The notes beneath the pieces were generated by a model, which had not been told where the DNA came from, ran no database searches, and saw nothing but the letters and a program-made list of their open reading frames with translations. Positions 1-64,000 of a stretch of DNA of 64,000 bases are shown here, one piece after another (the stretch's first letter is position 1; every line of letters begins with the position of its first letter). The stretch is from contig CAXXVZ010000002.1 of NCBI GenBank assembly GCA_963678065.2, positions 224,001 through 288,000 on the forward strand. The letters run 5' to 3'. The position numbers and the translations under genes are program-made. The stretch is from Treponemataceae bacterium (lineage in GTDB: Bacteria > Spirochaetota > Spirochaetia > Treponematales > Rectinemataceae).

Positions 1-814
1 CTCCCGAACTGGCGATAAAGCGATTGTTCCGGTCGATGATCATGAATCTGGCCCCCGTGGTGGAAGCCACCTCGGCGAGAGATGCGCCGAAGGTCTCGGG
101 CGCGAAACTCAGCATGAGGACCGCGCGGGGCACCGACTCGAGGCTCGCCTTGTCCATCCTCGTAATGAGCCTCGCGACATTGACAACTTTTTCCTTGTCA
201 TCTTTGCCGGAGAGGCTTTCGTTCACTCCGAGCCAGAGAACACTCTGCCCCGAAGCCACGAGTTGCCTGAAAATGTCTGCCTTGAGGTCCTCGCGCTGTT
301 TTTCAGCGTACAGAGTGTCGCCCACGCGAAAATCGCCTCCCCCGGGTACCCAGAGATGGATGAGCGAGAGCCCTTTTATGGTAAGGAAGTTGGAGAGCAC
401 ATATCCGATCCTAGCCTGCGTCGCCAGCTTGAGATAATCGTCTCCTGTCGCGGGAGAGTTCAAGGCTTCGTTGATCGAGTCGGTTCCGGCGATCGCCGAG
501 AGCAGATTTTCAGCCTGGCCGACGATGTTTTCCATGATGTCGTCCTGGGACTCGAGGACTGAATCCATGGCTGAATTCTGTGCCGAGAGGATGGAACGGG
601 ATGCCATCTGCACGGAAAGCAAACCGAGGATGACGAGGGGAACGAAGCTGACAATGAGAAAATACGTCAAAAAACTGGAGAGCATGCCGCCTTTCATCCG
701 CGCGCGGGTCGGGGCACGGAGATTCGTCTGAACGGAGGAAGGCGATTCCCCTTCCGTCCGGGCGATATTTCCGGCCTCCGCTTCCTTTGCGCCGTCGGGC
801 TGTCGTCTCTCCAT
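1..814 (-). CDS. Membrane sensor protein (Cache-type extracytoplasmic domain; histidine kinase or similar), N-terminal part, runs off the window
   Basis: Read by hand because it is absent from the ORF track. ATG at 814 follows GGAGA, and the frame stays open to position 1. It contains an N-terminal TM helix (FLTYFLIVSFVPLVILGLLSV) followed by a periplasmic domain. It lies directly downstream of the SBP gene. Confidence 0.65.
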   Translation of the reverse strand, partial: MERRQPDGAKEAEAGNIARTEGESPSSVQTNLRAPTRARMKGGMLSSFLTYFLIVSFVPLVILGLLSVQMASRSILSAQNSAMDSVLESQDDIMENIVGQAENLLSAIAGTDSINEALNSPATGDDYLKLATQARIGYVLSNFLTIKGLSLIHLWVPGGGDFRVGDTLYAEKQREDLKADIFRQLVASGQSVLWLGVNESLSGKDDKEKVVNVARLITRMDKASLESVPRAVLMLSFAPETFGASLAEVASTTGARFMIIDRNNRFIASSG

Positions 815-818
815 TCGC

Positions 819-1814
819 TCATTCTCCCGCGCGCGTGATCACGGACGTGTTCAGCACGGTCAGGGCGGGAACTGTCCCCCCCTTGAGCAACTTGAGGGCG
901 TACTCGACGCCGAGCCTGCCCTGGGCCACTGGATTCTGGTCGACCGTCACGGCGAGCTTTCCTGCTTTCATGGCGGTCAGGGCCTGCGGGAGCGCGTCGA
1001 AACCGCCGACGAGGACATCGGTCCTCCCCGACTCATCCAGATGTCGGATGGCTCCGAGGGCCATCATGTCGTTGGCGCAAAAGATATATCGGGTGCCGGG
1101 AAACCGCTGCATGAGCCGGGCGACAAGGTCGTGGGCTTCGTCGATCTTCCAGTTGGCGCTCTCCGAGGCGACGAGCTTGATTTCGGGGTGAAGGGCAAAA
1201 GCCTCGAGCGCGCCGTTTTTCCTGTCTTCGGCGTTGGATGCCGTCCGGATACCCTCGATCAGCAAAGCCTGTGCGGGATCCTTGTTGCCTCGTATGAGCG
1301 CGGCGACGGCATTTCTGGCGCCAGCCCTGTTGTCGACGCTGATGAAGGGGACATCCTCCATTCCGAACTTCTTCATGAAGGCCGGATCGAGCCTGTTGTC
1401 GATGTTGACGACCAGGATGTGTGCGTCGCGGGCCTTTTTAAGCGCCGGAATGAGCTCGACGGAGTCGCCGGGGGCTATGACGATGGCGTCATACTTTTCT
1501 CTGATGGATTCCTCGACGATGGCGATCTGCTGCTGTATGGAGGTCTCCTGGGCGGCTGTCTTGACGGTGAGCCGGATGCCCTGTTCCTTTTCCGCGAGCC
1601 TCGCTCCCTTTTCCATCTCGATGAAGAAAGGATTGGCGAGGGTTTTCATTATAAGGACGATGCGGGCGGGTGGCGGAGAGGCCTTGGTCTCCGTCTTTGA
1701 AACGGCGCCGGGCAGGGACGGACCCGGCGGCTTGTTTCCGCAAGCCGTGGACATAAAGACAATTCCCATGAGTATCGTGAACGCCAGATTGCGCCGACGA
1801 TCCGACCCTGTCAT
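819..1814 (-). CDS. Sugar-binding periplasmic lipoprotein, RbsB-like (Peripla_BP_4)
   Basis: Lipobox-like STAC; motifs MKTLANPFF, VVNIDNRLD, CANDMMALGA and AVTVDQNP. Confidence 0.9.
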   Translation of the reverse strand: MTGSDRRRNLAFTILMGIVFMSTACGNKPPGPSLPGAVSKTETKASPPPARIVLIMKTLANPFFIEMEKGARLAEKEQGIRLTVKTAAQETSIQQQIAIVEESIREKYDAIVIAPGDSVELIPALKKARDAHILVVNIDNRLDPAFMKKFGMEDVPFISVDNRAGARNAVAALIRGNKDPAQALLIEGIRTASNAEDRKNGALEAFALHPEIKLVASESANWKIDEAHDLVARLMQRFPGTRYIFCANDMMALGAIRHLDESGRTDVLVGGFDALPQALTAMKAGKLAVTVDQNPVAQGRLGVEYALKLLKGGTVPALTVLNTSVITRAGE

Positions 1815-2051
1815 GTTTTTGCCACCTTTCCCCCCCTTGAGCGGATCAGCCGGACCCCGGCAGAAGGACGAATGCCGGCGCATTCCGGCTTCATCCGATC
1901 AGGTCAGAGGGGAAAATCCGCTGCCGGTTTTCCGCATACCGTTCTATCTGACAGTCACCCAGATATAAATGATAGTATGACTCGGCCCGCGAGACAACGG
2001 GCGCCCGGAAAGGCCCTGCGGGCAGGCGGCCTCATCGATCCGATTTTCCGG

Positions 2052-3116
2052 CTAAACGAGCCTCAGCACCTCGCCGAGCAGGTGCACGGTCAGGGCCTGG
2101 CCGTAGGCCATGGGGCAGACGGGGATGCGCTTGTAGAAGTCCGCGTCGTCGCCCATGGGCGTGCCGTAGGAGACCTGGGTGACCGCGCCGGTTTCGTCGA
2201 CACGGGCGAGGACGGCTTCGCAGGCTCGAAGTCCCATGGCCCGGTAGGACGCGGGGAGAAATCCGAGGCGGACAGCCTTGAGTATACCGTAGCCGAAGCC
2301 AGCCGTGGCCGAACTTTCGACATACGAACTCGGGTCGTCGATGATGGTGTGCCACATGCCGTCGGGGTCTTGGAGGGGTATGAGAGCGTCGACCTGGTCC
2401 TGGAAGGTGTCGAGGAGGTACTGCCTGACGCCGCCCTCGAGTCCGATCATCTCGATGAAGTCGATGACGCCGGCGGTGAACCAGCAGTTGCCGCGACCCC
2501 AGTGGATGCGGCCGAAATTGTTCCTGCCGTCGAAGGTCCAGCCGTGGAACCAGAGGCCGGACTCGCGGTCGGCGAGATACTTGATGTGGATGAGGAACTG
2601 GCGGACAGCCTCCTCGACGTACTCGCGCCTGCCCGTGACCATGCCCGTCTTGGCGAGGAAGAGCACGGTCATGTAGAGGGTGTCGACCCAGAGCTGGCCG
2701 TCGTTGCGCCGATTGGTGACGATGTGCTGGAGGCCGCCGTCGACCGTGCGGGGCATCTCGCGCATGACCCACTCGGCCCATTCCAGGCAGAGCGCGAGCC
2801 TCTCGGGGCGCTTGTCGATCTCGTAGAGATGGATGAGGGTGAGCATGGGGGCCATGGTGTTGACATTCTTCTCTGGCAGCCCCTCGGCGATGCGCGCCGC
2901 GAACCATGCGTCGAGGATATCGAAGTAGCGCTTCTCGCCCGTGCGCAGATAGAGCTTGCACATGCCGTAGAGTCCGACGCCCTGAGGCCACTCCCACTTG
3001 GTGAAATCGAGGTTGCTGATGGGGTTGGTCTCGACGAATTCCGGCTTTGGCGGATTCGTCATGCGGATGATGATCTCGTCCATCTTCTTTTCGAGCGCGC
3101 TGCGGTCAAACTTCAT
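2052..3116 (-). CDS. Unsaturated rhamnogalacturonyl/glucuronyl hydrolase, GH105/GH88 (YteR-like)
   Basis: Motifs WEWPQGV, QLWVDTLYM, GLWFHG, WGRGNCW, ESSATA and YGQAL. Confidence 0.9.
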   Translation of the reverse strand: MKFDRSALEKKMDEIIIRMTNPPKPEFVETNPISNLDFTKWEWPQGVGLYGMCKLYLRTGEKRYFDILDAWFAARIAEGLPEKNVNTMAPMLTLIHLYEIDKRPERLALCLEWAEWVMREMPRTVDGGLQHIVTNRRNDGQLWVDTLYMTVLFLAKTGMVTGRREYVEEAVRQFLIHIKYLADRESGLWFHGWTFDGRNNFGRIHWGRGNCWFTAGVIDFIEMIGLEGGVRQYLLDTFQDQVDALIPLQDPDGMWHTIIDDPSSYVESSATAGFGYGILKAVRLGFLPASYRAMGLRACEAVLARVDETGAVTQVSYGTPMGDDADFYKRIPVCPMAYGQALTVHLLGEVLRLV

Positions 3117-4221
3117 TGTCTTCTCCTTGCAGGGCTTCGGATCTTGTGGGCCTTCCGATCGCCGCGTAGTAATCGTCGAGTATCGCGAGGCTTTTTATCC
3201 CTTCGTCAGGGTCGAGGGGGAAGGGCCTGCCTTCGCGGATACAGTCGTAGAAGTCTTCGATGAGGTCGGCGTGGCGGTTGCCCCAGTAGGCGTGGCGCGG
3301 GTCGGCGGGGTCGGCGGCCAGGCCGGAGTCGTCGGGCGCGAGCCTGAGAGTTTCCCGCGGCGAGTCAGACCCCGTTACGATCAGGTACAGCGCGTCGGTG
3401 ATCCGCATGCGGGCGCCTTCGCAGAGAATTTCGAACTCCACGGGGGAGTCCTCGACATTGCCGTTGGTGGCGAACAGGATTCCGCGCCCGCCGGAAGCGA
3501 GGTCCATGAATACGACCGCCGTGTCCTCGACCTCGATGAGGCCGGGCAGGGTCATGTTGCCGCCGATCCCGCGCGCGCGTACGCAGCCGCCTCCGAGCCA
3601 CTGGATGATGTCGAGGCTGTGGATGGCCTGATTTATCAGGGCGCCGCCGCCCTCCGTCTTCCAGCGGCCCCGCCAGCCGCCGCGCGAGGCGTAGTAGGCG
3701 GCGTCCCGTTTCCAGGCGACGAGGGCGCGGACTCCGACAAGCGCGCCGTATTTCCCCGAGTCGACGAGGCGCTTCGCCTGTGCGACGGCCGGGCGGTAGC
3801 GGTTCTGGAAACAGAGACCGAGGTTTCTGCCGCTCGCGCGCCAGACTGCGGCGAGTTCCCGCCCCTCGGCGCAGTCCATCGCCATGGGCTTCTCCATGAG
3901 GACCTGCTTGCCCGCGCGCAGTGCCTGCGCCGCCATGGGAGCGTGGAGCCAGTGCGGCGTGCAGATGTGCACGGCGTCGATGTCCGCGCGGGTCAGCATC
4001 CCGTCGAAGTCGCGGCACAGCTCCGCGCCGGGGTGCGCCGCGCGCGCCAGTTCCAGACAGGCCGGATCGGTGTCGCAGACAGCGGCCAGCTCGATCCCGG
4101 GAAGGGAAGCGATCGCCTTCGCGTGCACGGGGCCGATGTTGCCGAATCCGACGACAGCCGCGCGTATGCGCCGGGCGCCACCATCGGACAATGGTGTCGC
4201 ACAACCGGACAGATCGGTCAT
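3106..4221 (-). CDS. Gfo/Idh/MocA family NAD(P)-dependent oxidoreductase
   Basis: Motifs GFGNIG, CTPHWLH, EKPMA and GGGALINQAIHSLD; start at 4221 overlaps the upstream stop (ATGA). Confidence 0.9.
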   Translation of the reverse strand: MTDLSGCATPLSDGGARRIRAAVVGFGNIGPVHAKAIASLPGIELAAVCDTDPACLELARAAHPGAELCRDFDGMLTRADIDAVHICTPHWLHAPMAAQALRAGKQVLMEKPMAMDCAEGRELAAVWRASGRNLGLCFQNRYRPAVAQAKRLVDSGKYGALVGVRALVAWKRDAAYYASRGGWRGRWKTEGGGALINQAIHSLDIIQWLGGGCVRARGIGGNMTLPGLIEVEDTAVVFMDLASGGRGILFATNGNVEDSPVEFEILCEGARMRITDALYLIVTGSDSPRETLRLAPDDSGLAADPADPRHAYWGNRHADLIEDFYDCIREGRPFPLDPDEGIKSLAILDDYYAAIGRPTRSEALQGEDNEV

Positions 4222-5141
4222 CGGGCGGGTTCCCCTCCGGCTCGCGCCTTCTCCACCATCGCCATGAGAGCCCTGCCATATCCGATGTATCCCGCCATCC
4301 TGGCCTCTTCGGGGGATACCCCGCTTCCCTCGTGGAAGACTGCCTCCGTATGCGGCTCGATGGACAGGAATCCGTCGTAACCCGATTTCACGAGGTCTTC
4401 CACGATGCGCACGACATCGCCGTTGCCTTCCCCCGGCAACGTAAAGCGCGCCTTCGGGAAAATGCCCTCGCTCGGGCCGATGTAGACGCAGTCCTTGATG
4501 TGCACGTGCTTCACGAAAGGCTTCACGCGCTCGTAGAACTCCCACGAACTCTGGATCTTCCAGGGCTCGGGTCCCCGCCTGTCAAAGCTGAAAGGCGGAT
4601 TGCCCGTGTCGAATATGAGACCGAAGGCAGGGGACTTTATCGCCTCGAGGAGCCGCAGAGTGTGTTCCCAGGACTGTCCCCCGAAGTTCATGCAATTCTC
4701 GTGCAGGTACAGGACGCCCGCCTCCTCGCACATCCGCACGAGGGGCGCGAGGCGCTCGACGACGAGCCGCGCGATCGCGGGATCGTCGGGTGAGGCCTCG
4801 CGCACGATGCCGAAACTCATGCCTCTGAGCATGGTGGTCCCCAGCCGCTTCATTCGGGGCAGTGCCCGCGAAAGCTCCGCTACGCTGCGCTCGAAGTCTT
4901 CGTCCTTGCGCGGGTCCTTTCCCCAGTTCGCGACCGCGCTGCCGAAGCAGTCGATCCTGACGCCCGATTCAAAAAGCGCGCGCTCGACTTCGTCGAACGT
5001 CGCCTCGTCGACGTCGGTGATGTTGACGCCGTCGATGGCCCGCGACTCGATCGACGCCCAGCCGAGCCGTTTCGTCGCCTCGATCTGGCCGCGGATTCCC
5101 GCGGCGGCCTCGTCCGCGAATCCTGTATATCTGATTGCCAT
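4218..5141 (-). CDS. Sugar phosphate isomerase/epimerase family (AP endonuclease 2 TIM barrel)
   Basis: Metal-ligand motifs TGFADE, HEN, FDTGN, HVHIKD and SIEPH. Confidence 0.85.
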   Translation of the reverse strand: MAIRYTGFADEAAAGIRGQIEATKRLGWASIESRAIDGVNITDVDEATFDEVERALFESGVRIDCFGSAVANWGKDPRKDEDFERSVAELSRALPRMKRLGTTMLRGMSFGIVREASPDDPAIARLVVERLAPLVRMCEEAGVLYLHENCMNFGGQSWEHTLRLLEAIKSPAFGLIFDTGNPPFSFDRRGPEPWKIQSSWEFYERVKPFVKHVHIKDCVYIGPSEGIFPKARFTLPGEGNGDVVRIVEDLVKSGYDGFLSIEPHTEAVFHEGSGVSPEEARMAGYIGYGRALMAMVEKARAGGEPAR

Positions 5142-5179
5142 GGAATCCTCCGTCCCGCCCGGTCCGGGCGGCTTGTCCT

Positions 5180-6361
5180 CTATCGCTTGTACGAGCGCGA
5201 GAAATCGTCCTCGCCGACCTCGAATTTCCTCTCGACCTTCACGAAGCGGGAGCTTGCGGCGAGTTCGCTCAACCTTTCTTCGAAGGCCCCCCTGGGCAGC
5301 GGAAGCTCCACGCTCCGTTTTTCAAGAGCCGAAAATACGATGGCGTTGTCGAGCGTCACCATGCTGATCCCTTCCCGGGCGTCGATGCGCGGAGCCCTGC
5401 CTTCGCGGATCGCGGCCCCGAAGTCCTCGAGCACGATGCGGTGGTTGCCCGACATCGGACCCGTCACCGGGATCTCGGTCTCCTCGGAGGCGAGTGGCTC
5501 CCAGGGAGCTTTCGCCTCGCGCAGGTGGGCGAGCATGGATTTCGCGTTCTTCGAGAAGAAGAGCCTGCCTTTCTCGCAGACGAGCCTTCCGTTCTCGCCC
5601 ACGATCTCGAGCCGGTTCGTGCCGGGCGACTCGCCTGTCGAGGTGATGAAGTGCCCGACCATACCGTTCCCGTACTCGAAATAGGCCGTCACCTCGTCCT
5701 CGACTTCGATGTCGTGGTATTTCCCGATGCCCGCGAAGGCGGTGACACGGGAGGGCATTCCGACGAACCACTGGAAGAGGTCGAGATTGTGCGGGCACTG
5801 GTTCATGAGCACTCCGCCTCCCTCGCCCGACCAGGTCGCCCGCCATCCGCCCGAATCGTAGTAGGCCTGGGTCCGGAACCAGTCGGTGATGATCCAGGAA
5901 GTCCTGACTATCCGTCCGAGCTCGCCGGAATCGATCATCTGTTTCACCTTCATCCAGTTGCCCTGGGTGCGCTGCTGGAACATCGCCGTGAACACGAGTT
6001 CGGGGTGGGCGGGCTTCGCCGCCTCGTAGGCCGCGATCATGGCGCGCGCGTCCTCCACGTGAACCGCGATCGGCTTCTCCGAGAGCACGCTCACGCCGCG
6101 TTTGAAGGCTTCGATCGCGATCGTCGTGTGATCGTAGTGCGGCGTGGCGATGACGACTCCATCGACGAGCCCCGAATCGAGCAGTTCCGCCGCGTCAAAA
6201 AAGGCGGACAGCCCGTACTTCGCGGCAGCGGCTTCGGCCTTCGTCCTGTCGATGTCGCAGACCGCCGCGAGCGCGACGCCTTCCATCGCGGAAAGCTCGC
6301 GCATGTGCTGGCTTCCCATGTTTCCGAGGCCGATGACGGCCAGACGGGCTTTCCCCTTCAT
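5180..6361 (-). CDS. Gfo/Idh/MocA family oxidoreductase
   Basis: Motifs GLGNMG, ATPHYDH, SEKP and GGGVLMNQCPHNLD. Confidence 0.9.
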   Translation of the reverse strand: MKGKARLAVIGLGNMGSQHMRELSAMEGVALAAVCDIDRTKAEAAAAKYGLSAFFDAAELLDSGLVDGVVIATPHYDHTTIAIEAFKRGVSVLSEKPIAVHVEDARAMIAAYEAAKPAHPELVFTAMFQQRTQGNWMKVKQMIDSGELGRIVRTSWIITDWFRTQAYYDSGGWRATWSGEGGGVLMNQCPHNLDLFQWFVGMPSRVTAFAGIGKYHDIEVEDEVTAYFEYGNGMVGHFITSTGESPGTNRLEIVGENGRLVCEKGRLFFSKNAKSMLAHLREAKAPWEPLASEETEIPVTGPMSGNHRIVLEDFGAAIREGRAPRIDAREGISMVTLDNAIVFSALEKRSVELPLPRGAFEERLSELAASSRFVKVERKFEVGEDDFSRSYKR

Positions 6362-8022
6362 GTCGACTCCTTGTGTGCGCGCGGCTCTGTCCGCGGTATG
6401 GTCATCCGCACGCCGAAGCCGGTCTCCATGTCGAGCAATTCGAGGCCGTAGGGCGGGCCGAAACTCATCCTGATCCTGTCGTGGACGTTGAAAAGTCCAC
6501 CCTCGTGTCCCGTGCGGTTCTGGGTGCGGGCGAAACTCATGCGCAGCGATTGTGCGACCTCGGGCGGACATCCGGGGCCGTCGTCCCTCACGTCGACGAC
6601 GACGCTATTTCCCTCGGGATGGGCGCGGATGGCTATATGCATGCCGCCCCGCCCCTCGTGCACACCGTGGGTGAAGCAATTCTCGACGATGGGCTGGATG
6701 CCGAAGCGGCAGATCCGCGCGTTGGAGACGGACCCATCGACATCGATGCTCCAGGTGAAGCGATCCTTGTACCGCACATCCTGGATGGCGATGTAGCTGC
6801 GCACGTACTCGAGCTCCTCGGAGAGGGTGACGATGTCGCGCGTGCGGCGCACCGTCATGTGGAGCATCGACGAGAGCGCCTTCAGCATGCGCATGAGCGT
6901 GTCGAAATCGTGCGCTTCGGCGACGCCGATCATGCTGTCCAGGGTGTTGAACAGGAAGTGCGGGTTGATTTTGGCCTGCAGGGCCTCGAAGCGCGCGACG
7001 AGTTGCTCCTTCTCGAAACTGCGCGCGCGTCTGAAGGCCTGGAGGAGCATGAGTCCGAGGATGATGACTGCGACGAGGGCGGCGATACCCACCGTAGCCA
7101 CGTTCATGGCTATCCGCCTGACGTTTTTCATGACCGCAGCCGCGGGGACCCGCCCCACGCAGAGGAGGTTGAGGCGGTCGTCCTTGTAGGATGCCTCTAT
7201 GTTCTTGCTGCCGGGAGCGAGATAATCGCCCGGCGAACGCGTGATTCTCTCGGCCGGAGCGGCGGAAAACTCCGGGACGAAAGGGTGCAGAAGGACGACA
7301 GGCAGATTGCGCGTCGTTTCCACCAGGATTCCCTCCCTGTCGTAGAAAGAAAGCTCGATGGGATATTCGCTTCCGCCCGTATCGCGGTTCAATTTGTTCA
7401 TGAGGTCGTCGAGGATCACGGTCATGTCGATCTCGAAAAATGCGGTCATGGCGGGTTCCATCCCGACGTAGTACGAGACGACGACGGGCAGGATCGTTCC
7501 GATGCCGGTGGTGCCGCGGAAGGGGGGCGCGACGAAGCCCAGGTTTCTTCTGATTCCGAGATTGCCGAAGGTCCCGTTCCGCACGGAACCCGCGAGATCG
7601 AGATAATCGCGCCACCAGTTCCTCCGGTTCGGCGACTCCCTCGGGGTCCCCAGCGCGATTATCGGCGGGGCGCCCCGCCGGACGATCCAGGCGCCGGTGC
7701 AGCCGATGAGACCGGCCTGGATCTGGCCGAGCTGTTCCCTGATGACGGCCGGATCCTTCGCGCCGCGGGCCTCGTAGGTGGCCATCAGGTTCATGGCCTC
7801 GTCGGCCGCGAGGGAGAGGACATTCACGATCGAGGAGTTGACCGAGATGACGCGGTTCGTGATGGCGACTTCCGTGTTGTCCACCAGTTCATCGGCCAGC
7901 CTGGAGAAGACGATTGTCGTGGTCGCAACGAGCCCCGCGAGGAGGACGGCCACGACGGCGAAGGAGAGGAGTTCGACGGAGCGTTTGCCGGTCGCCGCGC
8001 GCGGCGATGCGCCCGAGCTCAC
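6358..8022 (-). CDS. Two-component sensor histidine kinase, YesM/LytS-like
   Basis: Two TM helices; motifs LQAKINPHFLFNTL, QPIVEN, DDGPG and GLFNV; GTG start overlaps the upstream stop. Confidence 0.9.
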   Translation of the reverse strand: MSSGASPRAATGKRSVELLSFAVVAVLLAGLVATTTIVFSRLADELVDNTEVAITNRVISVNSSIVNVLSLAADEAMNLMATYEARGAKDPAVIREQLGQIQAGLIGCTGAWIVRRGAPPIIALGTPRESPNRRNWWRDYLDLAGSVRNGTFGNLGIRRNLGFVAPPFRGTTGIGTILPVVVSYYVGMEPAMTAFFEIDMTVILDDLMNKLNRDTGGSEYPIELSFYDREGILVETTRNLPVVLLHPFVPEFSAAPAERITRSPGDYLAPGSKNIEASYKDDRLNLLCVGRVPAAAVMKNVRRIAMNVATVGIAALVAVIILGLMLLQAFRRARSFEKEQLVARFEALQAKINPHFLFNTLDSMIGVAEAHDFDTLMRMLKALSSMLHMTVRRTRDIVTLSEELEYVRSYIAIQDVRYKDRFTWSIDVDGSVSNARICRFGIQPIVENCFTHGVHEGRGGMHIAIRAHPEGNSVVVDVRDDGPGCPPEVAQSLRMSFARTQNRTGHEGGLFNVHDRIRMSFGPPYGLELLDMETGFGVRMTIPRTEPRAHKEST

Positions 8023-8897
8023 GCCTCTCCCCCGTGCAGCCCGGCATCGTCGTCGGGGCAGTTCCCGCAACCTTCATCGGAACGGCCGGAGGAAGGGATT
8101 CCGGGGAGGACCCGGCCGCCCGACTTCCGGTAAGCTCCCGGACTCGTGCCGGCGATTTTCCTGAAAAGCTTGGAGAATGTGGGCAAGTCGGGGAAGGCCA
8201 GCCTGTCTGCGATCTCCTTCAGGGGGAGGTCGCCGGTCACGAGAAGCTCGCGGGCTTTTTCGACGCGGTAGAGCCGCGCGTACTCCATGAAAGAGCAGCC
8301 GTATATCTTCTTGAAGCCCGAGCTGAGCCAGGACGGAGATACGCAGGCGGCGCGCGCCGCGTCGTCGAGCGAAAAGCGCGAGTCGCAGTTCAGCTCGATG
8401 AAGGCCAGGGCCTTGCGGACGGCCTCGGGCAATTCCCTCCCCCTCCTCGGTTCCGGAAGTCTGCCCGCCCTGATCGCTCCCGATCCCTCCGCGCCGCGCC
8501 TATCCGCCTGCGAGGCGGAGCCGCAGACAAGCTTTGCGGTGATTTTCCCGAGAAGGGCCTTCATGTCCTCCGGGAATACCGGCTTCAGAAGGAAGTCGAA
8601 AACGCCGAGCCGGATGGCCTGCTGTGCGTAGGTAAAATCGTCGTAGCCGGAGACGACGACGGCGAGGCCCTTCCAGCCAGAATCACGCAGGCGCGACAGG
8701 AGGGAGAGCCCGTCTTCTCCGGGCATGCGGATGTCGGTGAAAAGGACGGCGGGATTCGCCCTCCCCACGGCCGAATAGGCCTCCGACGAACAGGAACAGC
8801 GCGCGACGACGGAAAACCCGCATCCGTACTCCTCGATATACGAGGAGTAGCGCTCGAGGGCCGCGGGCTCGTCGTCGACTACGATGGTCTTGATCAT
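8019..8897 (-). CDS. Response regulator with AraC HTH, YesN-like
   Basis: Receiver motifs VVDDE, TDIRMP and LLKP; C-terminal AraC double HTH. Confidence 0.9.
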   Translation of the reverse strand: MIKTIVVDDEPAALERYSSYIEEYGCGFSVVARCSCSSEAYSAVGRANPAVLFTDIRMPGEDGLSLLSRLRDSGWKGLAVVVSGYDDFTYAQQAIRLGVFDFLLKPVFPEDMKALLGKITAKLVCGSASQADRRGAEGSGAIRAGRLPEPRRGRELPEAVRKALAFIELNCDSRFSLDDAARAACVSPSWLSSGFKKIYGCSFMEYARLYRVEKARELLVTGDLPLKEIADRLAFPDLPTFSKLFRKIAGTSPGAYRKSGGRVLPGIPSSGRSDEGCGNCPDDDAGLHGGEA

Positions 8898-8910
8898 GGG
8901 ATAAGGAAGT

Positions 8911-9816
8911 TTAGCCCTTGATTCCCGACAGGGCAATTCCCTCCACGAAGAATCTCTGGAGGAAGACGTACACCGTGAGGAGCGGCACTATCGCGAGTAT
9001 GGTCGCCGCCATGACCAGGTTCCACTGCACGTCGAAGTCTCCCCGCATGATGGCGAGCCCCAGGGTGAGGGTCCGCTTCGTCTCCGAGTTGATGAAGACG
9101 AGGGCGTAGAGGTATTCGTTCCAGATCGCGAGCAGGGTGATGATGAGAAGTGTCGTGAGCGCAGGTTTCGCGAGCGGGATGATGATTTTGGAGAAGCGCG
9201 CCCAGTAGCCATAGCCGTCGATGATCGCCGCCTCTTCGAGTTCGCGGGGGATGCTGAGGAAGAACTGACGGAGAAGGAAGGTCCCGTAGGCGGTGAAGAT
9301 GCCCGTCAGGATGAGGGAGAGCCGCGTGTCGATGAGGCCCGCCATGCGGAAAAGAACGAAATTCGGAATGAGGGTGACCTGCCGCGGAACCATGAGTGTC
9401 GCGAGGTAGACCAGAAAAAGAACATCGCGCCCGGGGAACTTGAGCCTCGCGAAGGCGTAGGCGGCCATGGACGAGGTCAGGAGGGTCCCCGCGCAGCAGG
9501 CGACGGTGACCCAGACCGTGTTGAGGAAATAACTGAAGAAGGGGATCGTCTTGAAGACGTTCACGTAGTTTTCGAACTTGGGGACCTTGGGAAAGGGATT
9601 CGACACGTCTTTGATGACTTCCGCGTAGGATTTGAGCGAGATCCCGACGGCCCAGAGGAGGGGCACGAGGATCACCGCGGTGACGATGAGGATGACGAGC
9701 CAGATGACGAGATTCCCGATCGCCCGTTTGGCCCGCCAGGTTTCGATACCGACGCTTCCTCTCGTGGCGACGGCCGCCTGCGTGTTTGTCGCCTTGATTC
9801 CGTTCGGTGCGCTCAT
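8911..9816 (-). CDS. Carbohydrate ABC transporter permease (MalG-like)
   Basis: EAA loop ELEEAAIIDG; hydrophobic. Confidence 0.92.
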   Translation of the reverse strand: MSAPNGIKATNTQAAVATRGSVGIETWRAKRAIGNLVIWLVILIVTAVILVPLLWAVGISLKSYAEVIKDVSNPFPKVPKFENYVNVFKTIPFFSYFLNTVWVTVACCAGTLLTSSMAAYAFARLKFPGRDVLFLVYLATLMVPRQVTLIPNFVLFRMAGLIDTRLSLILTGIFTAYGTFLLRQFFLSIPRELEEAAIIDGYGYWARFSKIIIPLAKPALTTLLIITLLAIWNEYLYALVFINSETKRTLTLGLAIMRGDFDVQWNLVMAATILAIVPLLTVYVFLQRFFVEGIALSGIKG

Positions 9817-9829
9817 TTCCGGCCCCCCT

Positions 9830-10723
9830 TCATTCCTGGACCCACTTTTTCGAGGACCGGTTCTGAAACAGCGTGAACACGAGTATTATCAGGAACAGCA
9901 TGAGGGCCATGGCCGAAGCGTAGCCCATGCGGAAATTTCTGAAGGCCGACTGGAAGATGTACATGACGAGGGTGTTGGTCGCATTCCCGGGTCCTCCCTG
10001 GGTCAGGACCGAGGTGAGGTCGAAAACCTGGAAGGCGCTTATTATCGAGGTGACGAGGACGAAAAAGGTCGTCGGCGAAATGAGAGGAACGGTGATGTGC
10101 ACGAATTCCTGGAAGACATTGGCTCCGTCCACTCTCGCGGCCTCGTAGTAGGTGCGCGAAATCCCCTGCAATCCCGCGAGAAAAATGACCATCACGTAGC
10201 CGATCTCCTTCCAGACGGCCACGCCGATGACACTGGGCATGGCATACTTCGTCGACGAGAGCCAGGGCACGGGTTCCCCTCCGAAAAATCTGACGATGAG
10301 GTTGAGAAGACCCGAGGACTGCTCGAAGAGTGGCTGCCAGATCAGGGCCACGGAAACCGCCGAACAGATCACCGGAATGAAGACGATCGTGCGGAAAAAA
10401 TTGCGGCCGCGGATCTGGCGGTTGAGGATTATGGCGAGAAACATCGCGATCGCCATGGTGAGAGGAACCTTCGCGAAGACAAAGAGCGCCGTATTGGCCG
10501 TCGACTTCCAGAAGAGCGAGTCCGCAAAGAGCTCAGCGAAATTCGCGAACCCGAGAAAGCTCGGCTTGTTGAGGAGCTTCCAGTCGAAAAAACTCAGGAC
10601 GAAGGAAGTGATCACGGGAATGGCCGTGAGTACGAGAAAGCCCAGGAGATTGGGCAGAAAGAACAGGATCGCAGCGATTATTTCCTTTCTCTGCGAGTCG
10701 AATCGGCGGGATCTCATGGGCAT
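9830..10723 (-). CDS. Carbohydrate ABC transporter permease (MalF/UgpA-like)
   Basis: Motifs YEAARVDGA, TQGGPGNAT and GYASAMA. Confidence 0.92.
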   Translation of the reverse strand: MPMRSRRFDSQRKEIIAAILFFLPNLLGFLVLTAIPVITSFVLSFFDWKLLNKPSFLGFANFAELFADSLFWKSTANTALFVFAKVPLTMAIAMFLAIILNRQIRGRNFFRTIVFIPVICSAVSVALIWQPLFEQSSGLLNLIVRFFGGEPVPWLSSTKYAMPSVIGVAVWKEIGYVMVIFLAGLQGISRTYYEAARVDGANVFQEFVHITVPLISPTTFFVLVTSIISAFQVFDLTSVLTQGGPGNATNTLVMYIFQSAFRNFRMGYASAMALMLFLIILVFTLFQNRSSKKWVQE

Positions 10724-10772
10724 TTCTCCGGAAAGGTGGCGGACGGCGGGACTCGCGGCTCCGCGAACGAAC

Positions 10773-10814
10773 CCGGGGCTGGCGTAGCGGGACTTTCCGC
10801 TACGCTAGCCCCGG
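10773..10814. terminator. Long stem-loop downstream of the SBP gene (partial terminator or mRNA stabiliser)
   Basis: CCGGGGCTGGCGTAGCGGGA-CT-TTCCGCTACGCTAGCCCCGG; 20-nt arms with 2 mismatches. Confidence 0.6.
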
Positions 10815-10828
10815 ATCGGAAACGATGC

Positions 10829-12094
10829 TTACTTGCCGGTCCTGTCAAGAACGGCCTGAGCCTTGGACGCGATTTCCTTCATGGCGACTTCCGCGGTCTT
10901 GTCGCCCGTGAGTACGAGCTGGAGGGCGGGCCTCACGATCTGCTCGACCTCGAGCCAGCCGGCGCGCAGCGGGAGTTTGTGGCCATAGAACTTGGAGATC
11001 GCCTTGGAGTTGGCCTCGACGAGCTTGGGATACTTGGTGGTGTCGGCGTAGAGGCCCCAGTACTTGGCTGAGTCCATGGTCGGCGGCATGCGCTTGGCCT
11101 GCATGTAGAGAGTCTCGCCCTTGCCTTCCGGTCCGCGGAGGTACTTGAGGAAGGTCCAGGCCGCGTCCTGCTTCTTGCTGCCGGCAGCGATGCCGACGAT
11201 GTTGGACTTGAACACGCTGGTGTTCTTGAACTTGCCGTTGGGCATGGGCATGACTTCGAAGCGGACACCCTCGACTTTCTGGGTCGAGAGGATCTCGGCG
11301 GCCGATCCCATGCGCATGGCGACCTTGTTGTTGACGAAGAGTCTGGTATTGATATCGGCGGTCGCGGAGACTGTCTCGGGGGGCAGGTATCCCTGCTTGA
11401 GAAGGTCGGCGAGGCGCTGAATGGCCTGCACCGCGGCGCTCTGATCGAGAGTGAATTTACTCCTGTCGGCGCTGAAGAGGTCGCCGCCGTTCGCCCAGAC
11501 CCAGGGAAGAATGGTGGAGATCGTGCCGGCTTCGAAGGCGAATCCGTATACTTTGTCGGCACCGGAGCCCTTGGTCACGGCCTTGCAGATCGCGACGAAG
11601 TCATCCCAGGACCAGTCGTTGGAGGGCATCTTGACCCCGGCCTTCTCGAGCACATCGAGATTGACGAACATGTACAGAGGCGATGTCGCCCAGGGAAGCC
11701 CGTAGAGCTTGTTGTTGTAGGTGCACTCTTCGATGCCCTGCTGGTAGTAGCCGGACAGGTCGATTTTCTCTTTGGCGACAAGGTCGTCAATGCCCTTCAG
11801 GGCTCCGACCTTCATGAAGTCGTCGAAGTAGTAGGAATCGACGCGCATGACGTCCGGAGCGGCGCCGCCGGCGATCATGGTGAGAAGTTTGGTGTGGTAG
11901 TCGCCGTAGGCCGAGACGATGGGCTCGACCTTGATGCCGGGATTGAGGGACTCGAATTCCTCGATGATGTCTTTTTCGACGCCGATGGCGTCCGGGTTGC
12001 CCCAGAACGCGTACTTGATGGTCGTTTTGGCCTGCGCGCCGGCGATGGACGCCACGAGGGCGAGGGCTGCGAGCGTTGCGAGAAGTCGTTTCAT
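10829..12094 (-). CDS. Carbohydrate ABC transporter substrate-binding protein (family 1)
   Basis: Signal peptide MKRLLATLAALALVASIAGA; motifs GAAPDV, LYGLP and WTFLKYL; AAGGAGG SD. Confidence 0.92.
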   Translation of the reverse strand: MKRLLATLAALALVASIAGAQAKTTIKYAFWGNPDAIGVEKDIIEEFESLNPGIKVEPIVSAYGDYHTKLLTMIAGGAAPDVMRVDSYYFDDFMKVGALKGIDDLVAKEKIDLSGYYQQGIEECTYNNKLYGLPWATSPLYMFVNLDVLEKAGVKMPSNDWSWDDFVAICKAVTKGSGADKVYGFAFEAGTISTILPWVWANGGDLFSADRSKFTLDQSAAVQAIQRLADLLKQGYLPPETVSATADINTRLFVNNKVAMRMGSAAEILSTQKVEGVRFEVMPMPNGKFKNTSVFKSNIVGIAAGSKKQDAAWTFLKYLRGPEGKGETLYMQAKRMPPTMDSAKYWGLYADTTKYPKLVEANSKAISKFYGHKLPLRAGWLEVEQIVRPALQLVLTGDKTAEVAMKEIASKAQAVLDRTGK

Positions 12095-12140
12095 GAATGC
12101 CTCCTTGAAATGATTCTGCGTTTCCACATGAAGATTTATG

Positions 12141-12197
12141 AGTATAGGAATGGTTTTCCGCCCCGCGATATGTCAGCGTATGAACGGGAGTTGTCAA
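12141..12197 (-). promoter_or_regulatory. Activator-dependent promoter with TGACA direct repeats at 21-bp period, upstream of the ABC operon
   Basis: Minus strand reads TTGACAA-N13-GCTGACATATCG-N17-CCTATACT; the same architecture occurs at 13561-13617. Confidence 0.7.
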
Positions 12198-12272
12198 AAA
12201 ATCAGCAGTCGCTCAGGACATCGCCCGCTCTCTTTTTTCAGCAGTCGCGATAGCTCGCCATCGCGACCTTTC

Positions 12273-13493
12273 TTAGTAGTCGCGATGGCGGTCGAACTCG
12301 TCCAGCATGGCCATGAAATTGTCGTACTTCGTGCCCACGGCTACGGAGTGGCTCGAGCCGAAAATGTAGCCGCCGGGACGCCCGTCGGGCCCCGGTGTCT
12401 TTCCCGCGGCGAGCGCCGCGCGCACATCGGCCCGAACTTCCTCCATCGATCCGTCGACGAGGTGCTCGACGGGAAGGCCGCCCCACTGGCAGATCCTGTC
12501 CCCGTACGCGGCCCTGACGCCCGCGAGGTCCATGCCCGCGGTCGGCTGGATGGACTGGTAGCAGGCGTAGCCTATTTCGGCAAACTGGTCCATGAGCTCG
12601 GTGTTGTTTCCGCAGGCGTGCTTGAACACCGGCAGACCGTACTCTTCCGCGAGTATGCGCACGCGCTTTTTCGCGAAGTCCGTGACGTAGCGGCGGAACA
12701 TGTCCGGAGAAATCATGGGGCCCGTCTTGTAGGCGAAATCCTGGGCCCACATCACGGCGTCCTGGCCGGGGCGTATCATGGCGCGGTCGCGCGCGCAGGC
12801 GCGTCGGAACTGTTCGCGGGCGACGGCGAGGGCGAGATCCGGCTGCAGCGCATACTCGCACAGCGAGCGCTCCGACAGCGGCGAGTTCGTTCCCGTAAAG
12901 AAAGGCAGCTCCGATTCGTCGCCCGCGGCCCAGAGAATGTACCTGTCGGCGCCCAGTTCCCGGATTACATGGTCGACGACTTCGAAGATGGAGGGATCAG
13001 GCGCTTCGACTGCGGAAAGATCGCTCTCCGCGACAGTGCCATGCGCAGACACCGTAGCGGGCATCCCACCGGGAACGCCGATCTCACGCTCCCACTCGCC
13101 GGGGTCCTCGACGATCGAGATGTCCATCGTGGCCTCGGAGAGCCTGTAGACGCGCCCCTCGCGGTCGCGCCAGGTGCCCTCGGCGATTTTCGCGGGAGCC
13201 TCGGGCCTGTAGCCCTTGGGAGGCACCGTGCCGAAGGCCATGGCGTTCACGTTGACGATATCGTAGACGCCGAGCTTCCGGTACAGTTCGACGGAATCTT
13301 CCTTCCAGCTCTGGACGACCTCGTCGCGCCGTCCCTCCCAGAACGCGATCTGGGACTTGGCTTTGGCCCTGAGGTAGGTCTCGTGTCCGAGAATCCGCTC
13401 TGCAGTATCGAAATCGATGGCGAACTCGCCGGCCGGAATCCTGTCCGGCTGTTCATGGGCGAGGGCTGCCCTGACGCGCTCTTTGGAATTCAC
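12273..13493 (-). CDS. Uroporphyrinogen decarboxylase (UroD/MtaA-CmuA) family protein
   Basis: N-terminal MNSKERVRAALAHEQPDRIP; motifs DFAYKTGPMISP, KHACG and GGYIFGSSHSV. Confidence 0.85.
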   Translation of the reverse strand: MNSKERVRAALAHEQPDRIPAGEFAIDFDTAERILGHETYLRAKAKSQIAFWEGRRDEVVQSWKEDSVELYRKLGVYDIVNVNAMAFGTVPPKGYRPEAPAKIAEGTWRDREGRVYRLSEATMDISIVEDPGEWEREIGVPGGMPATVSAHGTVAESDLSAVEAPDPSIFEVVDHVIRELGADRYILWAAGDESELPFFTGTNSPLSERSLCEYALQPDLALAVAREQFRRACARDRAMIRPGQDAVMWAQDFAYKTGPMISPDMFRRYVTDFAKKRVRILAEEYGLPVFKHACGNNTELMDQFAEIGYACYQSIQPTAGMDLAGVRAAYGDRICQWGGLPVEHLVDGSMEEVRADVRAALAAGKTPGPDGRPGGYIFGSSHSVAVGTKYDNFMAMLDEFDRHRDY

Positions 13494-13560
13494 GGATACC
13501 TCCCTTGTCCCGCATGCGAATCAGGCGGGGACTTCCGCCACTCCCACCCTGCGTGAGAAC

Positions 13561-13617
13561 AGTATAGGGGGCGATTCCGGGAAGCCGATATGTCAGCCTT
13601 GCCGGGAAACTTGTCAA
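13561..13617 (-). promoter_or_regulatory. Second copy of the activator-dependent promoter, upstream of the UroD-family gene
   Basis: AGTATAGG, CGATATGTCAGC and TTGTCAA blocks all lie exactly 1420 bp from the first copy. Confidence 0.7.
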
Positions 13618-13671
13618 TTTACCGCCGGAACCGGAACAATATCCGAAATTCCTGAAAATCAGGCCTGGATC

Positions 13672-14655
13672 CTAAATCCCGCAGTATTCCAGAACCGCCC
13701 GGTATCCCCATTCGTCCCACTCCTCTTTGACCCCGATACCCGGAAGGTCGGGATAGACCTTGACGATGAGGCAGCCGTCGAAAATCCGGCACATGGTCAG
13801 GGTCTGTTCCCGGATATAGTCGCGGTCCCCCGTCGGCAGGACTTTCTGGATGTCGATGGGGCTCCAGAGGGCCACGCGGCGCCTGCGGAACAGGGCAAGG
13901 AGGTCCTCCATGTCGTAGACCGTCGGCTGGTCGAACTGGAAAGCGTCCACGCCGCAATCGATCAGGTCATCCAGTATGGCACGATTCTGGCCGCAGCTGT
14001 GCATGAGCACCTTCATGCCCGCTTCGTGGGCCATGCCCATAAGGCGGGAATAGAGATCCTTGAAGTAGTCTCTGAACATGGAGGGGGAAAAGAGCAGTCC
14101 CGTCTGGGTCCCCATATCCTCGCCGATCATGATCGCTTCGGCTCCGGCCTTCGCTGAGGCCAGGATGAGGCTCTCATACAGTTCCGCCACGCGCTCGTGC
14201 ACGGCACAAAGCTCTTCCGGATAGAGGGCCATATCCAGGAGGTAGACCTCGAGCTTTCGCAGGTAGCGCGCGTTGTCGAAGACCCAACCGCCGATGCTGG
14301 CGACGCGGTACTTTCCCCCATCCGGGTCTTCGGCGAAGCCGGCGCGGATCCGCTGGGCTGCCTTGTCAATATCGTAGGCGGGCGCGCGGAAGGATTTCAG
14401 CCCCTCCCAGGTCGGAAGGGCTGGGGTATGGATTTCTCCTTTGACCGGACCATCCATCATGCGGACCCAGAGATTGCCCCACATATCGTCGTAATATTCT
14501 TTGTTGTCCTCTTTCCAGCGCTTTTGGACATAGCCCTCGGGACTTCCCGGAAAGCCGAACACCATGTCGCAGAGGCGGCCCCGGTCGAAGGTCAGTCCGG
14601 GGCGCAGGGCTCCGGTCTGATTCAGGTTTGCGAGAACGATTTCCCTCGAAGTCAT
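13672..14655 (-). CDS. Uroporphyrinogen decarboxylase family protein
   Basis: Start MTSREIV after an AGGAGAGG SD; motifs DMWGNLW, EDMGTQTGLLFSP, MHSCG and DIQKVLP. Confidence 0.85.
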   Translation of the reverse strand: MTSREIVLANLNQTGALRPGLTFDRGRLCDMVFGFPGSPEGYVQKRWKEDNKEYYDDMWGNLWVRMMDGPVKGEIHTPALPTWEGLKSFRAPAYDIDKAAQRIRAGFAEDPDGGKYRVASIGGWVFDNARYLRKLEVYLLDMALYPEELCAVHERVAELYESLILASAKAGAEAIMIGEDMGTQTGLLFSPSMFRDYFKDLYSRLMGMAHEAGMKVLMHSCGQNRAILDDLIDCGVDAFQFDQPTVYDMEDLLALFRRRRVALWSPIDIQKVLPTGDRDYIREQTLTMCRIFDGCLIVKVYPDLPGIGVKEEWDEWGYRAVLEYCGI

Positions 14656-14751
14656 TCTTCCTCTCCTGTAGAATAGGTAATTGTATTTTATATCCATCAA
14701 AACGTGTAAACTATGGAAAATGGTGACATTATTTTGTACTCTGGTATCATT

Positions 14752-15687
14752 ATGACCGAATCTGGATTTCGGGGAAGGTTGATTGTCAATTCCGTCTGTC
14801 CACCTGTCGAACTGGATGGTCCGCTGAAGACGGCGATCGAAGCCATCCACGCCAGCTGGCGTTTTCCCGCAGAGAGAAACGACGGGCGGAGAGAACACCG
14901 GCACGAGGTCTTTCACTTCGTCGCGGTGACCGGCGGACGCGGATCTTTCCTTATCGAGGGCGAAAACTGTCCCTTCGACGGCCCCAGCCTCTTCCTCGTC
15001 GATCCTTTCGTCCCCCACGTTTTTTCCACCCGGGCGGCGGAATGCGCCGAATATCACGAGTTCACCTTCGGCGTCCGGGGAAAATCGGCGCCCCGCGGTT
15101 GGGGCGAGTTGCTGACGGCCGTCTTCATGAAGCCCTCTTTATCGGGCCGGTATCCCATTCCCTCCGTTCTGGTCCTGGATGAAGATTCATTCGCCCTGAC
15201 CGGATCCCTGATCAAGGGTATAACCCGAATACTGGTTTCCCGCTCTCCCTCGCCGCTCTTTTCTTCGTATATCAGGATGCTGATCGCATGCGCCTTCGAG
15301 CGCGTCGAAGCGGGGGAACCCGGCGCGGCGGGAAAAGAGGCGTGCGATCCTCTCGAAAAGGCGAAGGCATATCTGGAGCTGCGCTACTCGGAGCGCTTCG
15401 ATCTCGCGCGTTTGGCGGCGGCCGCAGGTCTGTCCGAGAAACATCTCTGCCGCGCCTTCGGGAAGCGCTACGGCACGACGCCCTTCCGCATGAAGCGTGA
15501 GCTCGCGATGAGGAGCGCCGGACGTCTTCTGAGTTCCACGCGGTACCCGATCAAGTCCGTGGCCGAGACTGTCGGATTCGACGACATGTACCATTTTGCC
15601 AAGGCTTTCCGGGCCTGGAGCGGGATGCCGCCGGGGCGCTTCCGGGCCGAGCGGAGCGGCGGGAAGACGGAGCTCCCCGAAGCGTGA
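14752..15687 (+). CDS. AraC family transcriptional regulator (cupin + HTH)
   Basis: Cupin HRHEVFH; HTH motifs LSEKHLCRAF and GFDDMYHFAKAF; start could be 14713. Confidence 0.85.
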   Translation: MTESGFRGRLIVNSVCPPVELDGPLKTAIEAIHASWRFPAERNDGRREHRHEVFHFVAVTGGRGSFLIEGENCPFDGPSLFLVDPFVPHVFSTRAAECAEYHEFTFGVRGKSAPRGWGELLTAVFMKPSLSGRYPIPSVLVLDEDSFALTGSLIKGITRILVSRSPSPLFSSYIRMLIACAFERVEAGEPGAAGKEACDPLEKAKAYLELRYSERFDLARLAAAAGLSEKHLCRAFGKRYGTTPFRMKRELAMRSAGRLLSSTRYPIKSVAETVGFDDMYHFAKAFRAWSGMPPGRFRAERSGGKTELPEA

Positions 15688-15708
15688 GAGGCCGGGATCG
15701 ACGGCAGA

Positions 15709-16125
15709 TCAGTTTGTGGCGGATGCGCACCCGGCACAGAGACCCTCGATATAAATCTGTATCGATTCGGCGAGGAAACCCTCGGGAAGGGCGAAGGACG
15801 CAGGAAGGGCGGGAACCTGGAGGCGGGGAAGGTCGGATACCGAGCCGCAGACGCGGCAGAGAAAATGGACGTGGGGCGAAATGTCCGCGTCGAAGCGGAG
15901 CTCCGTCCCCGAGATGGTGAGTTTCTGCGCGAGGCCGGAGCGGGCGAAGAGATCGAGGGTGTTGTAAACGGTCGTGCGGGAGAGCGTCGCGATCTCGGGC
16001 GCGAGGGTGGCATGAATGCCGTCCGCCGAAGGATGCGCGCGGGTCGCGGCGAGAGTTTCGTAGATGCGGATGCGCTGGAAGGATGGCTGGATGCCGCGTT
16101 CACGCAGTAAATCGGCGGTACTCAT
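15709..16125 (-). CDS. perR: Fur family peroxide stress regulator, PerR-like
   Basis: Motifs QRIRIY, HPSAD, TTVYNTL, HVHFLCRVC and terminal CAGC; adjacent to rubrerythrin. Confidence 0.8.
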   Translation of the reverse strand: MSTADLLRERGIQPSFQRIRIYETLAATRAHPSADGIHATLAPEIATLSRTTVYNTLDLFARSGLAQKLTISGTELRFDADISPHVHFLCRVCGSVSDLPRLQVPALPASFALPEGFLAESIQIYIEGLCAGCASATN

Positions 16126-16149
16126 GCCTTCCTTCCTTGGAATTCGCGC

Positions 16150-16698
16150 TTATTTGAAGTACCGGGCGAGAAGTCCGCGGAATGCGGAACCGTGGCGGGC
16201 CTCGTCCTTGCACATCTCGTGGACAGTGTCGTGGATGGCGTCGTAGCCGAGTTCCTTGGCGCGCTTCGCTATCTTGAGCTTGCCCTCGCAGGCGCCGTAT
16301 TCGGCGTCGGCGCGCAGCATGAGGTTGGTCTTGGTGTCGGCGTAGACGACTTCGCCGAGAAGCTCGGCGAAGCGGGAGGCGTGATCGGCCTCTTCGTAGG
16401 CGATGCGGCGGTAGGCCTCGGCGACCTCGGGATAGCCCTCGCGGTCGGCCTGGCGGCTCATGGCGAGATACATTCCGACTTCGGTGCATTCTCCGGTGAA
16501 GTTCATGCGAAGACCCTGGACGACTTCCTCGTCGAGCCCCTTCGCGACGCCGATGCGGTGCTCATCGGCCCAGACGGCGCTGGAGGCCGCTGTCTTCTCG
16601 ACAAATTTCTCTTTGGGGGCGCCGCACTGGGAGCACTTCGCAGGAGTTTCCTCGCCGATGAAGATGTAGCCGCAGACCGAGCATACGAAGGTTTTCAT
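16150..16698 (-). CDS. rbr: Reverse rubrerythrin (N-terminal rubredoxin, NADH peroxidase)
   Basis: CSVCGY...CSQC followed by ferritin-like [14 protein letters not shown] and DEARH. Confidence 0.92.
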
Positions 16699-16724
16699 GT
16701 TCTCTCCTTGAATTAAGTACACTG

Positions 16725-16770
16725 TTGTATTAAGTACAATACTTATACACCATGATTCGGAAATATGCAA
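16725..16770 (-). promoter_or_regulatory. Sigma70 promoter of rbr-perR with downstream inverted repeat (candidate PerR box)
   Basis: Minus strand TTGCAT-N17-TATAAG; palindrome TTGTA-TTAAG-TACAA at 16725-16739. Confidence 0.6.
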
Positions 16771-16867
16771 GCCTGATCTGTGGTTTGATTTTTGGTTGAG
16801 GCAACACGGCCACATCCGAATGAACGAAACCCGAGGCCAAGCTTCAAGGTGTGGACTCGCGTGCGAA

Positions 16868-17662
16868 TCAGCGGGGTTCTTTCCTGTTCGTTCCGACTCC
16901 GCGCAGAAGATCGCTCAGCGCTGCGCCGGCGCGCCTGGTCTCGGCGATGAACGCGTCCATCTGGTCTTCCATTCTTTCCCGCGGCCCGGAAATGCCGATC
17001 GCCGCTTCGACGACTCCCTCGAAATTGTAGACCGGCGCCGCGACGCAGATCACGCTTTTCTCATTTTCTTCTATATCTGTCGCGTATCCCCTCGACCTGA
17101 CGGCGGTCAATTCCTGAGCAAGTTCTCCGGGGTCGACGATAGTGCGGTCGGTGTACTGTTCAAGAGGAGCGCCGCCTAAAAGGCGATCGAGGCGCTCCAC
17201 GTCCAGCGCGCAGATGAGGCATTTGCCGACAGCGGTGCAATGCAGGTCCTCGGTCTCGCCGATGTTCGTGTTGGCCGCTATCGTCTTGGCGGCCCGCTCC
17301 CTGTCGATGAATACAGCCTTGTTTCCCGACAGCACCGCGAGATGGGCGTTCTCTTTCGTCGTATGGGCAAGCCGCTTCAGAATGGGAGACGCGAGATCGG
17401 TGATCTTGAGCTGGTCGTGGAGAGCTGCCGCGAGCTTGTAGATGCCGAAACCGAGACGATACGCCTTTCTGCTCTCGTCCTGTCTGACGAGCCCGAATTT
17501 CATCAGCGTCGAGAGAAGCCTGAACACCGAACTTCTGTCGATGCCTATGGTCTCCGACAGACCGTCCAGACCGCAGGCGATCTCGGGGTTTTCCGCGATG
17601 GTGAAGAGGAGACTCAGAGCCCGGTCGACTGACTGGACGCCCGTGGATTCGCTTTTCGGCAT
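16868..17662 (-). CDS. IclR family transcriptional regulator
   Basis: Motifs [31 protein letters not shown] and CVAAPV. Confidence 0.92.
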
Positions 17663-17712
17663 GCGGACTACTATACGTCCCGGTTCGGGGAAATGCAAGA
17701 ATCACAATTTCA

Positions 17713-17747
17713 TTGACTAATACACAATAGTATTTCATAATACACAA
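17713..17747 (+). promoter_or_regulatory. Sigma70 promoter of the transketolase operon, overlapped by a direct repeat (candidate IclR operator)
   Basis: TTGACT-N17-CATAAT; TAATACACAA at 17718 and 17738. Confidence 0.6.
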
Positions 17748-17762
17748 CACAGGAGATTACTG

Positions 17763-18602
17763 ATGCATTCCACCCCTCCGACGATCGGTGAACTCGAATC
17801 GAAGGCACGAGAAATACGCCGACTCATCCTGCGGACGACCCATCACGCCGGCATGGGTCACACGGGCGGCTCCCTCTCGGAAGCGGATCTGCTCGCCGCG
17901 CTCTTCTTCAAGGTCCTCAGAAACCGCGATCCCGCCAACCCGGACAGGATCGACAGGGACCGCTTCATTCTCTCCAAGGGACACGCATCTCCGGGCTACT
18001 ACGCGGCGCTGGCGTTGCGCGGCTATTTCCCGCCAAAGACGCTCGAGAGCTTCGACACTCTGGGCAGCATCCTGCAAGCCCATCCCGACATGAAGAAGAC
18101 TCCCGGAGTCGACATGTCCTCGGGTTCGCTCGGACAAGGGCTGTCCTGCGGCCTCGGCATGGCTCTGGCCGCGCTGAGGGACCCGGCCATGGCGGGAGTC
18201 AGGATCTTCGTCCTCATGGGCGACGGCGAACTGCAGGAAGGCCAGATTTGGGAAGCGGCGCTCTACGCGGGCGCACACCGACTTCCGGGGCTGATCGGCA
18301 TCGTCGACATGAATGGCGTGCAGCTGGCCTCGAAGACCGACGAGGCGGTGGGGCTTTATCCCCTCGCGGAAAAATGGAGAGCCTTCGGGTGGACCGTGCT
18401 CGAAACCGATGGACACGCGATGGCTTCCCTCGCACAGACGCTCGAGAGCGCGCGCGAACTCGCCTCTTCGGGGCCGGTGCTGGTCATCGCCCGAACGGTC
18501 AAGGGCAAGGGAGTCTCGTTCATGGAAGGGCGATATGAATGGCACGGGAAGGCGCCCGATGACCGCGAGTTCGAGCTCGCGATGCGGGAGATAGGCGAAT
18601 GA
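17763..18602 (+). CDS. Transketolase, N-terminal ThDP-binding subunit (split type)
   Basis: Motifs GHTGGSLS, DRFILSKGHA, SGSLGQG, GDGELQEGQIWE and TVKGKG. Confidence 0.92.
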   Translation: MHSTPPTIGELESKAREIRRLILRTTHHAGMGHTGGSLSEADLLAALFFKVLRNRDPANPDRIDRDRFILSKGHASPGYYAALALRGYFPPKTLESFDTLGSILQAHPDMKKTPGVDMSSGSLGQGLSCGLGMALAALRDPAMAGVRIFVLMGDGELQEGQIWEAALYAGAHRLPGLIGIVDMNGVQLASKTDEAVGLYPLAEKWRAFGWTVLETDGHAMASLAQTLESARELASSGPVLVIARTVKGKGVSFMEGRYEWHGKAPDDREFELAMREIGE

Positions 18603-19582
18603 AGACGGGAGACATGATAGCGCAGAGGACCGCCTTCGGCAGGGCCCTCGTCGATATAGCGGACAACTATCCCCGGATGATGGTATTCGACACCGACGTC
18701 TGCACCTCGACCCAGACGGCGGCATTCAGGCAGGCCTTCCCCGACAGGTTTTACGAGATGGGAATCGCCGAGGCGAACGCGGTCTGCGCGGCCGCCGGCA
18801 TGGCCGCATGCGGCTTCGTGCCCTGGGTATCGGCCTTCGCGGTATTTCTCGCGAAGCGGGCCCTGGACCAGATCCGGGTCTCGGTGGCACAGGCCAGGCT
18901 TCCCGTGAAACTGAACGGCGCCTACGGAGGGCTGCCCTCGGGGCGCGGCGGCGCCACGCACTCTTCCGTGGAGGATATCGCGGTCATGCGCGCGATGCCG
19001 AACATGACAGTCCTCTGCCCCGCCGACGCTGTCGAGACGATGGCCATGACGGAACTCGCCATGAGGATCCCCGGTCCGGTCTACCTGCGGACCGTCCGCT
19101 GCGAAGTGCCGGTGATATTCGATCCGGGATGGATTCCGGAAATCGGCAGAGCCGCCGAGCTCCGACCGGGAAGCGATGTCGCGATCATCTCGGAGGGCAT
19201 GATGACGCAGGTCGCGCTTGAGGCCGCGTCGATCCTCGCGGGGCGGGGAGTCCGCGCGCGGGTCCTCCATTTCGGCACCATCAAGCCCTTCGACGAGGAA
19301 GCCACTGTAGCCGCGGCGCGCGAATGCGGCGCGATCCTCACGCTCGAAAACCACTCGGTCATAGGCGGACTCGGCGGGGCGGTGTGCGAAACGGTGGCTG
19401 CGCGCGCGCCGTGCCGCGTGAGGCGGATCGGTTTCCCCGATGTGTTCATGGAGTCGGGGGACGACGCGGCCATCTTCGAAGGATTCGGAATGAATGCGCA
19501 AGGAGTCGCGGCAGAGGCCCTGAGACTCCTGGCCGACATGCGCCCCGGATACAGGGCAGTGGGCCTGAAGGAGGCACGATGA
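18599..19582 (+). CDS. Transketolase, pyrimidine-binding/C-terminal subunit
   Basis: Motifs MGIAEAN, GATHSSVED, GPVYLR, IKPFD and ENHSVIGGLG. Confidence 0.92.
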   Translation: MKTGDMIAQRTAFGRALVDIADNYPRMMVFDTDVCTSTQTAAFRQAFPDRFYEMGIAEANAVCAAAGMAACGFVPWVSAFAVFLAKRALDQIRVSVAQARLPVKLNGAYGGLPSGRGGATHSSVEDIAVMRAMPNMTVLCPADAVETMAMTELAMRIPGPVYLRTVRCEVPVIFDPGWIPEIGRAAELRPGSDVAIISEGMMTQVALEAASILAGRGVRARVLHFGTIKPFDEEATVAAARECGAILTLENHSVIGGLGGAVCETVAARAPCRVRRIGFPDVFMESGDDAAIFEGFGMNAQGVAAEALRLLADMRPGYRAVGLKEAR

Positions 19583-20208
19583 AGATTGCCATCATCAATG
19601 AGACAAGCGCCGCGGATCGGAACGACGACATCCTGCGCGCGCTCGGGGGCCGCAGACACGAACTCATCAATTGCGGCATGAAAAAGAGCGGAGAGCAGCC
19701 GGAACTCACCTACATTCACACAGGCTTCCTCGCGGCCCTGATTCTCGCCGCGGGCAAAGCGGATTTCGTCGTAGGGGGCTGCGGGACAGGCCAGGGATTC
19801 ATAAACTCGGTGCTCCAGTACCCCGGTGTGACCTGCGGGCACATCCAGAGCCCGCTCGATGCCTTCCTGTTCGCGAGGATCAACGGGGGAAACTGTGTCA
19901 GCCTCGCGCTCAACCAGGGTTACGGCTGGGCGGGGGACGTCAATCTGCGTCTGCTGTTCGACCAGCTTTTCACTCCGGAGTGGAGCTCAGGTTACCCCGA
20001 ACACCGGCGGGAATCCCAGGCGCGTTCGCGCTCGCTTCTCCGCGACATTTCCGGCGCCACGCACCGGACGATGGCGGAGATACTCGGCGCGCTCCCGGAC
20101 GGGATTGTCCGTCCCGCCCTCAGGTATCCCGGAATAGAAGAACTTCTTCTCTCGCAACCCTGCGCGGACGGAAAGCTCGACGAAGCGATACGCGGGAGCT
20201 ACGCATGA
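19579..20208 (+). CDS. RpiB/LacA/LacB family sugar isomerase, DhuI-like subgroup
   Basis: Motifs MKIAIINE, LTYIHTG, DFVVGGCGTGQG, INGGN and GYGWAG; C-terminal GYPEHR extension. Confidence 0.8.
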   Translation: MKIAIINETSAADRNDDILRALGGRRHELINCGMKKSGEQPELTYIHTGFLAALILAAGKADFVVGGCGTGQGFINSVLQYPGVTCGHIQSPLDAFLFARINGGNCVSLALNQGYGWAGDVNLRLLFDQLFTPEWSSGYPEHRRESQARSRSLLRDISGATHRTMAEILGALPDGIVRPALRYPGIEELLLSQPCADGKLDEAIRGSYA

Positions 20209-22127
20209 ACGGGATCCCATCCTCCGCGGCGAGGACCGCGCGCGCCAAGGCAATCGCATCGGCGGGGGGCATAGAAGCCGCGCTTTCTTCGGGTGGACTT
20301 CCCGCATTTCAGGACGTATCGCTCTCCGAGGCACTCGTCCTGGGGCTCCTGCGCCAGAGAGTGAGGACCTACATCGGCGTCTTCGGACACGGGACGACCG
20401 AACTTGGCGAAGCCCTCCGGGTCTACGAGTCGGAAGGGCTCGTGAAGGTCGTCAATGTCAGAAGCGAAATCGAGGCCTCGCACATCGCCACCGCCCTGCG
20501 CTGGCACTACGGGGAAGCCGCGGCGGTGTTCACGTCCATAGGGCCGGGCGCGCTCCAGGCCATGTCGGCCTCTCTCGTGCCCCTTTCGAACGGCATCGGC
20601 GTCTATTACCTCCTTGGGGGCGAGACCACACAGGACGAGGGCTACAACATGCAGCAGATTCCCCGGCCGGAGCAGGGGCTTTTCCCGAGACTCTTCGGCA
20701 CGATGGGGACCGCCTACGAGCTGCACACCGGCGAGGCGCTGCCGGCTGCGCTCCGGCGAGGGGCGGCGTCCGTCTTCAGTCCGCTCCAGCCGGGTCCCTG
20801 CTATCTCATTCTTCCCATGAACGTTCAAGCATCTGTCATGCGGGATTTCAACATCGCCGAGCTTCCCCGCAAGCCTGAATATCCGCCCCTCGCCCCGGCA
20901 GTGAACACCCTCTTCGAACAAGCCGTCGAACAGATCCGCGCAAAGGAAAGAATAACCGTGAAGACCGGACACGGGGCGATCTGGCTCGACCGGGACACGC
21001 TCGCTGAACTCCTCGAACGGAGCGACGCCGTCTACGTCCACGGTCCTTCGGCTGTCGGCATCCTGCCCGGAGATCATCCCCGGAACATGACGGTGGGAGG
21101 ATCCAAGGGCTCGGTCGCCGGGAACGCGGCCATGGCGGAGGCGGAGCTCGCCATCACCATCGGCGCAAGGGCCGTCTGCCAGTGGGATTCCTCGGGGACG
21201 GCGTGGAAGAGCACGAAGGCGGTGATCGCCATAAACAGCCGTCACGAGGATGCCTCCCACTACAACGGAAGCCTCTGCCTCGTGGGCGACGCGCAACAGG
21301 TCACGGCGCGGCTTGTCGAAGCGTTGAGGGCAGCCGGGGTGGACAAGGGCGGCTGGGCGGAAACCTCGGCCGGGAAAGAGCCGGTCAGGTCAGCCTGGTT
21401 CCTGGTCAACAGCCGCAGGAGAGAGGCGCTGGACAGCTTCCTCGCCGGACGCGTGTCGACGCCTCCCCTGCCCGATCCCAAGTTCGGCGTCGAACTCCTG
21501 ACCCAACCGGCGGCCATCGGAATCGCGATCGATTTTGCGCACGCAAAGGGAGCGGTCAAATACTTCGACGCGGGCGACGTGCAGGCGAACGGCTTCCAGC
21601 TGACCGAAGACGACTCGCCCGGGATGACGATTACCGATACGGGAGCTTCCTACATGGGATTCGCGTCCTGCGGCATACTCGCCTCGGCCCTCGTCGAGGT
21701 CCCGGATTACCCGATCGCTTTCACGGGCGACGGAAGTTTCACGATGAATCCGCAAGTCCTCATCGACGCGGCAGCCCTGGACCTGCACGGCATGATCATC
21801 CTGTTCGACAACCGGAGGATGGCCGCGATTTCGGGCTTGCAGCAGGTCCAGTATGGCGTCGACTTCAGGACGGACGACACGGTGTCCGTGGACTATGCGA
21901 GGCTCGCCTCCTGCGTCGCGGGAGTCAGGGGCTTCGACGGCGGACACAGCGCAGGGGAGTTTGCCGCAGCGCTCGAAGCAGCCTTTGAATACCCCGGCCT
22001 CTCGCTCGTCCACGTACCTGTCTATTCAGGGCCCGACGAGCGCGGCGGACTCGGGGCGTACGGAGACTGGAATGTCGGCTGCTGGTGCGAGAGAGTGCAG
22101 AAAGAAAAGCACCGGATCGGATTGTGA
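20205..22127 (+). CDS. ThDP-dependent enzyme, divergent IolD-like
   Basis: Motifs VFGHG, RSEIEASH and TSIGPGA; ThDP motif GDGSF...DN. Confidence 0.75.
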   Translation: MNGIPSSAARTARAKAIASAGGIEAALSSGGLPAFQDVSLSEALVLGLLRQRVRTYIGVFGHGTTELGEALRVYESEGLVKVVNVRSEIEASHIATALRWHYGEAAAVFTSIGPGALQAMSASLVPLSNGIGVYYLLGGETTQDEGYNMQQIPRPEQGLFPRLFGTMGTAYELHTGEALPAALRRGAASVFSPLQPGPCYLILPMNVQASVMRDFNIAELPRKPEYPPLAPAVNTLFEQAVEQIRAKERITVKTGHGAIWLDRDTLAELLERSDAVYVHGPSAVGILPGDHPRNMTVGGSKGSVAGNAAMAEAELAITIGARAVCQWDSSGTAWKSTKAVIAINSRHEDASHYNGSLCLVGDAQQVTARLVEALRAAGVDKGGWAETSAGKEPVRSAWFLVNSRRREALDSFLAGRVSTPPLPDPKFGVELLTQPAAIGIAIDFAHAKGAVKYFDAGDVQANGFQLTEDDSPGMTITDTGASYMGFASCGILASALVEVPDYPIAFTGDGSFTMNPQVLIDAAALDLHGMIILFDNRRMAAISGLQQVQYGVDFRTDDTVSVDYARLASCVAGVRGFDGGHSAGEFAAALEAAFEYPGLSLVHVPVYSGPDERGGLGAYGDWNVGCWCERVQKEKHRIGL

Positions 22128-22184
22128 ACGCAGACTGTGGGCATTGATCGTGAAAGTTGATTGTGAACGCCGACTGAGGATACT
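22120..22184 (+). repeat. Degenerate tandem array of five 13-nt units in the intergenic region
   Basis: GATTGTGAACGCA/GACTGTGGGCATT/GATCGTGAAAGTT/GATTGTGAACGCC/GACTGAGGATACT. Confidence 0.6.
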
Positions 22185-22247
22185 GCCTTTGAGCAGCGAC
22201 ATCGCGCCGCGCTTGGCCAGTGACCGCAGTGCGGCGCAGGGAGAAAC

Positions 22248-23792
22248 ATGATGACGGGACAAGGACCGAAAAAACTGGGTTATTACGTGAACGGCGGCTG
22301 GAAGGAATCCCTGACAGCCACATACATGGAATGCTTCGACCCATCGGAAGGAGAGGTGATCGCGCTCGCGCCGCAGTGCACGGCGAATGAAGTGGAGGAA
22401 GCCATCGAAGCGGCGAAGAATGCCTTCCTGTCCTGGTCTTCGCTGCCCGCGACGCGGCGCGTCCAGGTGCTCTTCAGGATGAAATCCCTCATGGACAGCC
22501 ATCTGGACGAACTCAGCTCCCTCACGGCGCGGGAACACGGCAAGGTCTGGGACGAGGCGATGGGCGATGTGCTCAAGGCGACCGAGGTCATCGAGTTCGC
22601 CTGCGGCATTCCCCAGCTCATGAAGGGCACGGCCCTCATGGACTGCAGTCCCGGGTACGACACGGTGCAGTGCATGGAGCCGCTGGGCGTATTCGCCGGG
22701 ATCGTACCCTGGAATTTCCCGGCCATGATCCCCATGGGCTGGATGGCGCCTCTGTGCATAGCGACCGGCAACACCATGGTGCTGAAGGCAGCGAGCTTCA
22801 CGCCGCAGACCTCGATGCGCATCATGGAACTCTGGACCGAGGCGGGCCTGCCTCCGGGCGTCCTCAACCTCGTCACCTGCTCGCGCAGAGAGGCGGAGAT
22901 TTTCCTCAGGCATCCCGGCATAAAAGGGGTGAGCTTCGTGGGATCTACGGAGGTCGGCCGACACATCTACGAGACGGCCGCCGCCAACGGAAAACGGGTA
23001 CAGTGCCTCACTGAAGCCAAAAACCACGCACTCGTCCTCGCGGACGCGGCGCTCGAACGGACCGCGGGTGGAATCATCAATTCAGCCTGCGGATGCGCGG
23101 GCGAGCGCTGCATGGCGCTGCCCGTCATCGTGGCCGAAGAGGAGATCGCAGACAGACTTGTGGCTCTCCTGGTCCGAAAGATGGCGGAACTGAAAATCGG
23201 CCCCGCGAATGACAAATCGAGCCGGCTCGGACCGCTCGTGAACGACGCGCACAGGCAAAGCGTCGTGGCCTGGATTGAAAGAGGGCTCGCTGAGGGCGCC
23301 ACACTCGTGCTCGACGGGCGCGGAGTCGTCGTTCCCGGCCATGAGAGGGGATTCTACCTCGGCCCTACGCTATTCGATGACGTACAGCCCGGCATGAGCA
23401 TCGGCGATCGGGAAATCTTCGGACCTGTCGCCTGCGTGAAGCGGGTGAAGGATTTCGAGGAAGGGCTTGCGGTCATGAACGCGAACGAGTTTGCCAATGG
23501 CTCCGTCATCTACACCCAAAGCGGCCACCATGCGAGGGAGTTCGTGCGCCGGACCCACGGAGGCATGGTGGGAGTGAATGTCGGAATCCCCGTGCCGCTC
23601 GGAATTTTCGGCTTCACCGGACACAAGAATTCTTTTTTCGGCGACCTGCACGCCATGGGCACGGACGGAGTGCGGTTTTTCACGGAACTCAAGAATGTCA
23701 CGACGCACTGGTTCTCCGAAGAGGAAGCCCGCGAGGGGCATGTGGCAAACAGCTGGGACGGCACGATCGTCATGCCGGCGCAAAAACTATAA
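22248..23792 (+). CDS. mmsA: CoA-acylating (methyl)malonate-semialdehyde dehydrogenase
   Basis: Motifs PWNFPAMIP, SFVGST, GKRVQ, AKNH, GCAGERCMA, EIFGP and VGVNVGIPVP. Confidence 0.9.
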   Translation: MMTGQGPKKLGYYVNGGWKESLTATYMECFDPSEGEVIALAPQCTANEVEEAIEAAKNAFLSWSSLPATRRVQVLFRMKSLMDSHLDELSSLTAREHGKVWDEAMGDVLKATEVIEFACGIPQLMKGTALMDCSPGYDTVQCMEPLGVFAGIVPWNFPAMIPMGWMAPLCIATGNTMVLKAASFTPQTSMRIMELWTEAGLPPGVLNLVTCSRREAEIFLRHPGIKGVSFVGSTEVGRHIYETAAANGKRVQCLTEAKNHALVLADAALERTAGGIINSACGCAGERCMALPVIVAEEEIADRLVALLVRKMAELKIGPANDKSSRLGPLVNDAHRQSVVAWIERGLAEGATLVLDGRGVVVPGHERGFYLGPTLFDDVQPGMSIGDREIFGPVACVKRVKDFEEGLAVMNANEFANGSVIYTQSGHHAREFVRRTHGGMVGVNVGIPVPLGIFGFTGHKNSFFGDLHAMGTDGVRFFTELKNVTTHWFSEEEAREGHVANSWDGTIVMPAQKL

Positions 23793-23799
23793 AAAGAAC

Positions 23800-23845
23800 T
23801 TGACAGTTTCGGAAGTCTGGTCAATACTTACTTTAACGTTAATGT
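23800..23845 (+). promoter_or_regulatory. Sigma70 promoter with LacI-type operator
   Basis: TTGACA-N17-AATACT followed by the near-perfect CG-centred palindrome ACTTTAACGTTAATGT (23830-23845). Confidence 0.6.
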
Positions 23846-23876
23846 GACAATCCATTACAACTATGGAGATCACGCT

Positions 23877-24965
23877 ATGGAAACCGTAAGGATAGGAATT
23901 ATCGGATGCGGACGCATATCAGATCTCCACGCGGCGGGTTACCTGTCGAATCCTCGCGCAAAAATCGTGGCTGTCTGCGACGCGGACCAGGCCAAGGCGG
24001 AGGCCAAGGCCCGGGAGTGGGGCGCCGGGACCTCATATTCCGATTACCGCGCTTTGCTCGATGACCAGAGCGTGGATGCCGTCGAAATCATCACTCCTCA
24101 GCGACTCCATGAAGCAATAGTCCTCGATGCCTTGGCAGCGGGGAAACATGTCAGCGTGCAGAAACCGATGACCACCGACATGGACAGTGCCGACCGGATG
24201 GTCGCCGCGGCGGACGCGGCCGAAGGACAGGTCGCGAAACTTTTTGAAAACTATGTCTTCTACCCTCCATTAGTCTTGATGAAACACATTATCGATGAAG
24301 GAGCAATTGGCGAACCGACGAGCATGCGGATCAAATTCATTTCCGGCGTGCGCGGAGGCTGGGATGTTCCGGATTCGGCGTGGAATTGGCGCAAAGACGA
24401 GCATCGGCGCGGCTACGGGATGCAGACCTTCGACCATGGCCACCACATGTGGTCGGTCGCGTGGTTCCTCATGGGCGAAGTGGAGCGCGTCCTCGCCTGG
24501 ATCGACTCGGTGGACGGAGTCATAGACTGCCCGGCCGAGATCATCTGGAAGTATTCGGGGGCACCGAAGTATGGCTCCTGCGATTACTCCCACGGAACCG
24601 AACTTACAATTCCCTCCCGCTATTATGCGAACGACGAGTGGTTTGAGGTCACCGGCAGCAAAGGCATTGTGTCGGTGTCGCGCTGCACCGGGAATGTCCA
24701 AGAGGGTGCACCCCTGCGCCTGTTCGCAGACGGACGCTGGACCGAATACCCGGATGTCGCCTCGGACTGGGCAGAAGGATTCAAGGGAGCGACGGCCAAT
24801 TTTGTCTCCGCAGTCCTGGGTGAAGAAACACCACTGCTCAGCGTCAAACAAGGCCGCGAAATACTCCGGATGGATCTTGCAGTTCAGGAATCTGCGCGAA
24901 TGCACCGCGAAATCGTGCTCGCCGAATTCCGAGGCTCACCAGCGACGGTGCAAGAACCGCAATAA
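23877..24965 (+). CDS. Gfo/Idh/MocA family oxidoreductase
   Basis: Motifs GCGRIS, ITPQRLH, VQKP (variant of EKP) and FDHGHH; GGAG SD. Confidence 0.88.
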   Translation: METVRIGIIGCGRISDLHAAGYLSNPRAKIVAVCDADQAKAEAKAREWGAGTSYSDYRALLDDQSVDAVEIITPQRLHEAIVLDALAAGKHVSVQKPMTTDMDSADRMVAAADAAEGQVAKLFENYVFYPPLVLMKHIIDEGAIGEPTSMRIKFISGVRGGWDVPDSAWNWRKDEHRRGYGMQTFDHGHHMWSVAWFLMGEVERVLAWIDSVDGVIDCPAEIIWKYSGAPKYGSCDYSHGTELTIPSRYYANDEWFEVTGSKGIVSVSRCTGNVQEGAPLRLFADGRWTEYPDVASDWAEGFKGATANFVSAVLGEETPLLSVKQGREILRMDLAVQESARMHREIVLAEFRGSPATVQEPQ

Positions 24966-25037
24966 AAGAAGAGACTGCGCTAAGGATGAGGAGGCAAAGT
25001 CAAGTGATCGACCTCGCCTTTTGCGCGGAAATATTTG

Positions 25038-25100
25038 TTGACAGGCAGAAAAGGTGGTGGTAAGATCGAAATTGGTAAGACAACCTTACCAATTTCGATC
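25038..25100 (+). promoter_or_regulatory. Sigma70 promoter with perfect palindromic FadR/GntR-type operator
   Basis: TTGACA-N17-TAAGAT; GATCGAAATTGGTAAG-ACAAC-CTTACCAATTTCGATC (25064-25100). Confidence 0.75.
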
Positions 25101-25134
25101 CCCGAGTTCCAATTCAGTGGTAGGAGGCTGCAGA

Positions 25135-25569
25135 ATGTTCCTGCTAGCGGATGAACACTCTGAATTCGACAATATCCTATGGGATTCAATCGCCGCCAAA
25201 GCAAAAAATGGTGAATTGGCTGTGGCGGACCTTTCGGATTGCTTCAAAGTGCTCTGCGCAGGGTGCAACCACATCGATGAGCTGCGCTTCGAACTCAGAA
25301 GTTACTCCGGCTCTTACCAATTCGTTTTCGATGGGGAACGCTATGCCCTGGTTTTCCGCTCCGGCGCCTGCTCGGCCTTCTCCGGCGATGTCGAACAGCC
25401 GGATATCACGGTGTGGATGGGTCTCGATGTTGCGCGCGACCTCCTTATGGGTAATGTCAATTCCGGCGCGGCCCACATGAACGGTGACATACGATACAAA
25501 GGCACCAAGAATGGTGCGATAACGCTCCAGTCGGTATTTGAACTCTTCCTCGACGAACTCAGCGCTTGA
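25135..25569 (+). CDS. SCP2 sterol-binding domain protein
   Basis: C-terminal YQFVFDG...PDITV...LLMGNVNSGAAHMNGDIRYKG fits the SCP2 pattern; AGGAGG SD. Confidence 0.7.
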   Translation: MFLLADEHSEFDNILWDSIAAKAKNGELAVADLSDCFKVLCAGCNHIDELRFELRSYSGSYQFVFDGERYALVFRSGACSAFSGDVEQPDITVWMGLDVARDLLMGNVNSGAAHMNGDIRYKGTKNGAITLQSVFELFLDELSA

Positions 25570-25619
25570 GCGCCGCGGGCGCTATCCGCGATGCAATTCT
25601 CGCAAGGACGGGCAGAACG

Positions 25620-27893
25620 ATGAAGTACGTGAAATTCGGAGTGATTGGAGGAGGTAGCGCCTTCAATTTCCATGTCAACGGCGTCCGGGACTCGGAGCTC
25701 CTGCGCTTCGTGGCGATCTACGACACGAACATCGAGAATGCCAGGAAGGTTGCCAGGCGTTTCAAGGATGGCCATCTGGAAGTCTATGAAACGCTGGATG
25801 CGATGCTCGATTCGGACATCGATGCAGTCTTGGTCATGGTTCCTCACGCCTACCACGAGCGGATCGTCATCCGGTGCGCCGAGAGAGGCAAACATGTGCT
25901 TTGCGAGAAGCCGATGGGAACCACAGTGGAAGCTTGCAGGAACATGATCGCCGCTGCTCTCAGGAACAAGATCAAATTCATGATTGCGGAAAATCATCGT
26001 TTCCTCCCTGCCCATACCTGGATCCGCAATGCGATTCAGCAGGGTCTCGTCGGCGACGTCCTGATGGTCCGCGCATACGAAGGTGTCAATGAGATACCGG
26101 GTCTCAGCATCAGTGGCTTCTGGAAGGGCGACCCGATCAAGGCAGGGGGTGGCTCGCTCATGGACATGGGCGCACACAAGTTCGCCACCCTCGAATACAT
26201 TCTGGACAGCCGCTGCACCGAGGTTACCGCAATCCTGGCCAAGCAGGCGATCAACCTGCCGGAAAAAGCCGAAGACAACGCCATCACGATGCTCCGCTTC
26301 AGCGACGGCACCATCGGCGAAATGTCCGTAAGCTTTACACAGATGACTCCGCCCTTCAACAGCCTGGAGATTTACGGAACCGAGGGCAGCATCTTTGAAA
26401 ACCACGCATGGGAGAAGCCCGTCCGGATCTATTCATTCTCGAAGTCGATGGGGGAGAACCAGCAAGTATGGTATGAACCCGAGATCGAGCACGCGCCCTT
26501 CCCGGGCTACTACCCGATTTCGGTCCGGCACGAGGATGAGCATTTCGCACGATGCATACTTGAGCACAGGGAACCCGAATTCAGCCCCGAGGACTCGATG
26601 AGCGCCATCGAGTGCATCTTGGCAGGATATCTCTCCTCTATCGAGAGGCGGCCGGTCGCCCGACAGGAGATTCTCGACCTTGCCGATAAGGGCCTTACCG
26701 GCCAAATTTTGGAACGACTCGCCGAGTCGATTCCCGTCAATCCCAAACTCCCCAAGGTAAAGAGCATGAAAGCAGTAGGATTCGACAAGAGACGGGCTGC
26801 AGTGATCATGGAGAAGCTGGATCTCGACCTTCTCATAGCGAGTTCGCCAGTCAACACATATTACCTGAGCGGACTACCCGTTCTCCACAGCGCTCCCAAT
26901 CCCATCCTCGAGGCGCTGTCCAATCAGTACCCGAACTTCGCGATGATTCGGAGGGAAGGCGAGGGTTCGATCATCCACTGGGATGTCTTCCGTAGCGTCC
27001 AGGATCTGTGCTGGGCGGCTGACGCAGTAGGCGTACACAATGTGCAGGATGCGCAGGCCGCGCTTGTCGCCAAGATCAAAAAATGGGGCCTGGTCGGCAA
27101 GCGGGTCGGTGTGGAGTCCACGGCGCCCAAATTCATTCTGGATGCAATCGGATCGGACAAGGTGGCCATGAAAATAATCGAGGCCGACCCCGCTTTCCAG
27201 GAGATGCGTCTCATTAAAACTGACAAGGAGGTCGCCTGCATCGCCGCGGCGACTTCGATCACCGAGAAAGCGATCATGAAGTGTGCGGCCGCCCTCAAGG
27301 AAGGGATCACCGACAACGAGCTCCTCGATATCGGAAAAAGAGCGATGCTCGAGGAGGGAGCGGAAGGCTGGAATCACCTGACCCTCTCCATCGGCGGATC
27401 GGACCCCGAAGCCCCTGGCGTTGGCACGATTGTCCGGAAGGGCGACATAGTGCGTCTGGACTTCGGAGCTATCTATAAAAACTATGTCGCCGATGTGAAC
27501 GCGGAGTTCGTGATCGGCGAGGTGCCCGGGAAGGCGGCCGCGCTCATTGAAGGACTCCTCGAATTCCAAGGCTACTTCGAGTCGCGCATCAGACCCGGGG
27601 TTCTGATGCGGCAGCTCGGCGAGGAAGCCGTGGCCTGGTACGAGGGGAAATACCCCGAAGGCATCGCCTTCTGCATCGGCCACAGCATAGGCCTCGAATG
27701 TGAAGACCTGCACCTTTTCGGGGCGATGGGATCGCAGGACCGCGTCTTCGAGAAGAATATGGTCTTCGAAATCGAGGCCTGGGAAAACTATGAGGGCTAC
27801 CTCATCGGTGTCGAGGACTGCTATGTAGTCACCGACTCAGGCTGCCGCAAGATGACCAGCCTCGACAAGCGCATCGCCGCGATCAAGGAGTGA
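25620..27893 (+). CDS. Fusion of Gfo/Idh/MocA oxidoreductase with a creatinase-N/M24 (Xaa-Pro peptidase fold) domain
   Basis: N-half motifs GVIGGG, VPHAYH, CEKP and GGGSLMDMGAH; C-half motifs LDFGAIYKNYVAD, GHSIGL, EIE and VED. Alternative TTG start at 25566. Confidence 0.85.
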   Translation: MKYVKFGVIGGGSAFNFHVNGVRDSELLRFVAIYDTNIENARKVARRFKDGHLEVYETLDAMLDSDIDAVLVMVPHAYHERIVIRCAERGKHVLCEKPMGTTVEACRNMIAAALRNKIKFMIAENHRFLPAHTWIRNAIQQGLVGDVLMVRAYEGVNEIPGLSISGFWKGDPIKAGGGSLMDMGAHKFATLEYILDSRCTEVTAILAKQAINLPEKAEDNAITMLRFSDGTIGEMSVSFTQMTPPFNSLEIYGTEGSIFENHAWEKPVRIYSFSKSMGENQQVWYEPEIEHAPFPGYYPISVRHEDEHFARCILEHREPEFSPEDSMSAIECILAGYLSSIERRPVARQEILDLADKGLTGQILERLAESIPVNPKLPKVKSMKAVGFDKRRAAVIMEKLDLDLLIASSPVNTYYLSGLPVLHSAPNPILEALSNQYPNFAMIRREGEGSIIHWDVFRSVQDLCWAADAVGVHNVQDAQAALVAKIKKWGLVGKRVGVESTAPKFILDAIGSDKVAMKIIEADPAFQEMRLIKTDKEVACIAAATSITEKAIMKCAAALKEGITDNELLDIGKRAMLEEGAEGWNHLTLSIGGSDPEAPGVGTIVRKGDIVRLDFGAIYKNYVADVNAEFVIGEVPGKAAALIEGLLEFQGYFESRIRPGVLMRQLGEEAVAWYEGKYPEGIAFCIGHSIGLECEDLHLFGAMGSQDRVFEKNMVFEIEAWENYEGYLIGVEDCYVVTDSGCRKMTSLDKRIAAIKE

Positions 27894-28693
27894 ACGAAAT
27901 GAAGCCGCTGATAATCGTCGCCACACCCAATATTTGCTGGCTTAAAACCGATGTGCCCTTCCCTGAAACCCCTGCCGGCATAGCCGAGGAGACAGAGCTC
28001 TGCCGGAAAAACGGGGCTTCGGTCCTCCATATCCACGGGGAGGGCCAGTGGGTCGAGGTCATGACCGAGGTCAGGAAGCGGACGGATATTCTGATCCAGT
28101 GCGGTATGTCCAGCATACCCCTCAAGGACCGCATGGACATCATGTACCAGAAGGCGGACATGATCTCGATAATCCTGAACCATCACGACGAGGCCTTCGC
28201 TGAGGTGAATTGCAATGTGCTCCACACCATGCAGGAATTCGAAGATTATGCGACAGCATGCCGGAGGTATGGAGTAAAACCCGAGTTCGAGATCTGGCAC
28301 TCCGGCTCCATCTGGAATCTCAATCGACTCATCGACAATGGCTTCCTCGATCCGCCGTACATCACGACCATGTTCTTTGGCTGGCCGGGAGGAACCTGGT
28401 CGCCGCCGACCGTCGAGGAGTACTTATACCGGCGGAAAAACATGCCCGGGAATTGCGCGGTCACCGTGAGCATCATGAATGAGAAGCAGATGGATATCCT
28501 CGTGGCAGCGATCATGCACGGCGACAATGTGCGGGTCGGGACCGAAGACTATCCGTACGACAGGCGCGGCAAACTCTGTGCGACCCATGAGCTTGTGAAG
28601 GAAATCGCCGATATCGCCCGCATGCTCGGCAGGGAGATTGCCAGCCCCGCGCAGGCGCGCGATGCGCTGGGTACCGGAAGGCAAATGCCATGA
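27890..28693 (+). CDS. Beta-keto acid cleavage enzyme family (BKACE/DUF849), divergent
   Basis: Motifs PETPAGIAEE, GASVLHIH, GVKPEFE and NVRVGTED. Confidence 0.8.
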   Translation: MNEMKPLIIVATPNICWLKTDVPFPETPAGIAEETELCRKNGASVLHIHGEGQWVEVMTEVRKRTDILIQCGMSSIPLKDRMDIMYQKADMISIILNHHDEAFAEVNCNVLHTMQEFEDYATACRRYGVKPEFEIWHSGSIWNLNRLIDNGFLDPPYITTMFFGWPGGTWSPPTVEEYLYRRKNMPGNCAVTVSIMNEKQMDILVAAIMHGDNVRVGTEDYPYDRRGKLCATHELVKEIADIARMLGREIASPAQARDALGTGRQMP

Positions 28694-29460
28694 CTGAAAA
28701 AAAAGTGGCTGTAGTCACCGGCGCCGCGAGCGGGATAGGCAAAGCGGCAGCCATGAAATTCGCCAAAGAGGGCTACGCAGTCGCGATTTTCGATTGGAGC
28801 AAGGGGATCGCGGAGGTCGGTGATGTACTGCGCAAGGATGGATGCGTTTGTCTCGATGTCGTGGGGGATGTCTCATCCGAAAAGGATGTCGCGGACTTTG
28901 TTGCGCAGGTCGAGAAGGCCTTCGGCAGGGTGGACGCCCTCAATTGCAACGCGGGCATAGTAGTTGTCAAACCCCTCGAGGATACGAGCTTCGAGGATTT
29001 CACGCGGGTAACGAACGTGAACATAGGCGGGACTTTTCTCTTCTGCAAGCACGTGCTCCCGATGATGAAAAGGCGGCGCAGCGGATCCATCGTAAACCTC
29101 GGCTCTGTTTCCGGGCACGTGGGCCAGACCGAGCATGCGATTTACGGGGCCACGAAGGGAGCAATTATCGCCTTTACCCGCGCGGTCGCGTGGGAGGTGG
29201 CGCGGTACAACATCCGAGTCAACTCCGTGAGCCCCGGATCCGTGGACACGCCGATGCTCCGGTCCGACATACGGCTTGAATCGACGCGCACAGGTATGCC
29301 TTTCGACGAAGTGAAGAAACTCAGAGAGGCGGAGCAGGCCTTCAATCGTTGGGCAGATCCCTCGGAGATCGCCGAGGCCATCTACTTCCTTTCGAGCGAT
29401 GCCGCATCCTTCATTACGGGTTCGGACCTGCTGGTAGACTGCGGTTGGGTGGCAAAGTAA
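28690..29460 (+). CDS. Short-chain dehydrogenase/reductase (classical SDR)
   Basis: Motifs TGAASGIG, CNAG, YGATK and IRVNSVSPG. Confidence 0.92.
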   Translation: MTEKKVAVVTGAASGIGKAAAMKFAKEGYAVAIFDWSKGIAEVGDVLRKDGCVCLDVVGDVSSEKDVADFVAQVEKAFGRVDALNCNAGIVVVKPLEDTSFEDFTRVTNVNIGGTFLFCKHVLPMMKRRRSGSIVNLGSVSGHVGQTEHAIYGATKGAIIAFTRAVAWEVARYNIRVNSVSPGSVDTPMLRSDIRLESTRTGMPFDEVKKLREAEQAFNRWADPSEIAEAIYFLSSDAASFITGSDLLVDCGWVAK

Positions 29461-30189
29461 ATGCAAGAAACCGGTATAGATTTTGAGATCGAGCAGAAGA
29501 AAAGCACCACTGGCATTATCGTCAAAAAGCTCCTGGAGCTCATCCGCAGCCGAAGCCTCAAGCCTGGCGATAAACTTCCACCCGAGCGGGAACTCGCGGA
29601 ACTCATGAAGGTATCGAGGCCCTCTCTTCGGGAAGCACTCAAATCCCTGGAGACGATGAGCATCATCAGCATCCGGCAGGGCTCGGGAGCTTTCGTGAAC
29701 AAGCTCGAACCCGAAAGCATCGCGGAGCACCTGGATATCGTATTCACACTCGACGACTCGCTCTACCACGACCTGTATAAGGCGCGCAGGGTTCTTGAAT
29801 CAGCGATCGCCCGGATCGCGGCCGAAAGCATCACGGACGATGAACTCGCAGAGATCGAGGGAAACATCACAAGGGCTGCCAACTCCGTCCAGATGCCTCA
29901 AGAATTCCTCGCGCTGGATTTCCAGCTTCATAGCCTCATCCTCAAGGCATCGAAGAACCGGATTCTGCCCGTCTTCATCCAGTCTATCAACAAGCTCAAT
30001 CTGATGATGAGGGAAAAGACCAACAGTATCCTGTCGATACGGCAATCCACGATTCGGGACCACCAGAAAATCCTGGAAGCGCTCAGACAGAAAAACCCGG
30101 AGATGGCGGCGAAGGCCATGGAAGAGCACCTCCTCAACGTCGAGAACGGTTTCTACCGGACCGAGGACAGCGGAGGTTATGAAAAATGA
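29461..30189 (+). CDS. FadR/GntR family transcriptional regulator
   Basis: HTH motifs PGDKLPPEREL and VSRPSLREAL; FCD domain. Confidence 0.92.
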   Translation: MQETGIDFEIEQKKSTTGIIVKKLLELIRSRSLKPGDKLPPERELAELMKVSRPSLREALKSLETMSIISIRQGSGAFVNKLEPESIAEHLDIVFTLDDSLYHDLYKARRVLESAIARIAAESITDDELAEIEGNITRAANSVQMPQEFLALDFQLHSLILKASKNRILPVFIQSINKLNLMMREKTNSILSIRQSTIRDHQKILEALRQKNPEMAAKAMEEHLLNVENGFYRTEDSGGYEK

Positions 30190-31139
30190 AAGAGCGATTC
30201 TTCGTGTCAGGGGCCACAGGCTGCATCGGGGGCTGGGTCGTCAAGAATCTCGTCGAGTCAGGAAACGAGGTGTTTGCGCTCGCAAGAAGCGGCAGCCTCG
30301 ACAAACTTTCCTTGATAATGCCCGAGGAGGAGATAGCCGAAGTCCATATCGTCAAGGGGGACATTGCCGACGCGGCTTTGCTGCGGACCTGCATGGCGGA
30401 CAACAGAATCGAGCGGATTATCCACCTCGCGGCGATGCAGCTGCCCTTCTGTCACACCGATCCCCGGCTCGGAGCCCGGGTCAACGTCGAGGGGACCGTC
30501 AATATTTTCGAAGCGGCCAAGCATTGCGGCATCAAGTCCCTGGTCTATTCGAGCAGCACGGCTGTTTACGGGACCAAAGACGAATATGACACAGCCTGTC
30601 TGGAACACAATGCCCCGCTGATACCGCATTCCCACTACGGGGTGTACAAGCAGGCGAACGAGTGGAGTGCCCGCGTCTATTACAAGGTCGACAGGATCTC
30701 CAGCATCGGCATCAGGCCATATGTCGTCTATGGCCCCTTACGGGACCAGGGAATGACCTCCACGCCGACGGCTGCAATGAAAGCTGCGGTGAAATCAGAG
30801 CCGTACGAGATTTCTTTCGGGGGAGTCTGCAACTTCCAGTATGTCGACGACACCGCCAAGGCGTTTATCCGCGCTTCGATCTGCGACCACATCGGAGCCG
30901 ATACCTACAACCTCGGGGGCGGGGCGATTGCCATGGAAGACATAGTCCGCGCCATCGAGCTTGGCGAACCCGGCGCGGAAGGCCTTATCACCTACATCGA
31001 CAAGCCTCTTCCCTTCCCTCCGAGCGCGAGCAACGAAGAGTTGGTAAAAATCATTGGTCCCGTGTGCAAGACATCCCTTGTAGAAGGGGTAAAGGCGAGC
31101 ATGGAGATTTTCCGAGAACACGCCGCCCATTTGGGGTAA
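30186..31139 (+). CDS. NAD-dependent epimerase/dehydratase (extended SDR)
   Basis: Motifs SGATGCIG, IHLAA, SSTAVYG, YGVYK and VYGP. Confidence 0.9.
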   Translation: MKERFFVSGATGCIGGWVVKNLVESGNEVFALARSGSLDKLSLIMPEEEIAEVHIVKGDIADAALLRTCMADNRIERIIHLAAMQLPFCHTDPRLGARVNVEGTVNIFEAAKHCGIKSLVYSSSTAVYGTKDEYDTACLEHNAPLIPHSHYGVYKQANEWSARVYYKVDRISSIGIRPYVVYGPLRDQGMTSTPTAAMKAAVKSEPYEISFGGVCNFQYVDDTAKAFIRASICDHIGADTYNLGGGAIAMEDIVRAIELGEPGAEGLITYIDKPLPFPPSASNEELVKIIGPVCKTSLVEGVKASMEIFREHAAHLG

Positions 31140-31163
31140 TGGCGCTCGGCAACAGATAACCAG

Positions 31164-31177
31164 AGGAGGTGATCCAG
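31164..31177 (+). promoter_or_regulatory. Orphan extended Shine-Dalgarno (14-nt complement of the 16S rRNA 3' end), STAB-SD-like
   Basis: AGGAGGTGATCCAG with no start codon at canonical spacing; lies 75 nt upstream of the SBP start, which has its own AAGGAGG. Confidence 0.45.
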
Positions 31178-31252
31178 GAAGGTCGTTTTAACGACATAGT
31201 CGATCGGCTCGAGCGGATGCTTGAGCTAAAAGAACTGCAAGGAGGCAGGAAA

Positions 31253-32218
31253 ATGTCTAAGCGCGTGCGCATTTCAATGGCGTTAGGGGTCATGCTGTTC
31301 ATGGTCGCTGGGCTTGCATTTGCAGCGCCGAAGCAGGTTGTGATCGGCATCAGCATGCAGGGTAACCAGAGCGGCTTCGTCCAGTACATCACTTCGGGGA
31401 TGTGGGAGTGGCAGAAGAAAAATGCTCCGGATGTCAAGCTCGAAGTTGTGTTCGCCGATGACGATGCGGCGAAACAGCTGACGCAGGTCGAGACCTTCGT
31501 TGCGAAGAAAGTCGACGCGATCATCATCAATCCGGTGGACAAAGTGCAGTGCGCGGCTGCGGTCGATGCAGCGGCCAATGCCAGGATTCCGGTCCTCACC
31601 GTGAACACCATCACGACAAGCAAGAGGGTGACGGCGCATGTGGGTTCGGATGATGTTCTGTCCGGCTATCTGCAGATGAACCGGATCATCGATGTCTGCG
31701 GTCCAAAGGCAAGAGTCGCGTATGTAGACGCAGTGCTGGGGCACTCTGCGCAGGTCGGACGGACGGAAGGCTATCAGAAGTCCCTCAAAGAGCATCCCGG
31801 AGTGACCCTTGTCGTGCACGACACCGGCAACTGGTCAGCGGATGAATCGATGAAGCTGGTCGAGAACTGGCTGCAGTCGGGCAAACAGATGGATGCGATC
31901 GCATGCATGGCGGACTGTCAGCTTATCGGCGTGGTGACGGCGGTGCAGAACGCAAACATGGTCGGCAAGATCAAACTCGCCGGCATGGACTGCGATCCCT
32001 TGATCATGGATTACATCCAGAAAGGAATCGTGGACGATTCGATCTGGCAGGACGGTGTCGGGCAGGGTGAAAACGTCGTCAGGCTCGCTGTCGACGCGAT
32101 CAACGGGAAGAAAGTTGCCGATTTCTATTTGCCGTACGAGGTTTGCACGAAAGACAATATCGCGCATTATTTCGAGCTCGCGAAGGTACGCAACGCCTTG
32201 GCGAAGAAGTACTTCTGA
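31253..32218 (+). CDS. Monosaccharide/polyol ABC transporter substrate-binding protein (RbsB-like)
   Basis: Signal peptide; motifs VDAIIINPVD, HVGSDD, GNWS and IWQD. Confidence 0.9.
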   Translation: MSKRVRISMALGVMLFMVAGLAFAAPKQVVIGISMQGNQSGFVQYITSGMWEWQKKNAPDVKLEVVFADDDAAKQLTQVETFVAKKVDAIIINPVDKVQCAAAVDAAANARIPVLTVNTITTSKRVTAHVGSDDVLSGYLQMNRIIDVCGPKARVAYVDAVLGHSAQVGRTEGYQKSLKEHPGVTLVVHDTGNWSADESMKLVENWLQSGKQMDAIACMADCQLIGVVTAVQNANMVGKIKLAGMDCDPLIMDYIQKGIVDDSIWQDGVGQGENVVRLAVDAINGKKVADFYLPYEVCTKDNIAHYFELAKVRNALAKKYF

Positions 32219-32285
32219 TATTTTCGCCCAGTTTCCGGCCACGGCGTGACCGCAGCCGGAAACTGAGCGCGCAGAAACGAGGGGC

Positions 32286-33803
32286 ATGGCGATGGCAGAC
32301 GACGAAGTGATCCTCGAGATGAAGCATATTGACATGCGATTCCGGGGAGTCCATGCCGTGGACGATGTATCGTTTACACTGAGGCGGGGTGAAGTGCACG
32401 CGCTGGTAGGGGAAAACGGCGCGGGAAAATCGACACTGATGAAAGTGCTGGTGGGGCTCTATACGCCAAACGCCGGCGAGATAGTGTTCGAGGGCAAGTC
32501 TGTGAAGTTCCGGTCTGTGGGCGACACCCGTGCGGCAGGAATCTGCATGATCTTCCAGGAGTTCAACCAAGTCAAGCATCTGACGGTGATGGAGAACATC
32601 TACTTGGGCCGGGAGCCGCGGACGCGGACAGGATCTATCGATTACAAGCGGATGCTCGAGGGCGCACAGACAATCCTCGACAAGATGGGCATCGAGATAG
32701 ACCCAAAAGCGTTCGTGCGGGACCTGACAGTGGCCAAGCTGCAGCTGGTCGAGATAGTCAAAGCGGTATCGTACAATGCGCGCATAATCATCATGGATGA
32801 ACCTACCTCGGCGCTGAGCGACACGGAAATTCAGCTACTTTTCAAGACTGTGACTGCGCTCCGCTCGGAGGGAAAGGCGATAGTGTTCATATCGCACAAG
32901 CTCGAGGAAATTTTCGGGGTGTGCAACCGGGTGACAGTCCTGCGGGATGGGAAATATGTGCATTCGGACTTGGTGAAAAACATCAGTGAAGCCGATCTCA
33001 TACGCATGATGGTAGACCGGGAAATCTCGGACATGTTTCCCAAGGTAGAGTCGAACATCGGCGATGTAGTGCTCGAAGTGAAGGGTTTGACGTGCAAAGG
33101 GGTTTTCGAGGATATCAGCTTCAACCTCAGGCGGGGCGAGATCCTCGGGCTCGCAGGGCTCATGGGCGCGGGCCGGACCGAAGTAGTCGAAGCCATAATG
33201 GGAAGCAGAAAGTTGGATCGCGGAGAAATTTATCTCGAAGGCAAAAAAATCGTAAACCGCATGCCGGGTGATGCTATCGCCCGCGGAATCATCATGGTGC
33301 CGGAGGATCGCAAAAAGCACGGCCTCGCGCTCAAGCTGAGCGTCCGGGACAACATTCTGATGTCAGCGCTCCACAAGTGCCTCAGGGGTGGTTTCATCCG
33401 CAAAAAACTGGAAAAGAAGTACTCGGATGAATATATAAGCAAGCTCGAGATTAAAACGGATACGGACCGACAAGTCTGCGCGAACCTATCGGGCGGGAAT
33501 CAGCAGAAGGTGGTCATTGCACGGGTACTGAACGCCGATCCGAGCGTCATCATTCTGGACGAACCGACCCGGGGAATAGATGTCAAAACGAAAGCGGACA
33601 TCCATAAGCTCATGTCACAGCTCGCGGTGCAGGGTAAGGCGGTGCTTATGATATCCTCGGAACTGACCGAAGTCCTGGGCATGAGCGATAGAATCGTGAT
33701 CCTGCATGAAGGCACGTTGACGGGCACGCTCGATCGGAGCCAAGCGAACTCTAACCGCATCATGCAGTATGCGGTAGGCAAGACGGAAGAAGAGGTACAC
33801 TGA
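32286..33803 (+). CDS. Sugar ABC transporter ATP-binding protein (RbsA/MglA-like, two NBDs)
   Basis: Motifs GENGAGKS, MDEPT, GAGRTE, LSGGNQQKV and LDEPTRGID. Confidence 0.95.
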   Translation: MAMADDEVILEMKHIDMRFRGVHAVDDVSFTLRRGEVHALVGENGAGKSTLMKVLVGLYTPNAGEIVFEGKSVKFRSVGDTRAAGICMIFQEFNQVKHLTVMENIYLGREPRTRTGSIDYKRMLEGAQTILDKMGIEIDPKAFVRDLTVAKLQLVEIVKAVSYNARIIIMDEPTSALSDTEIQLLFKTVTALRSEGKAIVFISHKLEEIFGVCNRVTVLRDGKYVHSDLVKNISEADLIRMMVDREISDMFPKVESNIGDVVLEVKGLTCKGVFEDISFNLRRGEILGLAGLMGAGRTEVVEAIMGSRKLDRGEIYLEGKKIVNRMPGDAIARGIIMVPEDRKKHGLALKLSVRDNILMSALHKCLRGGFIRKKLEKKYSDEYISKLEIKTDTDRQVCANLSGGNQQKVVIARVLNADPSVIILDEPTRGIDVKTKADIHKLMSQLAVQGKAVLMISSELTEVLGMSDRIVILHEGTLTGTLDRSQANSNRIMQYAVGKTEEEVH

Positions 33804-33804
33804 A

Positions 33805-34800
33805 ATGGAATCACTGAGCAAAACACAGACAGGCCTGCGTGCATTCAGCGCAAAGTACAAGCTGAACAATTATGGTATCCAGATCGGTTTCGTCATCATC
33901 TTCATCTACCTCTCCGTCGCCACGCCAACCTTCTTCACCTACAGCAATTTCGTCACAATACTGCGCCAGGTGGCCTGCATCGGAATCGCGACGATCGCCG
34001 TCGGCATGCTCATCATAATGAACTGCATAGACCTCTCCATAGGCTCGCTGTTTGCGCTTTGCGGCATCACGGCCGGCCTCATGGTCTCCACTGGCAAAGA
34101 GGGCCTGGGTCTGCCTACCTATGTGGGCTTCGCCCTCGGCATCCTTACCGGCGTCCTCGTCGGCTTATTCAACGGCGTCACGATCGCCAAGGGCAAGATA
34201 CCTCCTTTTATCGTCACCATGGGCTCTATGTGGATCACCAGAGGACTCGCGCTGATTCTGGCCCACGGTATGCCAGTCGGCTCCTTCCCCAACTCTTTTG
34301 TCTATCTCGGAACGGCTTCTCTCGATCAAGGCAATATGATTCCCTGGTCGGTCCTCATCTTCCTCGTAATCGCGATTGTAATGGATTTCATCATGAAGAA
34401 ACGGCCTCTCGGGCGCTACATCTACGCGACGGGGGGGAACGAGGACGCCGCCATCGCAGCGGGCATCAACACCGCGCGGATAAAGATCAAAGCCTACCTC
34501 CTCGAAGGCGGCCTGGTCGGACTGGCGGCGACGCTGCTTGCCTCGCGGCTGAAATCGGCAGCCCCGGCCCTTGGGCAGGGCTACGAGCTCGACGCAATAG
34601 CCGGAGCCATTGTCGGCGGCGCAAGCTTCTCCGGTGGTATCGGCTCGGTCTGGGGGATGGTTCTCGGCGCTGTCATTATCGGCGTCATCAACAATGGCAT
34701 GGACCTGTTAGGCGTCCAGGCCTTCTACAAGCAGATCGTCAAAGGCTCGATAATCATCCTCGCCGTCCTGCTCGACAGACGACGCACCGGCCGGGGATAA
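33805..34800 (+). CDS. Sugar ABC transporter permease (RbsC-like)
   Basis: Motifs IDLSIG, IPPFIVT, YATGGNEDAA and YELDAIA. Confidence 0.93.
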   Translation: MESLSKTQTGLRAFSAKYKLNNYGIQIGFVIIFIYLSVATPTFFTYSNFVTILRQVACIGIATIAVGMLIIMNCIDLSIGSLFALCGITAGLMVSTGKEGLGLPTYVGFALGILTGVLVGLFNGVTIAKGKIPPFIVTMGSMWITRGLALILAHGMPVGSFPNSFVYLGTASLDQGNMIPWSVLIFLVIAIVMDFIMKKRPLGRYIYATGGNEDAAIAAGINTARIKIKAYLLEGGLVGLAATLLASRLKSAAPALGQGYELDAIAGAIVGGASFSGGIGSVWGMVLGAVIIGVINNGMDLLGVQAFYKQIVKGSIIILAVLLDRRRTGRG

Positions 34801-34817
34801 AAAAAGAAGAATCACGC

Positions 34818-34845
34818 GCTGCCTTGCAGTTTCCTGCAAGGCAGC
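34818..34845. terminator. Perfect 12-bp hairpin after the ABC operon
   Basis: GCTGCCTTGCAG-TTTC-CTGCAAGGCAGC. Confidence 0.55.
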
Positions 34846-34999
34846 ATGTATTCAGCAGCCAGGCCAGATCCCGGATGGCATCGCAGACGGCTGCGATAAT
34901 ATCAATGTAATCATCAGGGCACTTTACGCTTCTGTTAAGCTATTTTATACTGAAAAACCAAACTAAGGAGGGAAAGATTCCGGCCACCGGGAGGGCAGC

Positions 35000-36019
35000 G
35001 TGTCTGACAAAACAAGGCAAACAACGGGATATGTGACCATCCGCGATATTGCGGAAAAGGCCGGAGTTTCTGTCAACTGCGTCAGCAGGGCGCTCAACGA
35101 CAAAAACGATATCGGCGAAGCGACCAAGGCGCGGGTCAAAATGATAGCCGAGGAGCTCGGCTATATCCGCCACGCTGCGGCTTCGGGGCTCAGGTCCGGC
35201 GGAACAAAATCGATAGGCGTGATCGTCACCCACATCGACAACGCCTTCTTTTCGAGAATACTCCAGGGCATCAGCGACTGCGTATCCAGCAAGGGCTACA
35301 CGGTGCTCATACTGGCCTCGAACGAAGACCCGGACACCGAGGCGGGAAACATCCGCCTCCTCATGGCCTACCGCGTCTCCGGGATACTGGTCGTGCCGGC
35401 CTGCGACCTGAAGAACACCATAGATTACGGCGCGATCCAGGCGCCCCACATCGAGATCGTCCGCCACATCGCGGCGGGCCCAGGCGGATACTTCGTCTCG
35501 GACTCGCGCCGCTCCGGCGAGCTGGCGGCCGAGCGCTTTCTCGCGACGGGAAGGCAAAGATGCGCGTATCTCGGTTTCGACAAGCCTGTGTCATGCAACA
35601 GGGACCGCATGAACGGCTATGTCCAGGGGCTCAGAAAAGGGAAAATCCCCTTCGGGGCCAAGTCGGCGCGCAGCTGCGAGGCGAACACCGAGGCAGCGTT
35701 CAGGACCATGTCGAAGTGGATACAAGAGGGCTTCGATTTCGACGGCCTGTTCGTCTACAACGACGCGATGGCATTCGGAGCCATCAGGGCCATGGTCGAC
35801 GCGGGCATCCGGGTCCCCGGCGAGGTGTCGGTGATCGGACACGACGATATCGAGACCGCCGCGTCGTTCATCCCGCGGCTCACCAGCATACAGGTGCCCA
35901 AGTATCGGCTCGGCTTCGACAGCGCCGGCTCCCTTCTCGAACGCATAGAGCCGCACGCGGAAGGCTTGCTGCCCAAACATGTCGTCTACGAACCAGAGCT
36001 GATTGTCCGCGAGACCTGA
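35000..36019 (+). CDS. LacI family transcriptional regulator
   Basis: HTH TIRDIAEKAGVSVNCVSRALN; motifs YNDAMAFG, SVIGHDD and PRLTSI. Confidence 0.93.
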   Translation: MSDKTRQTTGYVTIRDIAEKAGVSVNCVSRALNDKNDIGEATKARVKMIAEELGYIRHAAASGLRSGGTKSIGVIVTHIDNAFFSRILQGISDCVSSKGYTVLILASNEDPDTEAGNIRLLMAYRVSGILVVPACDLKNTIDYGAIQAPHIEIVRHIAAGPGGYFVSDSRRSGELAAERFLATGRQRCAYLGFDKPVSCNRDRMNGYVQGLRKGKIPFGAKSARSCEANTEAAFRTMSKWIQEGFDFDGLFVYNDAMAFGAIRAMVDAGIRVPGEVSVIGHDDIETAASFIPRLTSIQVPKYRLGFDSAGSLLERIEPHAEGLLPKHVVYEPELIVRET

Positions 36020-36041
36020 TCCCCGTCATGGAGTCCGGAAC

Positions 36042-36091
36042 CGGCATTCCTGCGCTTCGCGAGTCGCGTGGGATGCCGTTTCATTGTTTTT
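36042..36091 (+). terminator. Putative intrinsic terminator
   Basis: CGGCATTCCTGCGC...GCGTGGGATGCCG stem followed by TTTCATTGTTTTT. Confidence 0.45.
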
Positions 36092-36252
36092 ATGCGGTAA
36101 AAGCCCGAATCATTGGATATTTATTTCAATAACTGCCCCACCAGCTTGTATTGGTGAAAATGGTCGATATAATCCGAAAAAGAAGCGACTCATCCTTTCA
36201 TCGGGGCAGGATCGCCCCCGGAAGCATCCGGGAATCACAAAGGGAGGTTTGT

Positions 36253-37848
36253 ATGGCAGGACAGAGAAATGTGGCGCTGCTCGCGGCGGTGGCACTGATG
36301 GCCTTCGGCGCGGTCGCGAGTCTCGCCGCGGCGCCGAAAGAGCAGAAAATCGTCTATGCCCTGGGCGGCGAAGCGGAGACGCTGGATCCGACCAAGAATG
36401 TGTATTCACGATCGTCCATCGTGCTGCAGAACCTCTTCAGGGGTCTGTACAAGATGGGAGAGGACGGCACGACGGAACCTTCCATGGCCGCCGATGTCAC
36501 CATCGACAAGACGGGGACAAAATATGTATTCAAGCTGCGGGACGCCCTCTGGTCCGACGGCAAACCCGTGACCGCCATGGATTTCGAGTACTCGTGGAAG
36601 CGCGTCCTCAACCCCGAGACCGCCTCCAAGGCGGCTTTCTACCTCTATTATCTGAAGAACGGCAAAGCCTACAACGACGGCAAGGCTAAGGCCGAAGATG
36701 TCGGCGTCAAGGCTCTGGATGCGAAGACCCTGGAAGTCACCCTCGAGAACCCGACAGCCTACTTCCTGGACCTCCTCTGCGTCACCGCCTACTACCCGGT
36801 GCGCAAAGACGTCGTCGAAACTGCTACCCCCTGGACCAAATCTCCCTCGACCTACATCTCCAACGGCCCCTTCAAGCTCACCGAGATCAAGCCGAAGGAG
36901 AAGTACGTTCTCAAGAAGAACCCCAACTACGTCGACGCCGCGAAGGTGAAGCTCGAGACGCTCGAGATCGTGTTCATAGAGGCCGCCGAGGCCGAACTCG
37001 CCGCATACATGGGCGGCTCGATCTCCGTTTCCGACAATATGAACGCCGAGTCCGTGAAGATGTTCGAGAAGACGCCCGAGTTCTACTCGGTGCCGCGGAT
37101 CGGCGTCTACTACTTCGACATCAACACCACGAAAAAGCCCTTCGACGACGCGAGGGTGCGCAAGGCCTTCGCGATCAGCTTCAACCGCGAGCAGGTCGTG
37201 CGCAACGTCCTGCAGCTCACCGAAAGACCAGCCTACGGCATGATTCCTTATGGCATTCCCTACGCCACGAAGCCGGCCAAGAATTTCCGCGACATCGTTC
37301 CGGAACCCTTCAAAGAGGATATCGCCGCCGCGAAAAAGCTGCTGGCCGATGCCGGCTACCCCGACGGCAAGGGACTGCCTCCCGTCACGATCACCGTCAT
37401 GAACAACCAGAGCAACAAGGACGCGGCGCAGGCCATGCAGGCCATGTGGAAGAAGAACCTCGGCGTCGAAGTGACCATCCAGACCTGGGAGTCCAAGGTC
37501 TACTGGGACGAGATGAGCAACGGCAACTTCCAGATAATGCGCGATGGCTGGACCGGAGACTACCCCGATCCGATGACCAACCTTGACATCTTCGAGTCCT
37601 CGCAGACCGACGACGACAACCGCTGGGTCAACAAAGAATACGACAGGCTCCTCGCGGAAAACCGCAAGATCACCGACCAGCAGAAGCGGATGGACAACTT
37701 TGCCAAAGCCGAGAAGATCCTGATGGACGAGATGCCGGTCTTCCCGCTCTACTACTACACGGATACGTTCATCGCGAAGCCCGGCGTCAAGGGCGTGACC
37801 AAGAACTTCATCGGCCACACGTTCTTCGAATATGCCTCGGTGGAGTGA
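36253..37848 (+). CDS. oppA: Oligopeptide ABC transporter substrate-binding protein
   Basis: Motifs ETLDP, WSDGKPVTAMDF, SNGPFKL and GWTGDYPDP; GGGAGG SD. Confidence 0.93.
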   Translation: MAGQRNVALLAAVALMAFGAVASLAAAPKEQKIVYALGGEAETLDPTKNVYSRSSIVLQNLFRGLYKMGEDGTTEPSMAADVTIDKTGTKYVFKLRDALWSDGKPVTAMDFEYSWKRVLNPETASKAAFYLYYLKNGKAYNDGKAKAEDVGVKALDAKTLEVTLENPTAYFLDLLCVTAYYPVRKDVVETATPWTKSPSTYISNGPFKLTEIKPKEKYVLKKNPNYVDAAKVKLETLEIVFIEAAEAELAAYMGGSISVSDNMNAESVKMFEKTPEFYSVPRIGVYYFDINTTKKPFDDARVRKAFAISFNREQVVRNVLQLTERPAYGMIPYGIPYATKPAKNFRDIVPEPFKEDIAAAKKLLADAGYPDGKGLPPVTITVMNNQSNKDAAQAMQAMWKKNLGVEVTIQTWESKVYWDEMSNGNFQIMRDGWTGDYPDPMTNLDIFESSQTDDDNRWVNKEYDRLLAENRKITDQQKRMDNFAKAEKILMDEMPVFPLYYYTDTFIAKPGVKGVTKNFIGHTFFEYASVE

Positions 37849-37857
37849 TTCACATTC

Positions 37858-37893
37858 GTCCGGCCGGGCCGACAGGAGTCGGTCCGGCCGGAC
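37858..37893 (+). terminator. GC-rich stem-loop after oppA (mRNA stabiliser or attenuator)
   Basis: GTCCGGCCGGGCCGAC-AGGA-GTCGGTCCGGCCGGAC. Confidence 0.6.
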
Positions 37894-37934
37894 TGTGCGG
37901 TGGATCCGGATTCTTGTTGCCCGGGAGGGCGTCG

Positions 37935-38861
37935 ATGCTCGCATATATCGTGAAACGCCTGTTCGCAGGACTCCTTACACTTCTCGTACTGATCACCCTC
38001 ACGTTTGCGCTGATGCACGCCATTCCCGGCGGGCCCTTCAGCCCTACCGAAGAGAAGAAAGTCCCCAAAAGCATTCTCATGAAAATCCAGGAGAAGTACG
38101 GACTCGACAAACCCCTGCCCGTCCAGTACTTCAGCTACCTCCGCAGTCTCGCGCGCGGCGACCTCGGCATCTCCTTCAAACAGGAGGACGTGACGATCAA
38201 CGAGCTGATCGAGCAGGGCTTCCCCGTATCGGCCAGGGTCGGCGCCCTCGCCGTGATTCTGTCGCTCTGTGTCGGCATACCTCTCGGCATCATCTCCGCC
38301 GTGAAGCGCGGCAAATGGATGGACTGGGCTTCCATGATCTTTGCCACGCTGGGGGTATCGATTCCGAGCTTCGTGCTCGCCGTCCTCCTCATGTTCCTTT
38401 TCTCCGTGGTCCTGCGCGTCCTGCCCGTGTACGGACTCTCTTCATGGAAACACTACATCCTGCCGGTCGCGGGTCTCTCCTTCGGGCCGATTTCCTACAT
38501 AACGCGCCTCATGCGCTCGAGTATGCTTGAGGTTATGCGGCAGGACTATATCATCACCGCGAGATCGAAAGGCGTGCGCGAGTTCTTCGTCATCACAAAA
38601 CATGCCCTGCGCAACGCCGTCATCCCCGTGGTCACTTACCTCGGGCCCCTCATCGCGGGACTCCTCACCGGCAGCTTCGTCATCGAGCGGCTGTTCACGA
38701 TTCCGGGTATCGGCCGCTACTTCGTGAGCAGCATCGGAGACCGGGATTACTCGGTTCTCCTCGGCATGACGATATTCTTCGGCGCCTTCATCATCATAGC
38801 CAACCTTGTCGTGGACATTCTCTACGCCATCATAGACCCGAGGGTGAAAATAAATGAGTGA
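37935..38861 (+). CDS. oppB: Oligopeptide ABC permease
   Basis: Motifs YIVKRL, PGGPF, GDLGIS, TARSKG, HALRNA and DPR. Confidence 0.93.
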   Translation: MLAYIVKRLFAGLLTLLVLITLTFALMHAIPGGPFSPTEEKKVPKSILMKIQEKYGLDKPLPVQYFSYLRSLARGDLGISFKQEDVTINELIEQGFPVSARVGALAVILSLCVGIPLGIISAVKRGKWMDWASMIFATLGVSIPSFVLAVLLMFLFSVVLRVLPVYGLSSWKHYILPVAGLSFGPISYITRLMRSSMLEVMRQDYIITARSKGVREFFVITKHALRNAVIPVVTYLGPLIAGLLTGSFVIERLFTIPGIGRYFVSSIGDRDYSVLLGMTIFFGAFIIIANLVVDILYAIIDPRVKINE

Positions 38862-39804
38862 AGCGGACAGCGCTGCCCGATTCGAACCCGCATTCGAGCC
38901 ATCGGCCGAGCTTTTCGAAGCGATCGATTCCGGCACGGAGGCTGAAGCTATCGCGAGGCCCAGCCGCAGCTACTGGCAGGATGCCTGGGCCAGGTTCCGG
39001 AAAGACCCCCTCGCCATGCTGGGGCTTTTCATCGTTGTCACGATCACGCTCTTCGCGGTGTTTTATCCGATCGTCTCGCCCTACAGCTACGACGGCCAGG
39101 ACATCGTCAACCAGAATCAGGGGCCATCGGGGGCTCACTGGTTCGGCACCGACAAATTCGGAAGGGACATCTTCGTCCGCGTATGCTACGGGGCGCGAAT
39201 CAGCCTCTCCATCGGCGTGGTCACCGCGGCGATCAACATGGTGGTCGGCGTCGTCTACGGGGGAATCTCCGGATTCTTCGGCGGCAGGCTGGACATGGTG
39301 TTGATGCGCATCGTCGACATCCTCATCGGCCTGCCCTCCCTCCTCTACATCATCCTCATCATGATGTTCCTCGGGAACACGATGCGGAGTATCCTCATCG
39401 CGCTCTGCCTCACCTACTGGATCGGAACGGCGCGCATGGTCCGCTCCCAGGTGCTCAGCCTGAAGCACCTCGATTACGCCCTCGCGGCCAAGGTACTCGG
39501 GGCATCCGATCTGAAAATCCTCTTCCGCCACCTCATCCCCAACAGCATGGGGCCCATCATCGTCACGGTAACCTTCCTCATCCCCTCGGCCATCTTCTCG
39601 GAGGCCTTCCTGAGCTTCCTGGGGATCGGCATCCAGGTACCGATGGCGAGCTGGGGCACCCTCGTGAACGAGGCTATTCCGATGCTCTTCACCAAGCCCT
39701 ACCAGATGCTCTTTCCCGCCCTGGCGATCAGCGTCACCATCTTCGCGCTCAACTTCATCGGGGACGGCCTGCGCGATGCCCTCGACCCCCGCCTGAGACG
39801 CTGA
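38854..39804 (+). CDS. oppC: Oligopeptide ABC permease
   Basis: Motifs [25 protein letters not shown] and [10 protein letters not shown]. Confidence 0.93.
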
Positions 39805-39816
39805 AGGGCCCGCGGG

Positions 39817-40818
39817 ATGAAGCTCCTCGACATCAGAAACCTGAAAACGACATTCAAGACCGACGCGGGCCTCGTGCGCGCAGTTCGGGGCGTCTCCTTC
39901 GGCATCGAGGTGGGCGAATCGGTGGGCATCGTCGGCGAGTCGGGTTCGGGCAAGAGCGTGACCATGCTCTCTCTTCTCAGGCTCCTGCCGCCCCAGGCGA
40001 GCATCGAATCGGACGGCATCATGTTCGCGGGCCGGGATCTGGCCGGGCTGAGCCACAGCGATATGCGTCCCGTCTACGGCAAGGAGATCGGCATCATCTT
40101 CCAGGACCCGATGACATCGCTCAACCCTCTTCTGACAGTGGGCAACCAGATTTCCGAGTCCCTGAAGATCCACAAGGGTCTGCGCGGGGCCGCCGCCGAA
40201 GAGAAAGTGAAGGAAATACTGAGCCTCGTGGAGATTCCCGATCCGGAGCAGCGCCTGAAGCAGTACCCTTACGAGTTCTCGGGCGGAATGCGCCAGCGGG
40301 TGATGATTGCCATCGCGATAGCCTGCGAGCCGAAGCTCCTCATCGCGGACGAGCCGACGACAGCCCTGGACGTCACCATCCAGGCGCAGATCCTCGACCT
40401 CATGCGGAACCTGAAACGGCGGCTGGATACCTCGATCATCCTCATCAGCCACGACCTGGGCGTGATCGCGGGCATGTGCTCCCGCGTCTTCGTGATGTAC
40501 GGTGGCAAGATCGCCGAAACCGGCACGGTGGACGAAATTTTCTACGATCCGCGGCACCCCTACACGTGGGGACTCCTGCGCTCGATCCCCGAGGTCGACG
40601 CGACTGTCCGCCGGAAGCTCGTGCCGATACCGGGCAGCCCCCCCGATCTTCTCGCGCCGCCGCCCGGCTGCGCCTTCGCGCCGAGGTGCGCCTGCGCCAT
40701 GAAGGTCTGCGCCCTGCACGAACCGCCCGACACGGTCCTGTCGGACACGCACAGGGCCTCCTGCTGGCTCCTCCACGCCCGGGCTCCGAAACGCGCCTGG
40801 GAAGGGGCGCGGCCATGA
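39817..40818 (+). CDS. oppD: Oligopeptide ABC ATP-binding protein
   Basis: Motifs [25 protein letters not shown] and DEPTTALD; C-terminal Cys motif. Confidence 0.93.
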
Positions 40819-41777
40819 TCGAAGTGCGCAACCTGAAAAAACATTTCGAAATGCGCAAAGGCTTCTTCGGCGGGAAAACGCGGATCCTGAAAGCGGTGGA
40901 CGGCATCAGTTTTTCGATAGCCAAGGGGGAGACCTACAGCCTCGTCGGCGAGTCGGGCTGCGGCAAGACGACGGCCGCCCGCACGATCATCAGGATCTAC
41001 GATCCGACGGCGGGCAGCATCCTGTACGACGGCGCCGACATCTCGACCTTGAGCGCGAAAGAGCTTCTGCCCTGGCGCAAGAAGATGCAGATGATTTTCC
41101 AGGATCCCTATTCCTCGCTGGATCCCCGCATGACGGTGGGCGACATAGTCGGGGAGGCGCTCTCCCTGCACGGTCTCCGGAAAGGGAAGGAGGCGGGCGA
41201 GCGGGTCCGCGAACTGATCGGTCTCGTGGGGCTCAAGAGCGACCACATCAACCGCTATCCGCACGAATTTTCGGGCGGCCAGCGGCAGAGGATCGGAATC
41301 GCTCGCGCGCTCGCCGTCGAACCCGAGTTCATCATCTGCGACGAGCCGATATCGGCCCTGGACGTGTCGATCCAGGCCCAGGTCGTGAACATGCTGGAGG
41401 ATCTCCAGGAACGCTTCGGCCTGACCTACCTCTTCGTGTCGCACGATCTTTCCATGGTCAGGCACATCTCGCACCGGGTCGGGGTCATGTACCTGGGCAG
41501 CCTCGTGGAGACCGGGCCCGTCGCCGAGCTCTACACGGCGATGCGCCATCCCTACACCAAGGCGCTGCTCTCCGCGGTGCCGATAGCCGACCCCAAACGG
41601 TCCAGAGCCTCGCGGCGCATCATCCTGGGCGGCGACGTGCCCAGCCCCTTGAATCCGCCCTCGGGCTGCGCCTTCCGCACGCGATGCTCGCGCGCGATGC
41701 CGCGATGTGCGGAAGAAAAGCCCGAACTGAGGCAGATAGGCCCCGATCACTGCATGGCCTGCCATCTCGAGGGATGA
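40815..41777 (+). CDS. oppF: Oligopeptide ABC ATP-binding protein
   Basis: Motifs [23 protein letters not shown] and [11 protein letters not shown] overlaps the oppD stop. Confidence 0.93.
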
Positions 41778-41808
41778 ACAGCGCGAGAGTTCGGAAAAAG
41801 GAGCATCC

Positions 41809-43251
41809 ATGAGCGAAGAAGCGGTGAACGTTGCGGACCTTCCCGGCGTTCGGGAAGGCGGCGGTCAGGAAAGCAGTCACCGAGACGACGACGCGCGCTT
41901 CGCGGAACTCGCCTCGCGCGTGAAATCAGGAATGCGACGTCTGCGTGTTCCGGGTGCCGTCCTCGGCGTCTGGGCAGGCGGCCGCGGGATGACAGCGGCC
42001 TTCGGGCGGATCAGCATCGAGAATCCTTTGCGCGTCACGCCGGAGACCCTCTTCCAGATCGGCTCCATCACGAAGACCATGACGACGGCAGCCCTCCTGC
42101 GCCTCGCCGAACTCGGAAAGCTCGACATGGACAGCCCGGTACGGAACCTGATCCCCGGCTTCGCCATGTCGGACCCGGAGGTCGTCGCCCGGCTCACCCC
42201 CCGGCATCTCGTCACCCACACGGGAGGCTGGGTGGGCGACTATTTCGATGATTTCGGCAACGGGGACGACGCGCTGCGAAAAATGGTCGAATCGATCGGC
42301 TGGCTGCCGCAGGTCACGCCCCTGGGCGAACTCTGGTCCTACAACAACGCTGGCTTCAACATCGCCGGCCGCCTCGTCGAGATCGCGGCCGGAAAGCCTT
42401 ACGAGACAGCGCTGAAGGAGCTTCTCCTCGATCCGATCGGGATGGAGCGCAGCTGGTTCTACCCCGACGACACCATGATCACACATCGCTTCGTCGTCGG
42501 CCACGAGAAGAAGGGTGGCCGGCACATCGTGTCGCGCCCCTGGGCCATCGGCCGGGCGGGCAACTGCGTGGGCGGGGGCGTCTGCGCCGCGGGAGATCTC
42601 CTCGCGTGGGCCCGCTTCATGATGGCCGGCGGGCTGAATGCGCGCGGCGAACGCGTGATGGAATCCGGGACAATCGCGGAAATGATGGAGCCGCGCATCC
42701 CGGCAGGCTTCGGGAGGAAGATGGGACTGTCCTGGTTCGTGCGCGAGCCGGGCGGGATAAAGATCTGCGGCCACGGCGGGGCGACGAACGGACAGCAGGC
42801 GGCCCTGCACTTCGCGCCCGGGCGCGACTTCGCCGCAACCCTCCTGACCAACGCGGAGGCGGGCGGAATCCTCACCGATTCGCTCGCTGAATGGATCGCC
42901 GAACTCTGGTTCGGGGTCGCGGCCGAAAAGCCTGCGCCGCTGATGGGCGCGGGACCGGCGGTCCTCGACGAGTACACCGGGCGCTACGACCTTCCCATCT
43001 CGACATTCGATCTTGCCCGCCGGCCCGGCGGCTTCACGCTCCGCGATATTCCCCGCGGCGGTTTTCCGAGACCGGACAGTCCGCCGGGCGACGCTGCCCC
43101 TCCCATGAGGGCGGTGCTCTGCGAGGGCGATCGCTTCCTCGTCCTGGACGAGCCTAAAAAAGGGTCCGTGGGAGAATTTCTGCGCGACACAACCGGGGCG
43201 CTGCGCTACTGCCGCCTGGGAGGCCGCGTACACATCAAACTGCCGGCCTGA
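41809..43251 (+). CDS. Serine hydrolase, beta-lactamase/D-aminopeptidase fold (cytoplasmic)
   Basis: SxxK (GSITK), YNN and HGG motifs; no signal peptide. Confidence 0.85.
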   Translation: MSEEAVNVADLPGVREGGGQESSHRDDDARFAELASRVKSGMRRLRVPGAVLGVWAGGRGMTAAFGRISIENPLRVTPETLFQIGSITKTMTTAALLRLAELGKLDMDSPVRNLIPGFAMSDPEVVARLTPRHLVTHTGGWVGDYFDDFGNGDDALRKMVESIGWLPQVTPLGELWSYNNAGFNIAGRLVEIAAGKPYETALKELLLDPIGMERSWFYPDDTMITHRFVVGHEKKGGRHIVSRPWAIGRAGNCVGGGVCAAGDLLAWARFMMAGGLNARGERVMESGTIAEMMEPRIPAGFGRKMGLSWFVREPGGIKICGHGGATNGQQAALHFAPGRDFAATLLTNAEAGGILTDSLAEWIAELWFGVAAEKPAPLMGAGPAVLDEYTGRYDLPISTFDLARRPGGFTLRDIPRGGFPRPDSPPGDAAPPMRAVLCEGDRFLVLDEPKKGSVGEFLRDTTGALRYCRLGGRVHIKLPA

Positions 43252-43330
43252 AAACCGATCGGACGGTAAACCCGCCGCAGTGTTGCGGGCCTCGAACCCA
43301 GACTGAAAATCGACGAAAAACCGACGTGCC

Positions 43331-43367
43331 AGAGGGTGATTATTCGAATTTCGGATAATCACCCTCT
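43331..43367. terminator. Long inverted repeat between the opp operon and the trp promoter
   Basis: AGAGGGTGATTATTCGAA-T-TTCGGATAATCACCCTCT; 18-nt arms with one G:U. Confidence 0.5.
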
Positions 43368-43376
43368 CTGTTACTA

Positions 43377-43434
43377 TTGACAGAAACAAAGTATCCGGAT
43401 ATCGTCTGCAGCTATAGTTTCTATTAATAGAAAC
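43377..43434 (+). promoter_or_regulatory. trp promoter with perfect 18-bp palindromic operator
   Basis: TTGACA-N17-TATCGT; GTTTCTATTAATAGAAAC at 43417-43434, just before the GGAGG SD. Confidence 0.7.
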
Positions 43435-43448
43435 ATCATGGAGGAATC

Positions 43449-44939
43449 GTGGTACGTCCATCCAGGGTCGACTACCTTAAAACTGCGAGACCGGGCAGAG
43501 TCATCGCCGTCGTCAAGGAAATTTCAGCCGACAGGCTGACGCCGATTGACGCTTTTTACGCCCTCAAGGCCTCGTATCTTCTGGAATCGGCCGAGCGCGG
43601 CGCGGCGATCGGCCGATACTCGTTTCTCGGCGTCGAGCCTATCGCGCGGTTGACCATAGAAGGCGAGCTCTGCACGGTCGCGGAGAACGGTACAGTGCGC
43701 AGCTTTTCATCTACCGATCCTCTCCGGGCAGTCGGCGACCTGGTCCGCGCCCGGCACTACGAGGGCGAAGGCGATCTGTCCCCCTTCCCCGGCGGCGCGG
43801 TAGGCTATCTCGGCTACGACGCGGTCAGGCGCTGGGAAAGTCTTCCGCCGCCCCCGGCAGGAGAAGGTCCGGAGCTGCCAGACGCCGTCTTCATGATCAC
43901 GCGCTACACTCTCGCCTTCGACAACCTCATGCACAGCCTCAGGATCATCTGCAACATCAGGGCAGGAGAGGATCCGGATGCCGACTATGTCGAGGCGGTG
44001 AAGGGGATCGAGTCCATCGCGTGGGCCCTGGAGCAGGCCGAAGCCGAGCGCGGCCGCGAGCGGGATCTGCCCGTCTCGGGCTTCACGGCGGGTGAGCCCG
44101 TTCCGAACATGACGAGGGAAGCATTCGAGGATTCGGTCCGGCAGGCGAAGGAACTCATCGCGTCGGGCGAGGCCATCCAGGTCGTTCTCTCGCAGCGTTT
44201 CTGCTCGGAGTTCTCGGGCGATCCTTTCGCGGTCTTCCGCTCCCTTCGCTCGATCAATCCCTCGCCCTACATGTTCTACCTCGATTTCGGCGACTTCGTG
44301 CTCTTCGGGGCTTCGCCCGAGGTCATGGTCAAGGTTCAGGACGGCAGGGCGATGCTCAGGCCGATAGCCGGCACCCGGCCGCGCGGCAAAAGCCCCGAGG
44401 AAGATGCGGCGTTCAGGGCTGAACTCCTCGCCGACGAGAAGGAGAGGGCCGAACACCTCATGCTCATCGACCTCGCACGCAACGACCTCGGCAGGATTGC
44501 CGCGGCCGGCACGGTCAGTATCGACAGGATGATGGAAGTCGAGATGTACTCCCATGTGATGCACATCGTTTCGGAAATTTCCGCCAGACTCGGACCCGGC
44601 GTCGACGTCTTCGACGTGATCCGGGCGACTTTTCCCGCGGGAACGGTCTCCGGAGCGCCCAAGATCCGCGCCATGGAGATCATCAACGCGCTGGAGCCCT
44701 CCAGAAGGGGATCCTACGCGGGCCTCGTCGGGTATTTCAGCTACCGCGGAGGTTTCGACTCCTGCATCGCGATCCGCTCGGCCGTCGCGAAGGACGGAAA
44801 AATCTACAACCAGTCAGGGGCGGGGATCGTCTACGACTCGGTCCCGGAAAAAGAGTACGAGGAGACGCTGAACAAGGCCAGGGCCATATTCGCCGCGCTC
44901 GAGCGGGCTGCCGGCCGGCCTATCGGAGGCAGAGTATGA
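43449..44939 (+). CDS. trpE: Anthranilate synthase component I
   Basis: Motifs LLESAE, GRYSF, NPSPYM, PIAGTR, EHLMLIDLARND and GTVSGAPKIRA. Confidence 0.95.
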   Translation: MVRPSRVDYLKTARPGRVIAVVKEISADRLTPIDAFYALKASYLLESAERGAAIGRYSFLGVEPIARLTIEGELCTVAENGTVRSFSSTDPLRAVGDLVRARHYEGEGDLSPFPGGAVGYLGYDAVRRWESLPPPPAGEGPELPDAVFMITRYTLAFDNLMHSLRIICNIRAGEDPDADYVEAVKGIESIAWALEQAEAERGRERDLPVSGFTAGEPVPNMTREAFEDSVRQAKELIASGEAIQVVLSQRFCSEFSGDPFAVFRSLRSINPSPYMFYLDFGDFVLFGASPEVMVKVQDGRAMLRPIAGTRPRGKSPEEDAAFRAELLADEKERAEHLMLIDLARNDLGRIAAAGTVSIDRMMEVEMYSHVMHIVSEISARLGPGVDVFDVIRATFPAGTVSGAPKIRAMEIINALEPSRRGSYAGLVGYFSYRGGFDSCIAIRSAVAKDGKIYNQSGAGIVYDSVPEKEYEETLNKARAIFAALERAAGRPIGGRV

Positions 44940-46537
44940 TCCTGCTCATCGACAACTACGATTCCTTCACCTGGAACCTCGCGCAGGGTTTCATGATGCT
45001 CGGCGAAGAGGTGAAGGTCGTCCGCAACGACAAGATCGACTGCGCACAGGCCGAAGCCCTCGATTTCGACCAACTCGTCATCTCGCCCGGCCCGGGCAGT
45101 CCGGAAAAAGCGGGGCGCTCGGTGGAACTCATCCGGCATTTCGCGGGAAAGAAGCCCATCCTGGGCGTCTGCCTCGGTCACCAGGCGATCGGAGCGGCCT
45201 TCGGGGCGAAAATCGTCCGGGCGGCGCGCATCATGCACGGAAAGACCGACCTCGCCTCGCACGACGGGACAGGAGTCTTCGCGGATCTGCCCAACCCCCT
45301 GCGGGTCGTGCGCTACCACTCCCTGTGCATCGACAGGACGACGGTCCCGGAAGGCTTCGAGGTCACGGCGCGGGCTTCGGACGGCGAGATCATGGGCATC
45401 AGGAACCGCTCCCTCCGCATCGAGGGACTGCAGTTCCACCCCGAATCGGTCGGAACGGAGGAGGGGCAGAGAATCCTGCGCAATTTCCTCTCGGGCGTGA
45501 AGGAAAGACCTTCCTTTAAGGCCATGCTGAAACGGCTGACCGCCCGCGAGTCCCTGTCGGGCGAGGAAGCGGCGAGTCTCATGGACCAGATAGCCGAGGG
45601 CCTCGTCACGCCGGCACAGGTCGGGGCCTTCCTCGCGGCGATCACCCTGAAAGGCCCGACGGTCGCGGAGATCGCGGGCTTCGCTGCCTCCCTGCGGGAC
45701 AAAGCCCTGCGCCTGCCGCTTCCGGAAGGGCTCTCCCTCACCGACACCTGCGGGACGGGCGGGGATTCCTCGGGCACCTTCAACATTTCGACGACAGCGT
45801 CTTTCGTCGCCGCGGGAGCCGGCGTGAAGATGGCGAAGCACGGCAACCGCTCGATCACCTCCCGCTCGGGCTCCGCAGATGTCCTCGAGGCCCTCGGCGT
45901 TCCCATCGACCTGAAGCCGGCCGAGGCCGTGCGCGCCATCGAGACGACAGGCATGGCCTTCCTCTTTGCGCCGGCCTACCACCCCGCCTTCCGCGGAATC
46001 ATGGGACCGCGCCGCGAAGTCGGCTTCAGGACCGTGTTCAACATGATCGGCCCCATGCTCAATCCCGCCCGCGCCGCCTCCCAGGTCATGGGTGTCTACG
46101 CCCCCGAACTCACCGAGACTGCAGCCTCCGTCCTGGCGGCGCTCGGGGTCCATCGCGCGCTCGTGGTTCACGGCCTCGACGGGGTCGACGAGATCAGCCT
46201 CGCGGCGAAGACCAAGGTGACGGAGCTCCGGGACGGATGGACCCGCTCATGGATCCTCGACCCGGCCGAATATGGCTTCGCGCAGTGCGAGGCCGGGGAC
46301 CTCAAGGGAGGGGACGCGACGGAGAACGCGAAAATCACCGAGCGAGTGCTCTCAGGGGAGGCCGGTCCGAAGCGCGACGTCGTCGTCCTGAACGCTGCCG
46401 CCGCGATCCTCGTGGCCGGGCTCGCTCCCGATTTCGGCGCGGCAATCTCGTCGGCCCGGGCATCGATCGATTCAGGCCGCGCCGCGGAGGTTCTCGCCAG
46501 GCTGCGCGCGTTCAGCGGGCCCCGGGAGGGCAGATGA
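44936..46537 (+). CDS. trpD: Bifunctional anthranilate synthase component II / anthranilate phosphoribosyltransferase (TrpG-TrpD fusion)
   Basis: TrpG motifs IDNYDSFT, GVCLGHQ and QFHPES; TrpD motifs DTCGTGGD, FNIST, KHGNRS and GSADVLE. Confidence 0.95.
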   Translation: MILLIDNYDSFTWNLAQGFMMLGEEVKVVRNDKIDCAQAEALDFDQLVISPGPGSPEKAGRSVELIRHFAGKKPILGVCLGHQAIGAAFGAKIVRAARIMHGKTDLASHDGTGVFADLPNPLRVVRYHSLCIDRTTVPEGFEVTARASDGEIMGIRNRSLRIEGLQFHPESVGTEEGQRILRNFLSGVKERPSFKAMLKRLTARESLSGEEAASLMDQIAEGLVTPAQVGAFLAAITLKGPTVAEIAGFAASLRDKALRLPLPEGLSLTDTCGTGGDSSGTFNISTTASFVAAGAGVKMAKHGNRSITSRSGSADVLEALGVPIDLKPAEAVRAIETTGMAFLFAPAYHPAFRGIMGPRREVGFRTVFNMIGPMLNPARAASQVMGVYAPELTETAASVLAALGVHRALVVHGLDGVDEISLAAKTKVTELRDGWTRSWILDPAEYGFAQCEAGDLKGGDATENAKITERVLSGEAGPKRDVVVLNAAAAILVAGLAPDFGAAISSARASIDSGRAAEVLARLRAFSGPREGR

Positions 46538-47454
46538 CGGACATCCTGGAACGCATTGTCGAGGCAAGAAAGGTCGACATCGCGGCCGACAAGAGCGAAC
46601 GCCCTCTATCCTCGCTGCAGAGGGTCTCGCGGAAGCCGCTGGCAGCCTTCATGCCCCAATCTCCTTCCCGGCCGGAGCCGGAGCCGGAGTCGAGCCAGGG
46701 ACTGCGGCCGACGCTGCGGCCGCTCGTCATAGCGGAATGCAAGCGGGCCTCTCCTTCACGGGGAATGATGAAGGCTGACTACGATCCCGCGGCACTCGCG
46801 ACAGCCTACGCGAAGGGGGGCGCGGGCATGGTATCCGTCATCACCGAGCCGCGATTTTTTCTCGGCTCGGCCTCCCATCTCGAGGCGGTGAGAGAGGCTG
46901 TGTCCCTCCCCATCCTCCGCAAGGATTTCATCGTCGACCCGTACCAGATCGAAGAGGCCTGGGCCATCGGCGCCGACGCCATCCTCCTCATAGCGGCCAT
47001 TCTTGACTCAGGCGCGCTCCGGGAGCTCGCAGACTGCGCCCATGAACGCTCACTCTCGGTGCTCGTCGAAATCCACGGCGAAGACGAGATCGAAAAGGCA
47101 GTCGCCTGCGGCCCCGACGCCATAGGCGTCAACATGCGGAACCTGAGGGATTTTTCCGTCGATGGGACGCGCGCCCGGGACCTACTCGTCAGGGCCGAGT
47201 TCGCCAGAGCGGAGTTCGCCCGGGCAAAGCCGGGAACGCTTCCCAAGGACATCGTCGCCGTCGCTGAGTCGGGCCTGAAGACGGCCGCGGACGCGGTCGG
47301 CCTCTACCGTCAGGGATTCGGCGCCTTCCTCATTGGCGAAGCCTTCGTGACGGCGGCTGAGCCCGAGCGGGAGGTGAGATCCTTTGTCGACGCGCTGACC
47401 GAGGCCGGACGGGATATGCGGATGCGCGTTTCTTCCCGAGGGGAGGAAGCGTGA
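46534..47454 (+). CDS. trpC: Indole-3-glycerol phosphate synthase
   Basis: Motifs IAECKRASPS, SVITEP, ILRKDF, GADAILL, GVNMRNL and AESG. Confidence 0.93.
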   Translation: MTDILERIVEARKVDIAADKSERPLSSLQRVSRKPLAAFMPQSPSRPEPEPESSQGLRPTLRPLVIAECKRASPSRGMMKADYDPAALATAYAKGGAGMVSVITEPRFFLGSASHLEAVREAVSLPILRKDFIVDPYQIEEAWAIGADAILLIAAILDSGALRELADCAHERSLSVLVEIHGEDEIEKAVACGPDAIGVNMRNLRDFSVDGTRARDLLVRAEFARAEFARAKPGTLPKDIVAVAESGLKTAADAVGLYRQGFGAFLIGEAFVTAAEPEREVRSFVDALTEAGRDMRMRVSSRGEEA

Positions 47455-48182
47455 GACCGAGCGTCAAGATCTGCGGCCTGACGAACTATGAGGACGCTGC
47501 CTGCGCCCTCGGACTCGGAGCCGACCTCATCGGATTCATCTTCGCCCCTTCGATCCGGCAGATCCCGCCTTGCGAGGCAGCGGTCATCGTCTCCCGGCTC
47601 AAGTCCGCCGGATTGCTCGGGCAGGCGAAGACAGTCGCTGTTTTCGTCAACGAGTCTCCGGAGAGGATGGCGGCTATTCTCCGCGAGACAGGCATCGATC
47701 TCGCCCAGATCCATGGAGACGAGAGCCCGCAAGACTGTGCGGCGTTCGATTTCCCCTGGTATCGCGCCCTCCGGATCTCCGCGAACAGAGCGGGCGACGC
47801 CGTCACCGCGTCGGTGCAGGGTCGGGATGCCGGTACGAGCGTCGACCTGGATACCGGAATCAGGCGCTACACCTGCTCCCGCCTGCTCTTCGACGCGGCC
47901 GTGCCGGGGATGTACGGAGGCAGCGGTACCACGATGGACAAAGAACGCGCGCGGGCCGCCATCGCCTCTGCCCGGAAAGCCGGCAAAGAAGTCTTCGTCG
48001 CGGGAGGGATCAGGCCGGAAAATGTCGCAAAGATCGTGCGCGACCTCGGGCCCGACGGGATCGATGTGGGGTCGGGAGTGGAAGAGCGGCCGGGCAAAAA
48101 GTCGGAAGAGAAGCTCGCCGCCCTGTTCCGGGAGCTCGACGCGCCTCGCGGAATGGAAAGGGAGGATGCATCCGATGTTTGA
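47451..48182 (+). CDS. trpF: Phosphoribosylanthranilate isomerase
   Basis: Motifs VKICGLT, GFIFA, QIHGDE, GGSG, AGGI and SGVE. Confidence 0.93.
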   Translation: MRPSVKICGLTNYEDAACALGLGADLIGFIFAPSIRQIPPCEAAVIVSRLKSAGLLGQAKTVAVFVNESPERMAAILRETGIDLAQIHGDESPQDCAAFDFPWYRALRISANRAGDAVTASVQGRDAGTSVDLDTGIRRYTCSRLLFDAAVPGMYGGSGTTMDKERARAAIASARKAGKEVFVAGGIRPENVAKIVRDLGPDGIDVGSGVEERPGKKSEEKLAALFRELDAPRGMEREDASDV

Positions 48183-49605
48183 AAAAGACGAACAGACGGG
48201 AAGGACGATGCCCGGGGCCGCTTTGTGCGGCGAAGCGGGCCCAGGCCCGATCGGCTGCGACCGGGCGGACCCGCGCCAGAGCGACGGCAATCGACCGGAC
48301 CCAGCCGGGATCGGCCAAGGCCGGCGCGAGGAGCGGTACTTCGGGCAGTTCGGCGGCCGCTACATCCCCGAAGTGCTCCGCCCCGCCTTCGAGGAACTGG
48401 AGGCCGCCTACTCCGCCGCCCGGATCGATCCCGCCTTCCAGAGCGAGTTTGAGAGGCTCTGCGCCGACTACATCGGCCGCCCGACTCCGCTCTACTTCGC
48501 CGAAAACCTGAGCCGCGAGTTCGGCGGCCGGAAAATTTACCTCAAGCTCGAAGGTCTCGCCCACACCGGGGCCCACAAGATCAACAACGCCCTCGGTCAG
48601 GCGCTTATCGCGAAGCGGATGGGCAAAACGCGCGTCATCGCCGAGACCGGGGCCGGGCAGCACGGTCTCGCTACCGCGGCCGTCTGCGCGAAACTCGGCC
48701 TCGAGTGCGAGGTCTTCATGGGTGAAGTCGACATGGCGCGCCAGCATCCCAACGTTTTCGGCATGCGCATGTACGGCGCGAAGGTGACGCCGGTCACCGA
48801 GGGCGGCCGGACCCTCACGGACGCAGTCAACGCCGCCCTCAAAAACTGGACCGAACGCATCGACGACACCCACTACCTTCTCGGCTCGGCCCTGGGTCCC
48901 TACCCCTACCCGACTATGGTCAGGGATTTCCAGAGCGTCATCGGAAGGGAAACCAGGCGCCAGATCATCGAGCGGGAGGGACGGCTCCCCGACGTCATTT
49001 TCGCCTGTGTCGGCGGCGGCTCCAATTCCATCGGAATGTTCAGCGCCTTTCTGGAAGACTCAGTCAGGCTCGTCGGCGTCGAGGCCGGCGGCCTCGGGAT
49101 AGCGTCGGGCGCGCACGCGGTGCGCATGGGCAGGACGGGCAAAGTCGGCGTCGTCCAGGCATACAAATCCATCTTCCTCCAGGATGACAACGGTTCGCTG
49201 AAGCCCACCCATTCGGTGAGCGCGGGGCTCGACTACGCGGGAATCGGTCCGGAACTCGCCCATCTCGGAACGACGGGCCGCATCGAGTTCACGAGCGCGA
49301 CCGACGACGAAGTCCTCGCCGCCCTGGCTCTCGCGGCCCGCAAAGAGGGCATCATGGCCGCGCTGGAATCCTCCCACGCCCTCGCCGGAGCCTTCCGCGC
49401 CATGCCGGAGCTGGCCAGAGACGCGATCGTCGTCGTCAACATCTCCGGCAGGGGGGACAAAGACATCTTCATCACCGCTCCCCGTTTCGACCGCGACGAC
49501 TGGCTCGCCTTCCTCGAAAACGAAGCTGCGCGAATCAGAGATTCCGCGGCGCGAAACAGGGGTTCGGAGCCACAATGCAAGGAGACCGACGATGACCGGA
49601 ATTGA
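48175..49605 (+). CDS. trpB: Tryptophan synthase beta chain, with N-terminal extension
   Basis: Motifs FGQFGGRY, HTGAHKINN, AETGAGQHG, CVGGGSN, SAGLDY and SGRGDKD; the exact start is uncertain. Confidence 0.93.
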   Translation: MFEKDEQTGRTMPGAALCGEAGPGPIGCDRADPRQSDGNRPDPAGIGQGRREERYFGQFGGRYIPEVLRPAFEELEAAYSAARIDPAFQSEFERLCADYIGRPTPLYFAENLSREFGGRKIYLKLEGLAHTGAHKINNALGQALIAKRMGKTRVIAETGAGQHGLATAAVCAKLGLECEVFMGEVDMARQHPNVFGMRMYGAKVTPVTEGGRTLTDAVNAALKNWTERIDDTHYLLGSALGPYPYPTMVRDFQSVIGRETRRQIIEREGRLPDVIFACVGGGSNSIGMFSAFLEDSVRLVGVEAGGLGIASGAHAVRMGRTGKVGVVQAYKSIFLQDDNGSLKPTHSVSAGLDYAGIGPELAHLGTTGRIEFTSATDDEVLAALALAARKEGIMAALESSHALAGAFRAMPELARDAIVVVNISGRGDKDIFITAPRFDRDDWLAFLENEAARIRDSAARNRGSEPQCKETDDDRN

Positions 49606-50434
49606 GCGAATCCGCGCGGCGTTCGAAAAAAACACGCGCCGCCACCCTTCGGAGTCCCAACGTGGCCCCGAGTCCCGGCGCCTCCCCAGCCTCATGACTC
49701 ACGCCGTCTGCGGTTACCCCGATCTCGCGACCTCAGAGCGGCTCATGCGCGCCATGACCGATGCCGGGAGCGACATCATCGAAGCCCAGATCCCCTTCAG
49801 CGACCCATCCGCGGACGGGCCGGCCATCGTCGCGGCCAACCACGGAGCTCTGGCATCGGGCGCTACGACGGCTTCCTGTCTCGACATGCTCGCCCGGCTC
49901 CGCGACCGGACGGGAAAACCCATCATCGTCATGAGCTACCTGAACCCTCTCCTGGCCTTCGGCATCGAGAGACTCGCCGGATACATGGTCCGGAACGGGC
50001 TCGACGGTGTCATTGTGCCCGACTGTCCGGAGGATGAACCCGAGTACAGGCTGCCGGAAATCATGGCCGACTCGGGCCTCGCCTTCGTGCCCCTCATCGC
50101 CCCTTCCACAGGCGCCGTGAGGGCTCGCGAGCTTGCCGCACGGAGCTCCTCACCGTTCATCTACGCCGTGATGCGCCTCGGAGTGACGGGACGGGCGACA
50201 CAGATCACCGGTGAGGCGCGAGAGAGGCTCGCCGCCCTCCGCGATGCGACCGGCCGCCGCGTGGCCGCCGGGTTCGGGCTCGGAGAGAGAGCCCAAATGG
50301 AAGCTCTCGCGGGATACGCCGACTGCGCGATAGTCGGGAGCGCCGCCCTCGCCGTCTTCAACCGGGCGCGCGGGGCCGGGCAGGATGGAGTCGGCGCCGT
50401 CGGGGATTTCGTCAGGAAGCTCAGGGGCTGGTGA
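49592..50434 (+). CDS. trpA: Tryptophan synthase alpha chain
   Basis: Motifs IEAQIPFSDPSADGP, MSYLNP, LIAP, GVTG, GFG and IVGSA. Confidence 0.93.
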   Translation: MTGIERIRAAFEKNTRRHPSESQRGPESRRLPSLMTHAVCGYPDLATSERLMRAMTDAGSDIIEAQIPFSDPSADGPAIVAANHGALASGATTASCLDMLARLRDRTGKPIIVMSYLNPLLAFGIERLAGYMVRNGLDGVIVPDCPEDEPEYRLPEIMADSGLAFVPLIAPSTGAVRARELAARSSSPFIYAVMRLGVTGRATQITGEARERLAALRDATGRRVAAGFGLGERAQMEALAGYADCAIVGSAALAVFNRARGAGQDGVGAVGDFVRKLRGW

Positions 50435-50644
50435 GCCTGTTTGCCGATGGGCCGGTGGTCCGGCGAGGGCGACGAAAGCCCCGACACGCTTCTGCGTCCG
50501 AAGATAGCCCGCTCGATTTCCACGCCTTCCTCATGTTGTGCATATACACATAAATCAGCAAAATAACAGTGTACTTGCATATTTTTTACAATAACTATTG
50601 ACAATTCATACATTCCATATGAAAACTGGCACTCAAGGAAAACC

Positions 50645-51094
50645 ATGAGCTACAAACTCGACAACTACGACATCGAAATCATCCGCAATCTGTGGAACGG
50701 ACGCACTCCCTACCAGGAAATAGCCAAGACCGTAGGCCTCACGACGAATACGGTGCGCAACCGGGTCAACAGAATGATAGAGAGCGGTGCGCTGCAGATC
50801 ATCAGCCTCGTGAATCCGACCGCCCTCGAAAACCATCAGGCCGCATATATAGGTTTCAAGATTCTGCCGCAGAAGATGACGGCGGCGCTGAACGCGATCT
50901 CGTCGCTGAAAGGCGTGGTGGGAGCCTCCTCCGTCAGCGGGAGGTTCGACATCATGGCCGTCGTCATGTTCAACGAGGAGCATTCCTACCAGCGTTTTCT
51001 GGAAGAAGAGCTGAAGAAAGTGGATGGCCTTCTGAGCTCGGAAACCTTTTTCGCGATCGGGGGAGACACCTTCCAGTTGCGCTATGTCCTGTAG
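50645..51094 (+). CDS. Lrp/AsnC family transcriptional regulator
   Basis: HTH LDNYDIEII...GRTPYQEIAKTVGLT..TVRNRV; motif SGRFD. Confidence 0.9.
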   Translation: MSYKLDNYDIEIIRNLWNGRTPYQEIAKTVGLTTNTVRNRVNRMIESGALQIISLVNPTALENHQAAYIGFKILPQKMTAALNAISSLKGVVGASSVSGRFDIMAVVMFNEEHSYQRFLEEELKKVDGLLSSETFFAIGGDTFQLRYVL

Positions 51095-51139
51095 GGTTTT
51101 CAGCCAAATCCTGTAGATACATCAAGAAAAGGAGCTGTC

Positions 51140-52228
51140 ATGCGCTACTTGAACGAGGACGATATCGAGAAAATCGCCATGGGCGCGGCGGTGCTCGGTT
51201 CCGGCGGCGGAGGCGATCCCTACGTCGGAAAACTGATGGCCAAACAGGCCATCCGGAAGCACGGACCGGTGCGCCTGATCGACGCGGACGATGTGCCCGA
51301 CGGCGAACTGGTCATTCCCTCCGCCATGATGGGTGCACCAGCCGTCATGCTGGAAAAACTGCCCAACGGGGCCGAACCGGAAATGGCCTTCCGCGCGCTC
51401 GAGAAATTCCTCGGCAGGAAGGCCTTCGCGGTCATATCCATAGAAGCGGGAGGCCTGAACTCCTGTATCCCCATCTACACGGCGGCCTGCCTCGGCCTTC
51501 CGCTCGTGGACGGCGACGGCATGGGCCGCGCCTTCCCCGAACTGCCCATGGTTTCGTTCAGCATAGGGGGCGTTTCCTCCACTCCCATGGTCGTGTGCGA
51601 TGAAAAGGGCAACAAGCTGATAATCGAAACCGTGACCAACCAATGGAGCGAAATACTCTCGCGAACGGCGACCGTGGCTATGGGGCTCTCCTCCATGCTC
51701 GGCATCTACAGCATGGACGGTTCCACGCTCAAACGACTGGCTGTGCGCGGAACCATGACGCTCGCACAGAGGATAGGCGAAAAGATCCTGGAGGCGGGGC
51801 GATCCCGGATCAGCGCGGTGGAAGGCATCCTGGAAATATCGAAGGGTTTCAGATTGTTCGAGGGCAAGATATCCGATGTGCGCCGCGACCTGACGAGCGG
51901 TTTCATCCGCGGGACGGTGAGCTTCGAAGGCCTCGAAGCGGACAAAGGCTCCGTTTTCGAACTCGATTTCCAGAACGAGAACCTCGTGGGCAGGCGCGAC
52001 GGCGTGGCCGCGGCCATGACGCCCGACCTCATCACGGTCCTGGACCAGGAACGCGGTCTGCCGATCACGACCGAGCACCTGAAATACGGCCGCCGCTGCG
52101 TCGTCGTGGGCATGCCCTGCAACCCGATCTGGCGCACCGAAGCCGGTCTCAGGCAGGTGGGTCCGCGTTATTTCAAGTATGACCTGGACTATCTGCCTAT
52201 CGAGAAGCTTGCCGGAGGTGCGCGATGA
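51140..52228 (+). CDS. DUF917 family protein
   Basis: Motifs GAAVLGSGGGG, MGAP, IEAGGLNS, DGDGMGRAFPEL, FQNENL and PDLI. Confidence 0.88.
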   Translation: MRYLNEDDIEKIAMGAAVLGSGGGGDPYVGKLMAKQAIRKHGPVRLIDADDVPDGELVIPSAMMGAPAVMLEKLPNGAEPEMAFRALEKFLGRKAFAVISIEAGGLNSCIPIYTAACLGLPLVDGDGMGRAFPELPMVSFSIGGVSSTPMVVCDEKGNKLIIETVTNQWSEILSRTATVAMGLSSMLGIYSMDGSTLKRLAVRGTMTLAQRIGEKILEAGRSRISAVEGILEISKGFRLFEGKISDVRRDLTSGFIRGTVSFEGLEADKGSVFELDFQNENLVGRRDGVAAAMTPDLITVLDQERGLPITTEHLKYGRRCVVVGMPCNPIWRTEAGLRQVGPRYFKYDLDYLPIEKLAGGAR

Positions 52229-53784
52229 ACTACAGACTCGGTATCGATGTCGGCGGAACCAACACGGATGCCGTAATCCTGGACGGGAACAACAGAGTTG
52301 TGGCGAAGGCGAAAGTCGCGACCAGTCCCGACGTGTTGTCGGGCATCGATGCGGCGGTAGTGCGGGTGCTTTCGGTTTCGGAGATCTCCCCGGAATCCGT
52401 CACGGATGCCATGCTCGGCACCACCCATGCGACCAATGCCATCATAGAGCGCAAAGGACTTTCGCGGGTATCCGTCATCCGGCTTTCCGGACCTTCCGGA
52501 TTTTCCATTCCGCCCTTCGTGGAATGGCCGGAAGACCTGCTCAGGACAATAGGCGGGACATACGCGATCGTGAAGGGCGGCTACGAATACACGGGCGTCG
52601 CCATCGCGGAGCCCGACAGGGATGAAATCCGCAGGGCACTGGAAGCCGCCGGGCGCTCCGGCGCCGAAGCCCTGGCCGTCTCGTCGGCCTTCGCTCCGGT
52701 AAACCATGGCCACGAACTTCTGGTCGCCGAGTTGGCGCAGGAAATTCTGGGGAAGGATTTTCCGGTAACCCTGTCCCACGAGATAGGCAGCATAGGCCTG
52801 ATCGAGCGGGAAAATGCCGCCATCCTGAACGCGGCCATCCGGAAACTCGCCGGGAAGGCCTACGGGAGCTTCAGGAATGCCCTGGGCAAGCACGGCATCA
52901 GCGCCGATCTCTTCATAACCCAGAATGACGGCACCCTCATGTCGGTGGAATACGCCATGCGCTACCCGGTGCTCACGGTCGCCTCCGGTCCCACCAACTC
53001 TCTGCGCGGCGCAGCCTACCTTTCAGGAATCTCTGACGGAATCGTGGTGGACGTGGGTGGCACCACGACTGATGTCGGAGTCCTGAGCAAGGGGTTCCCC
53101 CGCGAGTCGAGCGCGGCGGCAGATGTCGGCGGCGTGCGCACCAATTTCCGCATGCCGGATCTCATCTCGATCGGGCTGGGAGGAGGCTCTCTGGTACATC
53201 TTGAGTCCACGCCCATCACTGTCGGTCCCCGGTCCGTGGGATATCGCATCGGCTCCGAGGCTCTCGTCTTCGGCGGTTCGACGCTGACAGCGAGCGACAT
53301 CGCCGTCGCGGCGGGACTCGCGGACATGGGAGACAGCTCCCTCGCGGCGGGCATCGACAAGAGACAGGCGGCCGCCGCGGCGGCGGTCATGAAACGCATG
53401 ACGGAAAACCTGATCGACACAATGAAAACCTCCTCCGCGGGAGTGCCGGTGATCCTGGTAGGCGGCGGCAGCGTGCTCCTGCCCGACTCCCTCGCGGGAG
53501 CGAGCCAGGTCCTTCGTCCCGCGAATTTCGATGTCGCCAACGCGATCGGGGCGGCGATAGCCCAGGTCTCCGGCACTGTCGACGGCGTCTTCGATGTGGC
53601 CGGCAAGGGCCGGGACAGGGTGATGGAAGAGGTCAAGGAGAGGGCAGTCGCGGAAGCCGTCCGGGCGGGCGCGGATGAAGGGACAGTGGGCATAGTCGAG
53701 ATCGAAGAGATTCCCCTGGCCTACCTGCCCTCCAGCGCGGTCAGATTCCGGGTAAAAGCCGTGGGAGACCTGAGAAAACGATAA
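52225..53784 (+). CDS. Hydantoinase/oxoprolinase A family protein
   Basis: Motifs GIDVGGTNTD, GTTHATNA, RENAAILN, SGPTNS, DVGGTTTD and ANAIGAA. Confidence 0.9.
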   Translation: MNYRLGIDVGGTNTDAVILDGNNRVVAKAKVATSPDVLSGIDAAVVRVLSVSEISPESVTDAMLGTTHATNAIIERKGLSRVSVIRLSGPSGFSIPPFVEWPEDLLRTIGGTYAIVKGGYEYTGVAIAEPDRDEIRRALEAAGRSGAEALAVSSAFAPVNHGHELLVAELAQEILGKDFPVTLSHEIGSIGLIERENAAILNAAIRKLAGKAYGSFRNALGKHGISADLFITQNDGTLMSVEYAMRYPVLTVASGPTNSLRGAAYLSGISDGIVVDVGGTTTDVGVLSKGFPRESSAAADVGGVRTNFRMPDLISIGLGGGSLVHLESTPITVGPRSVGYRIGSEALVFGGSTLTASDIAVAAGLADMGDSSLAAGIDKRQAAAAAAVMKRMTENLIDTMKTSSAGVPVILVGGGSVLLPDSLAGASQVLRPANFDVANAIGAAIAQVSGTVDGVFDVAGKGRDRVMEEVKERAVAEAVRAGADEGTVGIVEIEEIPLAYLPSSAVRFRVKAVGDLRKR

Positions 53785-53845
53785 TCGATCCGAATGACAC
53801 GCGACCCTGGCAGCCGCGTGACTCGAAAGGGAGGAGGAGCGGATA

Positions 53846-55171
53846 ATGACAGAGAAGATGGGTCGAAAAACCGAATTGACGGAAGACTACGGCGCCAAAC
53901 CGGTGCCCCTGGCCGAAGGCAAAGGCTGGTTCGGAATAGGCATGGTCTACTGGGGAAGCGCCATGTGCCTGCCGGTTTTCTTTATCTCCGGGCTGATCGC
54001 GGGGCCCCTGCCCCTTGGAACTTCGATCGCGATCTATGTCACTGCGGGCGTCGTCCTCGGCATTGTCTCCATCCTGACCGGAATACTCGGAGCGGGAACC
54101 CGACTGTCCACAGGACTCACCGCACGCTTCACCTTCGGGAAGATCGGCGCGAACATTCTCCAGATCCTGCTTTTCTTCGCCCTCTGGGGCTGGTTCGGCG
54201 TACAGCTCGGCTTCATGGTCTCGGGCTTCGGCGACGGCGGCCTCATGCTGGTGCTCGGAACGGGAATCCCCGCCTGGGTCTACACCCTCCTGGGCGGCTT
54301 CCTCATCACCCTGACAGCCATTGTCGGCTACAAAGCCATTGAAAAGCTCAGCGTCCTCGCGATGCCTCTCATCATCGTGATGCTTGTCGCGACGATAATC
54401 CGCGAGTATAGCGCCCCGATAGCGGCTCCGGCCGCCGCCGCGGGAGCCGCCATGCCCTTCGGCGCCGCCGTCTCCCTCCTCATCGGCTCTTTCATAATCG
54501 GCGCGACCATCACTCCCGATGTGACACGCTACGCGAAGGGCAAACCGGCCGCAGGCTGGGGCCTCTTCTTCGGCATGGTCATCGGCTTCCCCGTCATTCT
54601 CAGCCTCGGGGCCATCATGATAAAGGGCTCGGGCGGCGAGTTCGACTTCTCGAAGATAATGCTGAAGGGCGGATCGCCCATCTGGGCCATAATGGCCGTT
54701 CTGACCATCGTACTCGCCTCCTGGACAACGAACGACGTCAACCTGTACTCGGGCGCTCTCTCGGTCAACGCACTCTTCCCCAAACTCAGCAAGGTCACGA
54801 TCACGGCGATCTCGGGCACGGCCGGAACCGTCCTCGCGCTCCTCGGCATCAACACCGCGGCAGGGTTTCAGTCCTTCCTCAATGTCATCGCCATCCTGAT
54901 CCCATCCGCGGCCTCGGTCATGATCGTCGACTATTTCCTGTTCAGAGGTGAGCTCAACGGCGGTTACAAACCGGAAAAAGTCGAGTCGATGCCCCCGGTC
55001 AGGGTTCTGCCCATGCTCGCCTGGGCAGTCGGGGCGGCATTCGGCTTTGTCGTCCAATACGCCAAAATCACCTTCACGACAGTGACTGCCCTCGATACCA
55101 TCATCGTGAGCGCGATCTTCTATATAGCCGCGATGCTCGCGACCAGAAACAGGATACGGCCCGGAATTTGA
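53846..55171 (+). CDS. Cytosine/purine permease family (NCS1, CodB-like)
   Basis: About 12 TM segments; motifs EDYGAKPVP, PDVTRY and WTTNDVNLYS. Confidence 0.88.
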   Translation: MTEKMGRKTELTEDYGAKPVPLAEGKGWFGIGMVYWGSAMCLPVFFISGLIAGPLPLGTSIAIYVTAGVVLGIVSILTGILGAGTRLSTGLTARFTFGKIGANILQILLFFALWGWFGVQLGFMVSGFGDGGLMLVLGTGIPAWVYTLLGGFLITLTAIVGYKAIEKLSVLAMPLIIVMLVATIIREYSAPIAAPAAAAGAAMPFGAAVSLLIGSFIIGATITPDVTRYAKGKPAAGWGLFFGMVIGFPVILSLGAIMIKGSGGEFDFSKIMLKGGSPIWAIMAVLTIVLASWTTNDVNLYSGALSVNALFPKLSKVTITAISGTAGTVLALLGINTAAGFQSFLNVIAILIPSAASVMIVDYFLFRGELNGGYKPEKVESMPPVRVLPMLAWAVGAAFGFVVQYAKITFTTVTALDTIIVSAIFYIAAMLATRNRIRPGI

Positions 55172-55263
55172 ACCCTGTCAGGCCGCGGCCGGAATCCGGA
55201 GGCTGCGGCCCTTTTCTCTCCCCGACCCGTGCGACACGACCGCTTTCAGCATCAGGGCGGCAT

Positions 55264-56880
55264 TCAGGAACGAGCTTCCAAAGTTCTCACCGGGATCGAG
55301 AAAAAGAAAGTCGCTCCTTCTCCCACGCGCCCCTCGGCGCGCACGGAGCCCCCGTGCCGGTGCACGATTCTCTGCACAGTGGCGAGTCCCACGCCGGTTC
55401 CCGGATACTCCGTGGCGCTGTGGAGGCGCTGGAAGACGCCGAAGAGTTTGTCGGCATAGGCTGGGTCGAATCCGGCGCCCGAATCCTTCACGGAGTACCG
55501 GCATTCCCCACCCTCCACTTTGCCTCTGATCTCGATGCTCCGGACCGCCGACCTCATCGAATACTTGAAGGCGTTGGATATCAGGTTGTACCAGACCTGC
55601 CGGAGGAGGGTCGCATCGCCCCATGCATCGGGGAGGGAGACGACAGATATTTTAAACGTACCGCGCGTTTCCTCGGTCTCCGCCTCGGCGAGGACGGCGC
55701 CGACCATCGCATACATGTCGACGTTCTCGTACGCCAGGGATGCCTTCCCCACGCGGGACAGATTCAGGAGGCTGGCTATCAGCCCCTCCATCTTGAGAGT
55801 GTTGGCCCTGATTCTTTCCACAAGCCTCTTTCCATCCTCGTCGAGCTTGTCTCCGTGGTTTTCGATCAGGAAATGGGAATACCCGTCGATGGCGCGCAGG
55901 GGAGCCCGGAGATCGTGCGATACCGAATAGGAGAAAGACTCGAGTTCCTTGTTGGCCTTCTCCGCCTCCTCCGTCAGCCGCTGCAACTCGTCGCGCTGTC
56001 GTGTCAGCGCGAGCGTGTGCTTCCCGACCTGGAAACGGAGGGTGACTATGAAGATGAGGGCGACGATGCCCACGAGCACGAGGAAAAACAGAAGGATAAG
56101 CACCCACAGCGGCAGAGCTTGTGATTCGGGCGCTTCAAGGTATCGCCTCTTGAGCTGCTGCAGCGTTCCGGGCGAGCGGTCCTTGATCTCCCGGAGGCCG
56201 AGGTCGATTCCGTCGAGCAGCTGCGCGTTCGTTCCGGTCTTGACGGCGAAACCGTAGGCCCTCGGCGAAAAGACGATGTGGGTGTCGGTGTAGCTGCCGT
56301 TCTTCATGAGAAAGACGAGAAGGTGAGAAGGAAGGACGATGCCATCAGCCTTTTTCGCGACGAAGGATTTGATCTGGCTGTCGGCGCCGTCGCTGTAGAT
56401 GGGGATCACCGTCGTGTTGGCCGCGCGGACGAACTGGAGGAATTCGTTCGTCTCGTTCCTGCCCCGGACGAGGGCGATGGTCCTGCCCTGAAGGCTTTCA
56501 ATGCCCGCGTAGGCGACGCCGGATTGAAGGAGGAGAGAGCCCCATGTCGCGATGACGCTCTCCCTGTTGTAATCGAAGAGCCTGTCTCCGGTAAAATCCC
56601 TGCCGACGAAGCCGAGGAGGTCGATTTCCCCCGAGTCGAGCATGGTGACGCATCTGTCCCAGGGGGCGTCGATATACTCGAGCGTCCAGCCCTGCTTCGC
56701 GGCTATCATTTCCTGAAGTTCGTAAAAATACCCGCTCCGTCTTCCGTTTTTATCATAGTCGTAAATTCCGGGGATCACCGGGAAGCCGACCCGCACGACA
56801 CGGCCTCCGGCCCAGAGGGGGCCCGCGAGAATCAGCAGAAAAAGCCAGCCCAGATTGGCGTTATGGCTTTTTAAGCGCAT
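55264..56880 (-). CDS. Sensor histidine kinase with periplasmic PBPb (family 3 SBP) domain
   Basis: N-terminal VRVGF...LDSGEIDL; TM helix; motifs SVSHDLRAPL, NLISNAFKY, DSGAG and GTGVGLA. Confidence 0.9.
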   Translation of the reverse strand: MRLKSHNANLGWLFLLILAGPLWAGGRVVRVGFPVIPGIYDYDKNGRRSGYFYELQEMIAAKQGWTLEYIDAPWDRCVTMLDSGEIDLLGFVGRDFTGDRLFDYNRESVIATWGSLLLQSGVAYAGIESLQGRTIALVRGRNETNEFLQFVRAANTTVIPIYSDGADSQIKSFVAKKADGIVLPSHLLVFLMKNGSYTDTHIVFSPRAYGFAVKTGTNAQLLDGIDLGLREIKDRSPGTLQQLKRRYLEAPESQALPLWVLILLFFLVLVGIVALIFIVTLRFQVGKHTLALTRQRDELQRLTEEAEKANKELESFSYSVSHDLRAPLRAIDGYSHFLIENHGDKLDEDGKRLVERIRANTLKMEGLIASLLNLSRVGKASLAYENVDMYAMVGAVLAEAETEETRGTFKISVVSLPDAWGDATLLRQVWYNLISNAFKYSMRSAVRSIEIRGKVEGGECRYSVKDSGAGFDPAYADKLFGVFQRLHSATEYPGTGVGLATVQRIVHRHGGSVRAEGRVGEGATFFFSIPVRTLEARS

Positions 56881-58426
56881 TCGGCCTGCTTTTCCACGCG
56901 TCGTTCCATATTTTCTCCATCTTGCGCGAGCCTTTCTTCTCGAGGTTCGCGGCATACTCCTTCCAGCCCCTGTCGATGTCCGAGCTCCCCGTGATGAAAG
57001 CCCTGATCATGCCGCTCACGTAGTTCGTCAGCTCCGCGCCGAAAACCCGGATCGTGTCCAGGTCGTCCGCCGAAAGGGTCAGGGTCGGCGACAGCTTTTC
57101 CGTCACCTTCCTCGCCAGCACCTTGTTGAGAAAATCCGCTATCTCCGGCGGCTTCTTCGCGTCTTCGAAATCGGGAACCTCGCAGAGATCGAACACGACA
57201 CTGAGACCAAAATCCCTGCCGATCTCTCCTTTCGCGTCCGGGTGGGTGAAGCTCCTGATCGAGGGCAGGAATTCCTTCTTTCCGCCCGAAACCGAGTATG
57301 TCGTGCCTTCCACGCCCCAGACGGAAAGGCTGCGCCCCTCCTCGGAATAATAGATCCAGTCGAGGAATTCGATGAGTCTGCGGAAATACGGCTCGCGGAT
57401 GACCCTCACGGGAATCGCCGTTCCTTTCCGGAAACGGGCCACGCCCGGCAGGGCCTGGATTCCGACCGTGCTCCTCGGAACCATGAGGGGAGCCCATGTC
57501 CCTCCGGGAAATCCGTTCCCCGCGAGCTGTTTGTTCCAATTGTCGAATCCCGACGAGATCCATGTGACCGTCACGAAGGTGCTGCCGTCCACCAGCTTCC
57601 TGTAGAACAGCTCAGGCTCCTGCGTGAAAATGTCGGGATCGAGAAGTCCGGCCTTGTAACACCGGGCGAGGAAGCGGAACATCTCCTGCCAATTCTTTGT
57701 GCCGGGGGCGTAGATCCAGGAATCCATCTTCGGATCGTAGAGCCTGTCGCCGTTCCAGCCCGCGGGAATCCCGAAGCCGGAACCCATCATCGCGAAGAGG
57801 TGAGCGCCTCCCCAGCATGCGCTGATCGGCCTCGACTCCGGATACTTCTCCTTGAGGAAGATCAGGGCCTTGAAGAGTTCATCGTAGGTCGCGGGAGCGG
57901 GAATCCCGTACCGGTCGAAGAGATCCTTCCGGTAAATCCACTGCTGCACCTGGATTTCCCGCTGGAATCCGGGAAGCACATAATACTTGCCGTTCTCGTC
58001 CCTGAGCTTGTCGACTTCCTCTTCGAGACCGTTGTCGCGGATGTAGCGGGTATAGTTGGGCATGAGGTATTCGTAGTCGCTGATGGGGAGGAGGAGTCCC
58101 GAAGCGGCGAAGGACACTACCGGCTCGGGCCAGACCTTGAGGACTATGTCCGGAATGTTTCCCGAGCCAAGCACCTCGGGAAGGGTTTTGCCATATGTGG
58201 AGTCCGGAACGGCTCTGACCGAAAAGTGTACGTTCTTGCGCCTTTCGATTTCTTTCAGTATGAGCCAATCGGGTTTAAAACCGATCCCTTCCTTTTCATT
58301 GAGCAGCACAGAGAAGGAGATCGGCTCCGGCAGCTTTGCGCCGGAGGGCTGAGCCGAAACCGGAAGCGCCGGCAGAAGGAAACAGAGGAAAACAAAGAGG
58401 CCCGGCAGGATTCTTTTCGCGGCCAC
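56861..58426 (-). CDS. Extracellular solute-binding protein (family 1, LplA-like), orphan
   Basis: Signal peptide; motifs IPDI, MPNY, GKYYVLP, YRKDL and FLDWIYYSEEG..WGVEG; GTG start after GAGGAGG. Confidence 0.85.
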   Translation of the reverse strand: MAAKRILPGLFVFLCFLLPALPVSAQPSGAKLPEPISFSVLLNEKEGIGFKPDWLILKEIERRKNVHFSVRAVPDSTYGKTLPEVLGSGNIPDIVLKVWPEPVVSFAASGLLLPISDYEYLMPNYTRYIRDNGLEEEVDKLRDENGKYYVLPGFQREIQVQQWIYRKDLFDRYGIPAPATYDELFKALIFLKEKYPESRPISACWGGAHLFAMMGSGFGIPAGWNGDRLYDPKMDSWIYAPGTKNWQEMFRFLARCYKAGLLDPDIFTQEPELFYRKLVDGSTFVTVTWISSGFDNWNKQLAGNGFPGGTWAPLMVPRSTVGIQALPGVARFRKGTAIPVRVIREPYFRRLIEFLDWIYYSEEGRSLSVWGVEGTTYSVSGGKKEFLPSIRSFTHPDAKGEIGRDFGLSVVFDLCEVPDFEDAKKPPEIADFLNKVLARKVTEKLSPTLTLSADDLDTIRVFGAELTNYVSGMIRAFITGSSDIDRGWKEYAANLEKKGSRKMEKIWNDAWKSRPNALKKP

Positions 58427-58625
58427 GATCGCCTCCTCGCATTCGGGTATACGAATCGACGACACACAGAACCGACCGATTCAGCCACTAAGTATAGTGC
58501 ACACTCATCGCAATGCAAGCGACCTGTTCTTCGGTTAGTTTCTGCATCAGGCAAGGCGGCGAGGCCGCTCGTGCGTTTCAGGAATGTCCGCATGTTTTCC
58601 TGCCACGTGTGGCGCGCTTTTTCCA

Positions 58626-58690
58626 TTGACAGCAGCCGGAAGCGGATCGATACTATAGTTCGATTCAGATTATATCGAAGTAGAACTATA
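58626..58690 (+). promoter_or_regulatory. Promoter with 37-bp candidate MarR operator (copy 1)
   Basis: TTGACA-N17-GATACT; TATAGTTCGATTCAGATTATATCGAAGTAGAACTATA (58654-58690). Confidence 0.7.
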
Positions 58691-58718
58691 TCATTCATCG
58701 CGATCGGGGAGGCAAGAG

Positions 58719-61010
58719 ATGCCCGCCACATCCGTCCCGGACAAGGGTCTCGATCAGGGAAGCGGGACCCATCGTCTCGCACCCCGACAGAGGTTCCGCC
58801 GACTCCTCCTGGACATGCACATCCCCGACTGGGACGAGGCTTTTCTGTCGGCCTTCGATCCTGAAGCCATGGCGTCCACGTGGTCCGCAGCCGGAGTCGA
58901 ATCGGTGATGTTGTACTGCCTCTCCCATGTCGGCCTCGCGTACTGGCCGAGCGGGGTCGGGCCCGTGCACGGCGCTCTCGGGAAGAGAGATCTCGTCGGA
59001 GAGTCGGTCGCCGCCTGCAAAAGGCTGGGCCTGGAAACCTTCGCGTACTACAGCGCCATTTTCAACAACAGGGCATGGATCGACCATCCTGACTGGCGGA
59101 TCGTTCCGAGCGCCCCTGTCGCGAAAGGCTCCTTCATGGGCAAGCGCTACGGCCACCTCTGCCCGAACAACGCGGAGTACCGGCGTTTCGCGCTCGCCCA
59201 GGTCGACGAGCTTGCGGGAAACTACCCCTTCGACGGGTTCTTTTTCGACATGACCTTCTGGCCCGCGATCTGCCTCTGCCCGAGCTGCCGCGAACGATTC
59301 CGCTCCGAGGCAGGGCAGGAAATACCCGAAACCGTGGATTGGTTTTCGCAAGCCTGGTGCCAGTTCCAGTCCGCGCGGGAGAGGTGGATGAGCGAATTCG
59401 CCCTTCTCCTCTCGGCCGAGGTCAAAAAGATCAGGCCAAAGATGCCTGTCTACCACAACTCGGCGGTATTGCTGTTCAACTGGAGCCGTGGTCTCGACTT
59501 CGACCATGCGGGCGCGAGCGATTTCCTGGGCGGAGATTTCTACGGCGACGAACTCGAGCAGCAGATGACGAGCCGCTTCATGAACGGTCTCTCGAAGAGC
59601 CGGCCGGTGGAATTCATGACGAGCCGCACCCTGCACCTCCAGGACCACGCGCAATCCAAGTCTCGAACCCGGATAGAAATGCAATCCCTGGCCGCGCTGG
59701 GTTCCGGCGCGGCGATCCGCTTCATCGACGCGGTCGATCCCATCGGTACAGTCAATCCCGGGGCGTACAGGCAGCTTGGCGACATATTTTCCTCTCTGGC
59801 GCCCCTGGAACAGTTCATCGGCGGCGACCCTGTCGAGGATATCGCCGTCTATCTGAGCGACCGCTCCAAAATGAGCTTCGAAGAAAACGGCCACTCCATC
59901 GGCGACCCGGGACTCCGATCGGGCTTTATGCCGCATCTGGATGCCGCGCGGGGAGCCGTCAGAGCGCTGCAGCGCGCCCACCTCCCTTTCGGGATCGTGA
60001 CGCGCAAAGCGCTGTCCCGACTCGGCGACTATCGCGCGCTCATCCTGCCTGACGTCCTGCGGATGGACGAGGAAGAGATGGCGGCCGTGCGGGCATATGT
60101 CCTCGGCGGGGGGCGGCTGTATGCCAGTCGCTTCACCTCCTTGACGATGACCGACGGACGGCGTCTTGAAAACTTCGGCCTCGCCGACCTTTTCGGCTGC
60201 GAGGTCGATGGCGGCGCTGCCGGCGCCAGCGGATTCTCCGATGCCGTCGGCTTGACCAGTGCGGCGGGCTTCTCCGGAGTAACCGACCAGTGCCCCAGTC
60301 TTCCCGGGAGCATAGCCTACATCGAAGCGAAGGACCCGGAGCTGTCGGGCGCCATTTCGCCGCAACTCCTCCTGAGCCAGCCCCTCACCCGGAACGGGGC
60401 CCCGGGCCTCATCGCGCTGCATCCGGTCGGAGGGCGCGCGCCGGCTGACGGAGAGCACGCATCGGCTGACGGAGGGGGGCGGACCCGCGTGCTCGCGACC
60501 CTGAAGCTGCCCTACGCCTGGCCGGATGAGGGCTCTGTCGAGGATCGACGCTGGGCGAGCATCCACAGCTCCCCTCCCTGGACCGATACCGGCCTTCCGG
60601 TCGTCGTCGAGCACGAAGCCGGCCGCGGAAGGGTCATCTACTCCGCCGCCGACATCGAGACCGTCGACCATTGGGCCCACGAGTGGTTTTTCCTGGCCCT
60701 TGTCCGGCGTCTTCTCGGCGACGAGACCTCCTTCGGGACGGATGCCCATCCCTGCGTCTGGATGAATGTCTTCCGCCAGCCGGAAAAACGGCGCTACGAG
60801 ATTTTCTTCCTGAATTATCAGGTTCATGAACCTGTCATTCCGCTCGTCGACATTTCTTTCCGCCTCCGCCTCCCTGCGGGCCTGCGCGCGCTGTCCCTCG
60901 TCTCGGCTCCCGAAATGGAAGCGGTCGAATTCAGCTGTTCCGATTCCGGCACAGTCAGCGCCCGCCTCGACAAACTCGACCTGTACCGGATTCTCCTTCT
61001 CGAATACTGA
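58719..61010 (+). CDS. Glycoside hydrolase-like protein (GHL6/GH151 alpha-L-fucosidase-like TIM barrel + GH42-type trimerisation domain)
   Basis: Motifs RRLLLDMH, SHVGLAYWPS, LCPN, DGFFFD and CLCPSC; GATase-like LILPD...YVLGGG; no signal peptide. Confidence 0.7.
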   Translation: MPATSVPDKGLDQGSGTHRLAPRQRFRRLLLDMHIPDWDEAFLSAFDPEAMASTWSAAGVESVMLYCLSHVGLAYWPSGVGPVHGALGKRDLVGESVAACKRLGLETFAYYSAIFNNRAWIDHPDWRIVPSAPVAKGSFMGKRYGHLCPNNAEYRRFALAQVDELAGNYPFDGFFFDMTFWPAICLCPSCRERFRSEAGQEIPETVDWFSQAWCQFQSARERWMSEFALLLSAEVKKIRPKMPVYHNSAVLLFNWSRGLDFDHAGASDFLGGDFYGDELEQQMTSRFMNGLSKSRPVEFMTSRTLHLQDHAQSKSRTRIEMQSLAALGSGAAIRFIDAVDPIGTVNPGAYRQLGDIFSSLAPLEQFIGGDPVEDIAVYLSDRSKMSFEENGHSIGDPGLRSGFMPHLDAARGAVRALQRAHLPFGIVTRKALSRLGDYRALILPDVLRMDEEEMAAVRAYVLGGGRLYASRFTSLTMTDGRRLENFGLADLFGCEVDGGAAGASGFSDAVGLTSAAGFSGVTDQCPSLPGSIAYIEAKDPELSGAISPQLLLSQPLTRNGAPGLIALHPVGGRAPADGEHASADGGGRTRVLATLKLPYAWPDEGSVEDRRWASIHSSPPWTDTGLPVVVEHEAGRGRVIYSAADIETVDHWAHEWFFLALVRRLLGDETSFGTDAHPCVWMNVFRQPEKRRYEIFFLNYQVHEPVIPLVDISFRLRLPAGLRALSLVSAPEMEAVEFSCSDSGTVSARLDKLDLYRILLLEY

Positions 61011-61059
61011 TTCCCGAATACTGTGAAGCGGGAAATCGGCATGGATCGCATTTTTTTCC

Positions 61060-61124
61060 TTGACAGGTGGCGATTCATGGTTCAGTATACAGTTCGATAC
61101 AGAAATTATCGATGTCGAACTATA
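61060..61124 (+). promoter_or_regulatory. Promoter with 37-bp candidate MarR operator (copy 2)
   Basis: TTGACA-N17-CAGTAT; TACAGTTCGATACAGAAATTATCGATGTCGAACTATA (61088-61124), 30/37 identical to copy 1. Confidence 0.7.
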
Positions 61125-61141
61125 TTCGTGACGAGGTATCG

Positions 61142-61711
61142 ATGAAAACAGATGGCGATGTCTTGCAGCGCTACACCGAAGGACAGAGGTTCCTGTTCCT
61201 CGCCGAACAGTGCCTCAACCTGACCAAGAAGGCCCTCGACCCTATCCTGCGCGAGTATGGCCTGAACCATTCGCAGTACCTGATCCTGATGATCCTGAAT
61301 TACGCCGACACGACGGGGCAGCAGGTGATAAGCACCGAACTGTCCTATCTTCTCGGTCGGGAAAAACACACCATCACACCCCTCGTGGAGAGTCTGGTGA
61401 AGGCCGGCTGCATCGAGAGAGGCCGCGATCCGGACGACAGGCGGATCATATCGCTGACCCTCACACCGAAAGGGAAAGACCTGATCAGGAACGTGCAGCC
61501 CCTCACTATTCCGACCATAGCCGACATTCCCCTGGGCACACAGGAAGAGACGGCCACCCTGTTCAGAATCCTGGAAATTTTCCGGAGGACGTACGCGAAA
61601 AGGTCGGGACAGGACCCGGATCTGTACAGCGGGGCCTTCAACCGCCTGTTGGTCGAAGGGGAGCGCAAGCTGCTCGAGGGCGCGGAAACAGCGGCCCGGG
61701 AAGAAGGGTGA
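61142..61711 (+). CDS. MarR family transcriptional regulator
   Basis: Motifs GLNHSQY, ELS, LVKAGCIER.RDPDDRR and LTPKG. Confidence 0.9.
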   Translation: MKTDGDVLQRYTEGQRFLFLAEQCLNLTKKALDPILREYGLNHSQYLILMILNYADTTGQQVISTELSYLLGREKHTITPLVESLVKAGCIERGRDPDDRRIISLTLTPKGKDLIRNVQPLTIPTIADIPLGTQEETATLFRILEIFRRTYAKRSGQDPDLYSGAFNRLLVEGERKLLEGAETAAREEG

Positions 61712-61716
61712 CGGAC

Positions 61717-62544
61717 ATGCCCAAAATCCTGCTCGGAAACGATGAATTCTACTATGAACAGACAGGACGCGGCGAACCTGTCGTCTTTATTTCCGGAATG
61801 GGAGGCGACCACTCCGACTGGAGATGGCAGCTGCCTTCCCATTCGCGTCACTTCCGCTGTCTTTGCTTCGACAACCGCGGAATCGGCGAAAGCGCCGGGG
61901 CCGCCGCCGGCCTCGGTTCCGGATCGTACACTCTGGAACTGCTCGCGAAAGACGTGGCGCGCCTCATGGACGCGCTTGGCCTGGAAAAGGCTCACATCGT
62001 GGGAGCGTCCATGGGCGGAGCCATCGCGCAGCGCTTTGCCCTGGACCATCCCGGAAGGCTCTTGAGCCTCTCCCTGCATTCGACCCTCGGCCGGGTGAGC
62101 TCACTGACGAGGCTCAAATTCGACACGCAGCTCTACCTTCTCCAGAAGCTGGAAGTCGTCGACGTCCTCATGAGTCTCGCGCCCATGATCTGGGCGGAAC
62201 GCACGCTCTCCGAACGCCGCCACATCATCGAGGCTTTCCGTTCGGCGAGAAGGGAAAAGGGGCTGCCAGTCGGCAAGGAAGTGTATCGCCTCCAGGCGCA
62301 GGCCCTTCTGAGGGCCGACTTTTTCCCGCGGCTCGGGGAAATACGGGTGCCTGTCCTGGTCACGGCGGGGGCGGAAGACGGTCTCATCCCGGCGCATGAA
62401 TCCCGCCTCATCCACAAGGCCATCCCCGGTTCCGAGTATCACCTTTTCGCGGGCTGCGGACACGCATCGACCATGGAGAATTCGCGGGGCTTCAACGCGG
62501 TCTCGCTGAAATTCCTGAAAAAACACGGAGGGCAAACGAGATGA
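61717..62544 (+). CDS. Alpha/beta hydrolase (PcaD-like lactonase/esterase)
   Basis: FDNRGIGES; nucleophile elbow GASMGG; triad motifs GAEDG and GCGH. Confidence 0.88.
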   Translation: MPKILLGNDEFYYEQTGRGEPVVFISGMGGDHSDWRWQLPSHSRHFRCLCFDNRGIGESAGAAAGLGSGSYTLELLAKDVARLMDALGLEKAHIVGASMGGAIAQRFALDHPGRLLSLSLHSTLGRVSSLTRLKFDTQLYLLQKLEVVDVLMSLAPMIWAERTLSERRHIIEAFRSARREKGLPVGKEVYRLQAQALLRADFFPRLGEIRVPVLVTAGAEDGLIPAHESRLIHKAIPGSEYHLFAGCGHASTMENSRGFNAVSLKFLKKHGGQTR

Positions 62545-63407
62545 TCTTTTCTCTGCTGATCGACGGCCTGTCCGTCGGCTCGGTGTACGCGCTGGTCGCC
62601 GTGGGCCTCGTCATGCTCGCCCAATCGACTGGAACGCTGAACTTCGCCCACGGCGATTTCATGATGTTCAGCACCTTTGTCGCGTATGCCCTTCTCGTGC
62701 AGCTACGCCTGCCCTTCACCGTGGCCCTCATCGGCGCGATGTGCTGCGCGGCCCTCATCGGCCTCGCTGTCGAGAGGCTGATCATCCGCAAACTCATCGG
62801 CGGTCCGATGGCCGCGTCCATCATGGCGACCCTCGGGATCGCCTACATCCTCCAGGGCGTGGCGAAGAACATCTGGTCGGACGATATCTTCCGCTTCCCC
62901 GAGTTCTTCCCCGGCGATTTCATCAAGATAGGCAGCGCCAGGATCTCGCCCCAGAGTCTCGGGGTCATCGTGTCGACGATTGTCGTGATCTCGATCCTCT
63001 ACCTCTTTCTCAACAGGACCAAGGCTGGCACGGCCCTGCGCGCGCTCACGCAGAACCGCCAGGCGGCCACCCTCATGGGGGTCCGGGTGACACGCATGTA
63101 CGCCCTCTCCTGGGCCCTCGGCGGTGTGCTCGCCGCACTCGCGGGCATCCTTCTCGCGCCCGCCCTCTTCCTCTCCACGGGCATGGGCGGAATCACCTTC
63201 ACGGGAATCATCGCGGCCATCATCGGCGGTTTCGGAAACATCTACGGGGCGATAATCGGCGGCTACATCCTGGGCGTGTTCTCCTCCATCCTGCCGCTCT
63301 TCATCCCGACCGAACTCCAGGGCATCATCCCCTTCGTCCTCCTCATGCTCGTGCTGTTCATCAAACCTACGGGAATAATCGGCAAGCGCACGGTGAAGAA
63401 GGTATAA
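62541..63407 (+). CDS. livH: Branched-chain amino acid-type ABC permease (LivH-like)
   Basis: Motifs GSVYALVAVG, LNFAHG, GTALRA, IGGFG and KPTG. Confidence 0.9.
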   Translation: MIFSLLIDGLSVGSVYALVAVGLVMLAQSTGTLNFAHGDFMMFSTFVAYALLVQLRLPFTVALIGAMCCAALIGLAVERLIIRKLIGGPMAASIMATLGIAYILQGVAKNIWSDDIFRFPEFFPGDFIKIGSARISPQSLGVIVSTIVVISILYLFLNRTKAGTALRALTQNRQAATLMGVRVTRMYALSWALGGVLAALAGILLAPALFLSTGMGGITFTGIIAAIIGGFGNIYGAIIGGYILGVFSSILPLFIPTELQGIIPFVLLMLVLFIKPTGIIGKRTVKKV

Positions 63408-63408
63408 T

Positions 63409-64000
63409 ATGGAAAACAAAAACAGAAAGCTGTCGCGCTTCATCCTGCCGCTCGGCCTGATCGCCCTGTATTTCGCGAGTCCTTTCTTCCTTTCCGAGTA
63501 CTGGCGCTACCTCCTGCTGATCATGTCCGTCATGGTCATCGTCGTGCAGGGTCTGAACGTCATGATCGGCTTCGCCGGGCTCTTCTCCTTCGGTCAGCCC
63601 GGTTTTATGGTTTTCGGCGCCTATTTCGGAGCGATACTGGCCACGAAACTCCCCTGGCTTCCCTTCCCGGTCGTCATGATCGCGGTCGGCTGCGCCTCCG
63701 CCCTTCTCGGGGTCCTGATAGGTTTCCCCTGTCTCCGGCTCCAGGGTTTTTACCTGGCCATGGCCACCTTCGGCTTCACCTCCGCGGTCTACCAGCTCAT
63801 CAATTACCTGAAGCCACTGACAGGCGGGAACGAGGGCATGTACGCTCCCGCGCCGGCTATCGCGGGCATCCGCCTCGGGTCCACGCAGTGTGTCCTCCTG
63901 ATCGCCGCGGTCTGTGTCGTGCTCGTGCAGTTCATCGTGCGGGAGATCGACCACTCGAGGACGGGCAGGGCCTGGAAGGCCATCCGCGACGACGAAATCG
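63409..64000 (+). CDS. livM: Branched-chain amino acid-type ABC permease (LivM-like), truncated by the window end
   Basis: Read by hand from MENKNRKL; motifs GLNVMIGFAGLFSFGQ, RLQGFYLAMAT, TGGNEG and GRAWKAIRDDE. Confidence 0.85.
   Translation, partial: MENKNRKLSRFILPLGLIALYFASPFFLSEYWRYLLLIMSVMVIVVQGLNVMIGFAGLFSFGQPGFMVFGAYFGAILATKLPWLPFPVVMIAVGCASALLGVLIGFPCLRLQGFYLAMATFGFTSAVYQLINYLKPLTGGNEGMYAPAPAIAGIRLGSTQCVLLIAAVCVVLVQFIVREIDHSRTGRAWKAIRDDEI

Follow-up and report, generated by a model that had tools for sequence, protein, structure and literature searches.

A ThDP enzyme allied to IolD, its exchangeable partner modules and a probable five-carbon acid intermediate in a spirochaete catabolic gene set

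The window, a stretch of 64,000 nucleotides from a Treponemataceae bacterium, carries a real, repressor-controlled catabolic unit, which probably degrades a sugar-like compound via a five-carbon acid. Its ThDP enzyme is the fixed core of a system found in many bacteria. The pathway had been predicted to be transketolase-based; the transketolase module is conserved, but it is just one of four exchangeable lower modules.

The operon, its products and its promoter region

Inspection of the open reading frames at 16868-23792 found the genes and their overlapping stop and start codons to be as described in the original prediction, and family profiles bore out an iclR gene divergent from a tktA-tktB-rpiB-ThDP enzyme operon followed by the MMSDH gene (Table 1). 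A 4-base ATGA overlap is present at each of the three junctions (tktA-tktB, tktB-rpiB and rpiB-ThDP gene), and the ThDP and MMSDH genes are separated by a gap of 120 bp. Contigs from two public runs spanned the whole stretch with zero letter differences; these runs possibly come from the source sample and are therefore not independent. In two RNA libraries, just scattered, short, near-identical contigs matched.

Table 1. Features of the gene set and its promoter region (window positions)
Feature	Position	Strand	Evidence
iclR, IclR-family repressor	16868..17662	-	264 aa from conserved ATG; PF01614/PF09339
Divergent promoter region	17663..17762		TTGACT-17-CATAAT at 17713-17741; AGGAG at 17751; promoter scan
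tktA, split transketolase N-terminal (ThDP-binding) subunit	17763..18602	+	PF00456
tktB, split transketolase C-terminal subunit	18599..19582	+	PF02779+PF02780
rpiB, DhuI-like RpiB/LacAB aldose-ketose isomerase	19579..20208	+	NF006753/PRK09273
ThDP enzyme, putative IolD sister clade	20205..22127	+	Best family TIGR04377, below cut-off
MMSDH, CoA-acylating (methyl)malonate-semialdehyde dehydrogenase	22248..23792	+	TIGR01722
Gfo/Idh/MocA NAD-dependent dehydrogenase	23877..24965	+	PF01408; past the interval first described

A conserved CAA-N5-TT(G) element (17725-17735) lies between the promoter hexamers, and its CAA and TT columns, together with TGAC-type columns, were invariant in all seven aligned intergenic regions. 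This element is a candidate IclR operator. In the same seven regions the iclR ATG was kept 8 bases past a conserved -10-like TATAGT, and the iclR transcript is probably leaderless. A TTG at 17698 was rejected as the iclR start, being an upstream artefact, and the conserved ATG was preferred.

The best PDB matches of TktA and TktB were split transketolases (6YAK, E 1e-83, and 6YAJ, E 3e-81, respectively), and the GH, SKGH, HP and WHG histidines are present in TktA. The motif of TktB is altered to YGGLPSGRGG, as compared with HAGLTVGEDG in 6YAJ, with Y109, R116 and G117 versus the H..GEDG of solved transketolases. The canonical His and GEDG of the Pyr domain of the housekeeping transketolase (TIGR00232) are absent from it, and a canonical transketolase copy is located on contig C1 of the genome. 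Tyr and Arg/Lys occupy the His and Glu columns of the solved enzymes in 18 of 18 split TktB proteins from ThDP-enzyme loci, and Arg was found at the Arg/Lys column in 1 of 14 other transketolase-like genes of the genome. The following Asp of this substrate motif was lost in 12 of the 18; it is kept in six Chloroflexota TktB proteins and is missing also from many unrelated split transketolases of the genome. Judged from these residues, the signature fits a carboxylate-bearing product without a 2-hydroxyl group. If true, a transketolase tuned naturally to a carboxylated, non-hydroxylated aldehyde would be of interest for biocatalysis. The separateness of the two split-transketolase clades falls short formally (p-AU 0.055).

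The isomerase scored 192 on NF006753/PRK09273, above 137, and has its catalytic Cys68 within GGCGTG. Its best PDB match was 4U8E (gbs1892, E 1e-41), presumably a DhuI, and the operon rpiB was the sole copy that tblastn found in the genome. MMSDH scored 524.6 on TIGR01722, above 448.5, and all of its best PDB matches were MMSDHs. It contains the catalytic C288 and two basic substrate residues, R287 and, where solved MMSDHs have Arg, K110. The absence of iol and kdu genes, claimed originally, is correct for the operon, which is without IolB, IolE, KduI, KdgK and class-II aldolase, but not for the genome, where canonical iolG, iolD, iolE, iolB and kduI, as well as kduD- and kdgK-like genes, are present elsewhere.

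A fixed ThDP enzyme with exchangeable lower modules

The ThDP enzyme had been described as IolD-like. IolD (TIGR04377) is indeed its best family, but it scored 119 bits against a cut-off of 715, while the IolD of the same genome scored 896 bits and is about 24% identical to it. When it was aligned with four sequences of the IolD clade and an AHAS-like paralogue, the catalytic Glu, GDG..N, FGHG and C-terminal WxVG were common to the ThDP enzyme and IolD, and its motifs were IolD-like rather than AHAS-like. A FastTree analysis placed it in its own clade (support 100) with IolD as the sister, although this placement carries a long-branch warning. By these profile and tree criteria, the enzyme belongs to an unstudied sister clade and is not IolD. 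A PDB search found no close relative (best E 1e-14), and an Atlas search returned unnamed or generic ThDP clusters only. Members occur in spirochaetes, Chloroflexota, gut Lachnospiraceae, rhizobia and marine bacteria. Public annotations often name these homologues IolD, and inositol use of the hosts may thus be wrongly inferred.

We surveyed 101 distinct loci with the ThDP enzyme, counting neighbours within 9 kb. The transketolase module was present at 26 loci, 13 of them with MMSDH; an aldehyde dehydrogenase with IlvD at 17; BKACE with a cupin and a CoA ligase (module C) at 17; and a KduD-like reductase paired with the isomerase (module D) at 3. The best match of the module C ligase was 3-hydroxypropionate-CoA ligase, a C3 hydroxy-acid ligase (867, below the cut-off of 1300), and the module D reductase matched the KduD-like gene of the genome at 43-44%. 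The modules are mutually exclusive: exactly one was found at 63 loci and two at none, with no module at 14 of the 59 loci flanked on each side by at least 4 kb. Fisher p-values across the 101 loci overstate the significance because the loci are related. On the ThDP enzyme tree the modules interleave and switch at least five times, so that one enzyme clade serves all four.

All five predicted genes (tktA/B, rpiB, ThDP enzyme and MMSDH) recur together at 11 loci, and RpiB accompanies 23 of the 26 transketolase loci; it was found at 47 loci overall and never together with IlvD. IclR was a neighbour at 53 loci. The system is kinase- and aldolase-free, as proposed, in that neither is a regular neighbour: PfkB was detected once and class-II aldolase, IolB and IolE (searched with the genome's IolE as query) at 0/101. 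The expected anti-correlation with the inositol pathway failed, since canonical IolD occurred in 6 of 12 genomes having the ThDP enzyme versus 11 of 49 without it. MMSDH as the pathway end goes with transketolase (13 of 14 MMSDH loci) but is not obligatory. It was missing at seven of seven fused-transketolase loci, and none above the cut-off was found in eight transketolase-module genomes (seven with fused transketolase, and G452; 80-94% complete where given). The MMSDHs of the loci form two separate clades, 35-41% versus 62-81% identical to that of the window, and the one member scanned of the second clade also passes TIGR01722.

The Gfo dehydrogenase belongs to the system and had been overlooked; an orthologue lies within 9 kb at 51 of the 101 loci and at 17 of the 26 transketolase loci. 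Its best NCBIfam model was IolG (105, below 355), and a promoter scan gave its gene a promoter-like site at 23800-23828. Loci with Gfo carry GPH or ribose-type ABC transporters, and the Zn-ADH/molybdenum enzyme and Salipiger versions carry TTT, DASS and TRAP acid transporters. Gfo and the molybdenum enzyme never occur together (0/51); the Zn-ADH partner of the latter scored 205 on IolM, below 450. UroD/MtaA-like genes are near four loci. The downstream binding protein of the window best matched 4YO7, whose ligand we take to be inositol; neither this match nor that of Gfo pinpoints the substrate. The SCP2 gene of the window was rejected as the split-off tail of a Gfo-SCP2 fusion (best fusion match 24%, E 0.03); it clearly matches just one protein, the stand-alone SCP2 of L002, and a promoter-like site of its own lies at 25038. 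The window BKACE (27890-28693) was likewise rejected as a module C member (27.5% identity to that type, divergent alignment).

Proposed pathway and alternative readings

The earlier argument that carbon balance needs an odd chain holds, and it narrows further, to five carbons. Aldehyde dehydrogenase with IlvD would attain a central metabolite, 2-oxoglutarate, solely from C5; transketolase with MMSDH would require C5 or C7; and BKACE and the CoA-synthetase/SDR/thiolase set would be compatible with C4 or C5. By this chain-length test, 3,4-dihydroxy-5-oxopentanoate (X, OHC-CHOH-CHOH-CH2-COO-, a 4-deoxy-penturonate) alone among C4-C7 suits all four modules.

With the operon under IclR repression, an imported small polyol would be oxidised by the Gfo dehydrogenase to the substrate of the ThDP enzyme, whose C-C cleavage would yield X. 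The isomerase would convert X to 2-deoxy-4-keto-pentonate, the split transketolase would transfer C4-C5 to a sugar-phosphate acceptor with release of malonate semialdehyde, and MMSDH would produce acetyl-CoA, CO2 and NADH from the latter. Other bacteria would convert X to 2-oxoglutarate, or to glyceryl and acetyl units by the BKACE or CoA-thiolase routes. We give a probability of roughly 55% to a five-carbon X and to these steps from the isomerase onwards. The cleavage itself may most readily be an IolD-type hydrolytic opening of 3,4-dihydroxycyclopentane-1,2-dione, a tentative assignment. Two points count against a dione: no cyclopentane polyol is known to us to be abundant in nature, and an IolE-like dehydratase is no regular neighbour (0/101 loci).

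The same C5 lower pathway could instead be fed by decarboxylation of a linear C6 2-oxo acid by the ThDP enzyme, either from 3,4-dihydroxy-2-oxoadipate directly to X, or, along the lines of the original prediction, from DHU, DK-II or KDG with the aldehyde then oxidised to the acid by Gfo or the molybdenum enzyme. In favour of this, the isomerase is a DhuI-family member, paired in module D with a KduD-like reductase as in dhuD-dhuI clusters (PMC12838403), molybdenum enzymes oxidise deoxyribose in Pseudomonas simiae (10.1101/205583), and the acid transporters and the mutual exclusion of Gfo and the molybdenum enzyme agree with it. However, GH105/GH88 was found at 0/101 loci (the window gene predicted to be the GH105 source passes the BglB beta-galactosidase model and lies 14 kb off in another cluster), for DHU the genome possesses kduI along with kduD/kdgK-like genes, the Gfo loci carry other transporters, the Zn-ADH is left with no role and the motifs are not AHAS-like; we regard decarboxylation as unlikely. 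More improbable is a divergent IolD acting on a C6 inositol-type dione (stereoisomer, O-methyl or deoxy cyclitol), with transketolase freeing malate semialdehyde from the resulting 5-deoxy-hexuronate. This would leave MMSDH without a substrate and stop the IlvD route at 4-hydroxy-2-oxoadipate, as no aldolase was found in three annotated records or by tblastn, and IolE and IolB are absent from the loci while canonical IolD coexists; the sister relationship and common motifs with IolD, the IolG, IolM and 4YO7 matches and the UroD/MtaA-like genes are on its side.

Another improbable reading places a sulfonate or other non-carboxylate at the chain end, which would make this a true sulfo-transketolase variant, or assumes a promiscuous enzyme family whose differing products are processed by the different modules. 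Split transketolase with a PF02502 isomerase is the sulfo-transketolase architecture, which in some cases ends in aldehyde dehydrogenase and CoA ligase (PMC9594981), and the fused-transketolase genomes are without MMSDH. BKACE, CoA synthetase and thiolase nevertheless require a carboxylate, the dehydrogenase is above the MMSDH cut-off, the modules interleave on a single tree and an IolD-like enzyme is absent from the known route (PMC9594981). Retro-benzoin opening of inosose, AI-2/DPD cleavage, dehydroascorbate, anhydrofructose and 3-ketoglycoside diones, and apiose were judged a poor match in carbon count or gene content and dropped.

If the five-carbon reading is true, X would be a new catabolic hub with four finishing routes, among them a carboxylate analogue of the sulfo-transketolase pathway, a conversion to 2-oxoglutarate in two steps and new ways into deoxypentonate cleavage, for an environmental compound so far linked by nobody to such genes. 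A broader and rather doubtful extension is that the clade comprises five-membered-ring 1,2-dione hydrolases, ring-contracted counterparts of IolD, in a widespread but unrecognised catabolism of a cyclopentane polyol, or of a glycoside or acid that gives rise to it, with four routes meeting at X and carboxylate-adapted transketolases acting on malonate semialdehyde. Nothing relevant on the gene set or the proposed intermediates was found in the literature searched, in which subscription journals were thinly covered.

Comparison with known systems

The sulfo-transketolase pathway consists of SqvD, SqwGH, SqwI, and SqwF or a dehydrogenase/ligase (PMC9594981). Both systems combine split transketolase with a PF02502 isomerase, and a sugar phosphate accepts a C2 ketol from an unphosphorylated sugar analogue, of which a short aldehyde remains (PMC9594981); for the present operon this is proposed from its genes. 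The operon differs in having an IolD sister and a Gfo dehydrogenase upstream of these steps, a carboxylate as the proposed anion, one proposed transketolase round instead of two, and MMSDH as the proposed recipient of the aldehyde. SqvD, sulfoquinovosidase and sulfoacetaldehyde reductase families were absent among the part of the neighbours scanned with Pfam, and the MMSDH, BKACE and CoA-ligase partners argue against a sulfonated substrate.

Canonical myo-inositol catabolism proceeds through iolG-iolE-iolD-iolB-iolC-iolJ-iolA. It has in common with the operon a Gfo dehydrogenase, an IolD-type ThDP enzyme, an aldose-ketose isomerase and MMSDH, with malonate semialdehyde as the C3 end, but the operon has an RpiB-fold isomerase and transketolase instead of IolE, IolB, kinase and aldolase, and its proposed intermediate is one carbon shorter. 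The DhuI (DHU isomerase) system shares the isomerase family and, at three loci, the adjacent KduD-like reductase. In its usual context are DhuD/KduD and DHU-producing hydrolases; here the window operon is without a KduD-like gene, UGL/GH105, KdgK and KduI are no neighbours, and the isomerase goes with the ThDP enzyme. In Pseudomonas simiae and Klebsiella michiganensis, oxidative deoxyribonate pathways split 2-deoxy-3-keto-pentonate into glyceryl and acetyl units (Price et al., 10.1101/205583). Modules C and D of the related loci similarly contain either BKACE or a set of CoA synthetase, SDR, thiolase and CoA transferase, but the proposed entry is an aldehydo-acid through the isomerase, not deoxyribonate, and the window uses transketolase.

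Organization of the operon and family of its ThDP enzyme

The genes for a split transketolase (TK), an RpiB-type isomerase and an uncharacterised IolD-related enzyme (the ThDP enzyme) are joined by three ATGA overlaps, and a gap of 120 bp separates the last of them from the gene for (methyl)malonate-semialdehyde dehydrogenase (MMSDH). The RpiB product matched gbs1892/4U8E, which we take to be DhuI. Contigs of two public sequencing runs (X3 and X4), possibly from the source sample, were identical to the window over 16700-34900. Promoter-like sites were found at 17713, 23800 and 25038 by a promoter scan (5 found versus 2.0 expected). Seven aligned intergenic regions had in common a -35/-10 pair with an intervening CAA-N5-TT element, and a -10-like box was located 8 bases upstream of the iclR start. 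Because this conserved box stands so close to the ATG (17662-17675, minus strand), iclR is apparently leaderless.

Features of the window, with model scores and cut-offs
Feature	Position	Strand	Remarks
iclR	16868-17662	-	faces tktA; family scan supports name
tktA	17763-18602	+	family scan supports name
tktB	18599-19582	+	family scan supports name
rpiB	19579-20208	+	PRK09273 passed, 192 > 137; gbs1892/4U8E match, E 1e-41
ThDP enzyme, 640 aa	20205-22127	+	best model IolD, 119 bits versus cut-off 715
MMSDH	22248-23792	+	TIGR01722 passed, 524.6 > 448.5
Gfo/Idh/MocA dehydrogenase	ATG 23877-24965	+	84 bp past MMSDH
Second operon beside the ThDP operon	25054-34800	+	own promoter-like site; stand-alone SCP2, divergent BKACE, SDR, GntR, NAD epimerase, sugar ABC transporter (binding protein nearest to PDB 4YO7), Gfo dehydrogenase fused to M24 peptidase-fold domain (775 aa); likewise beside the ThDP operon in loci L002 and L028, in other arrangement
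Cluster with BglB-type gene	819-12127	-	BglB-type GH88/105 gene, two Gfo, xylose-isomerase-fold gene, two-component system, ABC transporter; presumably resembles a 3-ketoglycoside-type cluster
UroD/MtaA-fold genes	12273-15057	-	near operon
Fur-family and rubrerythrin pair	15709-16815	-	ordinary by Pfam
trp operon	43449-50434	+	ordinary by Pfam
S-Me-THD-like, hydantoinase-like, nucleobase permease cluster	51140-55171	+	ordinary by Pfam

With the window ThDP enzyme as query, 4919 of 8000 scored candidates were matched at E 0.001, and every one of the top 120 homologues was at least 53% identical; an alphaproteobacterial member as query matched 4979 of 8000 at E 1e-100. Many homologues carry the automatic label IolD. 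The nearest named homologues are from Spirochaetota, which makes a spirochaete the probable host. The enzyme is carried by, among others, Lacrimispora indolis, Oceanispirochaeta, Salipiger, Phaeobacter piscinae, Labrenzia and two Sinorhizobium species. With the centre genome counted each time, 26 out of 401 genomes in the host's phylum had the enzyme, as did 6 of 301 in the phylum of G449 and 4 of 401 in the class of G448. In a FastTree phylogeny of 101 rows (one left out for its many gaps), the family formed a single clade with support of 100; with three other ThDP enzymes as the outside reference, four IolD-clade sequences were its sister, under a long-branch warning. FGHG and a C-terminal WxVG are common to the ThDP enzyme and IolD, and an AHAS-like paralogue has neither. 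By a membership test, the ThDP enzyme and its cluster fell outside both IolD and the DhuI-DhuD cluster.

The same genome has canonical iolG (483 > 355), iolD (896 > 715) and iolE (419 > 290) on contig C3, iolB (242 > 205) on C5, and kduI (433 > 250) with KduD- and KdgK-like neighbours on C4. Its iol cluster contains an ALDH that does not belong to the MMSDHs. In a set of 61 relatives, 6 of the 12 with the ThDP enzyme had canonical IolD versus 11 of the 49 without it, and therefore the enzyme is no substitute for IolD. The anti-correlation with the iol pathway expected in the original prediction was thus not observed.

Neighbourhood of the ThDP enzyme in 101 loci

A total of 141 loci were gathered (the window, 10, 12 and 80 from separate searches, 5 plasmid records and 33 further), with the gene fragments L161 and L162 excluded, and were reduced to 101 by merging those with ThDP enzymes at least 90% identical. 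The set includes many short contigs, and at least 4 kb was available on both sides in 59 of the 101. Within 9 kb, IclR was found in 53 loci, Gfo in 51, DhuI-like RpiB in 47, TK in 26 (19 split, 7 fused), cupin in 20, IlvD/EDD, BKACE and ADP-forming CoA ligase in 17 each, SSADH-like ALDH in 16, MMSDH in 14 and KduD-like SDR in 3. PfkB was near the enzyme in one of the 101 loci, and IolB, IolE, KduI, KdgK, class-II aldolase and transaldolase in none. The p-values for these associations are too strong, because the loci are related.

Four mutually exclusive lower modules were recognized beside the enzyme, with exactly one in 63 of the 101 loci and two in none; 14 of the 59 loci with flanks of 4 kb or more had no module. 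Module A is IlvD, with ALDH alongside in 15 of 17. Model scores assign this IlvD to the sugar-acid type (PRK06131, 812 > 539; L-arabinonate dehydratase, 672 < 882). Module B is TK, accompanied by RpiB in 23 of 26 and MMSDH in 13 of 26 (13 of the 19 split-TK loci); tktA/B, rpiB, the ThDP enzyme and MMSDH occurred all together in 11 of the 101 loci. Module C is BKACE, with RpiB in 17 of 17, cupin in 15 and a ligase in 13, whose top model was 3-hydroxypropionate-CoA ligase (867, under the cut-off of 1300). Module D is RpiB and KduD-like SDR, adjoined in L054 by a second SDR and CoA synthetase and in L046 by CoA synthetase and CoA transferase; the related locus L044 has thiolase and SDR. At least five module changes were counted along the ThDP enzyme tree.

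Two kinds of upstream entry were found. In one, Gfo stands beside GPH or ABC sugar transporters; in the other, a Zn-dehydrogenase and a Mo enzyme of the xanthine-dehydrogenase type accompany TTT or DASS transporters. The two are exclusive (Gfo and Mo enzyme together in 0 of 51), and Salipiger has a third type. In L080, L085, L110 and L114, a rhodopsin gene directly follows the Zn-ADH/Mo/TTT, ALDH and IlvD version.

A proposed five-carbon product and the transketolase branch

A ThDP lyase or hydrolase would release an aldehyde, and a 2-hydroxy aldehyde is what both ALDH and the RpiB isomerase would act on, while BKACE and CoA synthetase would require a carboxylate bearing an adjacent CH2. The product would then have the general form OHC-(CHOH)k-CH2-COO-. 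With k = 1 (C4), neither TK nor IlvD has a substrate. With k = 3 (C6, the IolD product), TK yields malate semialdehyde, which is no MMSDH substrate, and IlvD yields 4-hydroxy-2-oxoadipate, the required aldolase for which was not seen in three annotated records. With k = 4 (C7), TK alone works. With k = 2 (C5), the product would proceed through 2,3-dihydroxyglutarate to 2-oxoglutarate in module A, to a C2 unit and malonate semialdehyde in module B, and to 2-deoxy-3-keto-pentonate or its CoA ester in modules C and D. From this we infer a five-carbon product, which suits all four lower modules. In 10.1101/205583 (Price et al.), BKACE is proposed to split 2-deoxy-3-keto-pentonate to glyceryl-CoA in P. 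simiae, and CoA synthetase, dehydrogenase, thiolase and CoA transferase are proposed for its split in K. michiganensis.

The TKs of module B formed three lineages on the tree, and monophyly of the two split-TK lineages was not rejected (p-AU 0.055). HAGLTVGEDG of 6YAJ corresponds to YGGLPSGRGG in the window TktB. In an alignment of 23 subunits (no TK subunit was obtained from 3 of the 26 loci), the His and Glu columns were Tyr and Arg/Lys in 18 of 18 split TK subunits. The Asp column was Gly/Ala in 12 and retained Asp in 6 of these 18, and was Asn in 5 of 5 fused TKs. Among the other TK-like genes of the window genome, 1 of 14 had Arg at the Glu column, and Asp was missing from many. This Asp is presumably E. 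coli D469, which binds the 2-OH of the acceptor. According to PMC7661550 and PMC5073344, D469 changes shift aldehyde specificity, and D469T gives access to a carboxylated aldehyde.

The MMSDHs belong to two clades, 62-81% and 35-41% identical to that of the window; the single member of the second clade that was scanned passed the cut-off (486 > 448.5). In both clades the catalytic Cys is still preceded by Arg, and the second site is occupied by Arg or Lys, residues which we assume to be functional. MMSDH was present in none of the seven fused-TK loci, and none over the cut-off was found in genomes G003, G010, G011, G018, G020, G030, G034 and G452; G009 and G035 have one each, outside the locus. 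In the TK genomes lacking MMSDH, either the aldehyde must be reduced or decarboxylated, or the fused TK must have another role. The divergent fused TK (about 675 aa, with a Pyr-domain insertion and an NG[SA]TH motif) replaces split TK in L101:12463-14478, L028:11486-13513, L030-L033 and L098, and MMSDH is absent from most such genomes.

A second split-TK and MMSDH cluster is present in the window genome (L164:8337-19041; contig C5, ~1,030-1,041 kb), with SDR, Zn-dehydrogenase, a gene of the xylose-isomerase fold and an ABC transporter of the branched-chain type, and without an IolD-like enzyme; it is possibly another route to malonate semialdehyde. Two further MMSDH clusters were observed (L163:8903-19192 and L127:4296-16545). 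One has two transaldolase-family genes, Zn-dehydrogenase and an MMSDH almost identical to the L164 enzyme, and the other combines a further ThDP enzyme with members of the acetate-kinase and phosphotransacylase families and with a TRAP transporter.

Upstream substrate and comparison with known systems

The original prediction had named a GH105-derived deoxy-keto-uronate (DHU) losing C1 as one source. The gene concerned (2052-3116), 14 kb off, passed the BglB beta-galactosidase model (468 > 420), and GH105 was within 9 kb of the ThDP enzyme in 0 of the 101 loci. The GH105/DHU link was therefore abandoned, and what is left of this source is general 2-oxo-acid decarboxylation. The other proposed source, IolD-like ring opening of a C5 or C7 cyclitol dione, is favoured for C5 and not for C7. 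No dehydratase was a regular neighbour of the ThDP enzyme in the locus survey, so a cyclic dione would have to come about by two oxidations or by spontaneous elimination, or else the ThDP enzyme would have to eliminate water as well.

The conserved binding protein of the fused-TK loci is of the ribose type. Genes for GH1, sulfatase, GH127 plus GH2 and apiosidase-like proteins lie in or beside some operons (L128:7650-8906, L078:2572-3918, L070:13666-15129, L072:1154-4990 and L071:12012-14114), and may indicate a precursor that is glycosylated or sulfated. UroD/MtaA-fold genes are also near the operon in L026, L074 and L115 (within it in L115), and demethylation of an O-methylated substrate could be their role. 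The partner Gfo has a long C-terminal tail in 32 of 51 loci, and an SCP2 lipid-binding domain was found in all three scanned (L001:11837-13330, L030:13511-15010 and L069:1673-3220); the window Gfo is without SCP2.

In a literature search, mostly outside subscription journals, neither the gene set nor the intermediate was described, although they may be described elsewhere. The operon is a real catabolic system, undescribed in the literature searched, and we hypothesize that its route passes through the five-carbon product. The window system would work like the sulfo-TK pathway (PMC9594981), and is built from IolD-type, DhuI-type (PMC12838403) and deoxyribonate-type components.
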